Part shown: piece by piece, positions 1 through 26,230 of the stretch | Numbering within the stretch: the stretch's first letter is position 1 | How the letters are laid out: each line of letters starts with the position of its first letter | UHGV virus genome: UHGV-0206901 | Reading direction: 5' to 3' (one strand) | DNA: 26,230 bases | Origin: a virus | Program-made: the position numbers and the translations under genes | Notes under the pieces: generated by a model | What the model was told of the DNA's origin: nothing | The model's input: the letters and a program-made list of their open reading frames with translations, nothing else | Database searches by the model: none

Positions 1-359
1 GTTCACTTCTCTGTGTGAAAGCGAACACAAGACCGTCGGCCCCTCTCGTGTGAAAAAACGCGAAATTGCAGGGCCCCCGGTCAACCGGGGCCCTGATAGA
101 AATTGAAATATGGAATGCACGGAAAAACGAATTTGCTGATTTATCGTGTTTTTCCAAATGCCGCTGCGGTTTTTGTAAACAGCGGTGTACATACGGCGTT
201 TCGTCACAAACCGCATCGTAAAATGGCGATTTTTCACGCAAAAAGATGTAAAAACAGCTTGGTTTTAGCATTTTACCGCATTTAGAGATTGCGGTCTTGG
301 CGAAACCCGTGTGGATACCGAAAACCGCAAAACTTCGGAAGATTTGAGGTGGCAAGCAG

Positions 360-659
360 ATGACGGATGCACAGAAAGAACAAGTGCGGGCAATGCGGAT
401 GCAGGGCATCGGATACCGGCTGATTGCAAAGTCACTGGGACTGAAGATCAATCAGGTGCAGTTATTCTGCAAGGCACATGGGCTTGCCGGAAACGGAGAA
501 CTTACACGGCTGAACTATCCGATTTGGTGTCAGCAGAACAACCGCTGTCCCATATGCGGTGCAAAAGTCACACAGCCGGAAACCGGCAGACGCAAACGAT
601 TCTGCTCCGGTCGATGCCGGACAAAACATTACCGAATGAAGAAAAACATGGAGGAATGA
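360..659 (+). CDS. Small DNA-binding protein with an N-terminal helix-turn-helix-like segment and a C-terminal Cys4 zinc ribbon
   Basis: 99-aa ORF with GAGGTGG Shine-Dalgarno about 7 nt upstream of the ATG; N-terminal IGYRLIAKSLGLKINQV resembles an HTH; C-terminus has CPICG...CSGRC cysteine pairs; first gene of the co-directional block. Confidence 0.5.
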   Translation: MTDAQKEQVRAMRMQGIGYRLIAKSLGLKINQVQLFCKAHGLAGNGELTRLNYPIWCQQNNRCPICGAKVTQPETGRRKRFCSGRCRTKHYRMKKNMEE

Positions 660-821
660 AAATGCTTGTAACAGTTTTATGCCTTACTTACATGATGATC
701 ATCATCCTGATCCATGCGATCTGGATATCTTCGATCATCAAGCATGACGGGAAATGCCACTACAACGACTGCGGTCACTGTCCGTATGATGCCTGGTGTC
801 CGATGCAGGAGGAGGAAAAAC

Positions 822-1307
822 ATGACACTGACAGAGAACTTCATTCGTGATGCGATACAGCTTGACAGCGGTGCAGAGGTCATGTACGGCAGCAATCAGA
901 TCTATGACACCTATCCCTGCCGCTTTCCGACTGTTGAATTTCAGCTCATGGCAACGGATACCCTTGTGGAGGTTGCAGACCGCATCCGCATGGAGAAGGG
1001 CTACTTTCCGATGCATCCGTGGGACGGACGCACGGATGATGTGGACTGCGATGGTTGGTACGACTTTTATATCGGGATCAGCAAGCTCCCCGGCGACCAT
1101 CAGCAGTGCCAGCTTGACAGCAGTATCAGCTTTGTTGTTGTCAATTCCGATTCGGATGACAACGAGGATATGTACAACATCGACCTGACGGAATCCGAAA
1201 AGGAATATGTGTATGAGATACTGAACCGACAGTGCCGGAGGTATCACGGCAAGGACTGCGCCGAACTTCTGGCAGAGTCTGAAAAGGAGCTGATGGATAC
1301 AGCATGA
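822..1307 (+). CDS. Hypothetical protein
   Basis: ORF track 714-1307; internal ATG at 822 is preceded by GGAGGAGG (808-815) with a 6-nt spacer; stop overlaps the nrdD start (ATGA at 1304-1307); no recognisable motif. Confidence 0.5.
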   Translation: MTLTENFIRDAIQLDSGAEVMYGSNQIYDTYPCRFPTVEFQLMATDTLVEVADRIRMEKGYFPMHPWDGRTDDVDCDGWYDFYIGISKLPGDHQQCQLDSSISFVVVNSDSDDNEDMYNIDLTESEKEYVYEILNRQCRRYHGKDCAELLAESEKELMDTA

Positions 1308-3451
1308 GAATTATCAAGCGAAACGGCGCAGAGGTGCCGTATGACTGTGAAAAGATCAGAGCCGCAATTACTGCGGCAAACGATGAGATGGATTCCGGCG
1401 ACAGGATCACAGATACAGTAATCGGCTTTATCGTCGGCAGAGTCGAGCAGCGGTGTGAGACGCTTGCAAGACCTGTCCATGTCGAAGAAGTCCAGGACAT
1501 GGTTCTAGATGAGCTTGACAAAGCCGAGGCTTACAAACTTGCACGGCACTACAGCGAATACAGACTCCTGCATGAACAGCAGCGCAGGATGAATACCACG
1601 GACGGAAAAATTCTCAGCTTGCTGGAACGCAATAACGAGGAGGCAAAGCAGGAGAATGCGAACAAGAACCCGATCATCAACAGCACGCTCCGGGACTATA
1701 TGGCAGGCGAAGTCAGCAAGGACATCTGCCGTCGCTTCCTGTTCCCAGCAGATGTGATCGCCGCCCACGATGACGGCATCATCCATGTACACGATCTGGA
1801 CTACATCGCAGAGCCGATGCACAACTGCTGTCTGGTCAATCTTGAAGATATGCTCCAGAACGGTACGGTCGTATCCGGTACAATGATCGAAAAGCCGCAC
1901 AGCTTTTCCACTGCGTGTAACATTGCTACACAGATCATTGCGCAGGTCGCGTCGAACCAGTACGGCGGGCAGACAATTTCTCTGGCACATCTTGCGACTT
2001 TTGTGGATGTCAGCAGACAAAAGATCAGAGCCGAGGTATCTGAGGATGTGAACTGCGACTGCGGCGCAAAGCTGTCGGCGGAAGAACTCGACCATATCGT
2101 TGAGAAGCGTGTGCGCCGGGAAGTCAAGCGTGGTGTACAGACCATCCAGTACCAGATAAACACACTGCTCACCACCAACGGGCAGACTCCGTTTGTGACG
2201 GTGTTTATGTATTTGGACGAGGTGTCGGAGGGACAGACCAGAGATGACCTTGCGCTCATTATCGAGGAAACGCTGCTTCAGCGTATCGAGGGTGTGAAAA
2301 ATGAGAAGGGCGTCTGGATCACCCCGGCATTCCCGAAGCTTATCTATGTTCTCGATAAGGGTAATATCACCGAGGACAGCCGCTATTGGTATCTTACGAA
2401 GCTTGCCGCAAAATGCACGGCAAAGCGTATGGTTCCTGACTATATCTCCGCCAAGATCATGAAGAAGCTGAAGGGTGATGTGTATGCCTGCATGGGCTGC
2501 CGCAGTTTCCTCACGCCTTCGGACGATCACAAGTATTACGGCAGATTCAATCAGGGTGTTGTCACGCTGAATCTGGTGGATGTGGCGTGTTCTTCCAACG
2601 GTGATATGGACAAATTCTGGCAGCTTCTGAATGAACGCTGCGACCTATGCTTCAAGGCTCTGATGTGCAGGCATGAGCGGCTGAAAGGTACGCCGTCTGA
2701 TGTTGCGCCGATCCTCTGGCAGAACGGTGCATTGGCACGACTCGGCAAGGGTGAAACAATCGACAAGCTGCTGTATAACAATTACAGCACCATTTCACTC
2801 GGCTATGCCGGCATCGCAGAAATGACCTACCGCATGACGGGCTGTTCGCATACGGAGCCGGACGGAAAAGTATTTGCACTTGCAGTGATGAAATTCCTGA
2901 ATGAGAAGTGTGCGGCATGGAGAGAGCAGACAGGGATTTCTTTCTCCCTGTACGGCACGCCGATGGAATCTGTGACCTACAAATTCTCTCAGTGCTTACA
3001 GCGCAGACACGGTATTATCCCTCATGTGACGGATAAAAACTACATCACAAATTCGTATCATGTTCACGTTACTGAGCCGATTGACGCATTCAGCAAGCTG
3101 ACATTCGAGTCCGAATTTCAGGAGCTTTCACCGGGCGGTGCGATCAGCTATGTGGAAGTGCCGAATATGCAGCACAATATTCCTGCGGTACTTGCACTGA
3201 TGCGGCATATCTACGAAACGATTTTGTACGCCGAACTGAACACCAAATCTGATTACTGTCAGGCTTGCGGCTATGACGGCGAAATACAGATCGTGGAGGA
3301 GGACGGCAAGCTGATCTGGGAATGCCCGAACTGCGGCAACCGCGATCAGCGGACACTGAATGTATGCCGCCGCACCTGCGGTTACCTCGGAACGCAGTTC
3401 TGGAATCAGGGGCGCACCGCTGAGATCAAAGACCGGGTGATGCACCTGTGA
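1304..3451 (+). CDS. nrdD: Anaerobic ribonucleoside-triphosphate reductase (class III RNR)
   Basis: 715 aa; N-terminal ATP-cone-like region (MRIIKRNGAEVPYDCEKIRAAI); C-terminal zinc ribbon CQACG...CPNCG; glycyl-radical motif RRTCGYLG close to the C-terminus; followed directly by the activase gene. Confidence 0.93.
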   Translation: MRIIKRNGAEVPYDCEKIRAAITAANDEMDSGDRITDTVIGFIVGRVEQRCETLARPVHVEEVQDMVLDELDKAEAYKLARHYSEYRLLHEQQRRMNTTDGKILSLLERNNEEAKQENANKNPIINSTLRDYMAGEVSKDICRRFLFPADVIAAHDDGIIHVHDLDYIAEPMHNCCLVNLEDMLQNGTVVSGTMIEKPHSFSTACNIATQIIAQVASNQYGGQTISLAHLATFVDVSRQKIRAEVSEDVNCDCGAKLSAEELDHIVEKRVRREVKRGVQTIQYQINTLLTTNGQTPFVTVFMYLDEVSEGQTRDDLALIIEETLLQRIEGVKNEKGVWITPAFPKLIYVLDKGNITEDSRYWYLTKLAAKCTAKRMVPDYISAKIMKKLKGDVYACMGCRSFLTPSDDHKYYGRFNQGVVTLNLVDVACSSNGDMDKFWQLLNERCDLCFKALMCRHERLKGTPSDVAPILWQNGALARLGKGETIDKLLYNNYSTISLGYAGIAEMTYRMTGCSHTEPDGKVFALAVMKFLNEKCAAWREQTGISFSLYGTPMESVTYKFSQCLQRRHGIIPHVTDKNYITNSYHVHVTEPIDAFSKLTFESEFQELSPGGAISYVEVPNMQHNIPAVLALMRHIYETILYAELNTKSDYCQACGYDGEIQIVEEDGKLIWECPNCGNRDQRTLNVCRRTCGYLGTQFWNQGRTAEIKDRVMHL

Positions 3452-3915
3452 ATTACTGCGGTCTGAATAAAAACGACATCGCCAACGGTGACGGTGTACG
3501 AGTTTCGCTGTTCGTATCCGGATGCCGGAATCACTGCAAGGGCTGTCACAACCCGGAGACATGGGATTTCAGCTATGGACAGCCTTTCACCAAGAAAACT
3601 GAAGATGAGATCATCGAAGCCCTGCGTCCCTCGTGGATACAGGGGCTTTCTGTTCTCGGCGGTGAACCCTGCGAGGAAGAAAACGAGCGTGTGCTGCTGC
3701 CGCTGCTGAAAAAGATCTGGTGGGAGATGCCGGAAAAAGATATTTGGCTGTATAGCGGGTACACCTATGAACAGTTGCAAGGCAGAGCGATACTTCGGTA
3801 TGTGGATGTACTTGTGGACGGTCCGTTTCTGCTGGAGCAGAAGGATATCTCGCTTCCGTTCCGCGGCAGCCGGAATCAACGGATCCTCCGATTAAGAAAT
3901 GGGGTACGGGTATGA
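3448..3915 (+). CDS. nrdG: Anaerobic ribonucleotide reductase activating protein (radical SAM)
   Basis: GTG start overlapping the nrdD stop (GTGA); N-terminus MNYCGLNKNDIANGDGVRVSLFVSGCRNHCKGCHN matches the canonical NrdG N-terminus, including the CxxxCxxC radical-SAM cluster. Confidence 0.9.
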   Translation: MNYCGLNKNDIANGDGVRVSLFVSGCRNHCKGCHNPETWDFSYGQPFTKKTEDEIIEALRPSWIQGLSVLGGEPCEEENERVLLPLLKKIWWEMPEKDIWLYSGYTYEQLQGRAILRYVDVLVDGPFLLEQKDISLPFRGSRNQRILRLRNGVRV

Positions 3916-4229
3916 GAGCCAGACTGAGACCGCCAGGAGATGCCGTTCGCTGCGATGCCTGCGGATGTGCATTTGTTCCGGAAACACTGACGCAGCGTGA
4001 GGGTGAGATCGAATACAGCTTCTTCCGCTGCGACTATTGCGGCAAGGCGTATCTCGTATCCGTTACGGATGCAGACCTCTGCAAGGATATCCGCAGATAC
4101 AGAACGCTTGCGGAAAAGCACAAGATCAAGCCCCTGAGTGAACAGTCGCTCCGCGAGATGGCTGCGCTGAAAGAGCAGAACTTAAAACGAGCCGCAAAGC
4201 TGCGGCAGTTGTACTATGTGGAGGGATGA
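3912..4229 (+). CDS. Zinc-ribbon protein, function unknown
   Basis: 105-aa ORF whose ATG overlaps the nrdG stop; two CxxC pairs (CDACGC, CDYCGK); basic C-terminal tail. Confidence 0.5.
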   Translation: MRARLRPPGDAVRCDACGCAFVPETLTQREGEIEYSFFRCDYCGKAYLVSVTDADLCKDIRRYRTLAEKHKIKPLSEQSLREMAALKEQNLKRAAKLRQLYYVEG

Positions 4230-4230
4230 G

Positions 4231-5514
4231 ATGAAGACAGCAGAACTTCGTGTGATCCCTGTCACGGAGCTGAAGCCTGCGGCATATAACCCGCGCAAAA
4301 AGCTGAAGCCCGGCGACAAGGAATACGAAAAGATCAAAAACAGCATCGAGGAATTCGGCTTTGCCGATCCGCTGGTAGTCAACGCCGACATGACCATCAT
4401 CGGCGGGCATCAGCGACTGACCGTAGCGATGGCGCTCGGATACACCGAGGTACCCTGTGCGGTGGTGGACATCGACAAGGTCAGAGAAAAGGCGCTGAAC
4501 ATTGCGCTCAACAAGATCACCGGCGCATGGGACGAGAGCCTTCTGGCTGAACTGTTGCAGGACATTCAGGACAGCGACTTCGACCTCGGAAAGACCGGCT
4601 TTGATCCGCCGGAGATCGAGCAGCTTTTCAATCAGGTACACAATAAAGACATCAAGGAAGATGACTTTGATATTGAAGAAGAGCTGAAACAGCCGACCTT
4701 CTCAAAACTCGGTGACCTGTGGATTCTGGGCAAGCACCGTATCGTCTGCGGTGACAGCACCAAGTCGGAAACCTACGAGCTGCTTATGAACGGTGAAAAA
4801 GCAAATCTCCTGCTGACCGATCCGCCGTACCTCGTAGCATACAGCAATACCTCCGGCAGCATCAAGAACGATGACCTTTCGGATAAGGAAGGCTATGAAT
4901 TCCTGAAAAGCGCATTTGCCTGTTTCAAAGAGAACCTTGCAGATGATTCTGCGGTGTATGTTTTCTACGCGACATCAAAATCGAGGGTGTTCTATGACGC
5001 TTTCGAGGATGCCGGATTCCGTGTTTCTTGCGGATTGGTCTGGCGCAAGGACAGGCTTGTGCTGTCGAGGACGGACTATCAGCAGAACTTCGAGCCTGTG
5101 ATCTACGGCTGGAAAAAGAACGGCAAGCACACATGGTACGGTGACCGTAAGCAGACCACCTGCTTTGACTTCGACCGTCCGAAAAGCTCCAAAGCCGAGG
5201 GTGAGGGACATCCGACTGCAAAGCCTGTACCGCTGATGGCATATCTCATCAAGCAGTCCACCATGACAAACGGCATTGTGCTGGACGGCTTCCACGGTTC
5301 CGGTTCTACCATGATCGCCTGTGAACAGCTCGACCGAAAATGCAGAGCTGTAGAATTGGATGAAAAGTTTGTGGACGTTCAAGTGAAGCGGTATATCAAA
5401 TTCCGCGAGGGCAAGTACGATGATGTGTATGTCATCCGTGACGGGCAGAAGCTTTCCTTCGATGAAGCGGTGGCAGCGATGCCGACAGCAGAGGGTGGTG
5501 ATACGAATGGGTGA
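4231..5514 (+). CDS. ParB-like nuclease domain fused to a DNA amino-methyltransferase (probably N6-adenine; beta-class motif order)
   Basis: ATG at 4231 preceded by GGAGGGA; N-terminal ParB/Srx-like region (ELKPAAYNPRK...IIGGHQRL); central LLLTDPPY (motif IV) precedes GFHGSGST (motif I), the beta-class order. Confidence 0.85.
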   Translation: MKTAELRVIPVTELKPAAYNPRKKLKPGDKEYEKIKNSIEEFGFADPLVVNADMTIIGGHQRLTVAMALGYTEVPCAVVDIDKVREKALNIALNKITGAWDESLLAELLQDIQDSDFDLGKTGFDPPEIEQLFNQVHNKDIKEDDFDIEEELKQPTFSKLGDLWILGKHRIVCGDSTKSETYELLMNGEKANLLLTDPPYLVAYSNTSGSIKNDDLSDKEGYEFLKSAFACFKENLADDSAVYVFYATSKSRVFYDAFEDAGFRVSCGLVWRKDRLVLSRTDYQQNFEPVIYGWKKNGKHTWYGDRKQTTCFDFDRPKSSKAEGEGHPTAKPVPLMAYLIKQSTMTNGIVLDGFHGSGSTMIACEQLDRKCRAVELDEKFVDVQVKRYIKFREGKYDDVYVIRDGQKLSFDEAVAAMPTAEGGDTNG

Positions 5515-6310
5515 ACTGAAACCTCTGCTTCATGTGGTCTCCTTCAGCGGCGGGAAAGACAGCACTGCGATGCTCCTGAAGATGTTAGAAATGGGAATGC
5601 AGGTTGATCTGGTGCTGTTTTGCGATACCGGATTAGAATTCCCGGCACTGTATGACCATGTACACAAAGTCGAACAGGATACCGGCGTGAAAATCACGAC
5701 TGTAAAGAGCGAAAACACATTTGAGTATCTCATGCTCCACAAGCCGATCAAGCGGAAGAAACCGGAACTGCGCGGCAAGACCGGTTACAGTTGGGCGGGA
5801 CCGCTGATGCGGTGGTGTACAAACCTTCTGAAAACGGTGCCTCGTGAGAAGTTTCTCAGCGAACTGCGGAAAAATTACGATGTGATCGAGTACATCGGCA
5901 TCGCCGCCGATGAAACGGAACGCATCACGCACAAATGCAGCTGCCGACCGAATGTCCGTCTGCCGCTTGTGGAGTGGGGCATGACCGAAGCTGACTGCCT
6001 GCAATACTGCAGGGAACGCGGCTATGACTGGGGCGGTCTGTATGAGAAATTCGGACGGGTATCCTGTTGGTGCTGTCCGCTGCAGCCGCTGAACGAGCTG
6101 CGTGTCCTCTACTACGATTTTCCCGACCTCTGGAAACAACTCAGGGAATGGGATGATGCAACATGGCGCACCTTCAAGCCCGGATGGTCAGTCCGGAAAC
6201 TGGAGGCGCGTTTTGATTTTGAGCTGGAATGGCAGACGGACGGCAATCAGCTCGGCACAAAGGAATTCCACAAAGCCCTGAAAAAGAGACTGGAGGATGT
6301 CGATGGCTGA
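5507..6310 (+). CDS. PAPS-reductase-like PP-loop protein (DndC-like fold family), possible DNA-modification accessory enzyme
   Basis: Internal ATG at 5507 with upstream GAGGGTGGTGA; PP-loop motif SFSGGKDS near the N-terminus; C-terminal cysteine cluster CWCCP; 8-nt overlap with the upstream methyltransferase gene and 8-nt overlap with the downstream one. Confidence 0.75.
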   Translation: MGELKPLLHVVSFSGGKDSTAMLLKMLEMGMQVDLVLFCDTGLEFPALYDHVHKVEQDTGVKITTVKSENTFEYLMLHKPIKRKKPELRGKTGYSWAGPLMRWCTNLLKTVPREKFLSELRKNYDVIEYIGIAADETERITHKCSCRPNVRLPLVEWGMTEADCLQYCRERGYDWGGLYEKFGRVSCWCCPLQPLNELRVLYYDFPDLWKQLREWDDATWRTFKPGWSVRKLEARFDFELEWQTDGNQLGTKEFHKALKKRLEDVDG

Positions 6311-7082
6311 TGTGAAATGTGAGCTGTATCACGATAACTTCCAGAACTTCAAATCCTACTGCATCCCAAAAGCACAGCTCGTCATTGCTGACATTCCGTA
6401 CAACATCGGCGGCGACTTTTATGCCAGCCGTCCCGACTGGTATGTGAACGGTGACAATCAGAACGGTGAAAGCAGCAAAGCGCACAAGGCTGCATTCCAC
6501 ACGGATTACACCTTCAACATCGCTGAATACTTCGCCTTCTGTAACCGGCTGCTCAAAAAGGAGCCGTCCAAAGGTGAGAAGGATGCTCCCTGCATGATTG
6601 TATTCTGTGCCTTTCAGCAGATACCCGAGGTCATCCGGCAGGCGGAGAAATACGGCTTCAAGAAGTATCAGTTTTTGTGCTTTATGAAGAATTACAGTCC
6701 GCAGGTGCTGAAGGCGAACATGAGGATCGTGGGCGCAACGGAGTTTGCTCTGGTGCTGTATCGGGGAAAGCTGCCGAAGTTCCGCAATACCGATGCATAC
6801 GGCAAGAGGCACATGATCTTCGACCATTTTGACTGGATGCGGGACGGCAAGGATATCCCGAAGATACATCCTTCGCAGAAGCCGGTAAATCTCCTGAAAC
6901 GGCTGATCGGGATATTTACCGACGAGGGTGATGTGGTCATCGATCCCTGCGCCGGTTCCGGCTCAACGCTGCGTGCGGCGAGGGAGCTTGGCAGACACAG
7001 CTACGGCTTTGAAGTCAGCCGAGATTTTTACAACAAAGCCTGTGAGCAGATGCTTGGGGAGGTGCAGGATGACAAAGTATGA
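6303..7082 (+). CDS. DNA amino-methyltransferase (N6-adenine or N4-cytosine), divergent motif IV
   Basis: ATG at 6303 is 6 nt after GGAGG; IADIPYN (variant DPPY-type motif IV) near the N-terminus and DPCAGSGST (motif I, AdoMet binding) near the C-terminus. Confidence 0.7.
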   Translation: MADVKCELYHDNFQNFKSYCIPKAQLVIADIPYNIGGDFYASRPDWYVNGDNQNGESSKAHKAAFHTDYTFNIAEYFAFCNRLLKKEPSKGEKDAPCMIVFCAFQQIPEVIRQAEKYGFKKYQFLCFMKNYSPQVLKANMRIVGATEFALVLYRGKLPKFRNTDAYGKRHMIFDHFDWMRDGKDIPKIHPSQKPVNLLKRLIGIFTDEGDVVIDPCAGSGSTLRAARELGRHSYGFEVSRDFYNKACEQMLGEVQDDKV

Positions 7083-7284
7083 GTGCGCCATTGTGACGGC
7101 ATACACAGATATCTCGATGCTGTGCGGCGATGATCTGAAATATCTGTATGACTATCTTTCCGGCTTTATCGGCAGACCGGTGTATACACACGAGATTCCT
7201 GCGGTGGCTGCGGCTTACAGAGACAAGATCAGAGAGGACTTCCTCGATCTGTGCAGGAACGCAAAGGAGGCGGATGATGGATAA
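7069..7284 (+). CDS. Small hypothetical protein
   Basis: 71-aa ORF starting at an internal ATG of ORF 6928-7284, overlapping the upstream methyltransferase stop; no recognisable motif; the 11-nt overlap with the next gene suggests translational coupling. Confidence 0.4.
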   Translation: MTKYECAIVTAYTDISMLCGDDLKYLYDYLSGFIGRPVYTHEIPAVAAAYRDKIREDFLDLCRNAKEADDG

Positions 7285-9487
7285 GAAACACTTGACCCTC
7301 GGCAGCCTGTTTGACGGCTCGGGGGGGTTTCCGCTTGGCGGCATCCTCGCAGGGATCGAGCCGAAGTGGAGCAGCGAAATTGAACCTTTTCCGGTGCTTG
7401 TCACGCACAAGCGACTGCCTGGGGTGAAGCACTACGGCGATGTATCCACACTGAACGGTGCAGAGCTTCCGCCGGTGGATATTATCACCTTCGGCAGCCC
7501 TTGTCAGGATCTGTCCATTGCTGGAAAGCGTGCCGGAATCCATGACGGTGATCGGTCGAACCTGTTCTTTCAGGCGATCCGTATCATCAAAGAAATGAGG
7601 GATGCAACAAATGGACAATACCCGCGATACTGCGTCTGGGAGAATGTCCCCGGCGCTTTCTCCTCCCACGGAGGAGACGATTTCAAAGCTGTCCTCGAAG
7701 CAGTTATCGGAATTAAAGAAGAAGGGATCGAGGTGCCTGCGCCTGAAAATCACAGATGGGCAAAATCAGACGTATATCTGGGAGACGGATGGAGCGTGGC
7801 TTACCGAGTTTTCGATGCTCAATACTGGGGTGTCCCCCAACGCAGAGCAAGAATCTACCTTGTCGCAGATTTTGCTGGCGGAAGTGCCGGAGAAATACTA
7901 TTTAAGTCCGAAGGCGTGTCTGGGTATACTCCGCAGGGCTTCCGTTCGTGGCAAGGAACTGCCGGAGGTGCTGAAGAAAGCACTGGAGCGACAGGCTGGC
8001 GGTCTGACGCTGGAGGTGGAACCCTCTGCGTAAACTGTCAGGGCACGGCAGGTGTCGGTATCACAGAAGATAAGGCACTGGCACTTGTCGCACAGGATCA
8101 CGGGAATCATCCAGCCGTTCTTGCCGCAGGTTTTTCCACAGAGCATAGTGCAAAAGCACGAAGCATCGGCTACGAAGAGGAAGTATCTCCTACACTGAGA
8201 GCTGGTGTTGTTCCGGCGGCAATGGAGCTTCAAAGCTATCCCGTTGAAAATCATCCTGCGGATTCGAGAGTCAGGGTGCGTGAGGACGGAAAGTGTCAGG
8301 GGCTTACAGGCAGAATGGGAACAGGCGGCGGAAACGTACCGCTTGTAGCAGAACCGATTACGCTAAAAATCCGCAGTGGTGGCGGAAATGGTGGTAAGGG
8401 CGCTATCTGGCAAACAGATAAATCCGCAACTCTTGCAACCAATAATGACCAGACGCTTTTTCAGCCGGAGGTCAAGGCTTTCGGTGTATGCAGCAAGCAC
8501 TCCAATGCGATGATGTCCGACAATCCGCACAGCGGATTCTATGAGGCGACCACAAGCAGAACGCTCGACCAAAGTGGTGGAAATTCTGTGACATCGAATC
8601 AGGGCGGCATCTGCGTGGTAGCACCTGCGCCTGAAACCTTCGATGTGCGTTTCACATCAGACGGTACAAAAAACGCTCGTGGGCATTGTTACCCGACAGA
8701 CATTTCCCGATGCCTTGATACGAGCGAGGCGAACCCGGACAGCAATCACGGAGGAGTTGCGGTGGTGGCTCTCGAACCGGGGGCGGCATCCCGTATCGGC
8801 GGTCATGTATACAGTGACGGCAAAAGCGGCACGCTCCGTGCAAATGCCGGAGACAATCAGCAGGCTGTTGTGGTAGCCGAGAAGGAGACCTATGCACTGC
8901 AAGGCTCGATGATCGGTCGCGCCGATCAGAACGGACCGCAGGGTGATGGTATCAATGAAGATGTGTGCTTTACGCTGAACACAACAGACAGGCATGCTGT
9001 CGCAGCACCGGATGCCGATCACTACAGCACAAGCAAGAATTCTCACCACACAGTCGCCGCACATGAACAGGCAAACACGCTGGTCGCATCCGACTGGAAG
9101 GATCCTCCGCTTGTGAACGACCTTCCGAATGACGAGCCGGTATATATCGTTCGTCGTCTGACTCCGGTGGAGTGCGCCAGATTGCAGGGATTCCCCGACT
9201 GGTGGTGTGCCGACCTTGCGATTCCCGATCCGACCGATGAGGAGATCACCTTCTGGATGGAAGTATGGGAAACTTGGAGACAGATCACAAATCCCAAGGG
9301 AAAGCCGAAAACGGAAAAGCAGATCCGCAAATGGTTGGCTGATCCGTACACGGACAGTGCCGAGTACAAGTTATGGGGCAACGGTGTCTCAGAGCCCGTT
9401 GTGTTCTTCGTGCTATCCGGCATTGCCTGGGCGGCACAGAATTCTGAAACTAATGCAGCAAATTGTGAACATTCTGATACTATGTAA
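7274..9487 (+). CDS. DNA cytosine-5 methyltransferase with an exceptionally long variable (target-recognition) region, possibly multispecific
   Basis: ATG at 7274 preceded by AAGGAGG (7264-7270); motif I LFDGSGG, motif IV GSPCQDLS, motif VI ENVPG, motif VIII QRRARIYLV, C-terminal RRLTPVECARLQGFPDWW; about 480 aa lie between motifs VIII and IX. Confidence 0.9.
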   Translation: MMDKKHLTLGSLFDGSGGFPLGGILAGIEPKWSSEIEPFPVLVTHKRLPGVKHYGDVSTLNGAELPPVDIITFGSPCQDLSIAGKRAGIHDGDRSNLFFQAIRIIKEMRDATNGQYPRYCVWENVPGAFSSHGGDDFKAVLEAVIGIKEEGIEVPAPENHRWAKSDVYLGDGWSVAYRVFDAQYWGVPQRRARIYLVADFAGGSAGEILFKSEGVSGYTPQGFRSWQGTAGGAEESTGATGWRSDAGGGTLCVNCQGTAGVGITEDKALALVAQDHGNHPAVLAAGFSTEHSAKARSIGYEEEVSPTLRAGVVPAAMELQSYPVENHPADSRVRVREDGKCQGLTGRMGTGGGNVPLVAEPITLKIRSGGGNGGKGAIWQTDKSATLATNNDQTLFQPEVKAFGVCSKHSNAMMSDNPHSGFYEATTSRTLDQSGGNSVTSNQGGICVVAPAPETFDVRFTSDGTKNARGHCYPTDISRCLDTSEANPDSNHGGVAVVALEPGAASRIGGHVYSDGKSGTLRANAGDNQQAVVVAEKETYALQGSMIGRADQNGPQGDGINEDVCFTLNTTDRHAVAAPDADHYSTSKNSHHTVAAHEQANTLVASDWKDPPLVNDLPNDEPVYIVRRLTPVECARLQGFPDWWCADLAIPDPTDEEITFWMEVWETWRQITNPKGKPKTEKQIRKWLADPYTDSAEYKLWGNGVSEPVVFFVLSGIAWAAQNSETNAANCEHSDTM

Positions 9488-9526
9488 GCTGTTCTGTATG
9501 GGCTTTCCGTGATATGCACAATCTCA

Positions 9527-9542
9527 GGGGCGTAAAAGCCCC
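9527..9542 (+). terminator. GC hairpin downstream of the C5-methyltransferase gene (possible operon terminator)
   Basis: GGGGC gtaaaa GCCCC stem-loop about 40 nt after the stop; the downstream T-tract is weak. Confidence 0.35.
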
Positions 9543-9564
9543 GTACATTCTACGATTTACAGTC

Positions 9565-9593
9565 TTGATATATCCGCCGTAATGGCGTAATAT
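9565..9593 (+). promoter_or_regulatory. Sigma-A-type promoter cassette 1 (TTGATA, 17 bp, TAATAT) with conserved leader
   Basis: -35 TTGATA at 9565-9570, 17-bp spacer, -10 TAATAT at 9588-9593; leader GTGACTACCGTAAGGGAAAACCGAGCGGAATCAAAAACGAAACGGAGGA precedes the ATG at 9650. Confidence 0.6.
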
Positions 9594-9649
9594 GTGACTA
9601 CCGTAAGGGAAAACCGAGCGGAATCAAAAACGAAACGGAGGATTCACAT

Positions 9650-10771
9650 ATGAAAACTTATGCAATGATCATTGGAAACCGCAAGGAACTCACAAAGAGA
9701 ATCGAGGCACTCACCGGAGAGCGCAGCGTATACACCTTCATGCCGAGATGCGCCTATGAGATCGGGGCATTCGCAGTCGAGAAGGACGGCACACTTACGG
9801 CACAGGACGATGCCAACCAGAGCGTGATCGACACCCTGAGAGCCGAGGGTATGATCGGTGATGAGATCATCGCAGAGAGCATCGAGGCAGTCGAGCCGGA
9901 GCAGACCGATGAGACCGCAGAGCCGGAACAGCCTGCACCGCCCGTAAGCACCGATGAATGGGACGATGATGAGGATGACGACGATGAGAACAGCGTCGAG
10001 GGCGAGAATGCGGAAGCGGAAGAGCCGGAGGAGTCCGAAGAAAATGCCGATAAGTCGGAGCCTGCCGCAGAGCCAGAAGCCGCACCTCCTGCGACCGAGG
10101 ATGCCTGGGATGATGAACCGGAGGATGAACCCGGCGACGAGCCGGAAGAAACCACCGAGCTTCCTGAACCGCTGACCGCAGAGATCAGCTTCCCGCTGAG
10201 CCATCACACGGTGCAGAGCCTTACGAACCTCATCTGCATGATCCACTCCCGCGGCGCACTTCTCAGCAAGGCGACCGGCGGAGAATTCTTCGCAGACAAG
10301 AGCCTCGCCGATGCGATCCTCGATGACAAGACCTTCCGCAGCATCCACGAGCTTATCGCCTACATCAGAGTATGGGAGGAAACGAATCCCGAACTGAAGG
10401 GCATCCGTTTCGCCGATGACAAGCTGATCTTTGACGGCTTCGGTGCAGCACAGGATGCCGAGACGGTGCAGACCTTCACCAAGCTCGCCGCAGCCATGAA
10501 CAGGATGGCGATCACGCAGAAACGTGTGCAAGCAAAGGATGTCGATGACAGCAACGAAAAGTACGCACTCCGCATCTGGCTGATCCGCCTTGGGCTGAAC
10601 GGTGCTGACTTCAAGGCTGACCGCAAGCGCCTCATGACTCCGCTTTCCGGACACACCGCATTCCGCAACGATGAGGAGCGTGAACGCTGGGAGGCAAAGC
10701 AAAAGGCAAAGCGTGATGCTGCCAGAACCGAACTGACCGAGGAGGATGAAAACGATGCAGTTTCCGAATGA
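9650..10771 (+). CDS. Amidoligase-like paralog, probably catalytically degenerate, with a ~95-aa acidic low-complexity insertion
   Basis: 373 aa; the C-terminal half aligns by eye with the downstream amidoligase-like ORF (TVQSLTNL vs TPQTLRNL; KYALRIWLIRLGLNGADF vs KFAMRTWLMRMGFIGDEF); the GVEIE and HCH motifs of the paralog are absent; residues ~80-172 are D/E/P-rich. Confidence 0.55.
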   Translation: MKTYAMIIGNRKELTKRIEALTGERSVYTFMPRCAYEIGAFAVEKDGTLTAQDDANQSVIDTLRAEGMIGDEIIAESIEAVEPEQTDETAEPEQPAPPVSTDEWDDDEDDDDENSVEGENAEAEEPEESEENADKSEPAAEPEAAPPATEDAWDDEPEDEPGDEPEETTELPEPLTAEISFPLSHHTVQSLTNLICMIHSRGALLSKATGGEFFADKSLADAILDDKTFRSIHELIAYIRVWEETNPELKGIRFADDKLIFDGFGAAQDAETVQTFTKLAAAMNRMAITQKRVQAKDVDDSNEKYALRIWLIRLGLNGADFKADRKRLMTPLSGHTAFRNDEERERWEAKQKAKRDAARTELTEEDENDAVSE

Positions 10772-11003
10772 ACGACAGCTCAAAGCCTTGCGGGAGCGTT
10801 ATCCCGAAGGCACCCTTATCCGACTGAAGCACATGGACGATCCCTACGCACCAGTGCCGCCCGGAACAATTGGCGAGGTTCAGATGGTCGATGACGGCGG
10901 CAACATACACATGGTCTGGCAGAACGGCAGAACGCTTTCTCTTATAGAAGGCGTGGATGATTTCCAGGTCATTTCTGACCGCAATGGGGGCCCCGGAAAA
11001 TAA
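10755..11003 (+). CDS. Small hypothetical protein
   Basis: ATG at 10755 is 8 nt after GGAGGA and overlaps the upstream gene end; 82 aa, glycine-rich beta-like sequence (GTIGEVQMVDDGGNIHMVWQNG). Confidence 0.5.
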   Translation: MQFPNERQLKALRERYPEGTLIRLKHMDDPYAPVPPGTIGEVQMVDDGGNIHMVWQNGRTLSLIEGVDDFQVISDRNGGPGK

Positions 11004-11116
11004 GAGATCCTATTCCATTGTATCCGAGTATACCATAGAATTTCAAGTATATCAAGTGTACACATACACCAGATATGAGCAATGTATTTTCCTCGATATT
11101 CTGTGGTTTTAGCGGC

Positions 11117-11145
11117 TTGCTATATCCTCCGAAAGACGGTAACAT
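11117..11145 (+). promoter_or_regulatory. Sigma-A-type promoter cassette 2 (TTGCTA, 17 bp, TAACAT) with conserved leader
   Basis: -35 at 11117-11122, -10 at 11140-11145; leader GTGACACAACGGAAGGGCAAATGCCCACCGAAAAACCGAATCGGAGGA; ATG at 11201. Confidence 0.6.
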
Positions 11146-11200
11146 GTGACACAACGGAAGGGCAAATGCCCACCGAAAAACCGAATCGGAGGATACCAAA

Positions 11201-12145
11201 ATGACTGAGAAAACCGCACAGCAGATCAACAGAATGAAGGAGCAGACCATCGGGGTTGAGATCGAGATGAACAACATCACCCGCAAGGCTGCCGCAAAGC
11301 TCGCCGCTGACTTCTTCGGCACGAACCGCTACGAGGACACGGCCTGCCGCAACGGCTACTACACTTGGAGCGCATGGGATGCACAGGGGCGCGAGTGGAA
11401 ATTCCAGCGGGACGTGAGCATCGCAGGCTCCGACAGCGAAAAGTGCGAACTGGTCACACCGATCCTGCACTACGCAGACATCGAAACCCTGCAGGAGCTT
11501 GTGAGAAAGCTCAGGAAGGCAGGAGCGCGCAGTGATTACACGCGGGGATGTGGAGTCCACTGCCATATTGGAGCCCAGGGACACACACCGCAGACCTTGA
11601 GAAACCTCGCAAACCTGATGGCAAGCCACGAAACCCTGATCGCCGAGGCAATCAGAGTAGACCAGAGCAGAATGCGCCGCTACTGCAGAACAGTTGACCC
11701 GAGATTCCTTGAACAGCTCAACCGCAAAAAGCCCACCACGATGGCACAGCTTGCGGACATCTGGTACGGCGCACAGGGCTGCGAATACGGCAGAACCCAC
11801 CACTACAACGACAGCCGCTATCACATGCTCAACCTCCACGCTACCTTCACCAAAGGCACGGTCGAGTTCAGACTTTTCCAGTTCGCACCGCCCTCAAACG
11901 GCAAGCAGAACGGGCTCCACGCAGGCAAGCTCAAGAGCTACATTCAGCTCTGCCTCGCAATGAGCCAGATGGCAAAGGACCTGCGGAGCGCCAGCCCCAA
12001 GGAGCAGCAGAAGGAAAACAAAAAGTTCGCCATGCGGACTTGGCTGATGAGAATGGGATTCATCGGGGATGAATTCGCAACGGCGAGAGAGGTCCTCACT
12101 GAGAACCTTACGGGCGACAACAGCTTCCGCTTCGGCAGATCTTAA
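11201..12145 (+). CDS. Putative amidoligase (glutamine-synthetase-like / gamma-glutamyl-cysteine-ligase-like ATP-dependent amide ligase family)
   Basis: 314 aa; N-terminal IGVEIEMNN strand with paired glutamates and a central GCGVHCHIG motif, both typical of Amidoligase_2-type enzymes as I recall them; own promoter cassette; followed by an AIG2-like gene. Confidence 0.65.
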   Translation: MTEKTAQQINRMKEQTIGVEIEMNNITRKAAAKLAADFFGTNRYEDTACRNGYYTWSAWDAQGREWKFQRDVSIAGSDSEKCELVTPILHYADIETLQELVRKLRKAGARSDYTRGCGVHCHIGAQGHTPQTLRNLANLMASHETLIAEAIRVDQSRMRRYCRTVDPRFLEQLNRKKPTTMAQLADIWYGAQGCEYGRTHHYNDSRYHMLNLHATFTKGTVEFRLFQFAPPSNGKQNGLHAGKLKSYIQLCLAMSQMAKDLRSASPKEQQKENKKFAMRTWLMRMGFIGDEFATAREVLTENLTGDNSFRFGRS

Positions 12146-12410
12146 AGGCCTGCCCTTCGGGGCGGAAGAACAAGCGGAACGGCACGGCGGCGCACACAGC
12201 CGCCACGGTCTCGGCTCTCGCCTCGGTCGGTGCTTCTGCTTCGCAGAGGTTGCCACTGGCAACCCGCACCCCCGTGTGGGGCGGAAAGGGTATCCTCCGA
12301 ATCGGTATCCCATCTCAGTCAACCGCGCCACACAGCGCAAATGTAGGCAAGGCATAAAATGCACAACATACGGCACAGAATCGCCCTCGATGATCTGTTC
12401 ATTTACTCGC

Positions 12411-12439
12411 TTGATAATGCCGCCGAAATGAGTTAACAT
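12411..12439 (+). promoter_or_regulatory. Sigma-A-type promoter cassette 3 (TTGATA, 17 bp, TAACAT)
   Basis: -35 at 12411-12416, -10 at 12434-12439; leader AGCACTACCGCAAGGAAAAAACGCAAAGGAG; ATG at 12479. Confidence 0.55.
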
Positions 12440-12478
12440 AGCACTACCGCAAGGAAAAAACGCAAAGGAGAACATAGC

Positions 12479-12940
12479 ATGAACAAGAAAAAATACTACA
12501 TAGCCTACGGCAGCAACCTCAACATCCGCCAGATGCGATTCCGCTGCCCAGGCGCAAAGCCTATCGGCATCACGGTGATTCCCGACTACGAACTGCTCTA
12601 CAAGGGCAGCAAGACCGGCGCGTACCTGACCATAGAACCGAAGAAGAACGGCATCGTTCCGATTGCGGTATGGGAGGTCACCGCAGCAGACGAGAAGCGG
12701 CTGGATGCCTACGAGGGCTGCCCGACCTTCTACTACAAGAAGAACGTCTGCCTGCCGGTGAAGCTGGCAAGCGGCAAGACCAAGCGCCTGACAGCATTCG
12801 TCTACATCATGCACGAGGAGCGCAGCCTCGGAATTCCGTCGCTTGCCTACATCCGCACCTGCGAGGAAGGCTATCGCAACTTCGGATTTGATTTGAAGTA
12901 CCTTGACAGGGCATACATGAGAAGCACAAAGGAGGACTGA
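12479..12940 (+). CDS. AIG2 / gamma-glutamyl cyclotransferase (GGCT)-like protein
   Basis: 153 aa; N-terminal YIAYGSNLN matches the Y-x-A-Y-G-S-N-L/M hallmark of the GGCT/AIG2 fold; a candidate catalytic Glu lies in LDAYEGCP. Confidence 0.7.
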   Translation: MNKKKYYIAYGSNLNIRQMRFRCPGAKPIGITVIPDYELLYKGSKTGAYLTIEPKKNGIVPIAVWEVTAADEKRLDAYEGCPTFYYKKNVCLPVKLASGKTKRLTAFVYIMHEERSLGIPSLAYIRTCEEGYRNFGFDLKYLDRAYMRSTKED

Positions 12941-12942
12941 AA

Positions 12943-13146
12943 ATGAAAGAACAAGTTTTTGAAAAGCGTACATGTCCGAAATGCGGACGCACCTACACCG
13001 AGCGCCCTGCCCTATCCCGCTACGACAACGACACGATCATCTGCCCGGACTGCGGCACGAGGGAGGCGCTTGAAAGCATCGGCGTCGGACGCGAGGAACA
13101 GGACAAGATTCTCGGCATTATCCACGAGAAGTACAACGGCGAATAA
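12943..13146 (+). CDS. Small zinc-ribbon protein
   Basis: 67 aa; GGAGG RBS; CPKCG...CPDCG cysteine pairs; the ATG is 2 nt after the upstream stop. Confidence 0.55.
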   Translation: MKEQVFEKRTCPKCGRTYTERPALSRYDNDTIICPDCGTREALESIGVGREEQDKILGIIHEKYNGE

Positions 13147-13154
13147 GGCGGCAC

Positions 13155-13178
13155 AAAGGGGCGTTACAGCCCCTTTCC
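13155..13178 (+). terminator. Putative intrinsic terminator
   Basis: AAAGGGGC gttaca GCCCCTTT hairpin followed by TCC; 8 nt after the stop of the zinc-ribbon gene. Confidence 0.5.
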
Positions 13179-13317
13179 GCATTCTCAGGGATAACTTATC
13201 CCCCACTTTCCGGGCGTGACACGGCGCGTTCTGGCGCAAACTGTGGGCTTGTGTATATGTACCTGTTCAGCTTGCTGAAAACGGCGATTCTTCTACGATT
13301 TATTTTGCACATAGGCG

Positions 13318-13346
13318 TGGACATATCGCCGGGATCATGGTAATAT
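13318..13346 (+). promoter_or_regulatory. Sigma-A-type promoter cassette 4 (TGGACA, 17 bp, TAATAT) with upstream A/T-rich element
   Basis: TTTATTTTGCACATAGGCG upstream; -35 at 13318-13323; TG-extended -10 at 13341-13346; leader CACAACGGCAGGGGCAGACAGCCCACC. Confidence 0.6.
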
Positions 13347-13404
13347 GCTACACAACGGCAGGGGCAGACAGCCCACCGGAATTCATAACATGGAGGATAC
13401 GAAT

Positions 13405-13875
13405 ATGAACGACAGCTACTTTGAGGAGATGACCTTCCAGTGCGCCGCCTATGAACGCGCCAAAAAGGAGCGCGCCGAGCGCAAGGCTCAGATTGCCGAA
13501 GCCCACGGCTACGACAGCCCGGAGATGGACGCTTGGTACGCTGAGGAGAAGGCGGCGGGTCCTTACCCCTACAGCGGCGGTGAGATGAAAGCCTACTGGG
13601 TGTACAAGATGCGCCGCGAGAACGACGGTGACGAGTTCGAGATGAGCGATTACTGCTGGGACAAGGAATTCCACGATTTCATCGAAACGCTCCGCAAGCT
13701 AGGCATCACCGAGTTCACGATCACCAATCAGAGCACGGCGCTGATGGAGAACATCTACGGATTTATTGCAGAAGGCTGCACGATGGTCGGAACGCACACC
13801 ATCACCAAGAAGAGCCTGCGCTGGGGCGAGGAAGAATACGAAACGGCACAGGGCATCCTTTTCAAGGTGAACTGA
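13405..13875 (+). CDS. Hypothetical protein
   Basis: ATG at 13405 is 8 nt after GGAGGA, the same position as in the other cassettes; 156 aa; no recognisable motif. Confidence 0.55.
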   Translation: MNDSYFEEMTFQCAAYERAKKERAERKAQIAEAHGYDSPEMDAWYAEEKAAGPYPYSGGEMKAYWVYKMRRENDGDEFEMSDYCWDKEFHDFIETLRKLGITEFTITNQSTALMENIYGFIAEGCTMVGTHTITKKSLRWGEEEYETAQGILFKVN

Positions 13876-13883
13876 TATCGACA

Positions 13884-13920
13884 GGAGCAGGGCTTCGGCT
13901 CTGCTCCCCCTCCCCCTTTT
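13884..13920 (+). terminator. UUCG-tetraloop hairpin, putative terminator
   Basis: GGAGCAGGGC ttcg GCTCTGCTCC (10 bp with one G-U pair) followed by CCCCTCCCCCTTTT; the same hairpin recurs at 15715-15738. Confidence 0.45.
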
Positions 13921-13993
13921 CCTCATGTGTAAATCCTACAATACGAAAGGCTGAGATCGGCGATTCTTCTACGTTTTATTTTGCACATAGGCG

Positions 13994-14022
13994 TGGACTT
14001 ATCAGCAGGATCATGGTAATAT
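13994..14022 (+). promoter_or_regulatory. Sigma-A-type promoter cassette 5 (TGGACT, 17 bp, TAATAT)
   Basis: Near-identical to cassette 4, including the upstream TTTATTTTGCACATAGGCG; leader GTGACACAACGGAAGGGCAGAACGCCTACCGAAAAACGAAACGGAGGA. Confidence 0.6.
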
Positions 14023-14077
14023 GTGACACAACGGAAGGGCAGAACGCCTACCGAAAAACGAAACGGAGGATAACACC

Positions 14078-14398
14078 ATGAACCCCTACACACTGAGAAA
14101 GAGCCTGAACCTGATTGATGCCAACACGGCGATCATCCGCGAGGACTTCGAGAGCCTCTTCTGCAAGACTGCAGAGCGTGTCACCTTTACCTTCAACGGT
14201 TGGGACGGCAAGAGCTATGATGGCGAGAGGCGCAGCGGTTACGTTTACCGCACCATCATCGAGGGCTACGAGAATGTGAGATTCTTTAAGGTCGGCAAGG
14301 GACTGCATTACATCGATGAGGACAGCAGCATTACCGAGAAGGCTACGGGCATCGCCCACAAGGAAGCAGAGTGGCTGGTCGATGTGAAGAGAGCATAA
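14078..14398 (+). CDS. Hypothetical protein
   Basis: 106 aa; GGAGGA 7 nt upstream of the ATG. Confidence 0.55.
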   Translation: MNPYTLRKSLNLIDANTAIIREDFESLFCKTAERVTFTFNGWDGKSYDGERRSGYVYRTIIEGYENVRFFKVGKGLHYIDEDSSITEKATGIAHKEAEWLVDVKRA

Positions 14399-14463
14399 GC
14401 AAAACAGCGGAGCCCTTCCTGCGGGGAGGGCTTACCGCAGAAAAAACATGGAGGTTTACGAAC

Positions 14464-14847
14464 ATGAGTACGAATTCAAGAGTCGGAATCCTGCATCAGG
14501 ACGGCGCCACGGAGACAATCTACTGCCATTGGGACGGCTACCCCGAACACCAGATGCCCATCCTCACCGAGCATTATAACACCGCCGAGAAGGTCAAGGC
14601 ACTGCTTGCCCTTGGAGACATCAGCATCCTCGGCGAGCGCCTTGCTCCCGATGCGGATGAGCCGCACAGCTTTGAAAAGCCTGCCGATGGTGTGACGGTT
14701 GCTTACCACCGCGACCGCAAAGAGCCGATGCAGCCTGCGGTCACCCACAAGAGCGTTGTTTCCCTGATGAGCGATGACTGGGGCATTCCGTATTACTACC
14801 TTTTCGATGAGGAAAAAGGAGCATGGCTTCCGCCGACCGAGGACTGA
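14464..14847 (+). CDS. Hypothetical protein
   Basis: Internal ATG at 14464 is 9 nt after GGAGG; 127 aa; probably co-transcribed with the preceding gene (no promoter cassette in between, only a hairpin). Confidence 0.5.
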   Translation: MSTNSRVGILHQDGATETIYCHWDGYPEHQMPILTEHYNTAEKVKALLALGDISILGERLAPDADEPHSFEKPADGVTVAYHRDRKEPMQPAVTHKSVVSLMSDDWGIPYYYLFDEEKGAWLPPTED

Positions 14848-15276
14848 TAGGTTCAGCCCTGCGGGGCTGACTTGCCCCACGTTGTCCTTTGTGAGGTTTT
14901 CCTGCGATAAGCTTGCCCCTGCGGAAAGCCGCCTCACACGGCGCGTTTGTGTGCTGACCGCAGTCATCGCAAACCTGTCGGCCACGGGAACATGGACGGA
15001 GCGAGAAGTGATGGAAACGCTGCTGGATGTCTTTGAACCGAAGGAGCTTGAACAGCTCGGCTACGGCGACTGCGTGAACGCATACTTGGAAGAGTACGGC
15101 GGATGGCGACGACACACGCACCACGTTGCCTCGTGTGGGGCGGTGCCGGGGAGATGCGTACAGCTTGCCCCTGCGAAAAGCCGCCTTACACGGCGCGTTC
15201 TGGCGCGTCCTATACGATGTACAATTCCGCCCGACTTCCCGCCTCATGTTTGTCACATTTATTTTGCAGACAGACG

Positions 15277-15305
15277 TGGACTTTTCTGCGAAAAGACGGT
15301 AATAT
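15277..15305 (+). promoter_or_regulatory. Sigma-A-type promoter cassette 6 (TGGACT, 17 bp, TAATAT)
   Basis: Upstream TTTATTTTGCAGACAGACG; leader GTGACTACCGCAAGAGAAGCGGAATCAATCAAAAGGAG; ATG at 15353. Confidence 0.6.
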
Positions 15306-15352
15306 GTGACTACCGCAAGAGAAGCGGAATCAATCAAAAGGAGCGAATCTAC

Positions 15353-15706
15353 ATGAAAATTCTGGTATGCGAACCCGGCAAGCACCCCTACGTCAAGGAC
15401 ATCGAGTCGGGGCTGGAGAACCTTCAGCACGAGGTGGACGGACTGATTCAGGCCCTCTACCCATTTTCCGAAGAGGCGGCTGTTGTGTGCAACGAAGAAG
15501 GGCTGTTCCGCGATGACCTCGAATGGAACAGAACGGTCGATCCCTATGGTCCGATCAAGGGAACATTCTTCATTTGTGGGCTCGGCTTTGAAGATTTTAC
15601 AGGACTGACCGATGAACAGATCGAAAAGTACACTAAGCTCTTCTGGCCTCCTGAGCTTTTCATCCCGACACCGAACGGCATGGTGGTGCTTCACATTGTG
15701 GAATGA
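15353..15706 (+). CDS. Hypothetical protein
   Basis: 117 aa, starting at the ATG placed like the other cassette-driven genes; the longer ORF-track frame (14774-15706) reads through repeat and promoter sequence and is probably not all coding. Confidence 0.55.
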   Translation: MKILVCEPGKHPYVKDIESGLENLQHEVDGLIQALYPFSEEAAVVCNEEGLFRDDLEWNRTVDPYGPIKGTFFICGLGFEDFTGLTDEQIEKYTKLFWPPELFIPTPNGMVVLHIVE

Positions 15707-15809
15707 CCGCAACAGGGGCAGGGCTTCGGCTCTGCTCCGCACCATTCCCCGGTCATAATGTACACAACTGAACGCCGAAAAATTCAGAAATGATCGTGAT
15801 TACTCACGC

Positions 15810-15838
15810 TTGATAATGTAGGCAAGAAGAGTTATACT
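15810..15838 (+). promoter_or_regulatory. Sigma-A-type promoter cassette 7 (TTGATA, 17 bp, TATACT)
   Basis: Leader GTGTACAACGGAAGGGCGGAAAGCCCAGCCGAAAACGAAAATGCGGAGG; ATG at 15896. Confidence 0.6.
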
Positions 15839-15895
15839 GTGTACAACGGAAGGGCGGAAAGCCCAGCCGAAAACGAAAATGCGGAGGTACACACC

Positions 15896-16075
15896 ATGAA
15901 AACGAAGCAGGAACTGATCGAGAAGGCAAAGAAAGAGTGGGGCGAGACTTGGAACGAGGGCATGATCGAGTACGATGCCGAGTACAACGAGTACATCGTC
16001 TGGGTAGGCAAGCCGGACATCTACAAAGCCTTCTTCGATGCCGACACCCTCAGATGCATTGGCACGAAGTGCTGA
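15896..16075 (+). CDS. Small hypothetical protein
   Basis: 59 aa; GGAGG 7 nt upstream; lysine/glutamate-rich. Confidence 0.45.
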   Translation: MKTKQELIEKAKKEWGETWNEGMIEYDAEYNEYIVWVGKPDIYKAFFDADTLRCIGTKC

Positions 16076-16130
16076 GAACAACCGCCGCCCTTCGGGGCGG
16101 CACAACACCAATACTAAGGAGGACATTTAC

Positions 16131-16403
16131 ATGAGCGAGAACACAGAAAAGCGCGATGCAGCCGAAGAACTAGAACTTACCGATGCACAGGCAGACCGCA
16201 ACGATGACATCTACGAGGCAGCTTTTGAATTCTGCAAGGTGCTGACCGAGAACCCCGACCTCGAATGGGACATGGCGTTCCTCGGTGAGATCGCCGACCT
16301 TGCCGCTGGCATCATGACCGAGCAGGGACACAAGGTGCGGTTCCCCAGTGTGGTCACCGAGCAGGACGGCACGCAGTACATTGAAGAATACTACGGCGGC
16401 TGA
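16131..16403 (+). CDS. Small acidic hypothetical protein
   Basis: 90 aa; AAGGAGG 7 nt upstream; preceded by the GCCGCCC ttcg GGGCGGC hairpin (16083-16100); ends ...YIEEYYGG. Confidence 0.5.
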   Translation: MSENTEKRDAAEELELTDAQADRNDDIYEAAFEFCKVLTENPDLEWDMAFLGEIADLAAGIMTEQGHKVRFPSVVTEQDGTQYIEEYYGG

Positions 16404-16604
16404 TCGGCAAAACGGAGCAGTCCTTCTGCGGAGGGGCTGTTCCACGCCACGTTCGCTTGTGTGGGGGGCTTACGGCTTTCTGCGGATATCTTGCCCCGCG
16501 ATAAAAGCCGCCCACACGGCGCATTTGTGTGCCTCCTGCGGCAAGGCATAATATGTACAACAACCGACAAAAAATCGCCTTGCACATTCTGGTAGTTTAG
16601 CCGC

Positions 16605-16633
16605 TTGATATATCTGCCGAAAAGAGTTATAGT
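16605..16633 (+). promoter_or_regulatory. Sigma-A-type promoter cassette 8 (TTGATA, 17 bp, TATAGT)
   Basis: Leader GTGTACAACGGAACGGGAAACCGAGCCGAAAACTACGAAAGAACGAGG; ATG at 16690. Confidence 0.55.
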
Positions 16634-16689
16634 GTGTACAACGGAACGGGAAACCGAGCCGAAAACTACGAAAGAACGAGGTAAACACT

Positions 16690-16926
16690 ATGTGGCACGA
16701 AGGCACGATTCTGGCACCGACCAAGGAAGGCAAGACGGTGGTTCACTACTGGGCAAAGGTCTACGACGAGGGCAGCCAGTACGGCATCAACGAGGGCAGA
16801 ATCAGTAAACTAACACTCAAGGAGAATGGCAAGGTCATCTACAACTACGACAGAGGCGAGGATGTACCCGAGCAGAACGAGGCTGCGAAGATTGCCCTTG
16901 CGATCCTGATGTACGAGTACAAGTAA
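16690..16926 (+). CDS. Small hypothetical protein
   Basis: 78 aa ORF downstream of cassette 8. Confidence 0.5.
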   Translation: MWHEGTILAPTKEGKTVVHYWAKVYDEGSQYGINEGRISKLTLKENGKVIYNYDRGEDVPEQNEAAKIALAILMYEYK

Positions 16927-17014
16927 ATAGAACGGTCGGTGGGCGGTAGCATTAAGCCGCCCATCCAAACCAAGACGGACACACATATAAATTCAAGGTG
17001 GATATACATAGGAG

Positions 17015-17044
17015 AGGCTTGCAGCACGCAGGCCTTTTCTTTAT
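17015..17044 (+). terminator. Intrinsic terminator between the accessory island and the packaging genes
   Basis: AGGCTTGC agcac GCAGGCCT (8 bp, one G-U) followed by TTTTCTTTAT; ends about 30 nt before the terS start. Confidence 0.6.
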
Positions 17045-17074
17045 GCAGATTTTTTGAGAAAAGGAGTGATGCGG

Positions 17075-17548
17075 ATGGCTCAGAGAGGCAGAAAACCGAC
17101 GCCGACAGCAATCAAGGAACTGGAAGGCAATCCGGGCAAGCGTCCGCTGAATGATGCAGAGCCGAAGCCGGAACGCAAGGCACCGCCCTGTCCGAAATGG
17201 CTGGAGCCCGAAGCAAAAAAGGAATGGCGCAGGCTGTCAAAGCAACTGGAGCAGATTGGTGTGCTGACCGAGGTCGATCAGGCGGCATTCGCATCCTACT
17301 GTCAGGCATACGCACGATGGAAAGAAGCCGAGGAATTCATGACACAGCACGGCACGATCGTGAAAACAAAATCAGGTTACTGGCAGCAGGTGCCGCAGGT
17401 ATCCATTGCACAGACCTATCTGAAGATCATGAATAAGATCGCAGAACAGTTCGGTCTGACTCCTGCCGCAAGAAGCAGGATCACCGCAGGTGCGGATATG
17501 AAGGACGCTGCCGTTGACGATATGGATGAACTTCTCGGAGGTGACTGA
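17075..17548 (+). CDS. terS: Terminase small subunit
   Basis: AAGGAG 8 nt upstream of the ATG at 17075; 157 aa; basic N-terminus (RGRKPTPTAIKELEGNPGKRP) and overall pattern typical of P27-family small terminases; sits directly upstream of, and overlaps, the large terminase. Confidence 0.8.
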   Translation: MAQRGRKPTPTAIKELEGNPGKRPLNDAEPKPERKAPPCPKWLEPEAKKEWRRLSKQLEQIGVLTEVDQAAFASYCQAYARWKEAEEFMTQHGTIVKTKSGYWQQVPQVSIAQTYLKIMNKIAEQFGLTPAARSRITAGADMKDAAVDDMDELLGGD

Positions 17549-20214
17549 TGGCGAGAACGGCAAAGGCAAGAGAAAGACCTGCCAACTATCCGAAACTGAA
17601 GGATTATAAACCGACACGCTTTATGCTGCCGGAATCGCACTACGATGCGGCAAAGGCTGACCGAGCTGTGCGGTTCATCGAGAATCTCTGCCATACCAAA
17701 GGACGCTGGGCAGGAAAGCCGTTCTGGTTGCTGCCGTGGCAGGAACAGATCATCCGGGATATTTTCGGCATCGTCAAAGAGGATGATACCCGCCAATTCC
17801 GCACAGCTTATGTCGAAATTCCAAAGAAAAATGGGAAGCAGCTTGCACTGGATACACCGATCCCGACTCCGCAGGGATTCACCAATATGGGAGATCTGAA
17901 GGTCGGAGATACAGTATTCGATGAAAACGGCATTCCGTGCCATGTGGTTGCGAAAAGTCCTGTGGATGATACAGAGCAAGCCTACAAGCTGACCTTCAAG
18001 GACGGCAGCTCGATCATCGCCGGAGAACGGCATCTGTGGAACTGTCAGTATATTTACGGCAAACGCAAGGATGTTCTCTGGACGACCGGCGAGATCTATC
18101 GCAGGACTTCAGAATACAGACGGCGATTCTCAGACCGACCGCAGTCAAAGCGGGATTCTCTGATCCGAATTCCGGTGTGCGGTGTCCTTCAGACAGAAGC
18201 GGCAGTTTTACCGATTGATCCGTATCTGTACGGCTACTGGCTCGGAAACGGTAATGTGACCATGCCGGAGATCACTGTTCGGACGGAGGATGTCGAGGAT
18301 ATCATCTCGAATATTCCGTATAAGGTACACAACCGTTATCCGCAGAAATGCGGCGGCAGTGAGATCATAAAGTACAATGAACTGAAAGCAGTACTACTTG
18401 ACAGCTTCCGTGAAAAGAAGATCCGACCAGAATATCTGAGGGCATCCGCAGAGCAGAGATGGGCATTACTGCAAGGGCTTATGGATTCGGACGGCTGTAT
18501 CGGTGAACGCAAAGGGCAAAGTGTGTATGTCACAACGCTGCGAGAGCTGGCGCTTTCCGTCAGAGAACTGCTGTGGTCGCTCGGTATCAAAAATGCAGTG
18601 AAATGTGAGCCTTCTACTCGGCATGGGTGGCCGACTGGAGAGATTTTGTATATCGTCCGGTTTACTACCTTTGACGATCAGCCGACATCAAGACTGAAAC
18701 GAAAGTACACACGCACACGGGCGCGGGTGAAAGAAACTCGCTCCTGTTTTCATTATTTACTGGACATTCAGCCTGTGGATCATCCTGTGAAAATGCAGTG
18801 TATTCAGGTGGATAGTCCTAGCCACCAATATCTTGCTGGAACATCGTTTGTGCCTACGCACAACAGTGAGCTTGCAGCCGCAATTGCGCTGTATCTGCTC
18901 TACGCTGACAACGAGCCATCCGCCGAGGTCTACGGTGCTGCCGCCGACCGACAGCAGGCATCCATTGTATTCGATGTCGCCAAAAGAATGGTTGAGATGA
19001 CACTGGCACTTCTGAAACGCTCAAAAATCATGGCGGCGACAAAGCGTCTGGTGAATTACAGCAATGTCGGTTTCTATCAGGTGCTTTCGGCGGAGGTCGG
19101 AACAAAACACGGTCTGAATGTATCTGGGCTTGTGCTTGACGAGCTTCATGTTCAGCCGAACCGTAATCTTGTGGACGTTCTCACAAAGGGATCCGGTGAT
19201 GCCCGTACTCAGCCGCTGTACTTCCTGATCACCACAGCCGGCACTGACCGAAACAGCATCTGCTATGAATACCACACCAAGGCAAAAGACATCCTCGAAG
19301 GGCGGCGTATCGATCCGTCATTCTATCCTGTCATTTACGGTCTGGATGACGGCGACGACTGGAATTCAGAGGAATCGTGGTACAAGGCAAATCCGTCTCT
19401 CGAATACACAATTACCATAGACCGTGTGCGGGATGCCCATCGTGAAGCACTGACAAATCCTGCGGAAGAAAATGTATTCCGTCAGCTTCGTCTTGATCAG
19501 TGGGTTGGCAGTGCGGTTGCATGGGTGCCGGAGCATATCTACGACAAAGGCAATATACCAATCAATCCGGAGTCTCTGTACGGACGCGAGTGCTATGCAG
19601 GACTGGACCTTTCCAGTACATCTGATATCACGGCATTTGTTCTGGTATTCCCACCGTTGTATGAGGGTGATAAATACATCGTTGTACCCCACTTCTGGCT
19701 GCCGAGGGAAACACTTGACCTGCGTGTACGGCGAGACCATGTTCCCTACGATGTATGGGAGCGCATGGGGCTATTTCATATCACCGAGGGCAATGTGGTG
19801 GACTACAACTTCGTGCGGAAAACGATCAATGAGCTGCACACGATGTATAACATCAAGGAAATTGCAGCAGACCGCTGGAATGCCACACAGCTTATCACCG
19901 ACCTGCAGGGTGACGGTTTTACCGTTGTCCCGATGGGCATGGGCTTCAAGGATATGTCGCCACCGATGAAGGAGCTTTACAAGCTGCTGCTTGAGGGCAA
20001 GTTTATCCATGGCGGAAATCCTGTCCTGCGATGGATGGCAGGAAATGTGGTCGCTGAAATTGACGCGGCGGAAAATATCAAGCCGTCCAAGAAAAAGTCT
20101 ACAGAGAAAATTGACGGCATCGTAGCATGGATCATGGCACTTGACCGCTGCATCCGCCACGAAATGCAGGGCAGTGTCTATGACGAACCCGGCCACGATC
20201 TTGTGGTCATCTGA
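17548..20214 (+). CDS. terL: Terminase large subunit, interrupted by an in-frame intein at the Walker A (P-loop) site
   Basis: 888-aa ORF; N-extein ends ...EIPKKNGK and C-extein begins SELAAAIALYLLYADNEPSAEVYGAAADRQQ, which together rebuild a canonical PKKNGKS P-loop; C-terminal nuclease-domain-like region; followed by the portal gene. Confidence 0.92.
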   Translation: MARTAKARERPANYPKLKDYKPTRFMLPESHYDAAKADRAVRFIENLCHTKGRWAGKPFWLLPWQEQIIRDIFGIVKEDDTRQFRTAYVEIPKKNGKQLALDTPIPTPQGFTNMGDLKVGDTVFDENGIPCHVVAKSPVDDTEQAYKLTFKDGSSIIAGERHLWNCQYIYGKRKDVLWTTGEIYRRTSEYRRRFSDRPQSKRDSLIRIPVCGVLQTEAAVLPIDPYLYGYWLGNGNVTMPEITVRTEDVEDIISNIPYKVHNRYPQKCGGSEIIKYNELKAVLLDSFREKKIRPEYLRASAEQRWALLQGLMDSDGCIGERKGQSVYVTTLRELALSVRELLWSLGIKNAVKCEPSTRHGWPTGEILYIVRFTTFDDQPTSRLKRKYTRTRARVKETRSCFHYLLDIQPVDHPVKMQCIQVDSPSHQYLAGTSFVPTHNSELAAAIALYLLYADNEPSAEVYGAAADRQQASIVFDVAKRMVEMTLALLKRSKIMAATKRLVNYSNVGFYQVLSAEVGTKHGLNVSGLVLDELHVQPNRNLVDVLTKGSGDARTQPLYFLITTAGTDRNSICYEYHTKAKDILEGRRIDPSFYPVIYGLDDGDDWNSEESWYKANPSLEYTITIDRVRDAHREALTNPAEENVFRQLRLDQWVGSAVAWVPEHIYDKGNIPINPESLYGRECYAGLDLSSTSDITAFVLVFPPLYEGDKYIVVPHFWLPRETLDLRVRRDHVPYDVWERMGLFHITEGNVVDYNFVRKTINELHTMYNIKEIAADRWNATQLITDLQGDGFTVVPMGMGFKDMSPPMKELYKLLLEGKFIHGGNPVLRWMAGNVVAEIDAAENIKPSKKKSTEKIDGIVAWIMALDRCIRHEMQGSVYDEPGHDLVVI
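17839..18864 (+). mobile_element. Intein (~342 aa) with an embedded double-motif LAGLIDADG homing endonuclease, inside terL
   Basis: Block A-like LALDTPIPT...GDLKVGDTVF; block B GERHLW; two LAGLIDADG motifs (LYGYWLGNGNV and LLQGLMDSDGCI); terminal ...FVPTHN followed by Ser +1. Confidence 0.8.
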
Positions 20215-20229
20215 CAGGAGGTAATGTTT

Positions 20230-21612
20230 ATGAGCTTTTTAAGCTGGCTCGGCATCAGCAAGCCGAGAGATGCGCCGATGCTGCCTGATATTCAGGACAA
20301 TGTCCGTGATTCTGGAAATCTGTTCGTATTCGGCATGACGCACAGCGGTGAACGTGTCGATGAGCGCACGGCGATGCAGATCGTGACTGTTTACGCCTGT
20401 GTTCGACTGCTCTCCAACACCATCGCAGGACTGCCGCTGCACCTATACAGATACACCGGCAAGGGCGATGATAAGGAATTAGCCATTGACCATCCGCTGT
20501 ACAAAATACTCTATCGGCAGCCGAATCCCGAAATGAGTTCATTCTCGTTCTGGGAAGCACTGATGTGCCACCTTTTACTATGGGGCAACGCCTATGCACA
20601 GATTGTCCGGGACGGCAAAAACGGCATCCTCGGTCTCTATCCCCTGCTTCCCGAAAATGTCGAGATCGACCGTGATCCGAAATCCGGCGACCTGATCTAC
20701 ACTTACCACGCCTACACCGACGAAAAGCCCGGTGAGCATGACAAGGATATTATCTTCCGCAGGGATGAAATCTTACACATCCCCGGTCTGGGATTCAATG
20801 GACTGGTCGGTTTCTCACCGATAGCGATGATGAAAAATGCACTCGGTGCGGTCATGGCAGTAGAGCGATACGGCAGCGCCTTCTTCAAAAACGGAGCGCA
20901 GCCTGCCGGAGTTCTCGAACATCCGGGCGTGCTGAAGGATCCGCAGAAGATCCGCGACAACTGGACAAAGGCATACGGCGGCGCACGGAACGCACACCGC
21001 ATCGCAGTCCTCGAAGAAGGTATGCAGTATAAGCCAATCTCCCTGCCGCCGGAGGATTCGCAGTTTCTGTCCACAAGAGAATTCGATGTGGAGGAAATCT
21101 GCCGGATGTTTCAGGTTCCGCCGCATCTGGTACAAGACCTCAAACGCAGTACCTTCAATAACATCGAGCATCAGGGTATTGCATTTGTGCAGTATTCTCT
21201 TATGCCGTGGATCATTCGCATCGAAAAGGGCATCATGAAAGACCTTCTTCTGGAGGAAGAACAGAATGTATATTTCCCGAAATTCAATGTGGACGGTCTG
21301 ATGCGCGGCGACTACCAGAGCCGAATGAACGCCTACGCTATCGGTGTCGGCAACGGCTTTATGTCGCCCAATGATGTGCGCCGTCTTGAAAATATGGACT
21401 TGATCCCTGACGATCAGGGCGGCAACGACTACTACCTGAACGGCTCGTATAACAAGCTGGAGGATGCAGGTGCGGCATATGCTCTGAATCAGCCGCAGGA
21501 ACAGCCGGATACCGAGGAACAGGATGAGCCGGACGAGAATCCGGGCGAAGAAACCGATGACAGATTCCTGCGAAAAAAGCGCAGGAAGAAATACAAGAAT
21601 GGGGGTATGTAA
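20230..21612 (+). CDS. Portal protein (HK97-like family)
   Basis: AGGAGG 8 nt upstream of the ATG at 20230; ~460 aa; position immediately after terL; sequence features typical of HK97-type portals; acidic C-terminus. Confidence 0.88.
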   Translation: MSFLSWLGISKPRDAPMLPDIQDNVRDSGNLFVFGMTHSGERVDERTAMQIVTVYACVRLLSNTIAGLPLHLYRYTGKGDDKELAIDHPLYKILYRQPNPEMSSFSFWEALMCHLLLWGNAYAQIVRDGKNGILGLYPLLPENVEIDRDPKSGDLIYTYHAYTDEKPGEHDKDIIFRRDEILHIPGLGFNGLVGFSPIAMMKNALGAVMAVERYGSAFFKNGAQPAGVLEHPGVLKDPQKIRDNWTKAYGGARNAHRIAVLEEGMQYKPISLPPEDSQFLSTREFDVEEICRMFQVPPHLVQDLKRSTFNNIEHQGIAFVQYSLMPWIIRIEKGIMKDLLLEEEQNVYFPKFNVDGLMRGDYQSRMNAYAIGVGNGFMSPNDVRRLENMDLIPDDQGGNDYYLNGSYNKLEDAGAAYALNQPQEQPDTEEQDEPDENPGEETDDRFLRKKRRKKYKNGGM

Positions 21613-22545
21613 ATGGAAAAGTTCTGGAATTGGATCCACGATGACAGCAGCGGCAGAGTTCTTCGTCTCGAAGGTCCTATCGACTCGGAGAGCTTCTGGG
21701 GTGATGAAATTACGCCGCAATCTTTCCGCGATGAACTGTATGCCGAGGAGGGTGACATTACACTTTGGCTGAATAGTCCAGGCGGCAATGTGTTCGCAGC
21801 AGCAGAAATTTACACGATGATACGTGATTATCCGCACAGGGTAACGATAAAAATCGCAAGCATTGCAGCATCGGCGGCGAGCGTGATTGCTATGGCAGGA
21901 AATACTGTGCAGATGTCTCCGACCGCACTCCTGTTCGTGCATGATCCGTCCACAATTGCGATGGGAAACGCCAAGGACATGGAAAAAGCCATCGCAACAC
22001 TGAATGAGGTCAAAGAGAGCATCATCAACGCATATGCCGCAAAAACCGGACTCAGCAGAAACCGCATCAGCAAGCTCATGTCGGACGAGACATGGATCAA
22101 TGCGAAAAAGGCAGTTGAGCTGGGCTTTGCAGATGAGATTCTGTTCGATGAAAAGTCCAAACCGGACAAGAAGGATGAGCCTGACGATCCGGAGGAGGAT
22201 AAGCCCGAAAAGCCCGACGAGGAAGGCGGTGACGAGGACGGGGATGAAAAGAAGGAAACAGAAAAGAAGCCGTTCAAACTAGAATCCGGCGATGCCCTTT
22301 GGCAGTACAGTACCCGTATCATGGGGCAGACCATCTTGGGAAAGATCACCGCTTCCGCAGCACACGAAGGCACAGAGCCGCCCGATGACGGCAAGGCAGA
22401 TGATGCCCAGAAACCTTCCGAGGAATGGCTGACCGCACCGACAGTTACAGTGCCGGATATGCCTGTGATCGGCATGGACGGTAAAACCGCAGACGGCGCA
22501 ATGCCGTATGAAATTCTGAAACAGCAGCTTGCATTTTTGAGATAA
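21613..22545 (+). CDS. ClpP-family prohead (head maturation) protease with a C-terminal extension
   Basis: LWLNSPGGNVFAAAEIY and IASIAASAASVIAMAG (Ser nucleophile region) plus LLFVHDPS (His) match the ClpP/S14 fold; positioned between portal and capsid; ~130-aa acidic C-terminal extension. Confidence 0.85.
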   Translation: MEKFWNWIHDDSSGRVLRLEGPIDSESFWGDEITPQSFRDELYAEEGDITLWLNSPGGNVFAAAEIYTMIRDYPHRVTIKIASIAASAASVIAMAGNTVQMSPTALLFVHDPSTIAMGNAKDMEKAIATLNEVKESIINAYAAKTGLSRNRISKLMSDETWINAKKAVELGFADEILFDEKSKPDKKDEPDDPEEDKPEKPDEEGGDEDGDEKKETEKKPFKLESGDALWQYSTRIMGQTILGKITASAAHEGTEPPDDGKADDAQKPSEEWLTAPTVTVPDMPVIGMDGKTADGAMPYEILKQQLAFLR

Positions 22546-22601
22546 GGCTGGCTGTATTTTTATGCGACACCGGATTTTATCCGGAGAAATGGAGAAAAGA
22601 T

Positions 22602-23855
22602 ATGAGCAAGATCATGGAACTTCGCAGTAAACGTAATACCCTGTGGGAGCAGACAAAGGCATTCCTCGAAAAGCACCGTGGTGAGAACGATCTCGTGGAG
22701 GCATCCGCAGTTGAGCAGTACAACAAAATGGCCGGTGAGGTGCAGGCTCTCGGTGCAGAGATCGAGCGTCTGGAACAGCAGGCAGCCGTGGATGCGGCAC
22801 TTTCCGCACCGACCTCCAAGCCCGTCACCAACGCTCCCGGCGCAAAGAACACGCCGCCCACTAACCCGACCGCAACGGACGAGTACAAGTGTGCGTTCTG
22901 GGATATGATCCGCAACAAGGGCGATCAGCTTGTAGTCCGCAACGCACTCTCTGTCGGTGAGGACACCGAGGGCGGCTACACTGTGCCCGACGAGTTCGAG
23001 CGCCGTCTGATTCAGGCGCTTGAGGAAAACAACATCTTCCGCCAGATGGCAACGGTCATCAAGACCAATTCCGGTACCCGCAAGATCCCGATCGCCAATG
23101 ACACGATGGAAGCACAGTGGATCGATGAGGGTGAGGAGATCCCGGAGACCGATACTCGTTTCGGTCAGACCACGCTCTCCGCATACAAGCTCGGCACAAT
23201 GATCAAGATCAGCAACGAGCTTCTGCACGATTCCGCCTTCGACCTCGCAAGCTATATCGCTGCACGTTTCGGTGTGGCAATGGGCAACGCCGAGGAAAGA
23301 GCGTTCTTCACCGGTGACGGTGACAAGAAGCCCCTCGGTATTCTCGATGAGACCGGCGGCGCTGAGCTTGGTGTCACTGCGGCATCTCAGACTGCGATCA
23401 CTTTCGATGAGATCTTCAACCTCTACTACAGCCTGAAGTCTCCCTACCGCCGCAACGCACAGTTCGTCTGCAACGAGACCATTCTCCTTCAGCTCATGAA
23501 GCTGAAAGACAAGAACGACAACTACCTCTGGAAGCCGAGCCTTGATATCGCAAAGCCGGATACACTTCTCGGCAGACCGATCCGCACCTCTTCCTTCATG
23601 CCCGCAATCGCCAAGGGTGAGCGTGTGCTGCTCTTCGGCGACATGAAGAACTACTGGGTGGCTGACCGTCAGAACCGCACCTTCCGCCGTCTGAATGAGC
23701 TGTATGCCCGCACCGATCAGGTCGGCTTCCTCACCACGCAGCGTGTGGACGGCCGTCTGATCCTGCCGGAATCCGTCAAGGTTCTCAAGATGGCTGGAAC
23801 AAAGGCTACTACGACTGGCGGTAACACCGGCGGCGGTGCAGGCGGCAACGGCTGA
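22602..23855 (+). CDS. Major capsid protein, HK97-like fold with N-terminal delta/scaffold-like coiled coil
   Basis: 417 aa; GGAG 7 nt upstream; coiled-coil-like N-terminus (EVQALGAEIERLEQQAAVDAA); capsid-family-like core; position after the protease. Confidence 0.9.
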   Translation: MSKIMELRSKRNTLWEQTKAFLEKHRGENDLVEASAVEQYNKMAGEVQALGAEIERLEQQAAVDAALSAPTSKPVTNAPGAKNTPPTNPTATDEYKCAFWDMIRNKGDQLVVRNALSVGEDTEGGYTVPDEFERRLIQALEENNIFRQMATVIKTNSGTRKIPIANDTMEAQWIDEGEEIPETDTRFGQTTLSAYKLGTMIKISNELLHDSAFDLASYIAARFGVAMGNAEERAFFTGDGDKKPLGILDETGGAELGVTAASQTAITFDEIFNLYYSLKSPYRRNAQFVCNETILLQLMKLKDKNDNYLWKPSLDIAKPDTLLGRPIRTSSFMPAIAKGERVLLFGDMKNYWVADRQNRTFRRLNELYARTDQVGFLTTQRVDGRLILPESVKVLKMAGTKATTTGGNTGGGAGGNG

Positions 23856-23873
23856 TGAACGGAGGGCAGATAA

Positions 23874-24152
23874 GTGACTCTGATCTCACTGCCTGAAACA
23901 AAAAACTATCTCCGTGTAGATCATTGCGAGGATGACAAGCTCATCCTCACTCTGATCGATACGGCACAGCGGCTCGTGATGGATGTGGGGCGCATGAATG
24001 AAAAGCAGCTCGCGGAAAATGAGGAGACCTCCCGGCAGGCTATGCTGTATACTGTTTCGTACCTCTATGAAAACCGCAATACTGCTGATTATCATGCGCT
24101 GACGCTGACACTCAGGGCACTGTTATTCGCACAGAGGGCGGGCATCGTCTGA
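23874..24152 (+). CDS. Head-tail connector protein (gp6-like)
   Basis: GTG start 7 nt after GGAGGG; 92 aa; N-terminus LPETKNYLRVDHCEDDKLILTLIDTAQ resembles gp6-like connectors. Confidence 0.7.
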   Translation: MTLISLPETKNYLRVDHCEDDKLILTLIDTAQRLVMDVGRMNEKQLAENEETSRQAMLYTVSYLYENRNTADYHALTLTLRALLFAQRAGIV

Positions 24153-24511
24153 TGGAGATCGGAAAACTGAATCAGCGCATCGCCGTCCTTGAAAATCACG
24201 TCAAAAAAGATGCGATCGGCAATCACAAGGCTCAGTGGGAGGAGGTGTTCTCACTCTGGGCATCTGTGACTGTATCCAATAACGGTGCTTCTGAGGAGAC
24301 GGATACCGGCGTGACCAGAGCGATTCAGAAGATTGAGGTCATCATCCGGCAAACTCCGCAGACAAAAAGAATGTCCTCAACGCTTTATCGCATCCGCTTT
24401 GACGGTCTGGACTACGACATCAAAGGCATTGTGCCGAATTACCAGACGCAGGACTATATGAAGCTGATCTGCGAATCCAGAAAGGCAGGTGCGAAGGATG
24501 ACATCTATTGA
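24152..24511 (+). CDS. Head closure / head-tail adaptor protein
   Basis: 119 aa; start overlaps the previous stop (ATGA-type); pattern LNQRIAV...W..V...WASV...IRQ typical of head-tail joining proteins. Confidence 0.7.
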   Translation: MEIGKLNQRIAVLENHVKKDAIGNHKAQWEEVFSLWASVTVSNNGASEETDTGVTRAIQKIEVIIRQTPQTKRMSSTLYRIRFDGLDYDIKGIVPNYQTQDYMKLICESRKAGAKDDIY

Positions 24512-24866
24512 CGATCTGGCATCGGAGGTCATGAAAGGGCTGACGGAATACGCAGAGCTTGCCGATACAGCCATGAAAAAGGCTGTGAAAAAGACAGCGA
24601 CCGCAGTCAAGAACGAAATTTCCGCCAATGCTCCGAAAAAGTCCGGCAGATACAAAAAGAGCTGGGCTACAAAAAAGGTCAAGGAAAACAGCCACAGCCT
24701 TGAAATGACCGTTCACAGCAAGAACCGCTATCAGATCGCACATCTGCTGGAACACGGTCATGCGAAAAGGGGCGGCGGCAGAGTTGCGGCTATCCCGCAT
24801 ATCGCTCCTGCCGAAGCAAACGGTGCAGATATGCTCGAAACGCTCATCAAGAAGGAGTTATCGTGA
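24498..24866 (+). CDS. HK97 gp10-like phage protein (neck / tail-attachment component)
   Basis: ATG at 24498 (GTG alternative at 24489); motifs SGRYKKSW and IAHLLEHGHA...GGRVAAIPH resemble the HK97 gp10 family. Confidence 0.65.
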   Translation: MTSIDDLASEVMKGLTEYAELADTAMKKAVKKTATAVKNEISANAPKKSGRYKKSWATKKVKENSHSLEMTVHSKNRYQIAHLLEHGHAKRGGGRVAAIPHIAPAEANGADMLETLIKKELS

Positions 24867-25180
24867 GCTACGAAGAGATCAATGAGATGATGCAGGAGAT
24901 CGGGCTGCCCTTTGCGTATCATCACTTCGCAGAGGGTGAAAGCCCCGATCCGCCCTTCACATTGTTTCTGTCTCCCGGCGAGGATACCTTTTCCGCAGAT
25001 AATTTCATGTACCACAGCTTCAAAGAGCTGCGCATCGAGCTTTATACGGATGAAAAATCGCCGGATACGGAACAGCGTGTGGAGGAAGTGCTGACACAGC
25101 ACAACATCTATTACACAAAATCTGAGGTATGGATAGAGTCTGAAAAGCTCTACGAAGTCCTCTATATCATGGAGGTATGA
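24863..25180 (+). CDS. Hypothetical protein, probably a tail completion or tail terminator component by position
   Basis: GTG start 5 nt after GAAGGAG; 105 aa; located between the gp10-like gene and the major tail protein. Confidence 0.45.
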   Translation: MSYEEINEMMQEIGLPFAYHHFAEGESPDPPFTLFLSPGEDTFSADNFMYHSFKELRIELYTDEKSPDTEQRVEEVLTQHNIYYTKSEVWIESEKLYEVLYIMEV

Positions 25181-25184
25181 AAAA

Positions 25185-25832
25185 ATGGCACTTCAGAAAA
25201 ACAAAGTCAAGTTCGGTCTGAACAAGGTCCACTACGCGAAGATCACCGCATGGAGCGATGAGGGTGTGCCCACCTTTGCAACTCCGGTGCGCCTGCCTGG
25301 TGCGGTGTCGCTTTCTATCGATGCCAACGGCGAGAACGAGAACTTTTTTGCCGATAACGGCGTGTACTACGTCATCAACAACAATGCTGGCTACGAGGGT
25401 GACCTTGAGGTGGCGCTCATCACCACCGATTTCGCCACTACGATCCTCGGTGAGCAGCTCGACAGCAAGGGTGTTCTTGTGGAGCGTAACGATGCCGAGA
25501 CCTCGCAGTTTGCACTGCTCTTCGAGTTCAACGGCGACAAGAACCACATCCGTCATGTGCTGTACTGCTGCTCGGCATCCCGTCCCTCGACCGAGAGTTC
25601 CACTACGGAGGAGTCCACTGAGGTCAAGACGGAGACTCTCTCGATGAAGGCAACGGCACTTCCTGACGGTCTGGTGAAGTCCAAGACCTGTGAAAGCACC
25701 GACCAGACCACCTATGACAACTGGTATAATGCGGTGTATATCCCGACCGCTGCGACCACAAACAACAGCACCGGCACACGCTCTGCATCTTCCACCAAGA
25801 GCAGCACTGCCGCATCCACTACAACTGACTGA
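25185..25832 (+). CDS. Major tail protein with Ser/Thr-rich C-terminal region
   Basis: 215 aa; position before the tail chaperone; N-terminal two-thirds look like siphovirus major tail proteins; the C-terminal ~85 aa are S/T-rich. Confidence 0.7.
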   Translation: MALQKNKVKFGLNKVHYAKITAWSDEGVPTFATPVRLPGAVSLSIDANGENENFFADNGVYYVINNNAGYEGDLEVALITTDFATTILGEQLDSKGVLVERNDAETSQFALLFEFNGDKNHIRHVLYCCSASRPSTESSTTEESTEVKTETLSMKATALPDGLVKSKTCESTDQTTYDNWYNAVYIPTAATTNNSTGTRSASSTKSSTAASTTTD

Positions 25833-25849
25833 TTCGGAGGGTAAAGAAT

Positions 25850-26230
25850 ATGGCTATCAAGAAAATCATCACTGTTGACGGCATCGAGGTTCCTTTCAAG
25901 GCGAGCGCAACCCTGCCTCGCCTGTACCGCGCCAAGTTCCGCAAGGACATCTTCAAGGATTTCGCCGCACTGAAGGACTCTGTGGACGAGAGCGATGAGC
26001 AGGATTCCGGTCTCGGCATCGAGAGCCTTGAGGTCTTCGAGAATATCGCATGGACGATGGCGAAGCACGCCGATCCGGAGAACGTTCCCGACAGCCCGGA
26101 CGACTGGCTCGAACAGTTCAACTGCTTCTCGATCTATGAGGTGCTGCCGCAGCTTTTCGAGCTGTGGGGCATGAATCTGGAGACACAGGCAGAGTCAAAA
26201 AAAAATCTCGCCCAGTTGACCGCGAGATGA
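25850..26230 (+). CDS. Tail assembly chaperone (G-like), with a slippery site for a probable -1 frameshift
   Basis: 126 aa, acidic; position between the major tail protein and where the tape measure gene is expected; a 9-A run sits 8 codons before the stop. Confidence 0.65.
   Translation: MAIKKIITVDGIEVPFKASATLPRLYRAKFRKDIFKDFAALKDSVDESDEQDSGLGIESLEVFENIAWTMAKHADPENVPDSPDDWLEQFNCFSIYEVLPQLFELWGMNLETQAESKKNLAQLTAR
26197..26203 (+). other. Candidate -1 programmed ribosomal frameshift heptamer A_AAA_AAA
   Basis: In the zero frame the codons are tcA AAA AAA aat (X_XXY_YYZ pattern); the -1 frame stays open to the window end, while the 0 frame stops at 26228-26230. Confidence 0.5.

Follow-up and report, generated by a model that had tools for sequence, protein, structure and literature searches.

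Gene order and features of the locus

The DNA under study, referred to here as the window, is the whole stretch of 26,230 nucleotides (nt) of UHGV virus genome UHGV-0206901. Its source is a gut Clostridia-type phage of approximately 69 kb with HK97-like packaging genes, and the contigs of its relatives, also approximately 69 kb in length, start at arbitrary positions. In all relatives the order is MetK, a gene for a 119-amino-acid HNH endonuclease with its stop codon approximately 91 nt before window position 1, a gap of approximately 450 nt, and an HTH gene. Using a Pfam profile, the gene 5' of the gap was identified as an HNH endonuclease (PF01844 at L001:9191-9547). The HTH gene that the initial annotation had placed at position 360 does exist and encodes a 99-amino-acid HTH and zinc-ribbon protein, which is listed in 440 blocks of the collection. 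Comparison of this protein against Pfam, NCBIfam, PHROGs, and PDB revealed only phrog_2308 (function unknown) and a weak YacG-like zinc ribbon.

The set of proteins that accompanies an HK97-like cos is completely encoded, namely, a P27-family small terminase (TerS), a Terminase_1-type large terminase (TerL), an HK97-type portal (PF04860) and capsid (PF05065), both from profile searches, and the HNH protein; a ClpP-type protease is also present. The P27-family TerS is the protein expected, by prediction, to recognize the cos region described below. As in HK97-like phages, the HNH gene lies directly 5' of this region; however, terS does not lie directly 3' of it but 17 kb further on, and the HTH-zinc-ribbon gene comes first. 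The intervening 17-kb block contains the HTH-zinc-ribbon gene, NrdD/NrdG, DNA methylases, and amidoligases. To our knowledge, such a distance between cos and terS is unlike that of any characterized HK97-like cos. The proposed cos region is located 3' of a PolA/helicase/primase module, the phage encoding its own primase-helicase and polymerase. The features identified are listed in Table 1.

TABLE 1 Features of the window, with the evidence for each
Feature	Position	Strand	Basis
Variable cos segment, ending in GAC (31-33)	1-33	+	Alignments; same architecture in other phages
CGTCGGCCCC, 10-nt GC block, predicted cohesive-end segment	34-43		Contig ends at the homologous RAC junction; likeness to HK97
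TCTCGTGTGAAAAAACGCGAAATTG, A-tract and CGCGAAAT box, candidate small-terminase recognition site	44-68		Conservation; HK97 analogy
GC-rich inverted repeat, CAGGGCCCC(C)GG-TCAA-CCGGGGCCCTG	69-95		cos associated; starts at +36 from the RAC junction
AT-rich, poorly conserved linker	96-158		Left part of the 96-295 module swapped in L009
Hairpin GCCGCTG-N13-CAGCGGT, holding site 1 (165-170, minus strand)	159-187	+	Compensatory arm changes in closer relatives
Conserved blocks TTTCGTnA (199-206) and AAAAyGGCGnTTTTTCACGCAAAA (220-243), with site 2 (210-215, not conserved)	196-243		Invariant columns in 34 unique relatives
ACCGCAT, site 3, the sole well-conserved copy	275-281	+	CCGCAT in 28 of 34
TGCGGT, site 4	290-295	-	Exact in 12 of 34; absent in L009
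Near-invariant 24-nt box, CTTGGCGrAgCCCGTGTGGATACC	296-319	+	Invariant in relatives retrieved via the protein alone
Putative 5' leader with site 5 (324-329) and ribosome-binding site GAGGTGG (346-352)	320-359	+	Leader similarity to other promoters
HTH and zinc-ribbon gene, 99 amino acids	360-659	+	First gene after cos, in the place of terS in canonical relatives
terS, P27 family (Terminase_4)	17054-17548	+	TIGR01558, 2.4e-27; PF05119, 2.9e-31
Large terminase, HK97/Terminase_1 type, with LAGLIDADG-type intein	17548-20214	+	PF03354, PF20441, PF14528

The first 95 nt resemble the cos region of HNH-dependent phages

A GC hairpin had been described upstream of the HTH gene and was found as reported, formed by GGGCCCCCGG (71 to 80), tcaa, and CCGGGGCCC (85 to 93). 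Its arms extend to CAGGGCCCC and GGGGCCCTG (69 to 77 and 87 to 95), giving 9 nt with 100% complementarity and one bulged C. We estimate the chance of a 9-nt perfect inverted repeat with a short loop in 700 nt at roughly 0.03. The same hairpin sequence occurs in one relative, L004, where its predicted fold has an energy of -22.8 kcal/mol, and the stem is perfect in the window and L004 only; it is degenerate in many relatives and missing in some, including L030, L066, and L205.

Window positions 1 to 95, together with approximately 60 nt upstream, match a noncoding element that many phages carry between their HNH and small-terminase genes, the place occupied by the cos site in HK97. In these phages the elements follow a common order: GGGGCGGTCNAAATCTCT, approximately 21 variable nt leading to RAC, a 10-nt GC block, TCnCGnGnGAAAAA..GCGAAAT, and a GC-rich inverted repeat at +36 to +39. 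The conserved left motif, GGGGCGGGT(T/C)..A(A/T)TCTCT, runs from approximately 12 nt before window position 1 to about position 13. Segment 1 to 33 differs even among phages with identical flanks, and each of its variants folds into the upper part of a long hairpin, with GGGGC.GGTC/GACC..GCCCC as the closing stem. The columns of the GC block (34 to 43) were invariant across 49 relatives, as were the columns AAAA..CGC.A..TT within 44 to 68, and the box TCnCGnGnGAAAAA...GCGAAAT follows the GC block in other phages too. When 53 unique cos regions of other phages were examined, a GC-rich inverted repeat of at least 4 bp was present in 49%, versus 11% of shuffles, and it started at +36 to +39 in 21 of 26. 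As the hairpin in the window starts at +36, it can be equated with this cos-associated inverted repeat, and on the strength of these comparisons it most likely belongs to the cos packaging site rather than to an operator of the HTH gene. It would then be an enlarged form, at the same offset, of the GC-rich inverted repeat present in many related cos regions.

A blastn search of annotated phages with the cos block returned a sole match, to NatCom_9291 (GenBank accession number PV036421; "Ca. Heliusvirales," host [Clostridium] innocuum), within a 108-nt gap between the HNH and TerS genes. The left motif GCGGTCNAAATCTCT was present in at least 120 viral contig stretches. At 11 of the 12 such loci inspected, the upstream open reading frame ends in an HNH-type motif. 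A P27-type terS comes next in most of them, whereas L223 and L232 have an HTH-zinc-ribbon gene at this place (gene identities were confirmed with Pfam for four of the inspected loci). The element is homologous to those occupying the cos position in canonical HNH-cos-terS phages and could be aligned with its counterparts in NatCom_9291, the IMG/VR contigs L217 and L218, and Streptococcus Javan prophages, which share GGGGCGGTCNAAATCTCT, the ...RAC junction followed by the 10-nt GC block and TCnCGnGnGAAAAA..GCGAAAT, and the inverted repeat at +36 to +39. The closest parallel in packaging genes is provided by L218, to whose proteins the TerS and HNH proteins are 56% and 55% identical, respectively; L218 has the canonical HNH-cos-terS-terL order and the same DNA element, with terS directly 3' of it. 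The elements of the uncultivated Firmicutes phages differ in being approximately 100 nt long and running straight into the terS ribosome-binding site, and their inverted repeats are of 4 to 5 bp (GGGGTATTAACCCC type), compared with 9 to 11 bp here.

Contig termini point to the same position. The contigs L267/L428 and L437 were verified to end exactly at the homologous RAC junction (33/34 in the window), while L265 ends and L420 starts exactly there. Contigs of the phage's own clade start not at the predicted cut but 33 (the window), 22 (L029), and 53 nt (L107) upstream of it, which fits an assembly break in a G-rich, variable stretch as well as it fits a nearby physical end. The possibility that the window start is itself a physical end was set aside, as these three starts do not coincide and assembly breaks are more likely. 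A tRNA-like, tmRNA, or attP reading of the G-rich block was also discarded (ARAGORN found nothing).

From the sequence comparisons, one strand is predicted to be cut at 33/34 by the terminase, with help from the HNH protein. The second strand would be cut at about 43/44, by analogy with the 10-nt 3' overhang of HK97 (PMC11331095), and the small terminase would recognize the A-tract/CGCGAAAT box at 44 to 68. The hairpin may act as an architectural or recognition element for the terminase or as a stem-loop that ends or stabilizes transcripts passing through cos from the HNH operon.

Comparison with HK97 and lambda

HK97 is among the HNH-dependent cos phages with a P27-family small terminase (Kala et al. 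2014, as cited in PMC11331095). In the TerS-DNA structure its small terminase binds at +15 to +29 from the cut, at a C:G pair beside an A/T tract (PMC11331095). The deposited HK97 ends present the same element order as the window, consisting of a G-run, ATCAAATCT, 26 nt, and GACCGCCGCC, the last starting 13 nt short of the point at which the deposited ends join; after the matching GAC come the final 10 bases of the right end as deposited, CGCCGCCAAA. The HNH gene of HK97 ends 319 nt before the right end. The two phages are alike in their Terminase_4 TerS, Terminase_1-type TerL, HK97-type portal and capsid, and HNH accessory endonuclease, in having the HNH gene as the last gene before the site, in the sequence of G-run, (A)TCNAAATCT, about 26 nt, and GACCG(C/T)CG..., and in carrying an A/T-tract box beside a C:G pair 15 to 30 nt past the cut, where HK97 TerS binds. 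They are unlike in that the site in the present phage is followed not by terS but by the 17-kb accessory block, headed by the HTH-zinc-ribbon gene, and in that, in this phage, the GC hairpin at +36 is much larger and the cut is preceded by a rapidly evolving segment that forms a hairpin. Direct similarity to the HK97 cos (Smith-Waterman) was weak and not significant alone (P of about 0.1), and the argument therefore rests on the intermediate relatives.

In lambda, cosN, the nicking region, is followed by cosB, with recognition elements and repeated short motifs on the first-packaged side, before the first gene. Recognition involves the winged-helix protein Nu1 with its R sites and IHF, and cutting leaves 12-nt 5' overhangs. 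The window shares the layout of a nicking region followed by recognition elements and short repeats before the first gene; most copies of its short repeat, ACCGCA, are not conserved.

The hairpin as a possible transcription terminator

The hairpin at 69 to 95 was also considered as an intrinsic terminator of the MetK-HNH operon, or as a bidirectional or minus-strand terminator, a role that could coexist with cos and that we regard as improbable. Its location is suitable, approximately 160 to 185 nt past the HNH stop codon and before a new operon, and GC-rich hairpins with weak or no U tracts are found at other operon ends in the window. In 28 of 34 sequence types, moreover, the stem is more stable on the minus strand, where it is followed by CAAUUUCGCGUUUUUU. 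However, the stem-loop with an immediate U tract that defines an intrinsic terminator was not found: the plus strand has no U tract (its tail is AUAGAAAUUG), a terminator scan called neither strand, and the UUUUUU run on the minus strand starts 11 nt past the stem and is part of the complement of the conserved cos A-tract box. As all neighboring genes are on the plus strand, a minus-strand terminator would also have nothing obvious to terminate. In canonical relatives the equivalent inverted repeats immediately precede the terS ribosome-binding site, and a terminator there would prevent the expression of terS.

Across 49 relatives, 76% of the hairpin cells pair, the value being the same on both strands, and no strand-consistent covariation was identified within 69 to 95. 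A minus-strand RNA hairpin, in which C.A mismatches would become G.U pairs on that strand, was rejected, as the apical pairs are biased in the opposite direction and pairing is equal on the two strands.

Most ACCGCA copies are lineage specific

Three ACCGCA-containing repeats had been noted between the hairpin and the HTH gene. The repeats are present, but they number five, located at 165 to 170 (site 1, minus strand), 210 to 215 (site 2, plus), 275 to 280 (site 3, plus), 290 to 295 (site 4, minus), and 324 to 329 (site 5, plus). The inverted repeat ACCGCA-tttagagat-TGCGGT also described there is real and occupies 275 to 295. The cluster of five copies in 264 nt (96 to 359) compares with 0.22 expected, and none of 5,000 dinucleotide-preserving shuffles reached five. 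Window-wide, ACCGCA is approximately 4-fold overrepresented (58 copies versus 14.5 expected), a rate that would give approximately 0.4 copies in 166 nt. A genome-wide signal, such as a Chi-like sequence or methylase target, was rejected for this motif, as comparison with synonymous-codon shuffles showed many NCSGCA-type hexamers to be equally enriched; the excess is attributed to a general context bias rather than a specific signal. The enrichment of ACCGCA appears to switch strand near 8.8 kb.

Among 34 unique relatives, sites 1 to 5 were exactly conserved in 8, 12, 23, 12, and 19, respectively, and CCGCAT at site 3 was exact in 28. The conserved copies are therefore restricted to 275 to 281 and, to a lesser extent, 324 to 329. 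The ACCGCA-N9-TGCGGT inverted repeat is not conserved in these relatives, its second arm (site 4) being exact in only 12. In L009, which encodes a 100% identical HTH protein, the module spanning 96 to 295 has been swapped and sites 1, 2, and 4 are absent. Three of the five copies, including one arm of the inverted repeat, are thus lineage specific and dispensable.

These data bear on the proposal that the whole stretch is an operator or promoter region, in which the HTH protein controls an early operon by binding the hairpin and the ACCGCA inverted repeat. In its favor, the region always lies ahead of the HTH gene, ACCGCA is clustered far more than chance would predict, and CCGCAT and site 5 constitute conserved direct repeats 49 nt apart. 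In addition, L028 carries a 10-nt insertion between site 3 and the box at 296 to 319; this amounts to one helical turn and would be compatible with proteins binding along a single face of the DNA. However, the hairpin block is common to phages that lack an HTH gene at this place and in which it runs straight into terS, the inverted repeat at 275 to 295 was found neither to be conserved nor to covary with the DNA-binding protein, as a repressor operator would, and L009 lacks sites 1, 2, and 4 although its HTH protein is the same. No sigma-70-type promoter was found within 1 to 1400 either. We consider this proposal unlikely. The part of it that stood concerns the noncoding DNA from approximately 160 to 359, which is conserved ahead of the HTH-zinc-ribbon gene in relatives down to approximately 60% protein identity and always precedes that gene, making "control region of the HTH operon" a reasonable description; the hairpin, in contrast, most likely falls within packaging-site anatomy. 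Overall, we assign a probability of about 0.6 to the joint reading, drawn from sequence, in which 1 to 95 would be the right-hand part of cos and approximately 160 to 359 the control region and leader of the HTH-zinc-ribbon operon. A second functional cos may adjoin terS, in the gap at 16928 to 17053, which was read in this sequence alone.

A candidate factor-dependent promoter upstream of the HTH gene

Promoter prediction, which had been proposed as a check on the region, identified no sigma-70-type promoter on either strand of 1 to 1400. The same scan found canonical promoters at 9565, 12411, 13318, 15810, and 16605, and a sixth was recognized by eye near 14000; these six have the form TTGATA-17-TAATAT with a common leader. 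Two parts of the control region resemble sequences at these promoters. CGGCGATTCTTCTACG, similar to sequence in the conserved stretch at 196 to 243, lies ahead of two of them, those at 13318 and about 14000, and the 3' part of the 24-nt box, GTGTGGATACCG, aligns with GTGTACAACGG/GTGACTACCG, located after the -10 of the six canonical promoters. The 24-nt box is unique in each contig and occupies the position of the -10, discriminator, and start of a promoter-like unit that has no sigma-70 -10 hexamer. In most relatives a -35-like hexamer (TTGAGA, TTGATC, TTGAAA, or TTTACA) adjoins site 3, also with no -10 present, and the last 65 nt before the ATG are invariant in close relatives. Transcription would probably start near 315, with the box standing in for the -10 region and the conserved CCGCAT (276 to 281) lying beside the -35-like hexamer. 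This combination of a box in place of the -10 and CCGCAT next to a -35-like hexamer suggests that the promoter of the HTH operon is factor dependent rather than of the plain sigma-70 type.

Sigma-54, ECF, sporulation-sigma, and T7-like readings of the box did not fit by eye when compared with consensus sequences; for sigma-54 in particular, GT is found in all relatives where the -12 GC is due, and the box occurs once per genome. Small open reading frames within 1 to 360 were likewise discounted, as the pattern of substitutions and indels in relatives was, by eye, not codon-like.

RinA/ArpU-type late promoters of Firmicutes phages are activator-dependent late or middle phage promoters. The present region is similar in having a gene for a small HTH regulator beside the packaging region, and a -35-like hexamer and conserved start region without a -10 hexamer. 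It differs in that the HTH-zinc-ribbon protein has no detected homology to RinA or ArpU, and in that the 24-nt box is present once per genome and not before terS.

Conservation of the control region could also reflect a structured plus-strand RNA, such as a long 5' leader, a noncoding RNA, or the 3' untranslated region of the HNH operon, with the ACCGCA/TGCGGT sites as helix arms (1:5, 2:4, or 3:4 and 4:5) and the hairpins as processing, stability, or termination signals. The plus strand of 1 to 375 folds at -132 kcal/mol (z = -4.9, versus z = -3.6 for the minus strand), and the minimum-energy fold pairs sites 1:5 and 2:4. Using RNAalifold with 12 relatives, a long-range helix between 190 to 206 and 297 to 313 was identified, with wobble-compatible, one-sided changes. 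Compensatory changes are found in the hairpin at 159 to 187, whose arms occur as GCCGCUG/CAGCGGU, GCUGCCG/CGGCAGC, and CACCGCUGCA/UGCGGCGGUG and which is 67% paired across all 34 relatives, and the hairpin of the variable cos segment is kept in every variant, with some G-U pairs on the plus strand. However, with 34 relatives the consensus energy shrinks to -7.3 kcal/mol, none of its pairs having changed on both sides, only 56 to 73% of the site-site pairings of ACCGCA are canonical, the positions opposite the variable NN of the box are uncompensated, and the hairpin at 69 to 95 pairs equally on both strands. The strong blocks are invariant and hence uninformative on structure. A search of L001:9100-10400 against Rfam 15 gave no match at E values up to 5, no match reached the Rfam gathering score anywhere in the window, and no tRNA or tmRNA genes were found. 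A structured RNA is thus rather unlikely as the main explanation.

The last function weighed for the gap was a phage replication origin, in which 9-mers resembling DnaA boxes and an AT-rich stretch would lie just 3' of the replication genes. The 9-mer TGTGGATAC (310 to 318) is the reverse complement of GTATCCACA, an 8/9 match to the DnaA box, and five matches to TTWTNCACA (at most 1 mismatch) fall in the first 318 nt, versus 51 in 26 kb; the region also lies 3' of the PolA/helicase/primase module. As similar T-rich pattern clusters occur in other AT-rich gaps (for example, 13.1 to 14.0 kb), composition explains much of this cluster. Of the TTATCCACA-like boxes, only that at 310 to 318 is invariant, while the one at 49 to 57 lies within the cos A-tract box common to other phages. 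No iterons were found, and the phage has its own primase-helicase and polymerase. An origin at this location is very unlikely.

The HTH-zinc-ribbon protein and implications of a displaced terS

A homologue of the HTH protein with 41% identity occupies the same place, in the order HNH-cos-HTH, in L223, and the order is the same in L232. In both this clade and the L223/L232 clade, the HTH-zinc-ribbon gene is thus next to cos, where terS normally sits. A doubtful but specific possibility is that the protein is a new factor associated with cos. It might confer packaging specificity, provide insulation, or activate a non-sigma-70 class of promoters, acting via the unique 24-nt box (296 to 319) and the CCGCAT/GGATACC motifs. 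If this were true, an undescribed control module, composed of the enlarged hairpin and the conserved 265-nt region, would uncouple cos from the terminase operon.

The cos region proposed here is a fairly ordinary feature in an unusual position, and no part of it would greatly surprise a specialist. The unusual point is the 17 kb of nucleotide-metabolism and DNA-modification genes between cos/HNH and terS, which, given this arrangement, would sit at one end of the packaged chromosome. For factor-dependent transcription in these phages, the invariant box without a sigma-70 promoter provides a concrete candidate that can be tested. If the cos assignment is correct, the genome of an abundant phage lineage of the human gut would have its physical ends fixed, and HNH-dependent, HK97-type cos would have a DNA signature, consisting of GGGGCGGTCNAAATCTCT, approximately 21 nt, RAC, the 10-nt GC block, the A-tract/GCGAAAT box, and an inverted repeat at +36. 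This signature would extend from prophages of Streptococcus to phages of Clostridia and, more faintly, to HK97, and it could serve to predict where phage contigs from metagenomes have their packaging sites and genome termini.

Conserved blocks between the HNH and HTH genes

Relatives were collected via the HTH protein and DNA patterns, yielding 49 unique 5' blocks and 34 unique 3' blocks. In all of the longest contigs read (approximately 64 to 81 kb, from the human gut, and one of 162 kb), PolA, DUF932, SNF2 helicase, PemK-like, D5-type primase-helicase and MetK genes and a 119-aa ORF lie upstream in this order on one strand, followed by a gap of approximately 450 nt, the HTH gene, NrdD, NrdG, ParB-methylase, PAPS-reductase-like and further methylase genes. 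The 119-aa ORF encodes an HNH endonuclease (PF01844), and its stop codon lies approximately 91 nt before window position 1. The HTH gene (360-659) encodes a 99-aa protein (phrog_2308; 440 blocks of the collection list it) with an N-terminal HTH and a C-terminal zinc ribbon. At 662-850, a 62-aa ORF that every related contig has as a called gene encodes a hydrophobic N-terminus and a Cys/His-rich tail (CHYNDCGHCPYDAWCP); it runs into the start of the following gene and matches no family.

The HNH-HTH gap consists of two conserved blocks, A and B, separated by a variable AT-rich linker (96-158). Block A starts with a G-rich run, then GGGGCGGGT(C/T)..A(A/T)TCTCT, and has a middle segment that differs even among otherwise identical phages; its invariant motif and TCTCGTGTGAAAAAACGCGAAATTG follow, then a hairpin.

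Coordinates of features in the window
Feature	Position	Strand
Block A	~60 nt before window to ~95	
Block A invariant AGACCGTCG(G/C)CCCC	30-43	
Block A TCTCGTGTGAAAAAACGCGAAATTG	44-68	
Block B	~160-359	
Block B local hairpin	159-187	
Block B TTTCGTnA	199-206	
Block B AAAAyGGCGnTTTTTCACGCAAAA	220-243	
Block B CCGCAT	276-281	
Block B near-invariant 24-nt box CTTGGCGrAgCCCGTGTGGATACC	296-319	
ACCGCA site 1	165-170	-
ACCGCA site 2	210-215	+
ACCGCA site 3	275-280	+
ACCGCA site 4	290-295	-
ACCGCA site 5	324-329	+
Small terminase, P27-family/Terminase_4	17054-17548	
Large terminase, Terminase_1-type, LAGLIDADG intein	17548-20214	

Block A as a probable cos region

Several independent lines point to block A being the cos region. 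The HK97 cos lies between the HNH gene gp74, the last gene ahead of it, and terS, the first gene beyond it, and the ends read ...GGGCAGGGGGGGGGATCAAATCTTCAAAACCTTTGCCCCAAATGACCGCCGCCAAA and GTTTGAATTTAACGCTAACCCGATTTTTTTAG; the window phage has GGGGGCGG(G)TCGAAATCTCT...GACCGTCGGCCCC TCTCGTGTGAAAAAACGCGAAATTG, and the distance from AAATCT to GACCG is 26 nt in both, a resemblance that is not significant on its own (P about 0.1). Using blastn against annotated phages, block A matched solely phage NatCom_9291 (Ca. Heliusvirales), inside a 108-nt gap (CCCAGGGGCGGTCAAAATCTCTAAAATGACCGTCACCG...GGGGTCTTGCGTGTAAAAAAGGCGAAATCAAAAGGG) between an HNH gene and a Terminase_4 small-terminase gene. The left motif GCGGTCNAAATCTCT occurs in at least 120 viral contig stretches, and genuine matches share a common order: the end of an HNH gene, GGGGCGGTCNAAATCTCT, approximately 21 variable nt ending in RAC, a 10-nt GC block (GGGCGTGGGG or CGGCGCCCCC elsewhere, CGTCGGCCCC in the window), TCnCGnGnGAAAAA...GCGAAAT, often a GC inverted repeat, and the ribosome-binding site of a P27-type terS. 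HNH and TerS were confirmed by Pfam in three of these contigs (L217, L218 and L212). The order in L218 is the canonical HNH-cos-terS-terL, with TerS and HNH proteins 56% and 55% identical, respectively, to those of the window phage. The element is also present in Streptococcus Javan prophages, Oscillospiraceae phages and Ruminococcus phages.

A physical DNA end would give independent contigs one common terminal nucleotide, as appears to be the case in relatives, from which the support for ends at the cos position comes. Contig IMGVR_3300044712_000950 terminates at ...AAATCTCT-N20(...TAGAC), verified as contig position 1, and contig 3300037339_000488 at the homologous ...TAGATAC; the end of L265 has the same offset, and the first base of L420 is the one just past the RAC junction. 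The public metagenome contig L173 starts (1-75) with an Illumina/Nextera adapter (CAAGCAGAAGACGGCATACGA...AGATGTGTATAAGAGACAG) joined straight onto the G-rich cos stretch; this start is an assembly artefact and calls for caution in taking contig ends for phage termini.

The homologous junction in the window lies between positions 33 and 34. Since precisely the final 10 bases of the deposited HK97 right end come after the matching GAC, and the HK97 overhang is a 10-nt 3' extension (PMC11331095), we infer a second cut between approximately positions 43 and 44, with 34-43 as the putative cohesive segment. The binding site of the HK97 small terminase spans +15 to +29, where a C:G pair lies beside an A/T tract (PMC11331095), and the invariant AAAA..CGC.A..TT columns at 53-67 would be the obvious counterpart of this site.

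The approximately 21-nt segment between AAATCTCT and the junction, together with the preceding G-rich run, varies among phages with identical flanks: four variants were found in ten contigs that share their HTH protein (window 1-33 plus approximately 60 nt upstream; e.g., L001:9580-9675). In every variant it folds into the upper part of a long hairpin whose closing helix is GGGGC.GGTC / GACC..GCCCC, and the stretch at the predicted cut site thereby appears hypervariable yet structure preserving.

The hairpin downstream of the junction

The hairpin reported at 71-93 in the initial annotation (GGGCCCCCGG-tcaa-CCGGGGCCC) is present and can be extended to a 9-nt perfect inverted repeat (69-77 / 87-95) with one C bulged; the identical sequence in L004, a related contig, folds at -22.8 kcal/mol. 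It had been proposed as part of a possible operator or promoter region but lies instead in block A, which is homologous to the cos-position elements of other phages. For comparison, 53 unique cos regions of other phages, retrieved via the left motif only, were searched between +21 and +75 from the junction for perfect GC-rich inverted repeats of at least 4 bp with a loop of 3 to 8 nt. These were found in 49% of the regions, compared with 11% of shuffled controls, and 21 of the 26 repeats (e.g., GGGGTATTAACCCC or GGGGGTATTGCCCCC) start at +36 to +39. As the window hairpin starts 36 nt past the junction, it is probably a local, enlarged form of this positionally conserved repeat.

Within its own clade, both arms are kept mostly as sequence, with pairing in 76% of cells on either strand. 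A C.A mismatch mid-stem and G.T pairs towards the apex occur in most relatives; only the window and L004 have a perfect stem, and the hairpin is largely lost in three relatives (L030, L066 and L205). No U tract follows it on the + strand, and the terminator scan calls it on neither strand; the U-rich run that follows on the - strand is the complement of the A-tract box. It could be an architectural or recognition element for terminase, or a stem-loop on transcripts reading through cos. We lean towards the former, because the offset is fixed where the repeat directly precedes the terS ribosome-binding site.

ACCGCA repeats

The ACCGCA repeats lie where previously described, with the inverted repeat at 275-295, although five copies of the motif or its complement were found rather than three. 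Across 96-359 (264 nt), these five compare with 0.22 expected, and none of 5,000 dinucleotide-preserving shuffles had five or more. ACCGCA is enriched approximately 4 times across the window; however, synonymous-codon shuffling shows equal enrichment across a whole set of NCSGCA-like hexamers, so the excess over the genome is a context bias, against which the local cluster still stands out. The motif is on the - strand in 11 of 13 copies at 555-8758 and on the + strand in 31 of 40 at 8935-25245, despite every gene being on the + strand. Beyond codon usage, top-strand TGCGGT is enriched in the left part (11 versus 4.7) and both orientations in the right part (30 versus 16.6 and 9 versus 2.0). 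ACGGCA, CGGCAT, TCCGCA and GCGGCA are among many related hexamers behaving likewise, indicating context bias.

Sites 1 to 5 are exact in 8, 12, 23, 12 and 19 of the 34 unique relatives, respectively, and CCGCAT is exact in 28. The related contig L009 encodes an identical HTH protein, but its 96-295 module was swapped in from another lineage and lacks sites 1, 2 and 4. The inverted repeat is thus dispensable and, contrary to the earlier proposal, is not an operator conserved in step with the HTH protein.

Block B as a putative promoter and leader

A scan of 1-1400 detected no sigma-70-type promoter. Six clean promoters of this type were identified elsewhere in the window, near 9565, 12411, 13318, ~14000, 15810 and 16605. 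Five were called by the scan (TTGATA or TGGACA, a 17-nt spacer, then TAATAT, TATAGT, TATACT or TAACAT), and that near 14000 (TGGACT, 17 nt, TAATAT) was found by eye. All six have a common leader: GTGTACAACGG or GTGACTACCG..., then AAAACCGAGC..., AAAACGAAACGGAGG and ATG. The family occupies 9540-9650, 12390-12480, 13265-13345, 13955-14078, 15790-15900 and 16545-16690; several members have a second -10-like copy and TGTACAAC approximately 75 nt upstream, and 13283-13345 and 13962-14030 are near-duplicates.

Because a similar leader-like sequence (GTGTGGATACCGAAAACCGCAAAAC...GAGGTGG...ATG) lies upstream of the HTH gene, from position 309 onward, transcription likely starts near 315, with site 5 in the putative 5' UTR. 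The invariant CTTGGCGrAgCCC occupies the place of the -10 hexamer of the other promoters, and most relatives have a -35-like hexamer (TTGAGA, TTGATC, TTGAAA or TTTACA) after CCGCAT. The 24-nt box occurs once per contig, and a 10-nt insertion separates it from CCGCAT in one relative (L028). We infer that block B is a factor-dependent promoter and leader of the HTH operon, a conserved region that would be joined to the cos site; the operator/promoter interpretation thus survives in spirit for 160-359, and not for the hairpin or the inverted repeat.

That the region acts as a structured RNA on the + strand is improbable. Folding of this strand is unusually strong (z = -4.9), the minimum-energy fold pairs ACCGCA copies with one another, RNAalifold on 12 sequences proposed a long-range helix (190-206 / 297-313), and the local block B hairpin has real compensatory changes among closer relatives. 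However, with 34 sequences the consensus collapsed to -7.3 kcal/mol and held no pair in which both sides had changed, the ACCGCA intersite pairings were just 56 to 73% canonical, and an Rfam search gave no match. DnaA-box-like 9-mers make a replication origin a weak candidate, as base composition partly explains their clustering and one of the five is part of the shared cos A-tract box.

Gene order around the predicted cos

Block A would work like, and by its sequence belong among, the HNH-dependent cos sites found in HK97-like phages, having their gene set, HNH adjacency and homology to cos-position elements, while its placement in the genome is unusual in that terS is not adjacent. In canonical relatives cos leads directly into terS, whereas in the window phage and the L223/L232 clade the first gene past the predicted cos encodes the HTH-zinc-ribbon protein (41% identical between the two). 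An HTH plus FCS-type zinc-ribbon protein thus holds the cos-adjacent terS position in two separate clades; more distant homologues (35% identity, L036-L042) are placed after a gene for a LysM lysin, with a strong terminator in front of them. In L223 (IMGVR_UViG_2788500236_000001; 1360-1456), a textbook intrinsic terminator (GCTGGGAAAC...GTTTTCCAGCTTTTTCTTTT) lies approximately 25 nt before the ribosome-binding site of the HTH gene, which suggests attenuation or antitermination control in that clade; the window has no counterpart of this terminator before its HTH gene.

The HK97-type packaging/head module downstream in the window also includes a portal, a ClpP-type protease and an HK97-fold capsid protein. 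The large terminase (888 aa) carries a LAGLIDADG-type intein/homing-endonuclease domain (PF14528, residues ~303-370) between its N-terminus and ATPase domain. Approximately 17 kb, with NrdD/NrdG, methylase, amidoligase and other genes, separates the predicted cos from terS. Within it, genes for DNA modification and unusual metabolism form a dense block (3912-9487 and 9650-12940), encoding a ParB-N-fused N6/N4 methylase, a second N6/N4 methylase, a 779-aa C5 methylase, a PAPS-reductase-like protein, two amidoligase-like proteins and a gamma-glutamyl cyclotransferase. Should the cos assignment hold, all of these genes would sit between cos and terS, at one terminus of the packaged genome.

Follow-up and report, generated by a model that had tools for sequence, protein, structure and literature searches.

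Class III (anaerobic) ribonucleotide reductases (RNRs) of phages have been known since T4. The locus described here raises two questions: whether a complete enzyme of this class is encoded together with its activase, and whether these genes belong to a phage or to the chromosome of its host. The window, that is, the whole stretch of DNA analysed, comprises 26,230 nucleotides of the virus genome UHGV-0206901. The original prediction placed at 1304–3915 a phage-borne class III RNR and a radical-SAM activase, which would suit an obligately anaerobic host and provide dNTPs independently of host regulation. As shown in Table 1, these limits coincide exactly with two ORFs, nrdD and nrdG, which overlap by 4 nt.

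Table 1. Features of the window around and downstream of nrdDG
Feature	Position	Strand	Description
u161	822..1307	+	Conserved acidic ORF, 161 aa, no functional assignment
nrdD	1304..3451	+	Class III (anaerobic) ribonucleoside-triphosphate reductase, ATG start, 715 aa
nrdG	3448..3915	+	Radical-SAM activase of NrdD, GTG start, 155 aa
zn105	3912..4229	+	Cys-rich (zinc-ribbon-like) ORF, 105 aa, final gene of the four-gene overlapping string
DNA-modification block	4231..9487	+	Pfam and PHROG matches, source-contig gene calls
Packaging and virion module	17054..25832	+	PHROG matches, ten consecutive genes, E 1e-17 to 1e-173

The reductase, its activase and the surrounding gene string

First of all, NrdD scored 901.7 bits against NCBIfam NF006732 (cut-off 657), with residues 1–715 covered, and 433.8 bits against TIGR02487 (cut-off 326). 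Pfam located an ATP-cone at aa 1–91 (PF03477, 61 bits against a cut-off of 25.8, aligning to the StNrdD cone), NRDD at aa 117–714 (E 8e-191) and Gly_radical at aa 591–696, and phrog_487 was matched end to end (E 2e-204). The glycyl-radical motif RTCGYLG is found at aa 690–696, with G693 as the radical glycine, and the zinc ribbon consists of C652-x2-C655 and C674-x2-C677, which are aligned with the Cys pairs of T4. C175, C399 and N416 are the catalytic residues, and the motif M397-G-C399 resembles the Met-x-Cys of the E. coli enzyme. In the alignment with T4 NrdD (1h78), C175 corresponds to T4 C79, C399 to C290, N416 to N311 and G693 to G580; position G580 is Ala in the crystallised T4 mutant. 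The catalytic, zinc-ribbon and glycyl-radical residues are invariant in 40 of the 40 members of the phage clade described below, and the position of the radical glycine is unchanged across 163 aligned NrdD sequences. By these family matches and residues, the ORF is identified as a full-length, intact class III ribonucleotide reductase, and the complete enzyme that had been predicted from RTCGYLG, zinc ribbon and ATP cone is borne out by NF006732, by Pfam and by the T4-aligned residues. The nrdD gene of T4 carries a group I intron, whereas that of the window is uninterrupted. Rfam models had no match anywhere in the window, so that nrdD has neither an associated riboswitch nor an associated group I intron.

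The neighbouring ORF is identified as NrdG, the radical-SAM activase of NrdD, as had been proposed, from 177.2 bits against TIGR02491 (cut-off 126.1), a Pfam match to Fer4_12 (E 3e-49) and an end-to-end match to phrog_626 (E 2e-54). It contains the CX3CX2C [4Fe-4S] motif as C26-RNH-C30-KG-C33, with GGEP at aa 71–74. The E-values exclude chance as the source of the family matches of both NrdD and NrdG.

The two genes stand in a string of four, u161-nrdD-nrdG-zn105, in which each stop/start pair overlaps by 4 nt: ATGA between u161 and nrdD, GTGA between nrdD and the GTG start of nrdG, and ATGA between nrdG and zn105. From this arrangement the string is read as co-directional and translationally coupled. 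Promoter- and terminator-like sites in positions 1–10000 were not above the shuffled expectation, so operon boundaries were not set; moreover, the first position of the window is also the contig end, so the operon promoter and the remainder of the early region lie outside its view. The last gene, zn105, matched phrog_1315, a family without known function (E 2e-12), its Pfam zinc-ribbon matches were all sub-threshold, and it occurs in most relatives, not all (it is missing in the relative L002, for example).

The first gene, u161, is under purifying selection and lies directly 5′ of nrdD in all 38 phage loci that encode it, and it was not found beside cellular nrdD genes. Its only Pfam match, to Imm31, was sub-threshold; NCBIfam and PHROG searches gave no match, and its AF2 model (pLDDT 72) had no match in BFVD by Foldseek at E <= 0.001. 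The linkage to nrdD counts as weak evidence because nearly the whole module is syntenic, and u161 may be an accessory of nrdDG or merely a linked neighbour. That u161 would act, specifically in phages, as a partner of their class III RNR, such as an adaptor or chaperone of NrdD, or an inhibitor or decoy directed against a host factor, is a tentative suggestion with little probability.

Phage context and origin of nrdDG

The ten genes of the packaging and virion module encode TerS, TerL, the portal, the prohead protease and the major head protein, followed by four connector proteins (adaptor, head closure, neck and tail terminator) and the major tail protein. Their PHROG matches include phrog_83 (E 3e-59), phrog_9 (E 1e-173), phrog_12 (E 3e-141), phrog_94 (E 1e-81), phrog_10 (E 8e-113) and phrog_88 (E 4e-62), plus others. 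By this gene content the window is identified as part of a tailed, siphovirus-like dsDNA phage (Caudoviricetes), and nrdDG is on the same strand as the packaging, head and tail genes, which make up a complete module. TerL carries an intein-like LAGLIDADG insertion (Pfam TerL_ATPase, TerL_nuclease and LAGLIDADG_3). Between nrdDG and the virion module, the DNA-modification block contains genes for a ParB_N-N6/N4 methylase, a PAPS-reductase-like protein, an N6/N4 methylase, DUF7736 and a C5 cytosine methylase, and this block, which is syntenic with nrdDG in the relatives, points to a phage setting for the module. No integrase was found in the window, whose first position is the contig end; in the relative L002, a pair of an HTH_3 repressor and an M78 peptidase was observed.

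The gene content also bears on whether the element could be a plasmid, an ICE or a phage-plasmid, with nrdDG serving the cell and not the virus. The region and its relatives contain ParB_N, DUF932, a PemK toxin, SNF2 and several methylases, features that conjugative elements often carry too, but a full tailed-phage set (terminase, portal, protease, capsid, connectors and tail) lies on the same strand, and the window showed neither a relaxase nor genes for type IV secretion, which makes such an element improbable. A phage-plasmid lifestyle is conceivable, but would leave the identity of nrdDG unchanged.

The nrdDG module is syntenic in 42 other phage-like contigs, of which about 35 are IMG/VR viral contigs, and the NrdDs that carry it are 71–93% identical to that of the window. 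In contig L156, nrdD is joined to TerS, TerL and portal at 92–96% identity. In the relatives, the phage replication genes SNF2 helicase, primase-helicase and DUF3310 are located directly upstream of the module, and phage methylases and the terminase are downstream of nrdDG. When the window was compared by megablast with 50,697 deposited phage genomes, the matches were only fragmentary (the best at 70.6% identity and limited to the nrdD gene), so no named relative is given.

The comparison of NrdD with phage and chromosomal homologues, proposed as a check of phage origin, gave a phage-specific clade. In a neighbour-joining tree of the 80 best matches per collection, which is not an exhaustive maximum-likelihood analysis, the module-bearing NrdDs form a single bipartition in 200 of 200 bootstraps, apart from the chromosomal Bacillota NrdDs. 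The clade nests among Bacillota sequences on its own stem. The nearest chromosomal Bacillota NrdDs are 66–70% identical to that of the window, and of the chromosomal copies recovered none exceeds 70% and none has the module; likewise, among 585 genome matches there was no chromosomal nrdDG with more than 90% DNA identity to the phage copy. Within the core clade, dN/dS is 0.05–0.09 for nrdD and 0.05–0.17 for nrdG, whereas in comparison with the most distant module-bearing relatives nrdD reaches 0.126, and with the most distant relative nrdG reaches 0.256; these values are approximate, as dS is high (0.6–1.6).

These results weigh on the possibility that nrdDG is a recent and perhaps decaying "moron" copy from the current host, without a selected role in the phage. 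Host metabolic genes are often picked up by phages, and the NrdD clade does nest among Bacillota; yet the closest chromosomal NrdDs are too distant for recent transfer to be at all probable, dN/dS is far below 1 with all catalytic residues invariant, and nrdDG sits within overlapping ORFs with no promoter- or terminator-like signal above chance. Moreover, members with as little as 71% identity still have the module on a stem of their own, which therefore points to an old capture.

Least credible of all is that the block is host core chromosomal nrdDG, linked to a phage only through mis-assembly or an adjoining prophage insertion: Oscillospiraceae MAGs contain relatives, on contigs of up to 85 kb, and related Bacillota have chromosomal nrdD genes of up to about 70% identity (such as L004, on a 359-kb contig with housekeeping neighbours), but host-core synteny was not found, the same gene order recurs in the 42 independent contigs between phage replication genes and phage methylases and terminase, the module-bearing NrdDs are distinct from all chromosomal copies, the overlapping neighbouring genes leave no junction visible, and there is no compositional break (G+C is even, at 0.49–0.58 across the window and 0.50–0.53 over nrdDG). 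In summary, the prediction that the genes are phage-borne agrees with the same-strand virion genes, the synteny and the clade, and nrdDG is regarded, on tree, synteny and selection, as an old, vertically inherited, selected phage gene set and not host core genome.

Subtype, regulation and proposed role

Among solved structures, the best relatives of NrdD are S. thermophilus NrdD (9d3x, E 1e-124) and T4 NrdD (E 4e-114), whereas T. maritima NrdD2 reached only E 4e-8. Both of the former are NrdD1 enzymes that depend on formate (PMC12662201, PMC4493059). From this similarity and the Met-Gly-Cys motif, the NrdD of the window looks like a formate-dependent NrdD1 type.

In the T4 NrdD/NrdG system (1h78, 1hk8), too, a phage encodes a glycyl-radical NTP reductase and, as a protein of its own, the radical-SAM activase. 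Window residues 100–714 align with T4 NrdD, with the catalytic Cys pair and Asn in common, as well as the zinc ribbon towards the C-terminus and the radical site RxCxYxG; T4 NrdD is a formate-using NrdD1 (PMC4493059), an assignment that for the NrdD of the window is predicted. The differences are that T4 NrdD lacks the N-terminal ATP-cone, so that the alignment begins at window residue 100, and that T4 also encodes an aerobic class I enzyme and has a facultatively anaerobic host, whereas only class III is seen in the window and its host is probably a strict anaerobe. S. thermophilus NrdD aligns over residues 2–715 and shares the ATP-cone, barrel, zinc ribbon and glycyl-radical domain; it is activated by ATP and inhibited by dATP through its cone, with formate as the reductant (PMC12662201). 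Unlike the NrdD of the window, which falls in a separate phage-only clade, it is a cellular enzyme, encoded on the chromosome of a facultatively anaerobic organism.

Of the phage genomes that carry an RNR, 28% are reported to have class III genes, and the phages with class III alone to infect strict anaerobes (PMC3653736). Class-III-only Clostridium phages are also strict-anaerobe phages with nrdD and nrdG only, but their order is nrdG-nrdD (PMC3653736), as opposed to nrdD-nrdG following u161 in the window. The chromosomal nrdDG loci of Lachnospiraceae, Erysipelotrichaceae and Oscillospiraceae encode NrdDs of equal length (66–70% identical) with all functional residues; they differ in having housekeeping neighbours and, usually, NrdR-box-like sites, and in lacking the u161 ORF and the methylase block.

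Among genome bins, Oscillospiraceae MAGs of rumen and gut origin come closest. The host is most likely a strictly anaerobic gut or rumen Bacillota of the Oscillospiraceae, an assignment drawn from metagenomic bins, in which phage contigs can be mis-binned; the predicted obligately anaerobic host is thus plausible, from these bins and from the oxygen-sensitive class of the enzyme.

As for regulation, NrdR-box-like sites within 450 nt upstream of nrdD were found in 0 of 42 phage loci vs 58 of 72 chromosomal loci, a comparison that is not like for like because the 450 nt 5′ of the phage nrdD are mostly u161 coding sequence. A scan of the whole window also found no NrdR box, with 0.57 expected by chance, and thus has little power. 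The lack of such sites fits an escape from host transcriptional control. The predicted independence of host regulation therefore holds in part: upstream NrdR-box-like sites are lacking, but NrdD has kept its ATP-cone and should thus be under allosteric control by ATP/dATP (PMC12662201), and since NrdD looks like a formate-using NrdD1 type, the system would depend on the host for formate, SAM and an electron donor for NrdG.

Taken together, the locus is very probably a functional nrdD-nrdG operon of a tailed siphovirus-like phage that infects strictly anaerobic Bacillota of the gut or rumen, for which we infer activity, formate use, expression timing and host identity. The mechanism, which we infer by homology with NrdD of E. 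coli, T4 and S. thermophilus, would proceed as follows. Upon infection, nrdDG would share a single long, co-directional transcription unit with the genes for replication and DNA modification; NrdG, with its [4Fe-4S] cluster and SAM, would generate a radical on Gly693 of NrdD, which would pass to Cys399, and formate would supply the reducing power for the conversion of NTPs to dNTPs (NrdD1 type, with Cys175 and Met397). The N-terminal ATP-cone would adjust the activity to the ATP/dATP ratio, and the dNTP supply for phage replication would rise without the need for the NrdR-controlled nrd genes of the host.

Phage genes of the kind represented by the nrdDG of the window are well known, and no major question is opened or answered by this locus; the one small oddity of the locus is the conserved u161 ORF before nrdD. 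The result is of use for annotation, and NrdD may serve as a phage marker for anaerobic viromes. It adds one more well-supported case of phages of strict anaerobes with their own class III RNR, that is, a widespread gut and rumen phage lineage in which the nrdDG operon has long been kept under purifying selection, apparently outside NrdR control.

Identity of the nrdD and nrdG genes

The class III ribonucleotide reductase (RNR) that had been read from the sequence, with its glycyl-radical motif, zinc ribbon and ATP-cone, proved complete at 1304–3915, and the gene adjoining it is indeed that of a radical-SAM activase. The nrdD product matches the NCBIfam equivalog NF006732 over residues 1–715 with 901.7 bits (cut-off 657), and its Pfam domains are an ATP-cone (1–91), NRDD (117–714, E 8e-191) and Gly_radical (591–696); the motif RTCGYLG lies at aa 690–696, and the zinc ribbon cysteines are C652-x2-C655 and C674-x2-C677. 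NrdG reaches 177.2 bits against TIGR02491 (cut-off 126.1), matches Fer4_12 in Pfam (E 3e-49) and carries C26-x3-C30-x2-C33 together with GGEP, and existing PHROG families cover both proteins. According to the HMMER alignment to the T4 NrdD structure (1h78), C175, C399, N416 and G693 correspond to T4 C79, C290 (the thiyl-radical cysteine), N311 and G580, respectively, and none of the residues for catalysis, the zinc ribbon or the radical site varies among the 40 clade members examined.

The best solved relatives of the window NrdD are the enzymes of Streptococcus thermophilus (StNrdD, 9d3x, E 1e-124) and T4 (E 4e-114), and the T. maritima NrdD2 enzyme is matched with merely E 4e-8. The triplet Met397-Gly-Cys399 corresponds to the Met-x-Cys of E. 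coli NrdD. StNrdD and T4 NrdD are of the formate-using NrdD1 subtype (PMC12662201; PMC4493059), to which the window NrdD, by similarity, is likely to belong as well. A canonical class III mechanism is predicted as likely: NrdG would use SAM to form a radical on Gly693, the radical would move to Cys399, NTPs would be reduced with formate as electron donor, and the ATP-cone would toggle activity by the ATP/dATP ratio, a switching that has been shown structurally for StNrdD (PMC12662201).

Some close relatives of this NrdD (loci L110–L113, match 10001–13027, and proteins P0017, P0018 and P0028) have 916–1016 aa versus the usual ~715 aa, with insertions of ~200–300 aa, probably inteins, within an NrdD otherwise 89% identical; the window copy is uninterrupted.

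Phage context of the operon

All real genes of the window lie on the plus strand, and the G+C is even over its whole length. The original prediction had placed nrdDG inside a phage block, which is borne out by same-strand PHROG matches running from terminase to tail from 17054, and by the recurrence of the syntenic module (u161, nrdD, nrdG and methylase genes) in 42 loci. The genes separating nrdG from the terminase encode a ParB_N-methylase, a PAPS-reductase-like protein, N6/N4 and C5 methylases, an amidoligase and a gamma-glutamyl cyclotransferase, a set typical of phage accessory genes.

Features of the window and their supporting matches
Feature	Position	Strand	Remarks
u161	822-1307	+	acidic, 161 aa; overlaps nrdD start (ATGA)
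nrdD, anaerobic ribonucleoside-triphosphate reductase	1304-3451	+	ATG start, 715 aa
nrdG, activase	3448-3915	+	GTG start, 155 aa; overlaps nrdD ORF
zn105	3912-4229	+	Cys-rich, 105 aa; phrog_1315, family of unknown function; start overlaps nrdG stop
Methyltransferase block	4231-9487	+	three DNA methyltransferases (ParB_N-N6/N4 fusion, N6/N4 enzyme, C5 enzyme of ~736 aa) and PAPS-reductase-like protein in succession
Amidoligase module	9650-12940	+	three genes, conserved in relatives
Acidic 373-aa protein	within amidoligase module	+	matches amidoligase PHROG 2443
Amidoligase_2 protein	11201-12145	+	
Gamma-glutamyl cyclotransferase	12479-12940	+	
Intergenic repeat cassettes	13858-14082, 14903-14947, 15155-15310, 15689-15900, 16481-16666		43-53 nt, 78-89% identity; ahead of several small genes
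Small terminase	from 17054 onward	+	PHROG, E 3e-59
Large terminase (TerL)	17548-20214	+	PHROG, E 1e-173; 888 aa
Portal	downstream of 17054	+	PHROG, E 3e-141
Head maturation protease	downstream of 17054	+	PHROG, E 1e-81
Major head protein	downstream of 17054	+	PHROG, E 8e-113
Head-tail adaptor, head closure, neck, tail terminator	downstream of 17054	+	PHROG matches
Major tail protein	downstream of 17054	+	PHROG, E 4e-62

The junctions of u161, nrdD, nrdG and zn105 (the last carried by most, not all, relatives) overlap as ATGA, GTGA and ATGA in that order, and promoter-like and terminator-like sites in 1–10000 show no excess over shuffles; therefore, the four genes look like members of a long polycistronic unit rather than an insulated moron. 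The window takes up one end of a metagenome scaffold of 29.9 kb, which limits the upstream view of nrdD to 1.3 kb. Three related loci (L005, L007 and L143) encode directly upstream DUF932, an SNF2 helicase, a PemK toxin, an NrS-1-type primase/D5 helicase, a SAM synthetase, an HNH endonuclease and DUF3310, a phage replication region, and the upstream genes of another (L002) encode a holin, an M15 peptidase, a sigma-factor-like protein and a repressor with an M78 peptidase.

Elsewhere in the window, TerL contains a LAGLIDADG_3 homing-endonuclease domain (aa 303–370), which separates the N-terminal part (aa ~31–100) from the remaining ATPase domain (from aa ~440) and looks like an intein. The catalytic domain halves of the C5 methyltransferase are split by a long Gly/Ala/Ser-rich insertion. 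Among the elements of the intergenic cassettes are a hairpin rich in GC (GGAGCAGGGCTTCGGCTCTGCTCC), a promoter-like TTGCA...TAATAT unit and a common leader that ends in GGAGG..ACCATGAA; the cassettes resemble phage promoter and terminator units present in several copies.

Class III RNRs have been known in phages since T4, and nrdD has also appeared in gut, rumen and termite virome papers. It has been reported that 28% of the RNR-bearing phage genomes surveyed carry class III genes, and that class-III-only phages infect strict anaerobes (Clostridium) and have the order nrdG-nrdD (PMC3653736), whereas the window has nrdD-nrdG. Moreover, the window NrdD has the ATP-cone that T4 NrdD lacks, the T4 alignment beginning at window residue 100, and the operon is flanked by replication genes on one side and a large block of methylase genes on the other. 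IMG/VR contigs encode NrdD 93% identical to that of the window, and no DNA-level resemblance to deposited, named phage genomes was found. These departures from known systems are modest.

Phylogeny of the module and its upstream gene

A protein search returned hundreds of NrdDs at 73–91% identity, and scans of species-representative genomes and IMG/VR gave 160 loci (the best 80 per collection), each then queried with tblastn for the other proteins encoded in the window. Among the matches listed, all 42 loci with NrdD of at least 71% identity, ~35 of them from IMG/VR, carry the module in the order u161-NrdD-NrdG-(zn105)-ParB-methylase-...-C5 methylase-...-amidoligase-GGACT, and L156 and L012 have it with TerS, TerL and portal on a single contig. 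Among those with NrdD of at most 70% identity, tblastn found the module in none (72 genome loci, as well as L004, which lies on a 359-kb contig among DegV, MatE, CorA, ThiC and CarAB). A neighbour-joining tree of 163 similarity-selected sequences groups all NrdDs encoded in the module in one clade (200/200 bootstraps), nested among chromosomal sequences of Lachnospiraceae, Erysipelotrichaceae and Oscillospiraceae. That the block is host core genome is therefore very improbable: among the loci compared, the module is confined to this clade and missing from chromosomal loci, and no conserved synteny in phage-free genomes was found. The nrdD gene is phage-owned, an old capture from a Bacillota host since inherited inside the phage lineage.

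Of the genome bins, five MAGs come nearest (87–91% identity), four assigned to Oscillospiraceae and one to 'uncultured Ruminococcus'; they stem from gut samples of goat, buffalo and other sources. These metagenomic bins point to a probable host in Oscillospiraceae, a family of Clostridia whose members are generally known as strict anaerobes.

Pairwise Nei–Gojobori estimates for the window genes against 16 relatives gave dN/dS of 0.05–0.09 (nrdD) and 0.05–0.17 (nrdG) in the core clade, and at most 0.126 and 0.256 against the most distant module-bearing relatives, values that are approximate because dS is high (0.6–1.6 within the core clade, >2 for some distant pairs). By the same measure, u161 evolves under purifying selection (0.07–0.21). 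It lies directly upstream of nrdD in all 38 IMG/VR loci encoding it, even at ~50% identity, and tblastn of the related loci found it beside no chromosomal nrdD. Its ~323 homologs include none annotated; Imm31 is sub-threshold in the window protein (E 0.029) and barely at the cut-off in one relative (25.4 bits), similarity to p32/Mam33-like proteins is weak, and the AlphaFold2 model (pLDDT 72, pTM 0.63) comprises a helix, a beta-sheet and two C-terminal helices. A role as RNR accessory is improbable, and u161 may instead be a small acidic protein of the phage, unrelated to the RNR, whose gene simply remains linked.

Regulation and dependence on the host

NrdR boxes (consensus ACACWATATWTWGTGT, at most 3 mismatches) were sought within 450 nt upstream of nrdD. 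Such sites were found at 58 of the 72 chromosomal loci versus 0 of the 42 phage-module loci, where the upstream is mostly u161 coding sequence; of the other IMG/VR loci, 2 of 48 had one. The search found none anywhere in the window; the real promoter of the operon lies beyond the contig. With two reservations, this off-contig promoter and the u161 coding sequence upstream, these counts support an escape of phage nrdDG from NrdR control.

In L005 (6257–7348) and L007 (6648–7814), a SAM synthetase (MetK) is encoded a few genes upstream of u161-nrdD, as are a PemK/MazF-like toxin and a primase-helicase. MetK encoded next to a radical-SAM activase and to several methylases that use SAM suggests that these phages supply their own SAM.

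The independence from host regulation originally proposed appears to hold for transcription and not for metabolism: the window NrdD keeps its ATP-cone, and the enzyme would draw on formate and SAM from the host, as well as on a reductant for NrdG.

What the first reader, a model, noticed from the sequence alone, without database searches (positions are those of the whole stretch)
4231..7082. ParB-methyltransferase fusion, PAPS-reductase-like protein and a second methyltransferase as one coupled module
Three genes with overlapping stop/start codons encode a ParB-nuclease-domain/amino-methyltransferase fusion, a PP-loop (SGGKDS) PAPS-reductase-like protein with a CWCCP cysteine cluster, and another amino-methyltransferase with an atypical DIPY motif IV. 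PAPS-reductase-fold proteins in DNA contexts (DndC-like) activate substrates by adenylation. Here, between two methyltransferases and next to a DNA-binding ParB domain, the protein may take part in a more complex DNA base or backbone modification rather than sulfate assimilation.
Basis: inference. Interest (0 to 1): 0.6.

Follow-up and report, generated by a model that had tools for sequence, protein, structure and literature searches.

The report
Phage methylase island with NinC-like enzyme
A gut-bacterium phage carries three DNA methyltransferase genes wrapped around a "PAPS reductase-like" gene. That gene is not a sulfur-metabolism enzyme but a relative of lambda NinC and of DNA-phosphorothioation enzymes, so this is most likely an anti-restriction gene cluster of a known kind whose chemistry is still unknown.

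Summary
4231-5514 encodes a ParB_N + N6/N4 methyltransferase fusion, 5507-6310 a PAPS_reduct-fold PP-loop protein (SGGKDS, SCWCCP), and 6303-7082 a second N6/N4 methyltransferase with a DIPY motif IV. An 8-nt ATGnnTGA overlap joins each pair.

The PP-loop protein is not CysH-like. It lacks the C-terminal catalytic Cys and hits no CysH model. It belongs to the large phage family phrog_424, is homologous to lambda NinC and to the PAPS domain of the Vibrio phage PAPS-Dam fusion shown genetically to act against Dnd, and matches SspD better than BrxP or DndC among defence models.

The ParB-methyltransferase to PAPS-like gene pair is conserved in the close clade: 17 of 19 prophage loci at 58% identity or more. 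It dissolves in more distant relatives, where the gene often sits between terminase and portal. The second methyltransferase is not a fixed partner. Overlapping codons run from NrdD to the C5 methylase, so they are not specific evidence of coupling.

No phosphorothioation partner (NTPase, nickase, desulfurase) is in the window.

Verdict: an anti-restriction DNA-modification island and a new variant of a known but mechanistically unsolved kind. Moderate interest.

The parts
4231..5514 (+). ParB_N + beta-class N6/N4 amino-methyltransferase fusion (427 aa). ParB domain aa 5-85 with a GHQR (GxxR) motif; DPPY motif IV; GSGST motif I.
   Evidence: Pfam PF02195 33 bits and PF01555 E 3.4e-23. phrog_498 E 1.6e-161. 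PADLOC MTase_II PDLC03229 E 1e-143. Closest solved relatives are DpnA-type adenine MTases and CcrM. Both domains' motifs are conserved in 46 distinct fusions found next to PAPS-like genes.
5507..6310 (+). NinC/SspD-like PP-loop protein with a PAPS-reductase fold (267 aa). SGGKDS at nt 5546-5563; CWCCP at nt 6065-6079.
6303..7082 (+). Second beta-class N6/N4 methyltransferase (259 aa) with motif IV DIPY (nt 6390-6401) and motif I AGSGST.
   Evidence: Pfam PF01555 E 1.7e-26. phrog_67 E 4e-48. DIPY is present in 111 of 120 cluster representatives at 69-96% identity; the others are DLPY, DVPY, DIPF and DPPY.
7069..7284 (+). Small DUF7736 protein (71 aa) lying between MTase2 and the C5 MTase.
   Evidence: Pfam PF24875 E 3.8e-15. 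It holds the same position in relatives L004-L006.
7274..9487 (+). Large orphan C5 cytosine methyltransferase (about 736 aa) with a long variable middle region; the third methyltransferase of the island.
   Evidence: Pfam PF00145 E 2e-36 in 3 stretches. PADLOC oMTase PDLC03715 E 3e-253. A C5 MTase follows the PAPS-like gene directly in L017, L026, L027, L038 and L116-L119.
3912..4229 (+). Small Cys-rich (Zn-ribbon-like) protein just upstream. It is context only, not a conserved part of the pair.
   Evidence: phrog_1315 E 2e-12. It is absent between NrdG and ParB-MTase in L004-L006.

Best explanation
The region is the anti-restriction (self-modification) island of a siphovirus-like phage or prophage of gut Oscillospiraceae.

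Three orphan DNA methyltransferases pre-emptively methylate the phage genome: a ParB-fused DPPY enzyme, a DIPY enzyme and a large C5 enzyme.

The 'PAPS reductase-like' gene between them is a member of the phage NinC/phrog_424 family. It is a PP-loop ATP-pyrophosphatase-type enzyme with a conserved Cys cluster (C104, C168, C187-x-x-C190), probably an Fe-S or Zn site. Among characterised proteins it is closest to the sulfur-inserting SspD/BrxP/DndC enzymes of DNA phosphorothioation systems. It is not an assimilatory CysH.

I infer that it acts on nucleic acid, or on the host's phosphorothioate-based defence, as a counter-defence factor, as was shown genetically for the homologous PAPS-Dam fusion of Vibrio phages. 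In this clade it works alongside the upstream ParB-methyltransferase, which could supply DNA binding and targeting, and may work physically with it.

Shown: domain identities, motifs, fold, homology, gene-order conservation. Inferred: ATP-pyrophosphatase activity, metal cluster, DNA or defence-system target, partnership with ParB-MTase.
For: - Domains and motifs.
- Phage context (TerS, TerL, portal, capsid, tail; NrdDG).
- Hosts are Oscillospiraceae/Ruminococcus MAGs, up to 89% identity.
- The family is large, with an invariant PP-loop and conserved Cys.
- SspD is the best PADLOC match for 52 of 52 members, BrxP for 47, DndC for 28.
- No CysH model hit.
- Fold: PAPS/APS reductase, TtuA, LarE-[4Fe-4S] and NcsA are the nearest structures.
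- Homology to lambda NinC (98.4%) and to Vibrio phage 44E38.1 p0018 (97.9%).
- p0018 plus p0019 transfer lets a phage infect a Dnd+ host (bioRxiv 10.1101/2021.05.05.442762).
- ParB-MTase is immediately upstream in all close relatives.
- PAPS-MTase fusions exist with two other MTase families.
- There is no restriction endonuclease partner, so the MTases are orphans.
Against: - No biochemical datum exists for this subfamily.
- Outside the close clade the gene is usually not next to any MTase or ParB gene. ParB-MTase is upstream in 6 of 56 viral loci, and nothing is detected within 6 kb in most loci below 50% identity. The protein can therefore evidently work without a dedicated MTase partner.
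- The window lacks every other component that all known phosphorothioation systems need: a DndD/SspC/BrxC NTPase, DndE/SspB, and a cysteine desulfurase (PMC12914056).
- The Vibrio experiment moved two genes together and did not define a mechanism.
- Identity to NinC/p0018 is only about 25%, and their PP-loop is SGGRTS, with C168 not conserved.
Confidence: 0.55

Rival explanations
1. One reading: ParB-MTase, the PP-loop enzyme and MTase2 form one pathway that builds a complex modification on phage DNA. Examples would be adenylation-driven thiolation or amination of a base or the backbone combined with methylation. The ParB-MTase would replace the DndD/DndE or SspB/SspC targeting components.
For: - The ParB-MTase to PAPS gene pair is conserved, with overlapping codons, across several phage backbones.
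- Rosetta-stone fusions exist: PAPS-Dam and PAPS-C5 MTase.
- The ParB/PAPS pairing recalls DndB/DndC, and standalone ParB genes lie next to distant homologues (L065, L156, L158).
- SAM-synthetase-like genes sit in the same clusters.
Against: - MTase2 is not a conserved member.
- The PAPS-like gene is found detached, between TerL and portal, in sister phages that keep the MTases elsewhere.
- No hypermodification genes (glycosyltransferase, DpdA, hmdU kinase and the like) appear among neighbours.
- Overlapping codons also link unrelated genes (NrdD/G) here.
- The L034 fusion is a single contig and could be a frameshift artefact.
Confidence: 0.12
2. Phosphorothioate mimicry in trans. The phage SspD/DndC-like protein plugs into, or competes with, the host's Dnd, Ssp or BREX type 4 machinery. 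As a result phage DNA becomes PT-marked, or the host system is poisoned. The methyltransferases are independent neighbours.
For: - SspD/BrxP/DndC are the nearest characterised families.
- Anti-Dnd genetics exist for a homologue.
- PT systems, especially BREX type 4, are common in gut Bacillota and Bacteroidota (PMC12914056).
- The standalone occurrence of the gene in many phages fits a factor that uses host partners.
Against: - Scores to DndC and SspD are far below orthologue level: TIGR03183 gives 20 bits against a cut-off of 290, and the SspD model is covered only at positions 2-202 of 277.
- Nothing is known about PT systems in the actual host.
- Lambda NinC occurs in E. coli K-12 phage biology without any Dnd context.
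Confidence: 0.15
3. RNA-directed enzyme. The protein is a TtcA/TtuA/NcsA-like thiolase, or another PP-loop enzyme, that modifies tRNA or rRNA to tune translation during infection.
Against: - No RNA-binding extension (THUMP, PUA or TtcA-type Zn fingers) is present; only about 160 aa of the common core aligns.
- The HMM best matches are the DNA-PT proteins, not TtcA/TtuA.
- Gene context is DNA methylation, replication and packaging.
Confidence: 0.08
4. Auxiliary metabolic gene: a true PAPS/APS reductase (CysH) that boosts host sulfate assimilation, as PHROGs and many virome papers annotate it.
For: - The Pfam name and the phrog_424 category 'moron, auxiliary metabolic gene'.
- The closest solved folds are APS/PAPS reductases.
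Against: - It has the canonical SGGKDS ATP-PPase loop rather than the degenerate CysH loop (established knowledge of the family).
- There is no conserved Cys after residue 190 and no ECGLH tail.
- No NCBIfam CysH/APS reductase model hits at E of 0.01 or below.
- Only about 160 of 267 residues superpose, at 15-20% identity.
- The context is DNA enzymes.
Confidence: 0.03

Closest known systems
Phage lambda NinC / PHROG 424 'phosphoadenosine phosphosulfate reductase' family
   Same: Homologous over about 175-190 residues: hhalign 98.4%, E 9e-15; phrog_424 E 2.6e-51. Similar size. Shared motifs: PP-loop, DTG, xxCT..K, GI(A/R)ADE..R and a C-x-x-C. It is a phage accessory gene of unknown biochemical function.
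   Different: Only about 25-29% identity. NinC has SGGRTS rather than SGGKDS and lacks the conserved C168. NinC lies in the nin region next to recombination genes, not next to a ParB-methyltransferase.
Vibrio phage 44E38.1 p0018, a PAPS-domain + Dam methyltransferase fusion (anti-Dnd; Piel et al., bioRxiv 10.1101/2021.05.05.442762)
   Same: Homologous PAPS domain: hhalign 97.9%, E 3.7e-13; tblastn E 1e-7 over 91% of the query. It is directly linked to an adenine methyltransferase and sits in a variable anti-defence locus. A genetic anti-defence phenotype is known.
   Different: It is a fusion rather than separate overlapping genes. The partner is Dam (PF05869), not ParB_N + N6_N4. It is a NinC-type sequence (SGGRTS) in a Gram-negative podovirus. 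The mechanism is undefined there too.
SspD / BrxP / DndC, the PAPS-reductase-domain proteins of DNA phosphorothioation systems
   Same: These are the best defence-library matches: SspD E 7e-27 with 52 of 52 family members, then BrxP, then DndC. They share the canonical PP-loop and Cys-dependent chemistry. SspD is of similar size (model of 277 positions).
   Different: Scores are far below orthologue level: DndC TIGR03183 gives 20 bits against a cut-off of 290. None of the obligatory partners is encoded nearby: DndD/SspC/BrxC NTPase, DndE/SspB, cysteine desulfurase.
Assimilatory PAPS/APS reductase (CysH)
   Different: There is no C-terminal catalytic Cys and no CysH HMM hit. The ATP-type PP-loop is canonical. 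An extra C-terminal helical region of about 100 aa is not matched.
ParB-family / PAPS-reductase-family gene pairs DndB-DndC and IbrB-IbrA (E. coli)
   Same: A ParB/Srx-fold protein is encoded directly upstream of a PAPS-reductase-fold protein. A weak hit appears to the IbrA-type model PRK06850 (E 1.6e-5).
   Different: Here the ParB domain is fused to a methyltransferase. No DUF3440 is present. The resemblance rests on recalled knowledge of those systems and was not tested beyond the weak HMM hit.

Membership tests
Phage NinC / phrog_424 PAPS-reductase-like family | Significant profile match over the PP-loop core | tested here: met
   phrog_424 E 2.6e-51. hhalign to lambda NinC 98.4% and to Vibrio p0018 97.9%.
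Phage NinC / phrog_424 PAPS-reductase-like family | Anti-defence (anti-Dnd) phenotype, as for Vibrio phage p0018 | not testable with these tools
   Requires phage genetics.
DndC (Dnd phosphorothioation) | Canonical SGGxDS PP-loop | tested here: met
   SGGKDS; S14 and K17 are invariant and G15, G16, D18 and S19 are conserved at 90% or more in 52 sequences.
DndC (Dnd phosphorothioation) | Score above the curated DndC equivalog cut-off (TIGR03183) | tested here: not met
   20 bits against a cut-off of 290.4; only aa 9-137 align.
DndC (Dnd phosphorothioation) | Adjacent DndD ATPase and DndE (and DndA/IscS) genes | tested here: not met
   No such domains appear in any window ORF. Supply from the host in trans cannot be excluded.
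SspD (SspABCD) | Match to the SspD profile | tested here: inconclusive
   It is the best PADLOC match, at 92.8 bits and E 7e-27, but covers only model positions 2-202 of 277, and no curated cut-off exists. 52 of 52 family members match.
SspD (SspABCD) | Neighbouring SspB (DUF4007) and SspC (DUF6079 ATPase) | tested here: not met
   Absent from the window and from the neighbours of relatives.
Any known PT system | Phosphorothioate linkages in the DNA | not testable with these tools
   Needs LC-MS/MS or iodine cleavage of phage DNA.
Assimilatory CysH PAPS/APS reductase | PAPS-reductase alpha/beta fold | tested here: met
Assimilatory CysH PAPS/APS reductase | C-terminal catalytic Cys (ECGLH-type tail) and a CysH equivalog HMM hit | tested here: not met
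   No conserved Cys lies beyond residue 190 and no ECG[LI]H is present. No CysH/APS reductase NCBIfam model hits at E of 0.01 or below.
Beta-class N6/N4 amino-methyltransferases (PF01555) | Motif IV (D/S)PP(Y/F) upstream of motif I FxGxG, in both MTases | tested here: met
   MTase1 has DPPY followed by GSGST. MTase2 has the variant DIPY followed by AGSGST. The variant is conserved in 111 of 120 relatives, so it is selected, not decayed.
ParB/Srx N-terminal domain | Pfam score above the gathering threshold and a conserved GxxR motif | tested here: met
   33 bits against 26.3. G59-H60-x-R62 is conserved at 90% or more in 46 fusions.
Chromosome/plasmid partition ParB | Central HTH DNA-binding and C-terminal dimerisation domains; a ParA partner | tested here: not met
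   Only aa 5-85 match ParB_N and the rest is methyltransferase. No ParA is in the window.

The most novel reading that the evidence does not exclude
The ParB-methyltransferase and the SspD/NinC-like PP-loop protein form a minimal, phage-encoded two-protein DNA modification system. The ParB/MTase fusion supplies the NTP-dependent DNA loading and sequence recognition that DndD/E or SspB/C supply in bacteria. The PP-loop/Cys-cluster enzyme installs a non-methyl mark (phosphorothioate or a thiolated/aminated base) on phage DNA. This would make it a new, compact type of viral DNA modification, widespread in human-gut Clostridia phages.
Probability: 0.12. Interest if true: 0.8.

Novelty: new variant of a known kind. 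Interest (0 to 1): 0.42.

Why it matters
Phage 'PAPS reductase' genes are among the most common accessory genes in viromes and are routinely counted as sulfur-metabolism AMGs. This analysis adds to the case that this annotation is wrong for the family: the protein has an ATP-type PP-loop, lacks the CysH catalytic tail, sits in a DNA-enzyme context, and is homologous to NinC and to an anti-Dnd factor.

The function of lambda NinC and its relatives has been open for decades. The tightly conserved ParB-methyltransferase to PAPS-like pair in abundant gut Oscillospiraceae and Lachnospiraceae prophages offers a defined two-gene unit for testing whether these enzymes modify DNA or disarm phosphorothioate-based immunity. 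That matters for understanding phage host range in the gut. As a single locus it is one ordinary member of a very large family.

Tried and rejected
1. JSS1_004 as the 'phage PAPS reductase that evades Dnd'. Rejected: it is a T7-like kinase/shut-off protein. The correct reference was Piel et al..
2. PDB 21fy chain C 'PptA' is the closest solved-sequence relative of the family profile (E 1.8e-6). Three literature searches did not reveal what PptA is. The window's ParB-MTase does not match other chains of that entry. Unresolved.
3. A single-sequence PDB search gave only spurious defensin hits.
5. My first naive two-strand greedy gene caller lost real genes to antisense ORFs. I replaced it with same-strand calling.
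6. 7-deazaguanine (QueC/DpdA) pathway. Rejected: only 3 of 52 family members touch QueC weakly, and no DpdA or QueD/E genes are nearby.
7. Stop-codon recoding as an explanation for the 'fragmented' homologues. Rejected: those ORFs are intact.
8. Model coordinates are not exposed, so I could not check whether the four Cys cluster in space.
9. Local HMMs for neighbourhood counts cover only ParB_N, N6_N4, C5 and Dam. MTase frequencies in distant loci are therefore lower bounds.
Full report
**1. What is in the sequence**

The + strand between 1304 and 9487 is an uninterrupted chain of genes whose stops and starts abut or overlap:
- NrdD, 1304-3451
- NrdG, 3448-3915
- a small Cys-rich protein, 3912-4229
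- the ParB-methyltransferase, 4231-5514
- the PAPS-reductase-like gene, 5507-6310
- a second methyltransferase, 6303-7082
- DUF7736, 7069-7284
- a 736-aa C5 methyltransferase, 7274-9487

Pfam confirms the domains:
- ParB_N (33 bits against a cut-off of 26.3) plus N6_N4_Mtase (E 3.4e-23)
- PAPS_reduct (E 4.6e-13)
- N6_N4_Mtase (E 1.7e-26)
- DUF7736
- C-5 DNA_methylase (E 2e-36)

The motifs SGGKDS, SCWCCP and DIPY can be read in the translations. Two qualifications apply: the overlap chain is a property of the whole operon, including the unrelated Nrd genes, and a third methyltransferase belongs to the same block.

**2. Genomic setting**

The rest of the window encodes two amidoligase-type proteins, a gamma-glutamyl cyclotransferase, TerS, an unusually long TerL, portal, protease, major capsid, connector proteins and major tail protein. 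It is therefore a siphovirus-like phage or prophage.

The nearest deposited phages are human-gut 'NatCom' phages of Acutalibacteraceae and Oscillospiraceae. The PAPS-like protein is 82-93% identical to genes in Oscillospiraceae and Ruminococcus MAGs.

No restriction endonuclease, cysteine desulfurase, sulfur carrier, DndD/SspC/BrxC-type NTPase or DndE/SspB homologue was detected in any ORF of the window.

**3. Classifying the PP-loop protein**

*Family size and conservation.*
- The protein belongs to phrog_424 (E 2.6e-51).
- The family has 5,908 cluster representatives at E of 1e-5 or below and 4,051 representatives at 50% clustering.
- An alignment of 52 diverse members (mean column identity 33%) was examined.
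- Invariant in it: S14 and K17 of the PP-loop, G131, E136, R139, C168, Y179, C187, C190 and W209.
- At least 90% conserved: G15, G16, D18, S19, D40, the R102-W103-C104 triad and K109.
- The family therefore keeps a canonical ATP-pyrophosphatase loop and four cysteines, two of them as C-x-x-C.

*HMM comparisons.*
- In NCBIfam no CysH or APS-reductase equivalog is hit.
- DndC TIGR03183 scores 20 bits against a cut-off of 290.
- In PADLOC the order is SspD (E 7e-27), BrxP (3e-10), DndC (3e-7).
- This holds family-wide: SspD matches 52 of 52 members, BrxP 47 and DndC 28.

*Structure.*
- An AlphaFold2 model is very confident (pLDDT 96.6).
- Only about 160 of 267 residues superpose, at 15-20% identity.
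- The best viral models are other phage 'PAPS reductases'.

*Homology to characterised or named phage proteins.*
- Profile-profile comparison shows homology to lambda NinC (98.4%, E 9e-15).
- It also shows homology to the N-terminal domain of Vibrio phage 44E38.1 p0018 (97.9%, E 3.7e-13).
- The closest solved sequence relative is PDB 21fy chain C, 'PptA' (E 1.8e-6). I could not establish what that protein is.

*Conclusion.* The protein is not an assimilatory CysH. It has no C-terminal catalytic Cys, no CysH model hit and an ATP-type PP-loop. It is a member of the phage NinC-like family and sits nearest to the SspD/BrxP/DndC branch.

**4. Is it a coupled module?**

*Close relatives.* Five look-ups of proteins 58-83% identical, on different phage backbones, all show a ParB_N + N6_N4 methyltransferase gene immediately upstream. 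What follows the PAPS-like gene varies:
- the DIPY methyltransferase (L004-L006)
- a C5 methyltransferase (L017)
- a SAM-synthetase-N-like gene plus a second ParB-methyltransferase (L008, L015)
- an unknown gene (L012)

*Prophage loci from bacterial genomes.*
- At 58% identity or more, ParB-MTase is directly upstream in 17 of 19 loci that have upstream sequence.
- In the 50-57% bin only 2 of 16 keep it. Nine of 16 have the gene between TerL and portal, with an N6_N4 + C5 + amidoligase block 2.7-5.4 kb upstream. The phage NatCom_11393 shows the same arrangement.
- Below 50% no adjacent methyltransferase was detected with my local models.

*Dereplicated IMG/VR loci (32-59% identity).*
- The immediate upstream gene is a ParB-MTase in 6 of 56.
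- It is a C5 MTase in 2 of 56 and TerL in 4-6 of 56.
- The downstream gene is a C5 MTase in 3 of 56 and an N6_N4 MTase in 1 of 56.

*Independent linkages.*
- The Vibrio phage protein is a PAPS + Dam (PF05869) fusion.
- One contig encodes a PAPS + C5 MTase fusion. It is a single case and could be a frameshift.
- Burkholderia phages have an N6_N4 MTase directly upstream without ParB.
- Standalone ParB genes lie next to a few distant homologues.

*Reading.* The ParB-MTase to PAPS-like pair is a real, conserved feature of this clade, and association with DNA methyltransferases is a recurrent theme of the family. However, MTase2 is not a fixed partner, and the family as a whole functions in many contexts without a dedicated methyltransferase.

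**5. The methyltransferases**

*MTase1.*
- It is most similar to DpnA-type adenine methyltransferases and CcrM among solved structures.
- In 46 distinct ParB-MTase fusions found beside PAPS-like genes, the ParB GH-x-R motif, the T(D/S)PPY motif and the F-x-GSG-T motif are all conserved.
- Both domains are therefore under selection.
- Where two ParB-MTases flank the PAPS-like gene, the upstream one carries SPPY and the downstream one DPPY.

*MTase2.*
- The DIPY motif is a conserved subfamily trait: 111 of 120 cluster representatives at 69-96% identity carry it, some standing for more than 1,000 sequences, and the rest are DLPY, DVPY, DIPF or DPPY.
- It is atypical but not a sign of decay.

*C5 enzyme.* It is long, and its Pfam match is split into three stretches. 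This resembles multispecific phage C5 methyltransferases; that is my inference.

**6. Literature**

- Phage PAPS-reductase homologues are repeatedly listed as sulfur AMGs (for example PMC11318856; PMC12323421).
- Several authors note that they occur in lambda, marine phages and archaeal viruses and that their function is unknown (PMC11437467).
- PMC13551039 calls them predicted DndC/SspD homologues and candidate anti-defence genes.
- The one experiment I found: moving p0018 (PAPS-Dam) plus p0019 from 'red' into 'blue' Vibrio crassostreae podoviruses let them infect a Dnd-carrying host. [quoted passage not shown]
- All four known phosphorothioation systems require a PAPS-domain protein plus a P-loop NTPase (PMC12914056).

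**7. Most likely mechanism**

*Shown.*
- The region is an island of three orphan methyltransferases around a NinC/SspD-like PP-loop protein.
- The gene pair is conserved with ParB-MTase in the close clade.

*Inferred.*
- The methyltransferases protect phage DNA from host R-M systems.
- The PP-loop protein is an ATP-pyrophosphatase with a Cys-ligated metal site.
- It acts as a further counter-defence factor in one of two ways. Either it installs a non-methyl mark on DNA, or it interferes with or exploits host phosphorothioate-based immunity.
- The ParB-MTase possibly provides DNA targeting in this clade.

I put 0.55 on this general reading. Rival readings:

| Rival reading | Confidence |
|---|---|
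| PT mimicry or interference using host partners | 0.15 |
| RNA-directed enzyme | 0.08 |
| True CysH auxiliary metabolic gene | 0.03 |

**8. Novelty and verdict**

- The family, its mis-annotation, its link to methyltransferases and an anti-Dnd phenotype are already in the literature.
- The specific, conserved ParB-methyltransferase to SspD-like pair in gut Clostridia phages was not described in anything my searches returned. One search found only three papers holding all four terms, and none describes it.
- I therefore rate it a new variant of a known kind.
- Interest is moderate (0.42). A specialist would not be surprised by the locus. It does give a compact, abundant two-gene unit for attacking the long-open question of what NinC-like phage 'PAPS reductases' do.

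Noticed in passing
window 9650-10771, 11201-12145, 12479-12940: Two amidoligase-type genes (the second is Pfam Amidoligase_2, E 1e-55) and a GGACT/gamma-glutamyl cyclotransferase gene follow the methyltransferase block. The same amidoligase (+GGCT) block recurs downstream of ParB-MTase/PAPS/C5-MTase in many related prophages (L001, L017, L105, L114-L117, L123, L140-L141). Its function is unknown, and it may be part of the same accessory island.
   Followed up: partly
window 17548-20214: The large terminase is 888 aa, about 350 aa longer than the 515-535-aa TerL of related phages. Its PHROG matches are split into two stretches, which suggests an intein or another insertion.
   Followed up: no
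window 7274-9487: The C5 methyltransferase is 736 aa. The Pfam DNA_methylase match is split into three stretches around a long variable middle, reminiscent of multispecific phage C5 methyltransferases with several target-recognition domains.
   Followed up: no
L008 7780-8562, L015 6824-7606, L004 1-1024: Relatives carry a 260-aa S-AdoMet_synt_N-like gene directly downstream of the PAPS-like gene, between two ParB-MTases. In the closest relative a full MetK lies a few kb upstream. This points to SAM supply or handling as part of the cluster.
   Followed up: no
L008, L015, L025, L030 (ParB-MTase pairs flanking the PAPS-like gene): When two ParB-methyltransferases flank the PAPS-like gene, the upstream copy has an SPPY motif IV (typical of N4-cytosine enzymes) and the downstream copy has DPPY (typical of N6-adenine enzymes).
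   Followed up: partly
L034 4995-7619: One IMG/VR contig encodes an 874-aa PAPS_reduct + C5 DNA_methylase fusion directly downstream of a ParB-MTase. It could be a genuine Rosetta-stone fusion or an assembly frameshift.
   Followed up: partly
L002 (Oscillospiraceae phage NatCom_11393) 7995-8771; L131-L139, L143: In a sister clade (about 56% identity) the PAPS-like gene sits alone between the large terminase and the portal gene, an unusual slot for an enzyme gene. The MTase/amidoligase block stays 3-5 kb upstream.
   Followed up: partly
window 7069-7284: A small DUF7736 gene is conserved between MTase2 and the C5 methyltransferase (also in L004-L006). Its function is unknown.
   Followed up: no
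PDB 21fy chain C ('PptA'): This is the closest solved-structure sequence relative of the family profile (E 1.8e-6). It shares the xCT..LK, GxxxxExxR and C-x-x-C motifs. I could not find what this protein is or what it is complexed with.
   Followed up: partly

Follow-up and report, generated by a model that had tools for sequence, protein, structure and literature searches.

The window analysed here, a stretch of 26,230 nucleotides of viral DNA (UHGV virus genome UHGV-0206901), carries a series of small genes that are each preceded by a similar promoter and leader, which raises the question of what these repeated 5' regions do. All eight promoter-leader cassettes that an earlier note had pointed out were found, co-directional on the + strand with their -35 hexamers at 9565, 11117, 12411, 13318, 13994, 15277, 15810 and 16605. 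In each, exactly 17 bp separate the -35 hexamer from the -10 hexamer, and a leader follows with a GGAGG-type Shine-Dalgarno sequence (SD) 8 nt 5' of the ATG; together they form a module of about 110 bases (host-type promoter, small RNA hairpin and ribosome-binding site) 5' of a small accessory gene. Searched against the 26-kb window, a profile HMM built from the eight copies recovered all of them (E 1e-13 to 6e-24) and no further cassette. In a repeat search of the window the cassettes fell in families D1-D8, D10, D12, D14 and D16, and the 13-mer ACAACGGAAGGGC (≤2 mismatches) occurred five times against 0.67 expected, a count reached in none of 100 shuffles. Judged by these sequence comparisons, the cassettes are homologous and not chance promoter matches. 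They had also been called near-identical, which does not hold, the mean column identity in the multiple alignment being 61%.

The carrier is an HK97-type phage or prophage of Ruminococcus/Oscillospiraceae (rumen/gut Clostridia) and is probably temperate. The array is flanked upstream by NrdDG and methylase genes and downstream by terS, terL, portal, protease and HK97 capsid genes; a terminator-like hairpin followed by a T-rich run (17011..17055, + strand) separates it from terS (17075). The module is not confined to the window: 391 copies were found in 73 viral contigs, and further copies in Ruminococcus/Oscillospiraceae genomes and in a deposited complete Ca. Heliusvirales phage genome. With few exceptions they belong to one HK97-type phage lineage, in which they occupy the stretch from the DNA methylases to terS (5' of terS in 42 loci, 3' of methylases in 9-11), and in a lineage with a TerL of about 60% identity cassette-plus-cargo units sit between terL and the portal gene. 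Phage FP_oengus, used as a negative control, has a DUF3846 gene and lacks such repeats.

We consider it probable that the cassettes are at once autonomous, moron-like expression units for the host sigma-A polymerase and recombination joints, a Gram-positive siphophage analogue of the PeSLs (promoter-early stem-loop cassettes) of T4-like myoviruses (Arbiol et al. 2010, PMC2839356; Comeau et al. 2014, PMC4122927). The array would then consist of eight self-contained, host-dependent units in a hyperplastic accessory-gene region between the DNA-methylase genes and terS. Host sigma-A RNA polymerase would initiate about 7 nt past the -10 hexamer, so that the transcript would begin 1-4 nt 5' of the GC-rich stem-loop, which may act as a stabiliser at the transcript 5' end. 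An unstructured A-rich linker would keep the near-consensus SD accessible, allowing one or two small genes to be translated efficiently; the 3' end may be closed or protected by a hairpin that has a UNCG loop but no U-tract, and a proper terminator would insulate the array from the late operon. Because each unit has the same ~110-bp 5' module, often with a second repeat (E2) upstream, whole gene units are deleted, inserted and re-joined by homologous recombination between repeats, as the comparison of relatives shows; related phages gain and lose accessory genes in this way. The design is known in principle from T4-like phages and has not been described for this lineage.

All eight units lie on the + strand. 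Cassette c1 (9543..9649; leader subtype B; nhmmer E 1.8e-20) has its -35 TTGATA at 9565-9570, -10 TAATAT at 9588-9593, GGAGG at 9637-9641, ATG at 9650 and a predicted hairpin at 9601-9621 (-8.7 kcal/mol, z -2.8). It precedes cargo unit 1 (9650..11003), a phrog_2443-like acidic protein of 373 aa (9650-10771) and a DUF4314 protein (10746-11003). Cassette c2 (11092..11200; subtype A; E 6.5e-24; -35 TTGCTA at 11117, -10 TAACAT, SD, ATG 11201), with a hairpin at 11155-11175 (CGG-aa-GGGC-aaat-GCCC-a-CCG; -10.2 kcal/mol, z -2.8), precedes a 314-aa Amidoligase_2 protein (11201..12145; domain match E 1e-55). Cassette c3 (12386..12478; E 1.3e-13; -35 TTGATA at 12411, -10 TAACAT, AAGGAG as SD, ATG 12479) has a shortened subtype B leader in which a minimal CC-GCAA-GG hairpin is all that is left; unit 3 (12479..13146) encodes a GGACT/gamma-glutamyl cyclotransferase (12479-12940) and a 67-aa zinc-ribbon protein (12943-13146). 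Cassette c4 (13294..13404; repeats D2 and D3, HMM) joins a subtype A leader to a TGGAC-type promoter with the TTTATTTTGCACATAGGCG block (-35 TGGACA at 13318, TG-extended -10 TAATAT, ATG 13405; hairpin 13356-13378, -10.8 kcal/mol, z -3.1), in front of a 156-aa DUF7698 protein (13405..13875).

Cassette c5 (13970..14077; subtype A, TGGAC-type promoter; E 2.6e-22, 67 bits; -35 TGGACT at 13994, -10 TAATAT, ATG 14078; hairpin 14032-14053, -8.4 kcal/mol, z -2.8) precedes unit 5 (14078..14847), a 106-aa protein (14078-14398) and a 127-aa phrog_1987 protein (14464-14847). The phrog_1987 gene has its own cassette in relatives and in the window just a hairpin, an A-rich run and an SD (14399-14455). Behind it lies the pseudogene remnant of a small gene (14955..15110, + strand), its stop codon changed from TAG to TGG, which is intact in two relatives (L075 and L029). 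Cassette c6 (15254..15352; subtype B leader, TGGAC-type promoter; repeats D2 and D10, HMM; -35 TGGACT at 15277, -10 TAATAT, GGAGC as SD, ATG 15353; hairpin 15313-15327, CCGC-aagagaa-GCGG, -5.7 kcal/mol, z -3.0) precedes a 117-aa DUF3846 protein (15353..15706). Cassette c7 (15791..15895; subtype A; consensus scan, HMM; -35 TTGATA at 15810, -10 TATACT, ATG 15896; hairpin 15847-15869, -13 kcal/mol, z -3.8) precedes unit 7 (15896..16403), with proteins of 59 aa (15896-16075) and 90 aa (16131-16403). Cassette c8 (16582..16689; subtype A variant with inner stem CGG/CCG and GAAA loop; consensus scan, HMM; -35 TTGATA at 16605, -10 TATAGT, ACGAGG as SD, ATG 16690; hairpin 16642-16661, -9.3 kcal/mol, z -4.5) precedes a 78-aa DUF7678 protein (16690..16926), whose gene is the last of the array in most relatives.

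Half of the units, four of eight, are thus bicistronic (genes starting at 9650 and 10746, 12479 and 12943, 14078 and 14464, 15896 and 16131). The downstream genes had been described as unrelated to one another, which is true of most; the first two encode a common 70-aa C-terminal domain (33% identity, E 8e-11). Among relatives the first genes of the units belong to a restricted repertoire of 19 families, most of them DUFs, along with amidoligase and GGACT, and no NCBIfam names were found for the cargo families. Most likely the cargo serves host-takeover or anti-defence functions, the latter suggested by indirect hints, and would be made immediately upon DNA entry, with no phage factor required. 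The amidoligase gene is followed by a GC-rich hairpin with a UUCG loop (12149..12165, + strand), and equivalent 3' hairpins lie at 9526-9543, 13156-13176, 13884-13907, 14407-14438, 14853-14870, 15715-15738, 16084-16101 and 16414-16443. Over all copies, a stem of at least 5 bp follows the cargo genes in 89%, with UNCG tetraloops in 44% of those, and almost none has a U-tract, which makes read-through between units likely.

In 252 unique copies the conserved positions cluster where they are needed for a sigma-A promoter and a translation start: T1 and G3 of the -35 hexamer are 100% conserved at a fixed 17 bp from the -10 hexamer, which is TAATAT in 78% and TG-extended in 32%. GGAGG stands 8 nt 5' of the ATG in 124 of the 192 cassettes with a recognisable SD. 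The window itself has TTGATA four times, TTGCTA and TGGACA once each and TGGACT twice as -35 hexamers, and TAATAT four times, TAACAT twice, and TATACT and TATAGT once each as -10 hexamers. An independent consensus promoter scan found five of the eight sites with their 17-bp spacer, the spacer of the other three being counted by hand. Two leader subtypes and two or three promoter subtypes can be told apart in the window; the leader consensus given earlier fits c2, c4, c5, c7 and c8, whereas c1, c3 and c6 carry a variant leader (GTGACTACCGYAAG...). The upstream block said to be common to several cassettes was recovered as TTTATTTTGCACATAGGCG at 13299, 13975 and 15258 (repeat family D2). Taken with the structure-conserved hairpin described below, the predicted sigma-A promoter and SD, kept across copies in relatives, support the earlier proposal that the cassette acts as an expression module.

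A block of about 18 nt abutting the -35 hexamer (TCTGTACATTTAGCCGC) is conserved beyond promoter needs and could be an operator, or the palindromic hairpin DNA could be one. The cassettes would then be operator-plus-promoter units of a repressor-controlled regulon, expressed in a coordinated transient burst after DNA entry as in EGeRS2/Reg of plasmid p576, where variable establishment genes, spread over multiple operons, are under several strong sigma-A promoters whose operators adjoin the -35 upstream and the start site downstream (PMC8708921). We regard this as unlikely, and it could coexist with the expression-and-recombination reading. At least two divergent versions of the upstream block occur, and no clear dyad or direct-repeat symmetry was seen in them; the cargo families yielded no regulator of the HTH or RHH kind, and a motif search did not find the Reg operator. 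The hairpin stems and loop lengths are too variable for the DNA site of one protein, yet their pairing is kept.

That pairing is general. Every one of the 175 unique leaders is predicted to form a hairpin, which typically begins 8-10 nt past the -10 hexamer (median z -2.5), with 73 arm combinations such as CGG-GGGC/GCCC-CCG, CCGC/GCGG, CGGCGG/CCGCCG and CCGAGG/CCTCGG. In 39 diverse copies, on an alignment fitted to the model, 97.5% of cells pair, both sides change in four of seven pairs, and the covariation score is 0.116 against 0.019 for shuffled alignments (reached by 0/500), collapsing when partners are slid. In the dominant leader class 98.7% of cells pair with little covariation; its stems barely vary, so that most covariation lies between subtypes. 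Stem sequences that differ while pairing is kept point to a role at the RNA level. In the window, seven of the eight leaders form a hairpin with z between -2.8 and -4.5 and are otherwise unpaired; the c3 leader has no significant hairpin (-1.1 kcal/mol, z 0.04), so at least one unit can do without it.

Rather than a passive stabiliser, the hairpin might be the recognition site of an RNA-binding factor: an antiterminator (boxB/nut-like), a translational regulator, or an RNase III/Y processing signal by which read-through transcripts would be cut into monocistronic mRNAs. The single-stranded flanks are conserved (AC[A/T]AC 5' of the stem, GAA[A/T] 3' of it), the loops are purine-rich, and the likely read-through between units would suit such a factor. 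We nevertheless think it improbable, as the cassettes of one genome differ greatly in the sequence and length of the stem (4 to >10 bp) and in the loop (3-8 nt), a pattern more in keeping with a generic structural role than with specific recognition; moreover, the leader matched no Rfam family and no candidate RNA-binding protein was found.

Evidence for recombination comes from close relatives. TerS is 96-100% identical across array loci, and relatives with terminases at least 93% identical carry 3 to 13 cassettes each with different cargo sets; cargo order is largely collinear and differences consist of presence or absence. A second repeat of about 100 nt, E2, which like the RNA hairpins the earlier note did not mention, is also a crossover site. 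Its four copies in the window (+ strand) lie at 12256..12348 (an amidoligase-3' variant, repeats I4 and D18, in which 12289-12306 is the reverse complement of the amidoligase SD region 11180-11197), 14869..14961 (repeats D6 and D11), 15114..15213 and 16440..16539. The last two are the left and right crossover partners of a 1.25-kb indel relative to L029, L015, L066 and L056, and the loss of window positions 15200-16446 has left a hybrid E2 copy in L029. In this comparison, which rests on metagenome assemblies, mostly short-read contigs, indel endpoints fall in cassettes or E2 far above chance: 8 of 48 unique junction pairs join two cassettes (overlap 31-84 nt in seven, none in one) and five join two E2 copies (overlap 41-99 nt), these repeats making up 6% and 2.3% of the sequence, respectively; 28 pairs lie in neither. 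A given cargo family can occur behind different promoter subtypes, the subtype tracking the upstream neighbour. Such mixing, together with the overlapping cassette junctions, bears out the suggestion that cassettes serve as homology for gene shuffling. The only window-specific deletion (612 nt) is a 3-nt TGC-microhomology event and not cassette recombination; it removed a DUF6900 cassette and the 5' end of the 14955..15110 gene.

Repeats of 50-100 nt can collapse in assembly, so some junctions could be artefacts. One might go further and see in the cassettes no special function at all, merely recent duplication of one 5' region plus assembly-artefact indels, since many dominant-class copies are nearly identical and the data are mostly short-read contigs. 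This is very improbable: conservation is position-specific (hexamers, stem pairing, SD) while spacer and loop drift, the module persists at about 60% TerL identity and in a deposited complete phage genome, and the L029-type junction recurs in contigs of four different metagenome datasets, the recurrence of the main junctions in independent data arguing against artefact for these. A reading in which the array belongs to a conjugative element, as its leading region, and has single-strand promoters of the Frpo type is scarcely credible: DUF3846, DUF4314, DUF4313 and amidoligase genes also occur on conjugative elements (on a Vescimonas replicon a DUF3846 domain underlies an ArdA-annotated gene beside a transposon-transfer-assisting gene) and E2 is a long inverted repeat, but its fold does not reliably outscore shuffled sequences and covaries little, phage genes (among them those for TerS, TerL, portal and capsid) flank the array on both sides, and the -35 and -10 hexamers are arranged as ordinary duplex promoters, not split between hairpin arms, so that the likeness to leading regions drawn earlier is one of analogy only.

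Several known systems resemble the array in part. The start-associated sequences (SAS/ESAS) of Cluster K mycobacteriophages are likewise short conserved sequences repeated just 5' of many start codons in one phage genome; they are a 13-bp translation-proximal motif without a promoter, and we know of no established recombination role. The SPO1 host-takeover module and the first-entering early regions of T5 and T7 likewise have, close to one end of the genome, many small early genes under densely clustered strong host-polymerase promoters and SDs, but to our knowledge these promoters are not one homologous repeat family with a common leader, nor is recombinational shuffling their defining feature. 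Morons, a concept of Juhala and Hendrix for lambdoid and other temperate phages, resemble the window units in being autonomous insertions between conserved phage genes, each made up of a promoter, a gene and a terminator-like hairpin; in the classical case such units stand alone and their promoters are unrelated to one another, whereas here 3-13 tandem units carry one homologous regulatory module. EGeRS2, the establishment regulon of the conjugative p576/pLS20 plasmid family with its defined Reg operator and RHH repressor (PMC8708921), also belongs to Firmicutes mobile elements and places a homologous sequence with a strong sigma-A promoter 5' of each of several operons of variable, mostly unknown genes, with rapid expression on entry proposed; it has four copies against 8-13 here, and a conserved leader hairpin is not described for it (PMC8708921). 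The PeSLs, for which strong promoter activity and a role as recombination joints have been demonstrated (PMC2839356), differ in that host and phage are unrelated (here Gram-positive Clostridia and an HK97-type module) with no sequence relationship, and in that their stem-loop lies mostly within or before the promoter, as a terminator, whereas that of the window is a covarying part of the predicted transcribed 5' UTR, the whole ~50-nt leader belongs to the repeat, and a separate UNCG 3' hairpin and the ~100-nt E2 repeat take part in the array. Both are repeated composites of a sigma-70-type promoter with conserved upstream block, a stem-loop, an SD and a start codon, are concentrated in a hyperplastic region 5' of small non-essential genes, and have the boundaries of indels or replacements between close relatives within the motif.

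The cassettes in front of the small accessory genes are real, under selection and found lineage-wide. All eight promoter-like sites proposed in an earlier note were recovered on the plus strand of the window (cassettes c1 to c8, 9543-16689, each made up of a promoter, a leader and an SD ahead of one or more cargo genes), every one with a 17-bp spacer, and five of the eight also pass an independent consensus scan. Described there as near-identical, the copies of about 110 nt have a mean column identity of 61%. They are true repeats, and a repeat search places them together in several repeat families. An HMM built from the eight copies matched exactly those eight within the 26-kb window, all in 9.5-16.7 kb, and the leader core ACAACGGAAGGGC, with at most two mismatches, occurs five times compared to 0.67 expected. 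The leaders fall into subtype A (ACAACGG-AA-GGGC-loop-GCCC-N-CCG; c2, c4, c5, c7 and c8) and subtype B (ACTACCGYAAG...; c1, c3 and c6). Likewise, promoters of the TTGATA/TTGCTA type carry TGTACATTTAGCCGC ahead of the -35 hexamer and those of the TGGACW type carry TTTATTTTGCACATAGGCG at this place.

A conservation profile was made from 252 unique copies anchored on the -10 hexamer. In these copies T1 and G3 of the -35 are 100% conserved at a fixed distance of 17 bp from the -10, which reads TAATAT in 78%, while variation within the tolerance of the sigma-70 family is seen in the -35 at positions 4-6 and in the -10 at positions 3-5, the spacer sequence drifts and a TG extension is present in 32%. 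Immediately upstream of the -35 lies a conserved block of about 18 nt (-41 to -24). At the 3' edge, GGAGG precedes the ATG by 8 nt in 124 of the 192 cassettes with a recognisable SD, and all eight window copies possess a GGAGG-type SD at this distance. On the minus strand, the AT-rich spacer before c2 holds a further promoter-like site (11027-11055; TTGATA, 17 bp, TATACT, with TG extension), which faces back into the DUF4314 and 373-aa genes and whose surrounding sequence is conserved in Ruminococcus phage NatCom_23091; by its sequence it may be an antisense promoter.

Downstream of the promoter, alignment-free folding predicted a hairpin in 175/175 unique leaders (median z -2.5), formed by 73 different arm combinations and usually starting 8-10 nt downstream of the -10 and hence 1-4 nt past the expected start site. 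Seven of the eight window leaders have one dominant hairpin (z -2.8 to -4.5) that keeps the SD and the rest of the leader, which is A-rich, free of pairing; in c3 this hairpin has been lost. RNAalifold returned no structure on MAFFT alignments of either the mixed leader subtypes or E2, a second, intergenic repeat, because subtypes were misaligned in these alignments, and alignment-free folding and covariance-model alignment were therefore used instead. In a covariance-model alignment of 39 diverse copies, fitted to the model, 97.5% of the cells pair, double changes occur in four of seven pairs, and the covariation score exceeds that of 500/500 shuffles and of every slid control; taken alone, the dominant subtype shows hardly any variation. 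The top-150 covariance-model alignment, in which one subtype dominates with almost no variation, speaks neither for nor against structure. Rfam 15 gave no matches at gathering thresholds and, below threshold, PhotoRC-I as the sole match (E 0.7), at chance level. CsrA-type GGA sites in the leader were rejected since the GGA position is not conserved between subtypes.

Stem-loops are present on both sides of the start site, with the leader hairpins downstream and 3' hairpins with UNCG loops, nearly all devoid of U-tracts, upstream. After 89% of first cargo genes, a GC-rich stem (5 bp or longer) follows within about 12 nt. Across the relatives, 44% of post-gene stems carry a UNCG tetraloop and a U-tract almost never follows; window examples of this class lie at 12149-12165, 13884-13907, 15715-15738 and 16084-16101. 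Loops of the UNCG type speak for selection acting on the RNA. For a Firmicutes phage, UNCG hairpins lacking a U-tract are unusual as terminator or 3'-stabiliser structures. A hairpin with a T-rich tail was found only after the last cargo gene, just ahead of terS.

The window is a portion of a tailed phage or prophage. Its segment at 1.3-9.5 kb encodes NrdD/NrdG, a ParB-methylase, a PAPS-reductase-like protein, an N6/N4 methylase and a 779-aa C5 methylase, and a P27-family small terminase, an intein-bearing large terminase, portal, ClpP-type protease, HK97-fold capsid and head-tail connectors follow from 17.1 kb. The 7.5 kb between methylases and terminase contain thirteen small genes plus a single pseudogene, and all of these lie on the plus strand. 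The stretch immediately upstream of the array (4216-9487) encodes three DNA methyltransferases (a ParB-fused N6/N4 enzyme, an N6/N4 enzyme and the 779-aa C5 enzyme with three matched stretches) together with the PAPS-reductase-like gene, and this adjacency suggests a broader anti-restriction region. The large terminase (17548-20214, 888 aa) has an insertion of about 340 aa with a LAGLIDADG_3 domain, and its alignment to the 521-aa TerL of NatCom_23091 is broken between residues ~97 and ~435; judging from the protein sequence, this insertion is an intein.

To delimit the distribution of the cassettes, 86 stretches obtained by an exact-pattern scan of viral contigs were searched with the HMM, giving 391 cassettes spread over 73 stretches; a locus of about 14 kb holds at most 13, and the copies are almost always co-directional. 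The same kind of scan on genome contigs produced mostly single chance matches from unrelated phyla and just 10 true loci. The matching genomes are that of Ruminococcus flavefaciens 007c, in which locus L108 is an array of seven cassettes, as well as Ruminococcus and Oscillospiraceae MAGs and MAGs of rumen Clostridia. Arrays are located upstream of terS in 42 loci and downstream of methylases in 9-11, and the cassette number ranges from 3 to 13 across loci with TerS 96-100% and TerL 93-96% identical to the window. In a second lineage (TerL ~60% identical) some cassettes and cargo lie between terL and portal (loci L071 and L022). It includes NatCom_23091 (PV036433.1; Ca. Heliusvirales; TerL 62% identical), which was reached via a cargo protein and then by the HMM; GenBank phages yielded no match to the array by megablast, nor to the cassette consensus by blastn. 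Four to five cassettes are detectable in this phage (locus positions 6298-6413, 7518-7608, 8513-8582 and 9497-9606), as well as an E2-like element (7376-7450). They are annotated as 'hypothetical proteins' of 30-45 aa, tiny ORFs that are probably spurious calls over regulatory DNA, so that the cassettes probably expose an annotation error in this deposited genome. Neither promoters nor intergenic repeats are mentioned in the Heliusvirales papers. No such repeats occur in Faecalibacterium phage FP_oengus, which possesses a DUF3846 gene as well as many small genes.

The first genes behind 359 cassettes belong to only 19 families; these mostly keep a collinear order, differ in presence/absence and are in some cases rearranged. 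Most cargo consists of DUFs. Amidoligase_2, GGACT, DUF4314, DUF4313, DUF3846, DUF6900, DUF7698, DUF7678 and Nmad4 were recognised, next to several families without assignment, some of them very acidic, and NCBIfam offered no names for the cargo families. The earlier statement that the cargo genes are unrelated to one another has to be qualified for the first two proteins, which have a C-terminal domain in common, and stands for the rest. In a Vescimonas replicon, the DUF3846 domain maps to a 590-aa gene with the annotation ArdA that neighbours a transposon-transfer-assisting gene, and a set of two amidoligases plus GGCT recurs in Clostridium clostridioforme prophages (PMC11318856). Both contexts are hints that the cargo may have an anti-defence or takeover role.

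The cassettes had also been proposed to act as homology for gene shuffling, and this proposal gained support from a comparison of indels between loci at least 88% identical, which yielded 48 unique junction pairs. Both ends lie inside cassettes in 8/48 pairs compared to ~0.2 by chance, with the caveat that assembly collapse at repeats may affect junctions in metagenome contigs; the shared homology is 31-84 nt in seven of these pairs and absent in one. Both ends lie in E2 in 5/48 pairs (shared homology 41-99 nt), and neither repeat is involved in 28/48; cassettes cover 6% of the sequence and E2 2.3%. Moreover, cargo families occur behind different promoter subtypes and the subtype tracks the upstream neighbour, which is the footprint expected of crossovers inside the cassette. 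A window-specific loss of 612 nt (the DUF6900 cassette and nine codons) was rejected as cassette recombination, being a deletion at a 3-nt TGC microhomology.

With 167 copies spread over 67 related loci, E2 (~100 nt) forms an imperfect inverted repeat. Its copies always lie on the gene strand, in the interval between a unit's 3' hairpin and the promoter of the following one. The window holds full copies at 12256-12348, 14869-14961, 15114-15213 and 16440-16539, all on the gene strand, and a partial copy at 13180-13262. E2 is the crossover site of a 1.25-kb indel: window 15200-16446 (DUF3846 and two more genes) is absent from four contigs of four different datasets, and these contigs carry a hybrid E2, the left part matching the copy at 15114 and the right part that at 16440. 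As a structured RNA, E2 had a good z-score against mononucleotide shuffles, but dinucleotide shuffles were significant in only one of the four window copies and the main stem shows little covariation. The claim was therefore downgraded to that of a repeat, and E2 is treated here as a repeat serving as a crossover site; an attC-like site, a tRNA and a tandem array were rejected. Window positions 12289-12306, in the E2 copy within the amidoligase 3' region, are a 17/18 reverse complement of the SD region of the same gene (11180-11197) and place an anti-SD CCUCC in a predicted loop, a feature conserved in relatives; this complementarity could reflect 5'-3' pairing or be a relic of an inverted cassette. 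At 14955-15110 the 612-nt deletion left a 5'-truncated pseudogene of a small gene intact in loci L075 and L029, the old stop TAG of which is now TGG, so that the frame continues into the DUF3846 gene. A tyrosine recombinase trio (RIT-like element) is inserted into the array of L071 (oriented 339-3520), where it is bordered by inverted E2 copies, and of locus L009 (~3.5-kb insertion).

Taken together, the earlier observation is confirmed and its interpretation supported in its main points. The best-supported reading of the sequence data is that each unit would be an autonomous, host-sigma-A-driven expression module, the mRNA of which would be capped at both ends by stable hairpins and present a free, strong SD, and that the shared module would double as a recombination joint. 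The ~110-nt module offers a marker, searchable by HMM and covariance model, of an accessory gene pool that probably functions in host takeover or anti-defence, in a lineage related to Ca. Heliusvirales, which are widespread in human guts and rumens. The 19 first-gene families, mostly DUFs and several very acidic, form a short, testable list of candidate counter-defence proteins, and the cassettes supply predicted strong promoter, 5' UTR and SD parts for the genetically difficult Ruminococcus and Oscillospiraceae hosts.

Among known systems, the closest resemblance is to the promoter-early stem-loop (PeSL) cassettes of T4-like myoviruses, shown experimentally to be strong promoters and modular-shuffling sites (PMC2839356, PMC4122927). 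Both have a sigma-70-type promoter with a conserved block upstream of the -35, in both the 3' edge of the motif holds the SD and start codon of the gene behind it, both are concentrated in a hyperplastic region before small accessory genes, and in both the indel boundaries between close relatives coincide with the motif. In the array, promoter/cargo combinations are also mosaic. PeSLs are further associated with a stem-loop that stops or dampens transcription coming from upstream, and neighbouring PeSLs can recombine to release mini-circles. Unlike PeSLs, the array belongs to phages of Clostridia with an HK97-type structural module instead of a T4-like myovirus, has no sequence kinship to them, and possesses a leader that is conserved and predicted to be transcribed, separate 3' hairpins with UNCG loops, and E2 as a second repeat. 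The units also resemble morons, as autonomous promoter-gene-terminator(-like) units between conserved phage genes. A further resemblance is to EGeRS2, the establishment regulon of plasmid p576 (PMC8708921), but the Reg operator TTATCCCnnTTATCCC has a single 3-mismatch match, outside the array and at chance level, and no HTH/RHH repressor domain is annotated in any cargo family scanned, so that neither the operator flanking the promoters nor the regulon repressor was found here. To the anti-defence leading regions of plasmids (PMC11541004) the array would be similar by function only. The earlier comparison to a conjugative leading region did not hold for Frpo-type ssDNA promoters, because the array hexamers are collinear with a 17-bp spacer and phage genes flank the array. 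As it lies just upstream of terS, the array might be the first DNA to enter the cell. We consider it rather unlikely that the array is a phage counterpart of the plasmid leading region, a promoter-borne system of exchangeable parts for fast turnover of counter-defence genes. If so, the array would occupy the genome end that is first to exit the capsid, immediately ahead of cos/pac at terS, and each unit would consist of a host promoter, 5' stabiliser hairpin, SD, anti-defence gene and UNCG hairpin, with or without E2. Cassettes would then be swapped among Heliusvirales-like gut and rumen phages by recombination at regulatory repeats, possibly also with conjugative elements carrying the same DUF families. 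Integron cassettes differ in that every array unit has its own promoter and E2 lacks inverted core sites and shows little covariation; no integrase was found in the window, and tyrosine recombinase trios occur in two relatives only, as insertions. The cassette system varies a known design and does not constitute a new kind of system. It extends the PeSL principle of regulatory repeats as recombination joints, known from T4-like myoviruses with Gram-negative hosts, to probably temperate, siphovirus-type phages that infect Clostridia.

Follow-up and report, generated by a model that had tools for sequence, protein, structure and literature searches.

Where two related genes stand close together and only one of them appears to have kept an active site, the question is what the other one is for. 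Such a pair is found in the window analysed here, a stretch of 26,230 nucleotides from the virus genome UHGV-0206901, which represents a segment of a tailed-phage or prophage genome with every gene on the + strand. The ORF at 9650-10771, which the sequence-only reading had taken for a degenerate amidoligase paralogue, is preceded by the genes for NrdD, NrdG, a ParB-N6 methyltransferase, a PAPS-reductase-like protein, an N6 methyltransferase and a large C5 methyltransferase. Directly downstream lie the genes for a DUF4314 protein, an amidoligase, a cyclotransferase and a zinc ribbon, followed farther 3' by DUF7698, several small genes, DUF3846, the small and large terminase subunits, the portal, a ClpP-type protease and an HK97-type capsid protein. 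The genes of immediate concern are the following:

9650..10771, + strand: predicted pseudo-amidoligase gene, 373 aa plus stop; net charge -53, pI 4.3
10755..11003, + strand: DUF4314 gene (Pfam E 1e-27)
11201..12145, + strand: active-type amidoligase, Amidoligase_2, glutamine-synthetase-like fold, 314 aa (Pfam E 1e-55, 189.6 bits); net charge +12, pI 9.4
12479..12940, + strand: gamma-glutamyl(amine) cyclotransferase-like gene (GGACT/AIG2; Pfam E 2e-10)
12943..13146, + strand: small zinc-ribbon protein that accompanies the module and is fused to DUF4314 in some relatives

The ORF is a genuine and conserved gene, carried on a prophage-type element of gut Clostridia. It starts with ATG, 7 nt downstream of the Shine-Dalgarno sequence GGAGGA, and its product has 898 database matches. 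The family comprises 3282 cluster representatives (clustering at 50% identity, E ≤ 1e-3), 339 of them at E ≤ 1e-30. The closest IMG/VR contigs carry ORFs that are 97% (L009) and 95% (L010) identical to that of the window, and related loci are found in prophages of Ruminococcus, Oscillospiraceae, Lachnospiraceae, Blautia, Faecalibacterium and other Clostridia; some of the related phage records are assigned to Ca. Heliusvirales. The ORF had no Pfam match at E ≤ 0.1, a search of NCBIfam gave no match for the family, and a PDB sequence search with the profiles of the ORF family and of the amidoligases returned chance-level matches only. This is a large, widespread and previously unclassified family that is not covered by Pfam.

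The relationship to the amidoligase differs among the parts of the ORF protein, which are arranged as follows:

9650..9874, + strand: N-terminal alpha/beta domain (residues 1-75), with the secondary-structure order of the amidoligase N-half
9875..10162, + strand: acidic, disordered linker (residues 76-171), with 45 D/E and 1 K/R in 96 residues; AF2 pLDDT below 50
10163..10669, + strand: C-terminal domain (residues 172-340), homologous to amidoligase residues 117-312, with the catalytic positions replaced; pLDDT about 90
10544..10669, + strand: basic two-helix tail (NEKYALRIWLIRLGLNG..K.DRKRLM..LSGHTAFR; residues 299-340), common to the ORF and the amidoligase

The C-terminal half is, on the strength of sequence and profile alignments, clearly homologous to the Amidoligase_2 enzyme, far beyond chance. 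BLASTP aligns residues 270-339 of the ORF with residues 241-310 of the amidoligase (E 8e-11), and hhalign comparison of the family profiles pairs ORF residues 173-339 with enzyme residues 117-312 (Prob 97.9%, E 4e-13). With deeper profiles, built from 133 diverse ORF representatives and 48 locus-derived amidoligases, the C-terminal match reaches Prob 99.9% and E 2.8e-32. These alignments reproduce two of the pairings that had been made by eye, HHTVQSLTNL with GHTPQTLRNL and KYALRIWLIRLGLNG... with KFAMRTWLMRMGFIG...; the earlier claim that the two proteins align along their length holds for this half and does not reach statistical significance for the N-terminal 75 residues (E 0.066). A histidine (H186 in the ORF, H128 in the enzyme) and an asparagine (N193 and N135, respectively) are kept in both families. 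The two-helix tail is the best-conserved part of both the ORF family and the amidoligases, with the common pattern NEKY-A-x-R-x-W-L-x-R-x-G-x-x-G ... K..R..L...L.G..AFR, and it lies beyond the Pfam Amidoligase_2 model, given that the enzyme's match to this model stops at residue 254 of 314.

The tail also bears on the age of the relationship. Identity between the ORF and amidoligase tails is the same within loci (0.360) as between loci (0.359; p=0.27), and the duplication is old; for the same reason, concerted evolution or co-evolution of the common tail was rejected. Derivation by duplication, as originally proposed, needs the qualification that the event is ancient, the ORF belonging to a large family of its own.

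The catalytic positions fared differently from the rest of the C-terminal half. Nine residues (E20, E22, E83, H120, H122, R206, H208, E222 and R224) show no or almost no variation among the 48 amidoligases from related loci, and all nine correspond to variable, non-catalytic residues in the ORF family, for example:

Enzyme H120, ORF E178: T/S/E/N/A/V in the ORF family
Enzyme H122, ORF S180: S/A/T in the ORF family
Enzyme E222, ORF I260: T/I/S/V in the ORF family
Enzyme R224, ORF D262: T/D/S in the ORF family

Neither the HxH motif, the loss of which had been noticed from the sequence, nor the E-x-R motif is kept in the ORF family; the later glutamate ligand of active enzymes, E83, is not kept, and the amidoligase segment SRYHMLNL is missing. 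The ExE metal ligands of strand 1, E20 and E22, fall opposite T3 and A5 in the best alignment register, at positions that are variable across 110 representatives. The sequence-only reading had placed MIIGN opposite GVEIE; the hhalign register puts MKTYA there instead, and the ExE motif has no counterpart in the ORF in either register. The Pfam Amidoligase_2 model (PF12224) matches none of 48 diverse ORF-family members at E ≤ 1. The two features by which a pseudoenzyme is recognised in sequence, homology and loss of catalytic residues, are both found, and the ORF protein appears to be a pseudo-enzyme related to the amidoligase, as had been suggested, from which the residues predicted to bind metal, ATP and the carboxylate substrate are gone. 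We take the protein to be functional rather than decaying because the family is large and many of its polar residues are near-invariant, R325 of the tail being kept in 133 of 133 representatives.

Further support for the homology comes from the PHROG 2443 profile, named 'amidoligase enzyme', which matches ORF residues 10-356 in a single stretch (E 9.4e-37); this name is probably wrong for the ORF sub-family, because it implies catalysis and the sub-family lacks the catalytic residues. Amidoligase_2 proteins are said, after Iyer and colleagues (2009, Mol Biosyst), to be glutamine-synthetase-like carboxylate-amine ligases of phages and plasmids. With this family the ORF shares the homologous C-terminal half, the clade-specific basic tail, the same phage module and probably the fold class, but it differs in the missing catalytic positions, in a domain split by an acidic disordered linker and in being strongly acidic where the enzyme is basic. 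No description of an inactive amidoligase paralogue was found in a literature search, and one paper each on polyvalent proteins, Heliusvirales and jumbo phages contained no discussion of the ORF family.

Structure prediction for both proteins, proposed at the outset as a check, yields confident folded domains, together with a fold agreement that is consistent but weak. The AF2 model of the ORF has a mean pLDDT of 71.6 and a pTM of 0.48, with pLDDT of about 80-88 in the N-terminal domain, and that of the amidoligase has a mean pLDDT of 77.6 and a pTM of 0.81. In a Foldseek search against viral models (BFVD), the top named matches are phage amidoligases, with a probability of 0.98-0.99 and yet an E value of about 0.05, so the modelled fold is weakly consistent with the glutamine-synthetase-like class of the enzyme. 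Among structural matches Dop ranks highest, and PafA is matched as well.

For the N-terminal 75 residues, the resemblance to the enzyme is limited to the order of secondary-structure elements and the alignment register. R11, K12, G23, Y28 and P32 are near-invariant in this domain. Comparison with the amidoligase N-half by hhalign on the cut alignments is not significant with either the shallow or the deeper profiles (E 0.015-0.066, Prob at most 3%), and statistically supported N-terminal homology was rejected. The pairing of RKELTKRIEALTG with RKAAAKLAADFFG proposed earlier shares this fate as far as significance is concerned (E 0.066, Prob below 1%), while its register and the secondary-structure order hold: the best hhalign alignment is co-linear and pairs near-invariant R11 of the ORF with invariant R28 of the enzyme, and in the AF2 models both N-halves run through a strand, a helix, a four-strand run and a helix. 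In the ORF model, one strand of the four-strand run is just two residues long, and an extra strand (69-73) precedes the former HxH strand.

These observations leave room for the rather unlikely possibility that the ORF protein is a chimera, in which an unrelated N-terminal domain is linked to an enzyme fragment and the resemblance is confined to a common C-terminal module. The non-significant N-terminal comparison is what such a chimera would give, a recognisable amidoligase N-half is found in 0 of 150 ORF-family representatives, and the C-terminal domain is sometimes preceded by a different N-terminal module, as in P0352, where this module is GNAT-like. Set against this are the co-linear register with its pairing of conserved arginines, the shared order of secondary-structure elements and the single-stretch PHROG match, although the last is weak as N-terminal support because the profile may contain both sub-families.

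Descent of the whole protein from an amidoligase-like ancestor remains our preferred reading, and the distribution of the two genes across genomes bears on what the dead paralogue does. The evaluable ORF-family loci are distributed as follows:

IMG/VR viral contigs, 74 loci: 57 with a true amidoligase, 65 with DUF4314, 50 with GGACT, 16 with DUF4314 only
GTDB genome contigs, 40 loci: 30 with a true amidoligase, 10 without

An active amidoligase adjoins about 75% of the ORF homologues, and about 25% have neither amidoligase nor GGACT nearby. Seen from the side of the enzyme, the ORF lies upstream in 56 of 56 evaluable amidoligase loci, and GGACT is present in all 56, in a sample restricted to enzymes at least 75% identical to that of the window. 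This makes the association asymmetric: the core consists of the dead paralogue, usually together with DUF4314, and the amidoligase and GGACT are an add-on that never occurs without the core in the sample. As about a quarter of its homologues lack an amidoligase, the ORF protein is more than an enzyme accessory, and the members without amidoligase and GGACT imply that an enzyme-independent function must exist. One of two such loci examined directly (L063) contains the ORF and DUF4314, then DUF5049, Nmad4 and the terminase. Others encode a 'virulence-related protein', a name without functional basis, in Streptococcus Javan prophages and on a Clostridium butyricum megaplasmid; these are short-linker members of the ORF family, such as the 216-aa protein of Streptococcus phage Javan105, the second locus so examined, and they resemble the ORF in lying between methyltransferases and the terminase but have no amidoligase or GGACT nearby.

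The expression signals of the window tie the ORF to its neighbours. DUF4314 is likely to start with the ATG at 10755, so that its first 17 nt are shared with the ORF, and its Shine-Dalgarno sequence, within GAGGAGGA, sits in the last codons of the ORF, so that translational coupling is plausible and the ORF is probably coupled to DUF4314 in this way. Between 9.5 and 16.7 kb there are eight related promoter-like cassettes, each consisting of TTGATA or TGGACA, a 17-nt spacer, TAATAT, a conserved leader and a Shine-Dalgarno sequence, three of which precede genes of the module:

9564..9623, + strand: promoter-like cassette (TTGATA-17-TAATAT, then the conserved leader) ahead of the ORF; repeat family D1/D10, promoter scan and upstream-region alignment
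11123..11204, + strand: second copy of the promoter/leader cassette, ahead of the amidoligase; repeat family and upstream-region alignment
12410..12469, + strand: third copy of the promoter-like cassette, ahead of GGACT; repeat family, promoter scan and upstream-region alignment

The repetition of these cassettes implies separate but co-regulated units. An Rfam scan of positions 9000-17200 found nothing.

The acidic low-complexity segment that had been noted in the ORF is real, and it lies in a loop just ahead of the former HxH strand when compared with the enzyme. Its description as an insertion needs qualifying: it is not particular to this ORF, being a linker of the whole family. Across 121 diverse representatives, the inter-domain stretch varies from 0 to 281 residues (median 56), averages 36% D/E against 3% K/R and contains no conserved sequence. 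It is acidic both at loci with an amidoligase and at loci without one, and it is reduced to 1-4 residues at some loci that have both the amidoligase and GGACT (L080, L084 and L075). A dependence of linker length on the presence of the amidoligase was rejected, the association being only marginal (p=0.048, phylogeny ignored). Across the family, what selection maintains in the linker is its negative charge, not its sequence or length. The charge of the two proteins is opposite not only in the window but across the families, with a median of -18 (range -83 to +9) for the ORF family and +4 to +23 for the amidoligases.

Taken together, these data allow us to propose, with a probability of roughly 0.55, that the ORF product is an ancient paralogue of the phage Amidoligase_2 without catalytic activity, which forms the non-catalytic core of the module and recruits, restrains or competes with the enzyme. 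The protein would have kept the non-catalytic parts common to both families, namely the helical C-terminal subdomain with H186 and N193 and the basic two-helix tail, and the disordered acidic linker would tether the small N-terminal alpha/beta domain to this part. The retained docking surface may bind the partner or target of the enzyme, or the basic enzyme itself, and the linker may supply electrostatic, polyanion-like contacts to the enzyme or mimic a polyanionic ligand. The enzyme of the window is presumably a gamma-glutamyl-type amide ligase with a product that GGACT can reverse, as general glutamine-synthetase-like ligase and GGACT chemistry would have it; the amidoligase would be the writer of such bonds, and GGACT could undo them. 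The whole would constitute a modular phage accessory system, pseudo-amidoligase and DUF4314 with or without amidoligase and GGACT. Most likely, then, the ORF protein is a non-catalytic adaptor or regulator of the amidoligase. The linkage to the enzyme, the complementary charge, the common promoter cassettes and the DUF4314 overlap can be read in favour of such a partnership. Among the roles suggested from the sequence, those of regulator or scaffold fit best (56 of 56 loci, opposite charges), and that of substrate is weakened by the linkers of 1-4 residues and by the acidity of the linker where no enzyme is encoded.

It is unlikely that the ORF protein is a stand-alone anti-defence factor or decoy, the acidic disordered segment of which would mimic a polyanion such as DNA and, with no part played by the amidoligase, sequester a DNA-binding host protein of defence or restriction. 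Immediately upstream of the ORF lie genes for three DNA methyltransferases and a PAPS-reductase-like protein, in an accessory island ahead of the terminase, about a quarter of the family's loci have no amidoligase, the negative charge is extreme and conserved, and at the same loci the ORF has diverged more rapidly than the enzyme (31-97% identity for the ORF vs 48-98% for the amidoligase). With the acidic DNA mimics Ocr and ArdA, which are anti-restriction proteins, the ORF has in common a very low pI, its encoding by a phage and a place beside anti-restriction-type methyltransferases, but no sequence or fold similarity between them and the ORF was found, and the charge of the ORF is carried by a disordered linker of variable length instead of a rigid surface shaped like DNA. 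Moreover, the linker is nearly nil (0-5 residues) in some family members, the folded domains and the basic tail are better conserved than the acidic segment, and PADLOC, with models that cover defence rather than anti-defence, gave no match for the ORF, DUF4314, the amidoligase or GGACT. A decoy would also leave unexplained the constant presence of the ORF at the 56 closely related amidoligase loci.

By analogy with the Pup/PafA system, the ORF protein could instead be a substrate or carrier, with the amidoligase using the glutamate side chains of the linker or a conserved lysine for isopeptide or gamma-glutamyl bonds and GGACT acting as eraser; we consider this improbable. The structural matches to Dop and PafA, the Pup-like character of a Glu-rich disordered segment, the co-occurrence of GGACT with the amidoligase and the absence of amidoligases without the ORF among the sampled loci would all be in keeping with it, and the known substrates of GGACT are gamma-glutamyl-amines. 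The PafA/Dop pair is also comparable in that two diverged paralogues of the glutamine synthetase fold are jointly encoded, with an acidic disordered polypeptide playing a part. However, Dop retains its active site and is an enzyme, and the acidic segment of the present module is an internal part of the dead paralogue. Almost no lysine is available in the linker, which is so short at some loci with amidoligase and GGACT and equally acidic where the enzyme is missing. GGACT-type cyclisation requires a free alpha-amino group, which internal glutamates lack. Nor does the module offer another modifier: no protein encoded in it has a conserved GGQ/GGE-type C-terminus as in pupylation, the surrounding genes are phage genes with no proteasome context noted, and DUF4314, which had no relative in a PDB sequence search, was rejected as a Pup- or ubiquitin-like modifier because the C-termini of 113 DUF4314 proteins vary (GGPGK, SGG, CRKLL, RRVDHD and others). 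A wider version of the same analogy, in which dead amidoligase, DUF4314, active amidoligase and GGACT would make up a reversible, pupylation-like protein tagging system of the phage, is more doubtful still; here, the paralogue would serve as substrate-recruiting adaptor or as donor of an acidic tag, its glutamates would be joined by the amidoligase to lysines in a target from the host or the phage, and GGACT-like chemistry would reset the system.

What counts against a partner role is, finally, that the conserved polar residues could form a new active site instead of a binding surface, but the chance that the ORF protein has remained enzymatic, through an active site that has moved or changed and is made of its own conserved residues (H186, N193, S200, R201, S206, K207, T209, D269, Q290, R292, E303 and K304, kept in most of 133 representatives), is slim, since the true enzyme also conserves the counterparts of H186, N193 and the tail residues, which do not belong to its catalytic set, the metal- and phosphate-binding positions of the fold are all lost, and no Pfam, NCBIfam or PDB sequence match points to a different chemistry.

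The identification of the ORF as a probable dead paralogue corrects a systematic annotation error, in that PHROG and Pharokka name both genes 'amidoligase enzyme'. Because PHROG 2443 lumps the ORF family with the amidoligases, published cassettes list this enzyme twice: in the prophages of C. clostridioforme LM41, orfs 35/37 and 206/208 are both so labelled, with GGCT two genes on and no remark that one copy is dead (PMC11318856). Amidoligase domains have also been observed close to genes for DNA hypermodification in phages (PMC8989533), which leaves room for a DNA-directed role of the module. The linker adds a further case of a disordered segment of which the charge, rather than the sequence, is under selection. 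Most directly, the dead paralogue offers a handle on the role and substrate of the phage Amidoligase_2/GGACT cassettes, which are very common in phages of gut Clostridia: as it lies upstream of the enzyme at every evaluated locus and survives without it, it probably marks the partner or target of the amidoligase.

A promoter-like cassette occurs eight times in the window, always with a small accessory gene immediately downstream. Every copy has the same layout: a -35-like hexamer is followed after a 17-nt spacer by TAATAT, and then come GTGAC, ACAACGGAAGGG, a leader rich in A and finally GGAGGA. The eight cassettes and their genes look like moron-like units that share one phage promoter type. 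Two further classes of repeats accompany them, as listed below.

Repeated elements in the window (nucleotide positions)
9564-9623, promoter-like cassette, copy 1
11123-11204, promoter-like cassette, copy 2
12410-12469, promoter-like cassette, copy 3
13299-13351, promoter-like cassette, copy 4
13975-14081, promoter-like cassette, copy 5
15258-15310, promoter-like cassette, copy 6
15807-15885, promoter-like cassette, copy 7
16604-16663, promoter-like cassette, copy 8
13858-13907, GC-rich hairpin
15689-15738, GC-rich hairpin
14903-14947, 45-nt direct repeat
15155-15199, 45-nt direct repeat
16481-16525, 45-nt direct repeat
13214-13237, also of the 45-nt repeat family

The DUF7698 and DUF3846 genes each have a copy of the GC-rich hairpin (GGAGCAGGGCTTCGGCTCTGCTCC) at the 3' end, where it probably serves as the terminator of an individual cassette. 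The 45-nt direct repeats (…CTTGCCCCTGCG.AAAGCCGCC.CACGGCGCGTT) lie between cassettes, within intergenic or poorly coding DNA.

The entire pseudo-amidoligase gene is overlapped on the minus strand by a 379-aa antisense ORF (9644-10783). This ORF is most likely not a gene but a side effect of the GA-rich codons that encode the acidic protein. Among the cluster representatives of the pseudo-amidoligase family, the C-terminal domain also follows other N-terminal modules, one with a GNAT-like acetyltransferase motif (P0352) and the other a long helical region (P0365); two more representatives, P0382 and P0389, resemble assembly chimeras.

The large terminase (17548-20214; 888 aa) contains a LAGLIDADG_3 domain (residues 303-370) N-terminal of the ATPase domain match, which points to an intein or to the insertion of a homing endonuclease. 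The C5 cytosine methyltransferase (7148-9487) is an unusually long ORF of 779 aa in which the Pfam match is split into two separate stretches, implying a variable or target-recognition insert of very large size.

The module varies among related viral loci. In many relatives (L042-L059, L005), DUF4314 carries a fused C-terminal zinc-ribbon domain (~152-160 aa) that corresponds to the separate window gene 12943-13146, and this fusion suggests that the DUF4314 and zinc-ribbon proteins act together. In one phage lineage (L045, L048, L056, L066 and L079), the amidoligase adjoining the pseudo-amidoligase is truncated to ~215 aa, and GGACT and DUF4314 are missing; here, the enzyme arm appears to be decaying next to an intact pseudo-amidoligase. 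In L063 (7050-7761), where amidoligase and GGACT are both absent, DUF5049 and a protein with an Nmad4 (nucleotide-modification-associated) domain come next after the pseudo-amidoligase and DUF4314. This gene order hints at an island tied to nucleic-acid modification.

Follow-up and report, generated by a model that had tools for sequence, protein, structure and literature searches.

Promoter-leader modules with variable stem-loops head the accessory-gene cassettes of a gut phage

The cassette array and its promoter-leader module

The window analysed here, by which we mean the entire stretch of 26,230 nucleotides from virus genome UHGV-0206901, encodes an anaerobic ribonucleotide reductase (NrdD), a ParB-methylase, a PAPS-reductase-like protein and a C5 methylase in its left part, and a large terminase with a LAGLIDADG insert, a portal protein, a ClpP-type protease and the major capsid protein in its right part. 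The GenBank records nearest to it are gut Clostridia phages classed as Ca. Heliusvirales, and judging from its sequence the window belongs to a gut phage of this type. The LAGLIDADG-like domain occupies residues 303-370 of the product of the large terminase gene (17548-20214), ahead of the ATPase domain, which suggests an intein or a homing-endonuclease insertion. Between the DNA-metabolism and packaging genes, at approximately 9500-17000, lies an array of cassettes with small genes on the same strand, and the interval 9565-17000 is directly upstream of the packaging genes. The families encoded in the array are DUF4314, Amidoligase_2, GGACT/AIG2-like cyclotransferase, zinc ribbon, DUF7698, DUF3846 and DUF7678, and several genes have no family. 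Amidoligase_2, GGACT, DUF3846 and DUF4314 are typical of the conflict or 'establishment' islands of mobile elements.

The array comprises eight cassettes on the same strand, each headed by one promoter-plus-leader module of approximately 85 bp. The promoters are sigma-70-like, with TTGATA, TTGCTA or TGGACT/A as the -35 box, a spacer of exactly 17 bp and TAATAT, TAACAT, TATACT or TATAGT as the -10 box. They are followed by a conserved initial transcribed sequence, AC(A/T)AC, and a U-poor leader of about 50 nt (34-53 nt from the transcription start, which was predicted at 6-8 nt after the -10 box rather than mapped). Seven of the eight leaders have a Shine-Dalgarno (SD) sequence, GGAGG(A) or GGAG, 6-9 nt ahead of the ATG; in the 16605 leader, CGAGGT takes its place. 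In their 5' part, the leaders show a strong depletion of U (A 46%, C 26%, G 22%, U 5.5%), both in the window, for example at 11151-11186, and in 185 related leaders.

The module of the amidoligase cassette (11117-11200, plus strand) consists of a TTGCTA -35 box (11117-11122), the 17-bp spacer, a TAACAT -10 box (11140-11145) and the leader at 11146-11200, which fills exactly the interval between the -10 box and the Amidoligase_2 start codon (SD GGAGG at 11188-11192, ATG at 11201). This module was matched by nhmmer and by the covariance model (CM), the latter at 11146-11190. The seven other modules are likewise on the plus strand. Three have leaders of a second type, B: 9565-9649 (TTGATA-17-TAATAT), 12411-12478 before the GGACT gene (TTGATA-17-TAACAT) and 15277-15352 before the DUF3846 gene (TGGACT-17-TAATAT). 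The remaining four are found at 13318-13404 (TGGACA-17-TAATAT), 13994-14077 (TGGACT-17-TAATAT), 15810-15895 (TTGATA-17-TATACT) and, before the DUF7678 gene, 16605-16689 (TTGATA-17-TATAGT).

A profile made from the eight window copies gave 396 nhmmer matches in 111 sources, from which we parsed 383 cassettes with 185 unique leader 5' parts. The sources were viral contigs and one GenBank phage, gathered either by a leader pattern with a free inner stem or via the amidoligase protein alone. About half of the matches in the first pattern scan of viral contigs were chance matches, and these were removed by promoter context. The first set comprised 137 unique modules, all with a 17-bp spacer and 116 with TAATAT as the -10 box. 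Most related leaders have a GGAGG- or GGAG-type SD ahead of the ATG. Cassettes of any one contig are all on the same strand, with eight modules in the window phage and up to 14 in its relatives. As leader type follows the identity of the downstream gene when related cassettes are compared, promoter, leader and gene form a single unit of inheritance.

The 106-nt module had no blastn match in GenBank phages or PLSDB plasmids, although it can be recognised by eye upstream of the amidoligase gene in Ruminococcus phage NatCom_23091. A scan of a genome collection found only eight stretches on seven contigs, six of which belong to MAGs of Clostridia type from rumen or gut (Ruminococcus, Oscillospiraceae, Clostridiales, Clostridia), and the seventh, 2.6 kb long, had been binned as Bacteroidales; these matches give host context only. 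Searches of the whole window against Rfam gave no match at the gathering thresholds. With permissive settings (E<=1, 9400-17100), the single match was a minus-strand one to PhotoRC-I (E 0.7, 17.5 bits; cut-off 45). The paper that describes the Ca. Heliusvirales lineage makes no mention of promoters, hairpins or intergenic repeats.

The cassette array contains several further elements. The SD region of the amidoligase leader (11180-11197, ACCGAATCGGAGGATACC) is repeated in inverted orientation, with 17 of 18 positions identical, at 12289-12306, approximately 145 nt past the amidoligase stop codon, so that a read-through transcript would carry an anti-SD segment. Among the eight cassettes, this inverted copy is specific to the amidoligase cassette. 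The SD/anti-SD pairing recurs in many orthologous amidoligase loci, for example at 8190-8201 and 9209-9220 of L121, and Ruminococcus phage NatCom_23091 shows parallel changes on the two sides (CTTTGCGGAGGA in the leader, TCCTCCGCAAAG on the 3' side). The inverted copy could reflect an interaction between the 5'- and 3'-UTRs, or it could be what remains of an inverted leader. After the amidoligase gene there is also a conserved, GC-rich and hairpin-rich element of about 190 nt (12146-12335, minus-strand orientation) with the core GGGGTGCGGGTTGCCAGTGGCAACCTCTGCGAAGCAGAAGCACCGACCGAGGCGA and no match in Rfam. In L083, L081 and L005 this core is reversed and lies right after the cassette promoter and leader start (ACAACGAAAG/ACAACGGAAC), replacing hairpin and SD. 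This element may represent a small mobile insertion or a non-coding RNA.

Upstream of several cassette promoters we observed an intergenic repeat, CTTGCCCCTGCG.AAAGCCGCC.CACACGGCGCGTT.TG (14911-14953, 15163-15207 and 16490-16531, with a partial copy at 13216-13237), and a second, conserved motif, GGCAAGGCATAA(A/T)ATG(C/T)ACAACA...AATCGCC, at 12346-12385, 16540-16579 and approximately 9273-9300 of L121. The GGCAAGGCATAA motif precedes the -35 box of two cassettes by 25-26 nt (60-65 nt from start to start) and resembles a -10 box and leader start without the hairpin. GC-rich hairpins with a UUCG-type or similar loop and without a U-tract follow most cassette genes (12147-12165, 13150-13173, 13881-13904, 14411-14437 and 16083-16102), and a scan of 9000-18000 found almost no canonical terminators on the plus strand. 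Rather than terminating transcription, these post-gene hairpins may protect 3' ends or mark processing sites.

Stem-loops in the leaders

A preliminary description of the window had reported a small hairpin, GGGC-loop-GCCC or an equivalent, in five of the leaders. All five are present in the sequence of their cassettes, on the plus strand: GGGC-AAAT-GCCC at 11160-11171 (11117 cassette), GGGC-AGACA-GCCC at 13362-13374 (13318), GGGC-AGAAC-GCCT at 14037-14049 (13994; in RNA, GCCU with a closing G.U pair), GGGC-GGAAA-GCCC at 15852-15864 (15810) and CGG-GAAA-CCG at 16647-16656 (16605). That description captured the inner stem and overlooked an outer helix. Folding shows that each of the five inner stems is enclosed by a 3-bp helix, CGG...CCG, so that the complete structure is a two-tier hairpin. 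In the amidoligase leader it spans 11155-11175, with the outer helix formed by CGG (11155-57) and CCG (11173-75), the inner helix by GGGC (11160-63) and GCCC (11168-71) and AAAT as the loop; its minimum free energy (MFE) as RNA is -10.2 kcal/mol, and the 30-nt segment has a z of -3.75. The other two-tier hairpins with an outer CGG/CCG helix are located at 13356-13378 (13318 cassette), 14032-14053 (13994), 15847-15869 (15810; -13.0 kcal/mol) and 16642-16661 (16605; z -4.15).

The three remaining leaders (9565, 12411 and 15277) had been set apart as a second subtype. This separation is wrong in part. In the 12411 leader folding found no stable hairpin, only CC-GCAA-GG at 12447-12454 (-1.1 kcal/mol, z +0.3), but the other two carry a hairpin at the same position. 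The 9565 leader folds at 9601-9621 into an outer CCGU/GCGG helix, whose middle pair is flipped relative to type A, and an inner GG-GAAAA-CC hairpin (leader MFE -9.3 kcal/mol, z -2.0), and the 15277 leader forms a single hairpin, CCGC-AAGAGAA-GCGG, at 15313-15327. Moreover, the two subtypes are homologous, as both follow AC[A/T]AC[G/C]GAA(A)GGG (ACAACGGAAGGGC versus ACTACCGAAAGGGA). Seven of the eight window leaders are thus foldable. Compared with dinucleotide shuffles, whole leaders reach z values of -1.5 to -4.2 (12411, z +0.3), and with DNA parameters the hairpin segments of about 30 nt reach -3.0 to -3.75 in four of five cases, that of the 13318 leader being -1.34.

Hairpins are also common among the related cassettes. 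Of the 185 unique leader 5' parts, 79% fold at -4 kcal/mol or better and 55% at -7 or better. The mean z was -2.26 in 38 representatives with <80% identity (Wilcoxon p 4e-11) and -1.87 in 15 representatives with <70% identity (p 9e-4). The first paired base is found 8-10 nt past the -10 box in 123 of 147 folded leaders (84%), which corresponds to an unpaired 5' tail of 1-4 nt if transcription starts at the predicted 6-8 nt after the -10 box. In the five window leaders with an outer CGG/CCG helix, the predicted starts are at about 11151, 13352, 14028, 15844 and 16639. Averaged over leaders, the pairing probability peaks twice in the 5' arm, dips in the loop and peaks again in the 3' arm, after which comes a weakly paired spacer. 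Stems of 2-6 bp are arranged in one or two tiers, typically with 3-5 bp per tier, and loops are mostly 3-8 nt long. Approximately 16% of the unique leaders are essentially hairpin-free (above -2.5 kcal/mol), among them the window's 12411 leader and those of some amidoligase orthologues, which makes the element dispensable.

Variation of the fold and the level at which it acts

The hairpins differ strongly between leaders while their pairing is retained. At a single leader position, the 185 unique leader 5' parts contain around 50 helix combinations and 56 loop sequences. Stem substitutions are paired (GGGC/GCCC, CGG/CCG, GCG/CGC, GGC/GCC, AAGGC/GCCTT, CCGC/GCGG and others), the outer helix occurs in the paired variants CGG/CCG, CCG/CGG, CGC/GCG and CCGG/CCGG, and loops vary in both sequence and length. 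This is also seen in orthologous cassettes, where leaders before the same gene have different yet intact stems. The DUF7678 gene is preceded by CGG-GAAA-CCG in the window and by GGGC-AAA-GCCC or GCG-AAGAA-CGC elsewhere. Leaders of the amidoligase gene carry either CGG-AA-GGGC...GCCC-A-CCG or CG-AAAGGC...GCCTT-C-CG, with promoter, spacer and SD otherwise identical. In orthologues of the DUF3846 cassette, four of five hairpin variants have the CCGC/GCGG stem and the fifth is shorter (CGC-AAGCGAA-GCG), and the loop reads AAGAGAA, AAGACAA, AAGCGAA or CAGACAA. Within a single phage, every cassette has a different hairpin (8/8, 14/14 and 10/10 in three phages).

Comparisons of natural variants with random ones agree with this picture. 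On average, 1-4 natural substitutions cost 0.05-0.27 kcal/mol of folding free energy, compared with 1.2-3.9 kcal/mol in random mutants with equally many changes (Wilcoxon p 3e-46, from comparisons that are non-independent), and natural differences per site are 4.2 times more common at unpaired than at paired positions. In the CM alignment, cells in which both sides of a pair have changed number 27, versus 7.6 +/- 2.3 in shuffles (0/500), a significance that is inflated by the common descent of the sequences. Furthermore, 90% of the cells in this alignment pair, compared with 45% or less after the partners are slid by one column. The CM alignment leans toward its own structure, yet it mis-registers 3-bp stems. 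The MAFFT alignment of 70 type-A leaders has this same fault, which is inherited by the model derived from it (R1), and counts of 'not paired' cells from the CM alignment are therefore overestimates.

With RNAalifold, which the preliminary description had named as a check, neither the CM alignment (128 leaders) nor a MAFFT alignment of 14 orthologous amidoligase leaders gave a consensus structure. This is because loop length and stem position shift between variants, so that paired bases do not share columns. For the same reason, a fixed-column count of one-sided and two-sided changes is dominated by stem shifts, and its few clean cases (CG<->GC, GC->AT and GC<->GU) do not amount to a usable rate. 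The idea that the stem is kept while the loop varies, as a sign of selection on structure, is nevertheless borne out by the paired stem changes, the variable loops and the free energy that natural variants hold relative to random mutants. The data thus support selection on the stem-loop as a structure; its placement in a 5'-UTR, as had been suggested, depends on the predicted transcription start.

The strand on which the structure acts is not evident from folding energies, as these are equal for the sense and antisense strands, and the hairpin segments also fold as single-stranded DNA (-4.4 to -7.2 kcal/mol). A comparison of G.U with A.C pairs between the strands is uninformative with only 5.5% U in the sense strand. 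The case for RNA comes from context. The hairpin lies at a fixed distance past the -10 box, on the coding strand and just upstream of the SD, and helices contain occasional G.U pairs (e.g., 14037/14049). With arms of only 3-5 bp, a cruciform could not extrude from duplex DNA. From this position and context, including arms that change while their complementarity is kept, we infer that RNA is the probable level of action. The hairpin is never followed by a U-tract, but by A-rich sequence, and therefore it does not act as an intrinsic terminator.

Function and comparison with known systems

Our preferred explanation, to which we give about an even chance, is that the hairpin is a 5'-proximal protective stem-loop in a repeated promoter-leader module and would serve as an ordinary mRNA stabiliser. 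In this reading the hairpin is one part of a portable expression module that heads each accessory-gene cassette. The module begins with a promoter of the host sigma-A/sigma-70 type (TTGATA, TTGCTA or TGGACT, 17 bp, TAATAT), followed in order by AC(A/T)AC, the GC-rich stem-loop, a U-poor, A-rich and unstructured spacer and the strong SD GGAGG. By hiding the predicted 5' end of the transcript, the stem-loop could slow the removal of pyrophosphate and the 5'-to-3' digestion by RNase J-type enzymes in a Firmicute host, the strong ribosome-binding site could protect the remaining leader, and the result would be short cassette mRNAs with high stability and good translation. As any stable hairpin would serve, stems could drift by compensation and loops could vary freely, and a generic barrier role would also explain why each cassette has a different hairpin.

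According to a review (PMC3997798, which cites Hambraeus 2002, Sharp & Bechhofer 2003 and Emory 1992 on stabilising stem-loops), long downstream mRNA in Bacillus gains stability from a hairpin placed at the 5' end or close to it, or from a strong ribosome-binding site. The pyrophosphohydrolase RppH acts only where two or more 5' nucleotides are unpaired and position 2 is a G (PMC3997798). The predicted cassette transcripts start with AC and have 1-4 unpaired 5' nt. Several findings count against a stabiliser, namely the short stems, the hairpin-free minority of leaders, the RNAalifold result and the equal fold on the opposite strand. In addition, quasi-palindrome (templated) mutation could maintain perfect pairing in small palindromes even in the absence of selection.

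The hairpin could instead be the RNA site of a trans-acting regulator shared by the cassettes, such as an N-like antiterminator at a boxB-like site, a translational repressor or a CsrA-type protein that binds GGA. Lambda boxB is itself a short GC stem with a purine loop, and the phage loops are purine-rich, several of them GNRA-like (GAAA, GGAAA). The occurrence of the same module on eight cassettes here and on up to 14 in relatives resembles a regulon, and GGA motifs are found near the hairpin and in the SD. However, stem and loop differ in every cassette of a phage, which argues against a sequence-specific binder and for a generic role, and which also disfavours the binding of a shared regulator that the preliminary description had considered. 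Orthologous leaders sometimes lack the hairpin altogether, and the GGA frequency is inseparable from the G/A-rich composition. For an antiterminator in particular, no boxA-like sequence is present in the leaders and no CGCTCTTTA-like match in 9400-17100. Terminator-like sites in the 9 kb of 9000-18000 amount to one weak site on the plus strand and five on both strands, versus a shuffle mean of 10.4, so there is little to antiterminate. We therefore consider a shared regulator distinctly unlikely. A role in the initiation of transcription or translation, be it in promoter escape, in anti-backtracking or as an insulator that keeps the SD unpaired, is unlikely to a lesser degree. It fits the fixed distance to the -10 box and the low pairing probability of the spacer between hairpin and SD, and U-poor, A-rich spacers are typical of open, well-translated leaders. 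Yet the leaders contain no CCUCC-like anti-SD segment that would need sequestration, and those without a hairpin retain the same promoter and SD.

Two further readings deny the hairpin a role in RNA. One regards it as a palindrome in DNA: an operator for a dimeric protein, a single-stranded DNA hairpin or a recombination site for cassette shuffling. The segment does fold as single-stranded DNA, equally on both strands, and cassette content differs between related phages while modules stay similar; in T4-type phages, repeated promoter/stem-loop motifs have been proposed to mediate such shuffling (PMC2839356, PMC4122927). Against this, the arms change with complementarity kept and their spacing varies, unlike in the evolution of protein operators, several helices contain G.T/G.U pairs (e.g., GCCT at 14046-14049), and the short arms do not suit cruciform extrusion. 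Since leader type tracks the downstream gene, module and gene appear to be co-inherited rather than recombined at the hairpin, which as the most variable part of the module would also be its worst homology patch. Action at the DNA level is accordingly the least probable of the readings considered here. The other is that the palindrome is functionless, derived from an ancestral module and kept perfect by templated mutation or by gene conversion between modules. Its loss in some lineages that retain the cassette would agree with this, tandem-repeated modules make gene conversion possible, and the kinship of the sequences means that shuffle statistics are overstated. This reading is nonetheless very unlikely given the roughly 50 helix combinations at one conserved position, including whole-stem replacement in orthologues with identical flanks, and the far better retention of stability by natural variants than by random mutants. 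That all hairpins of a phage differ is the opposite of the homogenisation that conversion would drive.

We also assign a small probability to a less conventional function, in which either the shape of the two-tier hairpin is read to time an accessory regulon (anti-defence or 'establishment'-like), or the leader forms a 5'/3'-UTR switch with the anti-SD element at 12289-12306. If true, this would add a new post-transcriptional control layer for phage accessory-gene arrays. With the protective stem-loop as the preferred explanation, the hairpin module is widespread in the phage lineage, undescribed in the sources checked and mechanistically ordinary, and no new mechanism is opened by the finding. 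Its value lies in a sequence-level definition of the expression module that drives variable accessory genes in a very widespread gut phage lineage (Ca. Heliusvirales). With this definition, cassettes, including those with candidate anti-defence genes, can be located and their limits drawn in metagenomic phage contigs. If the hairpins are indeed stabilisers, they would provide compact, naturally diversified 5'-UTR parts with which to express genes in gut Clostridia, which are hard to engineer.

Several known systems share features with the phage module. Like the promoter-early stem-loop (PeSL) motifs of T4-type phages, which are described as composite terminator/promoter sequences (PMC2839356, PMC4122927), it combines a repeated early-type promoter and stem-loop that flank small variable genes in a plastic genome region. 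Unlike in PeSL motifs, the phage stem-loop lies inside the transcript, downstream of the -10 box and without a U-tract, and shows compensatory evolution; we rejected a PeSL reading because the hairpin begins 8-10 nt past the -10 box and is followed by A-rich sequence, which is not terminator-like. The lambda nut site (boxA and boxB) likewise places a small hairpin, with a GC stem and a purine-rich loop, a short distance after a phage promoter, but in the phage studied here stem and loop differ among all sites. Nut-like antitermination was rejected because of these heterogeneous hairpins, the missing boxA and the very few terminator-like sites. Dual heptamers of the Reg operator, TTATCCCnnTTATCCC, gave a single match with three mismatches at 24790-24805, outside the cassettes and at chance level. 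As no TTATCCCnnTTATCCC operator flanks the cassette promoters, a Reg-operator reading was rejected as well.

The closest systems in mechanism are the aprE leader of B. subtilis, the ermC leader and hp1 of E. coli ompA. The phage hairpin differs from these in being two-tiered and very small, in occurring in 8-14 copies per genome and in missing from a minority of leaders; its start is predicted, and we infer its function. Like them, it is a short hairpin at or near the predicted 5' end that is followed by a strong ribosome-binding site, with structure rather than sequence kept, and 5'-end-dependent decay operates in its host clade. The closest system in architecture is that of the EGeRS2 regions of conjugative plasmid p576 (pLS20 family, Bacillus), where a conserved sequence with a strong promoter occurs in several copies ahead of variable, small accessory operons of the 'establishment' or anti-defence type (Val-Calvo et al. 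2021, PMC8708921). The leader in these regions contains short inverted repeats, which the authors thought to enhance RNA half-life (PMC8708921). The module described here belongs to a phage and not a plasmid and has no sequence similarity to EGeRS2, as reflected by the blastn result for PLSDB. The two nevertheless share a repeated promoter sequence with inverted repeats in the leader, placed before small accessory genes.

Follow-up and report, generated by a model that had tools for sequence, protein, structure and literature searches.

Linked amidoligase and gamma-glutamyl cyclotransferase genes in the accessory region of a Ca. Heliusvirales-like gut phage

The analysed window, a stretch of 26,230 nt (UHGV-0206901), derives from a gut phage resembling Ca. 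Heliusvirales, a group published as a widespread lineage of human-gut phages. This agrees with the phage setting assumed in a first-pass annotation made from the sequence. The genes for an amidoligase and for a gamma-glutamyl cyclotransferase (GGCT)-like protein are located between the DNA methylase genes and the terminase gene. ORFs 11201-12145 (amidoligase), 12479-12940 (GGCT) and 12943-13146 (Zn ribbon) are all on the plus strand, and each is preceded, at a distance of 7-8 nt, by a ribosome binding site of the GGAGG type. Three DNA methyltransferase genes, a PAPS-reductase-like gene and NrdDG lie directly upstream of the module. The flanking genes are DNA-modification and packaging genes, with no lysis or lysogenic-conversion genes among these neighbours, and the surroundings form a mosaic of independent small genes. 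The set of neighbouring methylases differs among relatives, whereas the module is unchanged.

The 314-residue product of the first enzyme gene (11201..12145, plus strand) was identified by family and fold as an Amidoligase_2 enzyme, a carboxylate-amine ligase of the glutamine-synthetase/glutamate-cysteine-ligase-like kind. It matched the Pfam Amidoligase_2 profile (PF12224) with E=1.1e-55 and 189.6 bits (curated cut-off, 22 bits) over profile positions 1-244 of 245, and phrog_2443, 'amidoligase enzyme', with E=5e-113. These matches establish the family assignment, which the first-pass annotation had based on two motifs, IGVEIEMNN and GCGVHCHIG. Both motifs are present. Their residues E20, E22, H120 and H122 do not vary among 38 homologs, nor do E83, E222 and R224; going by motif order, these acidic, His and Arg residues may correspond to the catalytic ones in E. 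coli GshA. The structural model superposed best on glutamate-cysteine ligases, then on PafA/Dop and glutamine synthetases, and the predicted fold is of the GS/Glu-Cys-ligase type. All of the closest structural neighbours activate the gamma-carboxylate of a glutamate. It was the fold comparison alone that linked the amidoligase to solved structures, as sequence-level searches of these structures, performed with the amidoligase sequence and with its profile, returned no true match.

The second enzyme gene (12479..12940, plus strand) encodes a GGCT/AIG2-like gamma-glutamyl cyclotransferase of 153 residues, as proposed earlier from its YGSNL motif. The protein scored above the cut-offs of GGACT (PF06094; E=1.9e-10, 41.8 bits, cut-off 22.8) and AIG2_2 (PF13772; 27.9 bits, cut-off 27), and matched phrog_2520, 'gamma-glutamyl cyclotransferase', with E=5.5e-51. 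Human GGCT was found as a direct match (E=2.6e-5). In the alignment to 2i5t the phage YGSNL pairs with the human YGSNL, and phage E79 (..AYEG..) with the Glu of the human ..DEQEG.. segment, presumably the catalytic Glu98 of human GGCT. Neither Glu79 nor YGSNL, the N-terminal substrate-binding motif of the family, varies across phage GGCT homologs of 36-100% identity, and fold comparison also assigned the protein to the GGCT fold. Enzymes with this fold cleave gamma-glutamyl-type amide bonds. NCBIfam models yielded nothing for either enzyme.

The gene at 9650..10771 (plus strand) codes for a 373-residue paralog of the amidoligase with a length-variable acidic insert at approximately residues 75-170. 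The relationship, noted earlier as a degenerate upstream paralog, was confirmed by a match to phrog_2443 (E=9e-37), by BLASTP to the amidoligase C-terminus (5e-11), where the two proteins have a module of approximately 70 residues in common, and by hhalign comparison of the two families (probability 99.5%, E=9e-23 in the local and 99.9%, E=3.8e-32 in the global alignment). Compared separately, the paralog's N-terminal domain gave no significant alignment with the amidoligase (E=0.063); the full-length global alignment was needed. The paralog has lost the HxH motif, Arg224 and the Glu83 strand, and judged by its sequence it appears to be catalytically dead. It is located upstream in all 63 testable loci, and some phages carry it without the amidoligase. 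Overlapping its end is a gene for a small DUF4314 protein (10746..11003, plus strand; PF14192, E=1.2e-27), which is likewise present in 63/63 testable loci. In the Blautia phage NatCom_2932 this gene has moved to the 3′ side of GGCT.

The 67-residue Zn-ribbon protein (CxxC...CxxC; 12943..13146, plus strand; phrog_2945, E=1.2e-23) is encoded 2 nt past the GGCT stop, and its ribosome binding site lies within the GGCT end. It has a conserved core (CPxCG...PALSRxDNxTxICPDCGTREAL) and a variable C-terminus, and was found in 68/70 and 80/80 testable loci in two scans. The zinc-ribbon partner of the first-pass annotation does adjoin GGCT, but it is a weaker partner than was implied: members of its family are also encoded by phages with neither enzyme (FP_Mushu, Bacillus phage Flasso and Geobacillus phage GR1), and an exclusive partnership is therefore rejected. 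A Pup-type tag with a conserved C-terminal GG[QE] was also considered and discarded, the end of the Zn ribbon being variable and the loosely acidic paralog tails ending in GGEQ or GGKQ in 10 cases out of 47. Defence-system models (PADLOC) gave no match for the amidoligase, GGCT, the paralog or DUF4314, and only weak, generic zinc-ribbon matches for the Zn ribbon.

Eight copies of an element resembling TTGATA-17 nt-TAATAT, followed by a shared leader, are found 5′ of accessory ORFs. One (TTGATA-17-TAATAT with the shared leader; 9565..9593, plus strand) precedes the paralog and another (TTGATA-17-TAACAT; 12411..12439, plus strand) GGCT. The copy 5′ of the amidoligase (11117..11145, plus strand) is weaker, TTGCTA-17-TAACAT with the shared leader; it was recognized in the alignment of the eight cassettes and was absent from the listing of the consensus scan. 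The separate promoter cassettes described in the first-pass annotation thus exist as a pattern, one before each enzyme gene, and are best called promoter-like. The spacer between amidoligase and GGCT measures 333 nt here and 82-1111 nt in relatives. It contains an anti-Shine-Dalgarno-like element (12289..12306, plus strand) complementary in 17 of 18 positions to the amidoligase leader (11180-11197). An Rfam search of the spacers for riboswitches or ligand-sensing RNAs gave nothing meaningful, and the 333-nt spacer showed no excess of folding over shuffled sequence (z=-0.06).

Linkage of the two enzyme genes was assessed in IMG/VR loci by counting the testable ones among the best 80 of each scan; the majority of the examined loci belong to one phage order. 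GGCT was present in 58/58 amidoligase-anchored and the amidoligase in 67/67 GGCT-anchored loci, and within this sample the co-occurrence is obligate in both directions. At least 41 of the 45 phage-database records with GGCT have an amidoligase close by, with amidoligase identities down to about 38-45%. The pair is kept through inversion of the gene order (GGCT 5′ of the amidoligase in 9 loci) and duplication of GGCT, tolerates allele swaps (e.g. an amidoligase of 91% with a GGCT of 61% identity) and persists to about 44% sequence divergence. It is accompanied by the paralog, DUF4314 and, usually, the Zn-ribbon protein. An AIG2/GGCT-like gene also adjoins the amidoligase gene in Arthrobacter cluster AL phages and in Tn6164 of C. 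difficile, and the Pseudomonas LUZ24-like phage UFV-P2 has both genes within one early-gene cluster.

The same pair is already annotated in Tn6164, in C. clostridioforme LM41 prophages and in Terrisporobacter phage TPDSL_ph1, and PHROGs and GenBank already give the names of both enzymes. Iyer, Abhiman, Burroughs and Aravind (Mol Biosyst 2009) reportedly described Amidoligase_2 with an AIG2/GGCT neighbour in Firmicutes, and the writer/eraser idea is said to be essentially theirs. The statement in the first-pass annotation that the pairing had been noted computationally on Firmicutes mobile elements was correct, going by the papers that cite this work. On the same basis nothing essential differs between the two cases: the families, their adjacency and the mobile-element or phage setting are the same. 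As it stands, the finding restates the 2009 prediction and adds a further case of a known gene pair. Relative to what citing papers convey of Iyer et al. (2009), the additions are the counts of co-occurrence in both directions, the dead paralog and two recurrent companions, DUF4314 and the Zn ribbon. No experimental work on the Amidoligase_2 family, substrate assignment included, was found in the searchable literature.

Several known systems resemble the phage pair. Compared with the GshA/GCL and YbdK-type ligases, which together with GGCT represent the gamma-glutamyl cycle, the phage amidoligase has 10-13% identity and no sequence-level match, is much smaller (314 aa versus 354-729 aa) and carries an extra C-terminal module, the one it has in common with the dead paralog. 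In butirosin synthesis BtrJ performs an ATP-dependent gamma-glutamylation, and the group is later removed as 5-oxoproline by the AIG2-like cyclotransferase BtrG. The logic is that of the phage pair, a ligase adding and a GGCT-fold enzyme removing the group, but BtrJ is an ATP-grasp enzyme whereas the phage ligase is GS-like, and the carrier protein and tailoring enzymes of the butirosin system are absent from the phage module. In PafA/Dop one paralog turned hydrolase; the phage paralog lost its catalytic residues instead. Moreover, no Pup-like tag was identified in the phage module, and its predicted eraser is a GGCT, unable to act on a Pup-type linkage. Phages of Proteobacteria (phiEco32, LUZ24-like, HMO-2011/OM43) encode the same ligase family in early or accessory regions. 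There the partner is a class II GATase instead of, or besides, GGCT, whereas a GATase is absent from the Heliusvirales module; GATase and GGCT are both present in Arthrobacter phage Laroye.

We favour, with moderate confidence, the explanation that a Ca. Heliusvirales-type phage infecting gut Clostridia carries here a conserved accessory module with two predicted-active enzymes, the amidoligase building and GGCT removing a gamma-glutamyl-type amide. The amidoligase most likely uses ATP to activate a glutamate-type carboxylate as an acyl-phosphate, which would then be joined to an amine of a small molecule or a protein. The GGCT-fold enzyme would most likely take the resulting gamma-glutamyl-type group off again through an intramolecular cyclisation that yields 5-oxoproline and frees the amine. 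The paralog, catalytically dead but with the C-terminal module of the amidoligase, is probably a non-catalytic partner that might, for instance, bind the substrate or a partner, and the DUF4314 and Zn-ribbon proteins would be accessory. This writer/eraser reading, put forward in the first-pass annotation with host takeover or counter-defence as a conceivable purpose, is chemically sensible and draws on family chemistry and on linkage; both enzymes may act on the same bond, glutamate may be the acyl donor, and the module may serve host manipulation during infection. Several observations count against it. A ligase and a cyclotransferase co-expressed and acting on one bond would run a futile, ATP-consuming cycle, and the two genes are 333 nt apart, each with its own promoter-like cassette. 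In Faecalibacterium phages with the amidoligase no GGCT was detectable, and Bacillus phage G has two GGCTs and no amidoligase nearby. It is rather doubtful that all five proteins constitute a system for the reversible gamma-glutamylation of a host amine, with the paralog as targeting subunit and protein lysines or polyamines for DNA packaging as conceivable targets. If true, reversible gamma-glutamylation would be a new chemistry of host takeover or counter-defence in a phage order highly prevalent in the human gut.

The enzymes could also work in sequence, with no writing and erasing, the gamma-glutamyl residue being a transient protecting or activating group as in BtrJ/BtrG, or glutamate being converted to 5-oxoproline at the expense of ATP and host metabolite pools thereby altered. 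We regard this as a minor possibility. In structure the amidoligase comes nearest to Glu-Cys ligases, and GGCT has its best match in the human enzyme, the next one in the gamma-glutamyl cycle; the Pseudomonas and Arthrobacter phage pairs sit with ATP-grasp, COOH-NH2 ligase and class II GATase genes, which suggests multi-step chemistry. The Heliusvirales module, however, has no other recognisable enzyme for an intermediate step, and a carrier protein and a transferase are absent. The ATP-paid conversion of glutamate to 5-oxoproline corresponds to two steps of the gamma-glutamyl cycle. Modification of the cell envelope (peptidoglycan stem peptide or teichoic acid) excluding superinfecting phages appears unlikely. 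Peptidoglycan does include gamma-glutamyl-type bonds, and the idea is present in the citing literature, where secondary citations ascribe it to Iyer et al. (2009) for phiEco32. The five module proteins, however, have no signal peptide, membrane segment or cell-wall-binding domain (Pfam), and their gene neighbours are of the DNA-modification and packaging type rather than of lysis or lysogenic conversion.

The position of the module directly 3′ of the methyltransferase, PAPS-reductase-like and NrdDG genes would fit a role in DNA or nucleotide hypermodification, as would the amidoligase/amidotransferase genes found beside thymidine-hypermodification genes in viral contigs (Lee et al. 2021). Such a role is nevertheless very unlikely: no 5-hydroxymethyl-dUMP-forming enzyme, 5-HMUDK kinase or aGPT-Pplase was among the Pfam hits of the window or in the annotation of approximately 39 kb of the 56.8-kb complete genome of a relative, and the methylase flank varies while the module is constant. 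Pup-like tagging is highly improbable. Here the amidoligase, which resembles the Pup ligase PafA in fold, would couple a target lysine to the Glu/Gln at the C-terminus of a small protein or of the dead paralog. The C-terminus of the Zn ribbon is not conserved, the paralog occurs in phages without the amidoligase, and GGCT is unable to cyclise a glutamate with its alpha-amine tied up in a peptide bond, which would leave the obligate presence of GGCT unexplained. Equally hard to credit is that the genes are unrelated neighbours held together by the shared ancestry of the phage region alone. Each gene has its own promoter-like cassette in a mosaic of independent small genes, and the loci come mostly from one phage order; the pair nevertheless stays together through inverted gene order and exchanged alleles, amid neighbours that vary, and recurs in unrelated phages of Actinobacteria and Proteobacteria.

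The module is compact and strictly linked. Its linkage data narrow experiments down to two enzymes and three small partners, and solving the chemistry would account for a recurrent phage gene pair. Terrisporobacter phage TPDSL_ph1 was reported to be an active prophage of a cultured host. A protein identical to the amidoligase of the window is indexed in 172 blocks of a public assembly collection.

The ORFs named in the first-pass annotation are all present, each with a good ribosome-binding site. The ORF at 11201-12145 (314 aa), assigned there to the Amidoligase_2 family, matched this family over its full length (Pfam, E=1.1e-55; phrog_2443, E=5e-113). No sequence-level relatives of the amidoligase were found among solved structures. 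Residues E20, E22, E83, H120, H122, E222 and R224 are invariant among 38 homologs, and their order, ExE...E...HxH...ExR, would correspond to the arrangement of metal- and phosphate-binding residues in this fold. The ORF at 12479-12940 (153 aa), previously assigned to the GGCT/AIG2-like cyclotransferases, scored above the curated cut-offs for two Pfam families of the GGCT type, hit phrog_2520 with E=5.5e-51, and gave a direct match to human gamma-glutamyl cyclotransferase (E=2.6e-5). In this alignment the two proteins share the YGSNL motif, and Glu79 of the phage GGCT is aligned with the Glu in the human ...DEQEG... stretch, presumably the catalytic Glu98. YGSNL and Glu79 are invariant among the phage GGCT homologs down to 36% identity. 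All checks that had been proposed on ORFs, families and motifs were positive (Pfam, PHROG, alignment with human GGCT, residue conservation).

Both genes are already named in PHROGs and GenBank, and the pair is listed in several prophage descriptions; our literature search turned up no experiments on phage members of either protein family. The module is a well-documented instance of an already known, uncharacterised gene pair, not a new kind of system. New here are the quantification of the linkage in both directions, the recognition of the upstream gene as a dead amidoligase paralog with a common C-terminal module, and the identification of DUF4314 and zinc-ribbon proteins as recurrent companions. 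The pair will not surprise specialists; it offers a clean, prevalent and experimentally approachable case of an unsolved enzyme pair.

The co-occurrence of the two genes was borne out in both directions. Among the 80 best-scoring, and hence mutually related, IMG/VR loci retrieved with the amidoligase, GGCT was found in all 58 with sufficient flank, downstream of the amidoligase in 49 and upstream in nine. The zinc ribbon was present in 68 of 70 testable amidoligase-anchored loci, the paralog and DUF4314 in 63 of 63. Conversely, full-length amidoligase was found in 67 of the 67 testable loci among 80 retrieved with the GGCT alignment, likewise best-scoring, mutually related matches, and the zinc ribbon in 80/80. 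In an annotated phage collection the amidoligase was near GGCT in at least 41 of 45 GGCT records, with amidoligase identity down to about 38-45%. Blautia phage NatCom_2932 has the order paralog, amidoligase, GGCT and a 131-aa protein with an N-terminal DUF4314 domain. Published annotations place amidoligase and AIG2/GGCT genes next to each other in C. difficile Tn6164 (methylase, 'virulence-related protein', amidoligase, AIG2/GGCT, terminase) and in cluster AL phages of Arthrobacter, where a glutamine amidotransferase lies beside them. In the Pseudomonas LUZ24-like phage UFV-P2 the two are separated by a few genes, within a cluster that also includes a GATase, an ATP-grasp enzyme and a COOH-NH2 ligase.

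There are exceptions. Faecalibacterium phages carry the amidoligase and a zinc-ribbon homolog, with two ~130-aa proteins of unknown function where GGCT would be. At the FP_Taranis locus (1462-3520), where the zinc-ribbon homolog has a CPxCG...ALSR...CGTxEAL core, no GGCT was detectable, and these genes may be an alternative partner set for the amidoligase. In Bacillus phage G two GGCT genes stand in tandem (gp513 and gp514; 3586-4438), and the 8 kb around them contain no amidoligase.

Enzymes of the GGCT fold break gamma-glutamyl amides by cyclisation, which yields 5-oxoproline and requires that the alpha-amine of the glutamyl group be free. To our knowledge, all relatives of the ligase fold characterised so far use ATP to activate the glutamate gamma-carboxylate for transfer to an amine. 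Given the chemistry of both families, the simplest coupled reading is that the amidoligase would couple free glutamate through the gamma-carboxylate to an amine X, and that GGCT would later regenerate X from gamma-glutamyl-X. Such a writer and eraser, the idea put forward in the first-pass annotation, would account for the obligate pairing; a phage bearing both activities would be puzzling unless these were separated in time or substrate. The idea was also proposed in 2009 by Iyer et al., according to papers citing that work.

An alternative is that the two enzymes act one after the other in a pathway of the protecting-group or gamma-glutamyl-cycle type; another is envelope modification. DNA hypermodification is disfavoured, since neither the window nor the portion of a relative genome that was inspected contains its signature enzymes; Pup-like tagging is disfavoured because GGCT cannot act on peptide-bound glutamate. 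The amidoligase and GGCT could also be unrelated neighbours. Mere co-inheritance is argued against by one clade with inverted gene order and a second GGCT copy, by uncoupled identities of the partners (e.g. amidoligase 91%, GGCT 61%), and by flanking accessory genes that differ among relatives while the block is kept.

The suspected degenerate paralog upstream proved real: the ORF at 9650-10771 (373 aa) matches the amidoligase's own PHROG (E=9e-37), although a Pfam search gave no match. Profile-profile comparison of the two families aligned the C-terminal two-thirds (99.5% probability, E=9e-23), and a global profile alignment of a short paralog family member with the amidoligase family covered the full length (99.9%, E=3.8e-32). 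In the paralog alignments HxH is replaced, the Arg of ExR is changed to Pro or Asp, and the Glu83 segment is deleted; judged by these losses, the ORF is a catalytically dead amidoligase paralog. The two proteins have in common a C-terminal module of ~70 aa outside the Pfam domain. Members of the paralog family (216-381 aa) contain an acidic insert of varying length; here it is strongly acidic and of low complexity (9870-10160, aa ~75-170), and its length differs greatly among relatives. Distinct C-terminal tails end in -SE in 31 of 47 cases and in -GGEQ or -GGKQ in ten. Streptococcus Javan phages without amidoligase have short paralog forms ('virulence-related protein') in the same slot, and the 'virulence-related protein' of Erysipelothrix phage phi1605 gives an equally C-terminal-only match, so the paralog has an existence independent of the amidoligase. 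The DUF4314 protein (10746-11003) comes next after the paralog. The zinc ribbon (12943-13146, 67 aa), which starts 2 nt past the GGCT stop, is highly conserved in its core and variable at the C-terminus; its family also occurs in phages with neither amidoligase nor GGCT.

The 26-kb window is a portion of a tailed phage with all genes on the + strand. Among annotated genomes, the nearest are those of 'NatCom' gut phages assigned to Ca. Heliusvirales, a lineage described as widespread and infecting gut Clostridia. The index of the public assembly collection lists the identical amidoligase protein in 172 blocks, and gene order around it is unchanged in the four contigs shown. Upstream of the module lie NrdD/NrdG (anaerobic ribonucleotide reductase) and a dense DNA-modification block (4216-9487) encoding a ParB-N-fused N6/N4 methylase, a PAPS-reductase-like protein (replaced by an HNH endonuclease in close relatives), a second N6/N4 methylase and a 779-aa C5 methylase. 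Small accessory genes run from about 9.5 to 17 kb. Downstream follow the terminase small and large subunits, portal, ClpP-like protease, major capsid and head-completion genes. The large terminase (17548-20214) is 888 aa long, against 521 aa for its orthologue in phage NatCom_991, relative to which it has a ~355-aa insertion (roughly 17840-18905) directly after the Walker A segment ...IPKKNGK. The insertion contains a LAGLIDADG_3 domain and probably represents an intein that carries a homing endonuclease.

From the methylases to the terminase the layout is moron-like, with one promoter-like cassette per small gene. Eight such cassettes (TTGATA or TGGACA, 17 nt, TAATAT-like) start at approximately 9565, 11117, 12411, 13318, 13994, 15277, 15810 and 16605, and share a ~55-nt leader ending in GGAGGA. 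A consensus scan gave 10 promoter-like sites vs 4.3 +/- 2.0 in shuffles. The amidoligase cassette is weaker (TTGCTA/TAACAT) and GGCT is preceded by its own copy; as a sequence pattern in this sub-lineage, the separate cassettes claimed by the first-pass annotation are supported. In other relatives the amidoligase-GGCT spacing is only 82-140 nt.

An 18-nt element at 12289-12306, 144 nt past the amidoligase stop, is complementary at 17/18 positions to the amidoligase leader/Shine-Dalgarno region (11180-11197), with a predicted duplex of -33.1 kcal/mol vs -17.1 +/- 3.8 in shuffles. It was detected in 25 of 169 loci, almost always 3' of the amidoligase (roughly 85-150 nt past the stop) and in both gene orders; these 25 revealed no clear compensatory changes between element and leader. 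The element could be a translational regulator or a relic of an inverted cassette. A second intergenic repeat family (GCTTGCCCCTGCGGAAAGCCGCC..ACACGGCGCGTT) lies upstream of some cassettes (14903-14947, 15155-15199, 16481-16525 and 13214-13237). It inflates the mechanical ORF 14774-15706, in which the real gene is probably only a ~117-aa DUF3846 protein at the 3' end.

Follow-up and report, generated by a model that had tools for sequence, protein, structure and literature searches.

C(UNCG)G hairpins behind small accessory genes in a mosaic island of a Clostridia phage

The accessory island and its hairpins

The window, by which we mean the whole 26,230-nt stretch of viral DNA analysed here (UHGV-0206901), is phage DNA with TerL, portal and capsid genes, and with NrdD/NrdG and three methylases encoded upstream. 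The phage is siphovirus-like and not a T4-type coliphage, and Oscillospiraceae-type MAG hits point to gut or rumen Clostridia as its hosts. An accessory island (9.5–17 kb) separates the DNA-methylase genes from the terminase genes; its ORFs are small and mostly of unknown function, and its gene content varies among relatives. These are IMG/VR contigs, the distant ones being Ca. Heliusvirales gut phages. Eight promoter/UTR modules were predicted between 9.5 and 16.7 kb and could be aligned with one another as homologous:

9565..9649, + strand: predicted module 1, TTGATA, 17 nt, TAATAT, then UTR and Shine–Dalgarno sequence (SD)
11117..11200, + strand: predicted module 2, TTGCTA, 17 nt, TAACAT
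12411..12478, + strand: predicted module 3, TTGATA, 17 nt, TAACAT
13318..13404, + strand: predicted module 4, TGGACA, 17 nt, TGgTAATAT
13994..14077, + strand: predicted module 5, TGGACT, 17 nt, TGgTAATAT
15277..15352, + strand: predicted module 6, TGGACT, 17 nt, TAATAT
15810..15895, + strand: predicted module 7, TTGATA, 17 nt, TATACT
16605..16689, + strand: predicted module 8, TTGATA, 17 nt, TATAGT

The island also contains seven hairpins with a stable tetraloop:

12150..12165, + strand: C(UUCG)G hairpin, 6 bp, one G·U; 4 nt past the amidoligase stop codon (gene 11201–12145)
13884..13907, + strand: C(UUCG)G hairpin, 10 bp, one G·U, −18.7 kcal/mol; 8 nt past the DUF7698 stop codon (gene 13405–13875)
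14410..14433, + strand: C(UGCG)G hairpin, 10 bp, two G·U, −18.3 kcal/mol; between the presumably co-transcribed genes 14078–14398 and 14464–14847
14853..14870, + strand: C(UGCG)G hairpin, 7 bp, −13.3 kcal/mol; 5 nt past the stop codon of gene 14464–14847
15715..15738, + strand: C(UUCG)G hairpin, 10 bp, two G·U, about −17.8 to −19.2 kcal/mol; 8 nt past the DUF3846 stop codon (gene 15353–15706)
16084..16101, + strand: C(UUCG)G hairpin, 7 bp; between genes 15896–16075 and 16131–16403
16414..16443, + strand: C(UGCG)G hairpin, 13 bp, three G·U, about −22.6 to −24.1 kcal/mol; 10 nt past the stop codon of gene 16131–16403

All seven have a CTTCGG or CTGCGG apex on a stem of 6–13 bp, and all seven begin 4–11 nt past a stop codon on the + strand, while their stem sequences vary freely. 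The hairpin at 14410 is extended by an outer helix (14407–14437; −24.8 kcal/mol, z −4.3). Within the window, C(UNCG)G hairpins are restricted to this single island. The four TTCG hairpins of the original prediction are all present in the sequence: GCCC ttcg GGGC at 12152–12163 extends to 12150–12165 with one G·U pair; the hairpin placed at 16083–16100 exists one base further on, at 16084–16101; and the hairpin at 15715–15738, described as a repeat of 13884–13907, is an inexact copy with GGGGCAG for GGAGCAG, which adds the second G·U. The three C(UGCG)G hairpins (14410–14433, 14853–14870 and 16414–16443) had been overlooked. Further post-gene hairpins have other loops:

9527..9542, + strand: hairpin GGGGC GUAAAA GCCCC; after the C5-methylase gene (7148–9487), followed by predicted module 1
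13155..13176, + strand: hairpin AAAGGGGC GUUACA GCCCCUUU, non-UNCG loop; 8 nt past the stop codon of the Zn-ribbon gene (12943–13146); −16.5 kcal/mol, z −4.4, both strands folding equally well
16938..16965, + strand: hairpin with an 8-nt loop; after gene 16690–16926

Strand preference and conservation of the hairpins

The hairpins are far more numerous than composition predicts. For stems of at least 6 bp, four TTCG hairpins were observed against 0.04 expected and seven TNCG hairpins against 0.17 expected from 1000 dinucleotide-preserving shuffles of the window, and none of the 1000 shuffles matched the observed counts. Folding energies, which had been proposed as a check, gave strong z-scores for six of the seven hairpins (−3.3 to −4.3), the 12150 hairpin alone being weak (z −1.5). 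The stability depends on the strand: the 16414 hairpin folds with −24.1 kcal/mol as + RNA and −9.6 as − RNA, and the 15715 hairpin with −19.2 and −10.5, respectively, because of the G·U pairs. The loop type shows a similar asymmetry in relatives. When distinct tetraloop hairpins were counted per strand in 683 kb of related loci, UNCG loops made up 52 of 240 (22%) on the sense strand and 6 of 246 (2%) on the antisense strand. The asymmetry of both stability and loop type fits structures of the sense-strand (coding-strand) RNA, and the G·U-driven stability of the + strand supports the RNA-level reading of the original prediction.

In relatives, UNCG hairpins in distinct contexts lie within 40 nt downstream of an ORF stop in 102 of 110 cases, most often at 8 nt. 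Orthologous hairpins behind the DUF3846 and amidoligase genes interchange UUCG, UGCG, UCCG and UACG loops, and the 12150 hairpin, kept at orthologous loci, alternates between TTCG and TGCG; the UUCG loops, whose retention in homologous phages had been suggested as a check, are exchanged there for others of the UNCG class. Ortholog stems vary among G-C, G·U and A-U pairs, 99% of cells staying paired. These patterns support selection on the UNCG loop itself in the relatives. Formal covariation in the best-sampled hairpin family was modest: its two double-sided changes did not exceed shuffle controls, most of the changes being transitions through G·U. At the equivalent place, more distant orthologs have a different, unrelated hairpin, which indicates that a hairpin is retained there even where its sequence is not. 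One hairpin sequence can occur in different places: the 22-mer core GGCAGGGCTTCGGCTCTGCTCC of the 15715 hairpin recurs behind several unrelated gene 3′ ends, and one exact 24-nt hairpin sequence is found in differing contexts. A search of the whole window against Rfam gave no covariance-model match up to E = 1.

The hairpins belong to a known kind of phage feature, a long-known status that the original prediction did not mention. According to PMC8948821, which cites Tuerk 1988, intergenic CUUCGG hairpins occur commonly in many phages, and some T4 transcripts are stabilised by them. The island hairpins share with those of T4 and other phages (PMC8948821, PMC4371310) the C(UUCG)G apex on short GC stems with G·U allowed, the mostly intergenic position on the sense strand of phage mRNAs and, presumably for the island, a tie to transcript stability that does not always involve termination. 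They differ in that the island uses UGCG as often as UUCG and in that they are confined to one accessory island.

Possible functions at transcript 3′ ends

TTCG loops were reportedly found by d'Aubenton Carafa et al. in 1990 to be over-represented in intrinsic (Rho-independent) terminators, and the island hairpins share with such terminators the GC-rich stem, the stable tetraloop and the position just downstream of a stop codon. However, none of the seven has the defining U-tract immediately behind its stem, their tails being C- or A-rich, and about half of the relatives' hairpins lie inside operons. A consensus terminator scan flagged none of the hairpins on the + strand; the only one it flagged at all was the − strand reading of 16084–16101, the side without a gene. 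The nearest TTTT to 13884–13907 begins 11 nt past 13907, and in relatives only 4 of 52 UNCG hairpins have at least 4 T within the next 8 nt. The earlier statement that only some hairpins are followed by a T-tract was therefore too generous, as no T-tract adjoins any stem, while the doubt that they are simple terminators held up, both in the terminator prediction, negative on the + strand for all the hairpins, and in their position. Those at 14410 (before 14464) and 16084 (before 16131) lie ~30 nt upstream of a start codon with no intervening promoter. In relatives, by crude ORF and SD calling, the next SD and start codon are at most 60 nt away in 49 of 102 cases; with the next ribosome-binding site so close in about half of them, the hairpins are unlikely to be efficient terminators. 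The only terminator-like site of the island lies at its end:

17010..17054, + strand: 13-bp stem followed by the T-rich tail UUUAUGCAGAUUUUU; just before the terminase small subunit gene (terS, a name taken from the annotation of relatives)

Given the missing U-tract and the intra-operon position of about half of the relatives' hairpins, we consider that the hairpins are probably leaky terminators/attenuators or 3′-end decay barriers that end small accessory-gene units in a shuffling island. In such a scheme, a C-G-closed UNCG stem-loop would form in the sense RNA at the 3′ end of each small accessory gene, would leak or attenuate transcription and block 3′-to-5′ exonucleases, and would define where each cassette's mRNA ends and how stable it is, without stopping transcription completely. 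The UNCG loop may have been selected because a short GC stem capped by it folds fast and stays folded. A translational attenuator is unlikely, since the hairpins neither overlap nor sequester the SD of the next gene. Stable stem-loops that act as 3′ stabilisers are familiar from REP elements, the intercistronic hairpins of Rhodobacter puf and Bacillus 3′ stem-loops that block PNPase. The island hairpins resemble these as stable, U-tract-less stem-loops at or between cistron 3′ ends that are compatible with read-through, but they have no sequence relationship with them, and their protective effect is putative.

A less probable, though still plausible, alternative is that the hairpins are efficient factor-independent terminators that fully insulate each cassette without a U-tract, like the 'I-shaped' terminators proposed for high-GC bacteria, or with the help of NusA/NusG. 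Their placement directly after stop codons, with a promoter module next in five of the seven window cases, would suit this role. Strong termination by U-less hairpins is possible, as some stem-loops of PeSL, the promoter-early stem-loop cassettes that mediate shuffling in T4-type phages (PMC2839356, PMC4122927), terminated strongly in E. coli reporters, one of them cutting expression as much as rrnB T1 (PMC2839356). Moreover, an unrelated phage contig (L050) carries the exact 24-nt hairpin with TTTTTT behind it, so that it resembles a canonical terminator there, and distant Heliusvirales relatives have UNCG-capped hairpins with T-tracts. Against it, none of the seven hairpins has a U-tract, and two hairpins of the window, like about half of the relatives' ones, are located 15–60 nt before the next gene in a promoterless gap, where full termination would silence the downstream gene; in addition, a hairpin that does resemble a terminator, T-rich tail included, exists in the phage at 17010–17054.

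It is improbable that the hairpins serve as binding sites or operators for an RNA-binding protein of phage or host origin, be it an antiterminator, a translational repressor or a processing enzyme. The exact recurrence of the 24-nt hairpin does exceed the conservation needed for structure alone, but stems otherwise differ freely and unrelated hairpins take over at orthologous sites, and neither an overlap with the next SD nor an Rfam match was found. The stems, at 6–13 bp, are too short for RNase III, and the CUUCGG tetraloop is bound by no proteins according to one commentary (PMC4371310).

Slightly less probable still is a role at the DNA level, in which the hairpins would act as cruciforms or single-strand hairpins for recombination or cassette insertion, comparable to integron attC, or as replication signals. 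This idea draws on their location at cassette boundaries, where homology with relatives begins or ends within a few bases, and on the identical hairpin behind unrelated genes. Nevertheless, each G·U pair is an A·C mismatch on the opposite strand, leaving a single strand on which the stems form well, and the selected feature is a UNCG loop with a C-G closing pair, which confers extra stability in RNA and not in DNA. The strand bias of 52 versus 6 is likewise unfavourable, the ORFs scanned in 714–16403 yielded no integrase or recombinase gene, and the mapped recombination junction described below uses ordinary homology. An attC-like site in particular was rejected: attC is a long imperfect inverted repeat with extrahelical bases and a tyrosine integrase nearby, whereas the island hairpins are short, with G·U pairs as their sole imperfections, and no integrase was found among the scanned ORFs. 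Finally, although the shortest hairpin (12150, z −1.5) is not significant alone, a chance by-product of GC-rich intergenic DNA has a negligible probability and is refuted by the shuffles, the strand bias, the fixed post-stop position and the conservation in relatives.

Cassettes, repeats and gene exchange

Some of the hairpins, as the original prediction had not seen, form the 5′ edge of a repeated ~195-nt cassette consisting of the hairpin, a predicted sigma-70-type promoter, a 5′ UTR and an SD. In the copy at 13880–14077, the 13884 hairpin lies at the 5′ edge, ~100 nt from the −35 box (13994), and this copy is ~85% identical to sequences in two relatives (L015 and L016) in which the flanking genes differ on both sides. 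A second element is a GC-rich intergenic repeat:

14870..14960, + strand: ~100-nt repeat, copy 1, after a 3′ hairpin and before the following predicted promoter
15108..15207, + strand: ~100-nt repeat, copy 2, left arm of the recombination junction in relative L004
16444..16538, + strand: ~100-nt repeat, copy 3, right arm of the L004 junction

In L004, two copies of this repeat have recombined and three genes are missing; the L004 junction, the only one mapped at base level, falls in the ~100-nt repeat and outside any hairpin.

The cassettes resemble PeSL in being a repeated intergenic unit with a G·U-containing stem-loop and a strong sigma-70-type promoter (predicted, in the island) that ends in an SD and start codon, in clustering in a plastic region of small genes with unknown function, in occurring in different gene contexts, and in bounding, together with the repeats, the indels or replacements between relatives (L015 and L016; the three-gene indel of L004). 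In contrast to PeSL, whose stem-loop lies within or overlaps the promoter, the island stem-loop lies ~100 nt upstream of the −35 box and is not directly next to the promoter hexamers either; its loops are UNCG, the additional ~100-nt GC-rich repeat carries the sole mapped junction, and the phage belongs to a different order. PeSL are further characterised by demonstrated promoter and terminator activity and by mini-circle formation.

Lambdoid morons, according to Juhala and Hendrix, are reportedly genes that sit between other phage genes and bring along a promoter and a terminator of their own. The island likewise has single accessory genes or pairs, between core modules, with their own predicted promoter upstream and a hairpin downstream. 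Classical morons are usually solitary and have canonical U-tract terminators, whereas the island comprises eight tandem units with homologous regulatory DNA and no U-tracts. The island would be a tandem row of moron-like mini transcription units. Every unit would begin with a sigma-70-type promoter and a short 5′ UTR containing a small stem-loop of its own, followed by an SD, one or two genes and the closing 3′ hairpin. The best reading of the locus is that of a PeSL-like shuffling island of moron-like units, in which the cassette and the ~100-nt GC-rich repeat would supply homology for the exchange, gain and loss of gene cassettes among related phages.

UNCG-looped hairpins behind the accessory genes

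The window (26 kb) is part of a tailed phage or a prophage, and every gene in it lies on the + strand. The annotated relatives closest to it, Ca. Heliusvirales phages of human faecal origin, share ~70% DNA identity over conserved genes, and IMG/VR contains near-identical contigs. The accessory island (~9.5-17 kb) lies between the DNA-methylase and terminase genes.

Genes of the window (coordinates, strand, product)
1304-3915, +, anaerobic ribonucleotide reductase NrdD and its activase
4216-9487, +, three DNA methyltransferases and a PAPS-reductase-like gene
9650-16926, +, run of small genes
11201-12145, +, amidoligase
12479-12940, +, GGACT/AIG2-like cyclotransferase
13405-13875, +, DUF7698 protein
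15353-15706, +, DUF3846 protein
17054 onward, +, terminase, portal and major capsid genes

The 373-aa protein encoded at 9650-10771 has a long acidic stretch and no Pfam match, and shares a C-terminal module of ~70 aa with the amidoligase encoded at 11201-12145 (RIWLIRLGLNGADF vs RTWLMRMGFIGDEF; BLASTP E 8e-11). Immediately past its Walker A lysine, the terminase large subunit (17548-20214, 888 aa) carries a ~350-aa insertion that includes a LAGLIDADG domain. The end of this insertion is intein-like (THN, then S), and its start is QLALDT, not Cys, Ser or Ala.

In a scan of the whole window, the strongest stem-loops all fell within 12150-17054, each 4-11 nt past a + strand stop codon. Four hairpins with TTCG loops had been seen in the sequence, and all are present. 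They occupy 12152-12163 (or 12150-12165 if a G·U pair is added), 13884-13907, 15715-15738 and 16084-16101; this last lies one base away from the stated 16083-16100. The hairpin at 15715, which had been taken as a repeat of that at 13884, is an inexact copy: G replaces A, so that an A-U pair becomes a G·U pair. Three further hairpins (14410-14433, 14853-14870 and 16414-16443) have C(UGCG)G loops and therefore belong to the UNCG class too. The original observation is thus confirmed, and the phenomenon is larger than first seen. Post-gene hairpins with other loops lie at 13155-13176, 16938-16965 and 17010-17040, with a T-rich tail only at the last. Counting stems of at least 6 bp, we observed 4 TTCG hairpins against 0.04 expected and 7 TNCG hairpins against 0.17 expected from 1000 dinucleotide-preserving shuffles; neither count was reached in any shuffle (0/1000), and a chance origin was rejected. 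An Rfam scan of the whole window with E up to 1 returned no match.

Folded as + strand RNA, the hairpins reach -11 to -25 kcal/mol, with z-scores of -3.3 to -4.3 in six of the seven. The stems hold nine G·U pairs altogether, and wherever these are present the reverse complement is far weaker (-9.6 vs -24.1 as + RNA for the hairpin at 16414, -10.5 vs -19.2 for that at 15715 and -18.7 vs -24.8 for that at 14410). That UNCG loops closed by a C-G pair are preferred is intelligible for RNA only, given what is established about this tetraloop (see PMC4371310). The possibility of attC-like sites was rejected, as no integrase was found among the ORFs scanned (714-16403) and the pairing is on one strand only.

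Persistence of the hairpins in related phages

The related set comprised loci round orthologues of three island genes and every exact copy of a 22-mer hairpin core. The gene-oriented related loci, 683 kb in all, contain 240 distinct tetraloop hairpins on the sense strand, of which 52 had UNCG loops (TTCG 19, TGCG 17, TCCG 8, TACG 8), against 6 of 246 on the antisense strand and a random expectation of ~1.6%. Context-distinct UNCG hairpins numbered 110; of these, 102 lay at most 40 nt past an ORF stop, most commonly at a distance of 8 nt.

A strong hairpin was present behind every DUF3846 orthologue of at least 79% amino-acid identity, belonging either to a GGGGCAGGGC-UNCG-GYYCUGCYCC family, with loop UUCG or UGCG and stem pairs ranging over G-C, G·U and A-U, or to an unrelated GGCUGCCC-UUCACC-GGGCAGCC type. 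Behind the amidoligase, the close clade has CUGCCC-UUCG/UGCG-GGGCGG, and a 75-77% identical clade has another stem, GACCGC...GCGGUC, with loop UUCG, UCCG, UACG, UUUG or CUUG. Orthologues of the DUF7698 gene (74-96% identity) are followed by still other hairpins, with the next gene directly behind. Taken together, these orthologues show that a hairpin is maintained at the post-gene position while its sequence turns over, and that UNCG loops arise repeatedly. For the 13884/15715 hairpin, a formal covariation count over 11 copies, orthologous or paralogous, gave 99.1% paired cells; only two double-sided changes were seen, within shuffle controls, and therefore covariation alone is no proof of structure. 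What argues for a structure is the strand bias, the selection of the loop and the replacement of one hairpin by another.

In two annotated Heliusvirales contigs of ~70% identity, the strongest intergenic hairpins (L001 6078-6101, L001 6611-6634 and L003 10510-10539) are UNCG-looped (UCCG, UUCG, UACG), and two of these three do have T-tracts. The exact 24-mer GGGGCAGGGCTTCGGCTCTGCTCC (15715-15738, both G·U positions included) is the sole DNA that the window has in common with L024, L027, L028 and L050, four phage contigs (43-46% GC) unrelated to it in other respects; this sharing may reflect either transfer or convergence. The L050 copy runs into TTTTTT, as in a canonical terminator. Among bacterial genomes, the 22-mer core of the same hairpin was found only in Oscillospiraceae, Ruminococcus and Clostridiales MAGs, in phage-type contexts.

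Termination, attenuation or stabilization of transcripts

None of the seven window hairpins (0/7) has a U-tract after the stem, and none was reported by a consensus terminator scan of the + strand. Among the 52 UNCG hairpins in relatives, only 4 have at least four T within the eight bases after the stem. The hairpins at 14410 and 16084 are followed within ~30 nt by the starts at 14464 and 16131, with no promoter between. By crude gene calling in the relatives, the next SD and start lay within 60 nt in 49 of 102 cases and at 121-350 nt in 42 of 102. A full stop of transcription at such hairpins would silence the downstream genes. The end of the island, just before terS, is marked by a terminator-like hairpin with a T-rich tail (17010-17054).

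The most economical reading, we infer, is that the UNCG hairpins act as leaky terminators or attenuators and as 3'-exonuclease barriers, which would define and stabilize the mRNA of each cistron. Nevertheless, the explanation that they are true terminators keeps appreciable weight because one stem-loop from the PeSLs, the promoter-early stem-loop cassettes of T4-type phages, acted as a strong terminator when placed in E. coli reporter constructs (PMC2839356). RNase III sites were rejected because the stems are too short, and translational attenuators because the hairpins do not sequester the next SD. The original interpretation is thus partly supported: the hairpins appear to be RNA structures and, lacking a U-tract, not simple terminators, with stabilizer, processing site and attenuator as possible roles.

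Promoter modules, the 100-nt repeat and cassette exchange

One homologous module lies upstream of eight starts (9650, 11201, 12479, 13405, 14078, 15353, 15896 and 16690), from which each gene or gene pair looks like a transcription unit of its own, with a stem-loop capping both ends.

Parts of the promoter/UTR module
-35 box: TTGATA or TGGACW
Spacer: 17 nt
-10 box: TAATAT, TAACAT or TATAST, with extended TG in some
Start region: conserved GTGAC(A)CAACGG or GTGACTACCG
UTR: ~50 nt with a small GC stem-loop
3' end: GGAGG and ATG

The conserved 5' UTRs (9597-9649, 11146-11200, 13352-13404, 14028-14077, 15843-15895 and 16640-16689) have this stem-loop close to where the 5' end is predicted. One example reads CGG-aa-GGGC-aaat-GCCC-a-CCG; copies differ in the inner stem (GGGC/GCCC vs CGG/CCG), and the structure may be a 5' stabilizer. 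The AT-rich stretch 11004-11100, after the gene at 10746-11003, has no 3' hairpin; it contains two - strand promoter-like sites (11055-11027 and 11046-11017), with no - strand gene evident.

The stretch 13880-14077, comprising hairpin, spacer, promoter and UTR, is ~85% identical to 6957-7154 of the related contigs L015 and L016, in which the genes on either side are different; the homology runs from the first hairpin base to the ATG. The 22-mer core of the 15715 hairpin likewise occurs behind several unrelated gene ends. Between the 3' hairpin and the next promoter lies a GC-rich intergenic repeat of ~100 nt, with 93 distinct copies in the fetched loci and, in gene-oriented loci, always the orientation of the genes.

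Copies of the ~100-nt repeat in the window
14870-14960, copy
15108-15207, copy
16444-16538, copy
near 12254-12345, partial copy
near 13177-13237, partial copy

Its conserved blocks are CCACGTTCGC, GTGTGGGG, GCGGATAACTTGCCCC and CCCCACACGGCGCG. A consensus fold of 41 copies (RNAalifold) gave only a 4-bp helix and no covariation; a candidate long-range helix, GTGTGGGG/CCCCACAC, is 84% paired, and its core never varies. No convincing fold for a structured RNA thus emerged, and it is probably as sequence that the repeat is conserved. The near-identical IMG/VR contig L004 lacks ~1.3 kb of the window (about 15198-16522; L004 side 6700-6860) and with it three genes, namely the DUF3846 gene and those at 15896-16075 and 16131-16403. 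The crossover lies inside the ACACGGCGC block common to two copies of the repeat.

The intergenic region 14848-15352 contains an apparent small-gene remnant (METLLDVFEPKELEQLGYGDCVNAYLEEYGG..., 15011-15103) with no SD and a repeat copy on each side; the mechanical 310-aa ORF at 14774-15706 is an artefact of a frame that stays open through it. Just past the amidoligase hairpin, 62 nt (12208-12269) with many small hairpins are missing from several relatives; homology to L004 and to the related contigs L013 and L015 stops at 12207 and restarts at 12270.

TTCG loops were reportedly found by d'Aubenton Carafa in 1990 to be over-represented in E. coli terminators. PMC8948821 (citing Tuerk 1988) and PMC4371310 describe CUUCGG hairpins as discovered in T4 mRNA and common in many phages, mainly in intergenic positions and with roles in transcript stability; the island hairpins therefore belong to a known kind. 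In its anatomy the island matches the mobile regulatory cassettes known as PeSLs in T4-type phages (PMC2839356, PMC4122927), whereas the stem-loop is ~100 nt upstream of the promoter in the island and inside the promoter in PeSLs. Unit by unit, the island also matches the morons of lambdoid phages. Modestly new are the frequency of UGCG, equal to that of UUCG, the systematic absence of U-tracts in this clade, and the comparative evidence for PeSL-like cassette shuffling in a Clostridia phage lineage. We give somewhat less than an even chance to the full proposal that the hairpin-promoter-UTR cassettes and the 100-nt element form a PeSL-like mobile regulatory system that drives accessory genes to be gained, lost and exchanged throughout a large lineage of phages of gut and rumen Clostridia, with UNCG-capped, U-tract-less hairpins as tunable leaky transcript ends. 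Such a system in these phages is apparently undescribed so far; the words terminator, hairpin, stem-loop, promoter and intergenic are all absent from the text of the Heliusvirales paper (PMC11283538).

The result leaves current concepts unchanged. It extends to Clostridia phages the preference for UNCG loops originally noted in T4, and provides a concrete regulatory map, with candidate promoters at eight sites and candidate transcript ends at ten, for the accessory island of an abundant but uncultured gut-phage lineage. Annotation pipelines that demand a U-tract will overlook such transcript boundaries, and the cassettes could find use in gut Firmicutes as compact parts for gene expression. 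The result also points to repeated regulatory DNA as the substrate on which accessory genes, some of them possibly anti-defence genes, are shuffled. If the proposal is true, the exact 24-nt hairpin in otherwise unrelated phages would be a trace of modules moving between lineages.
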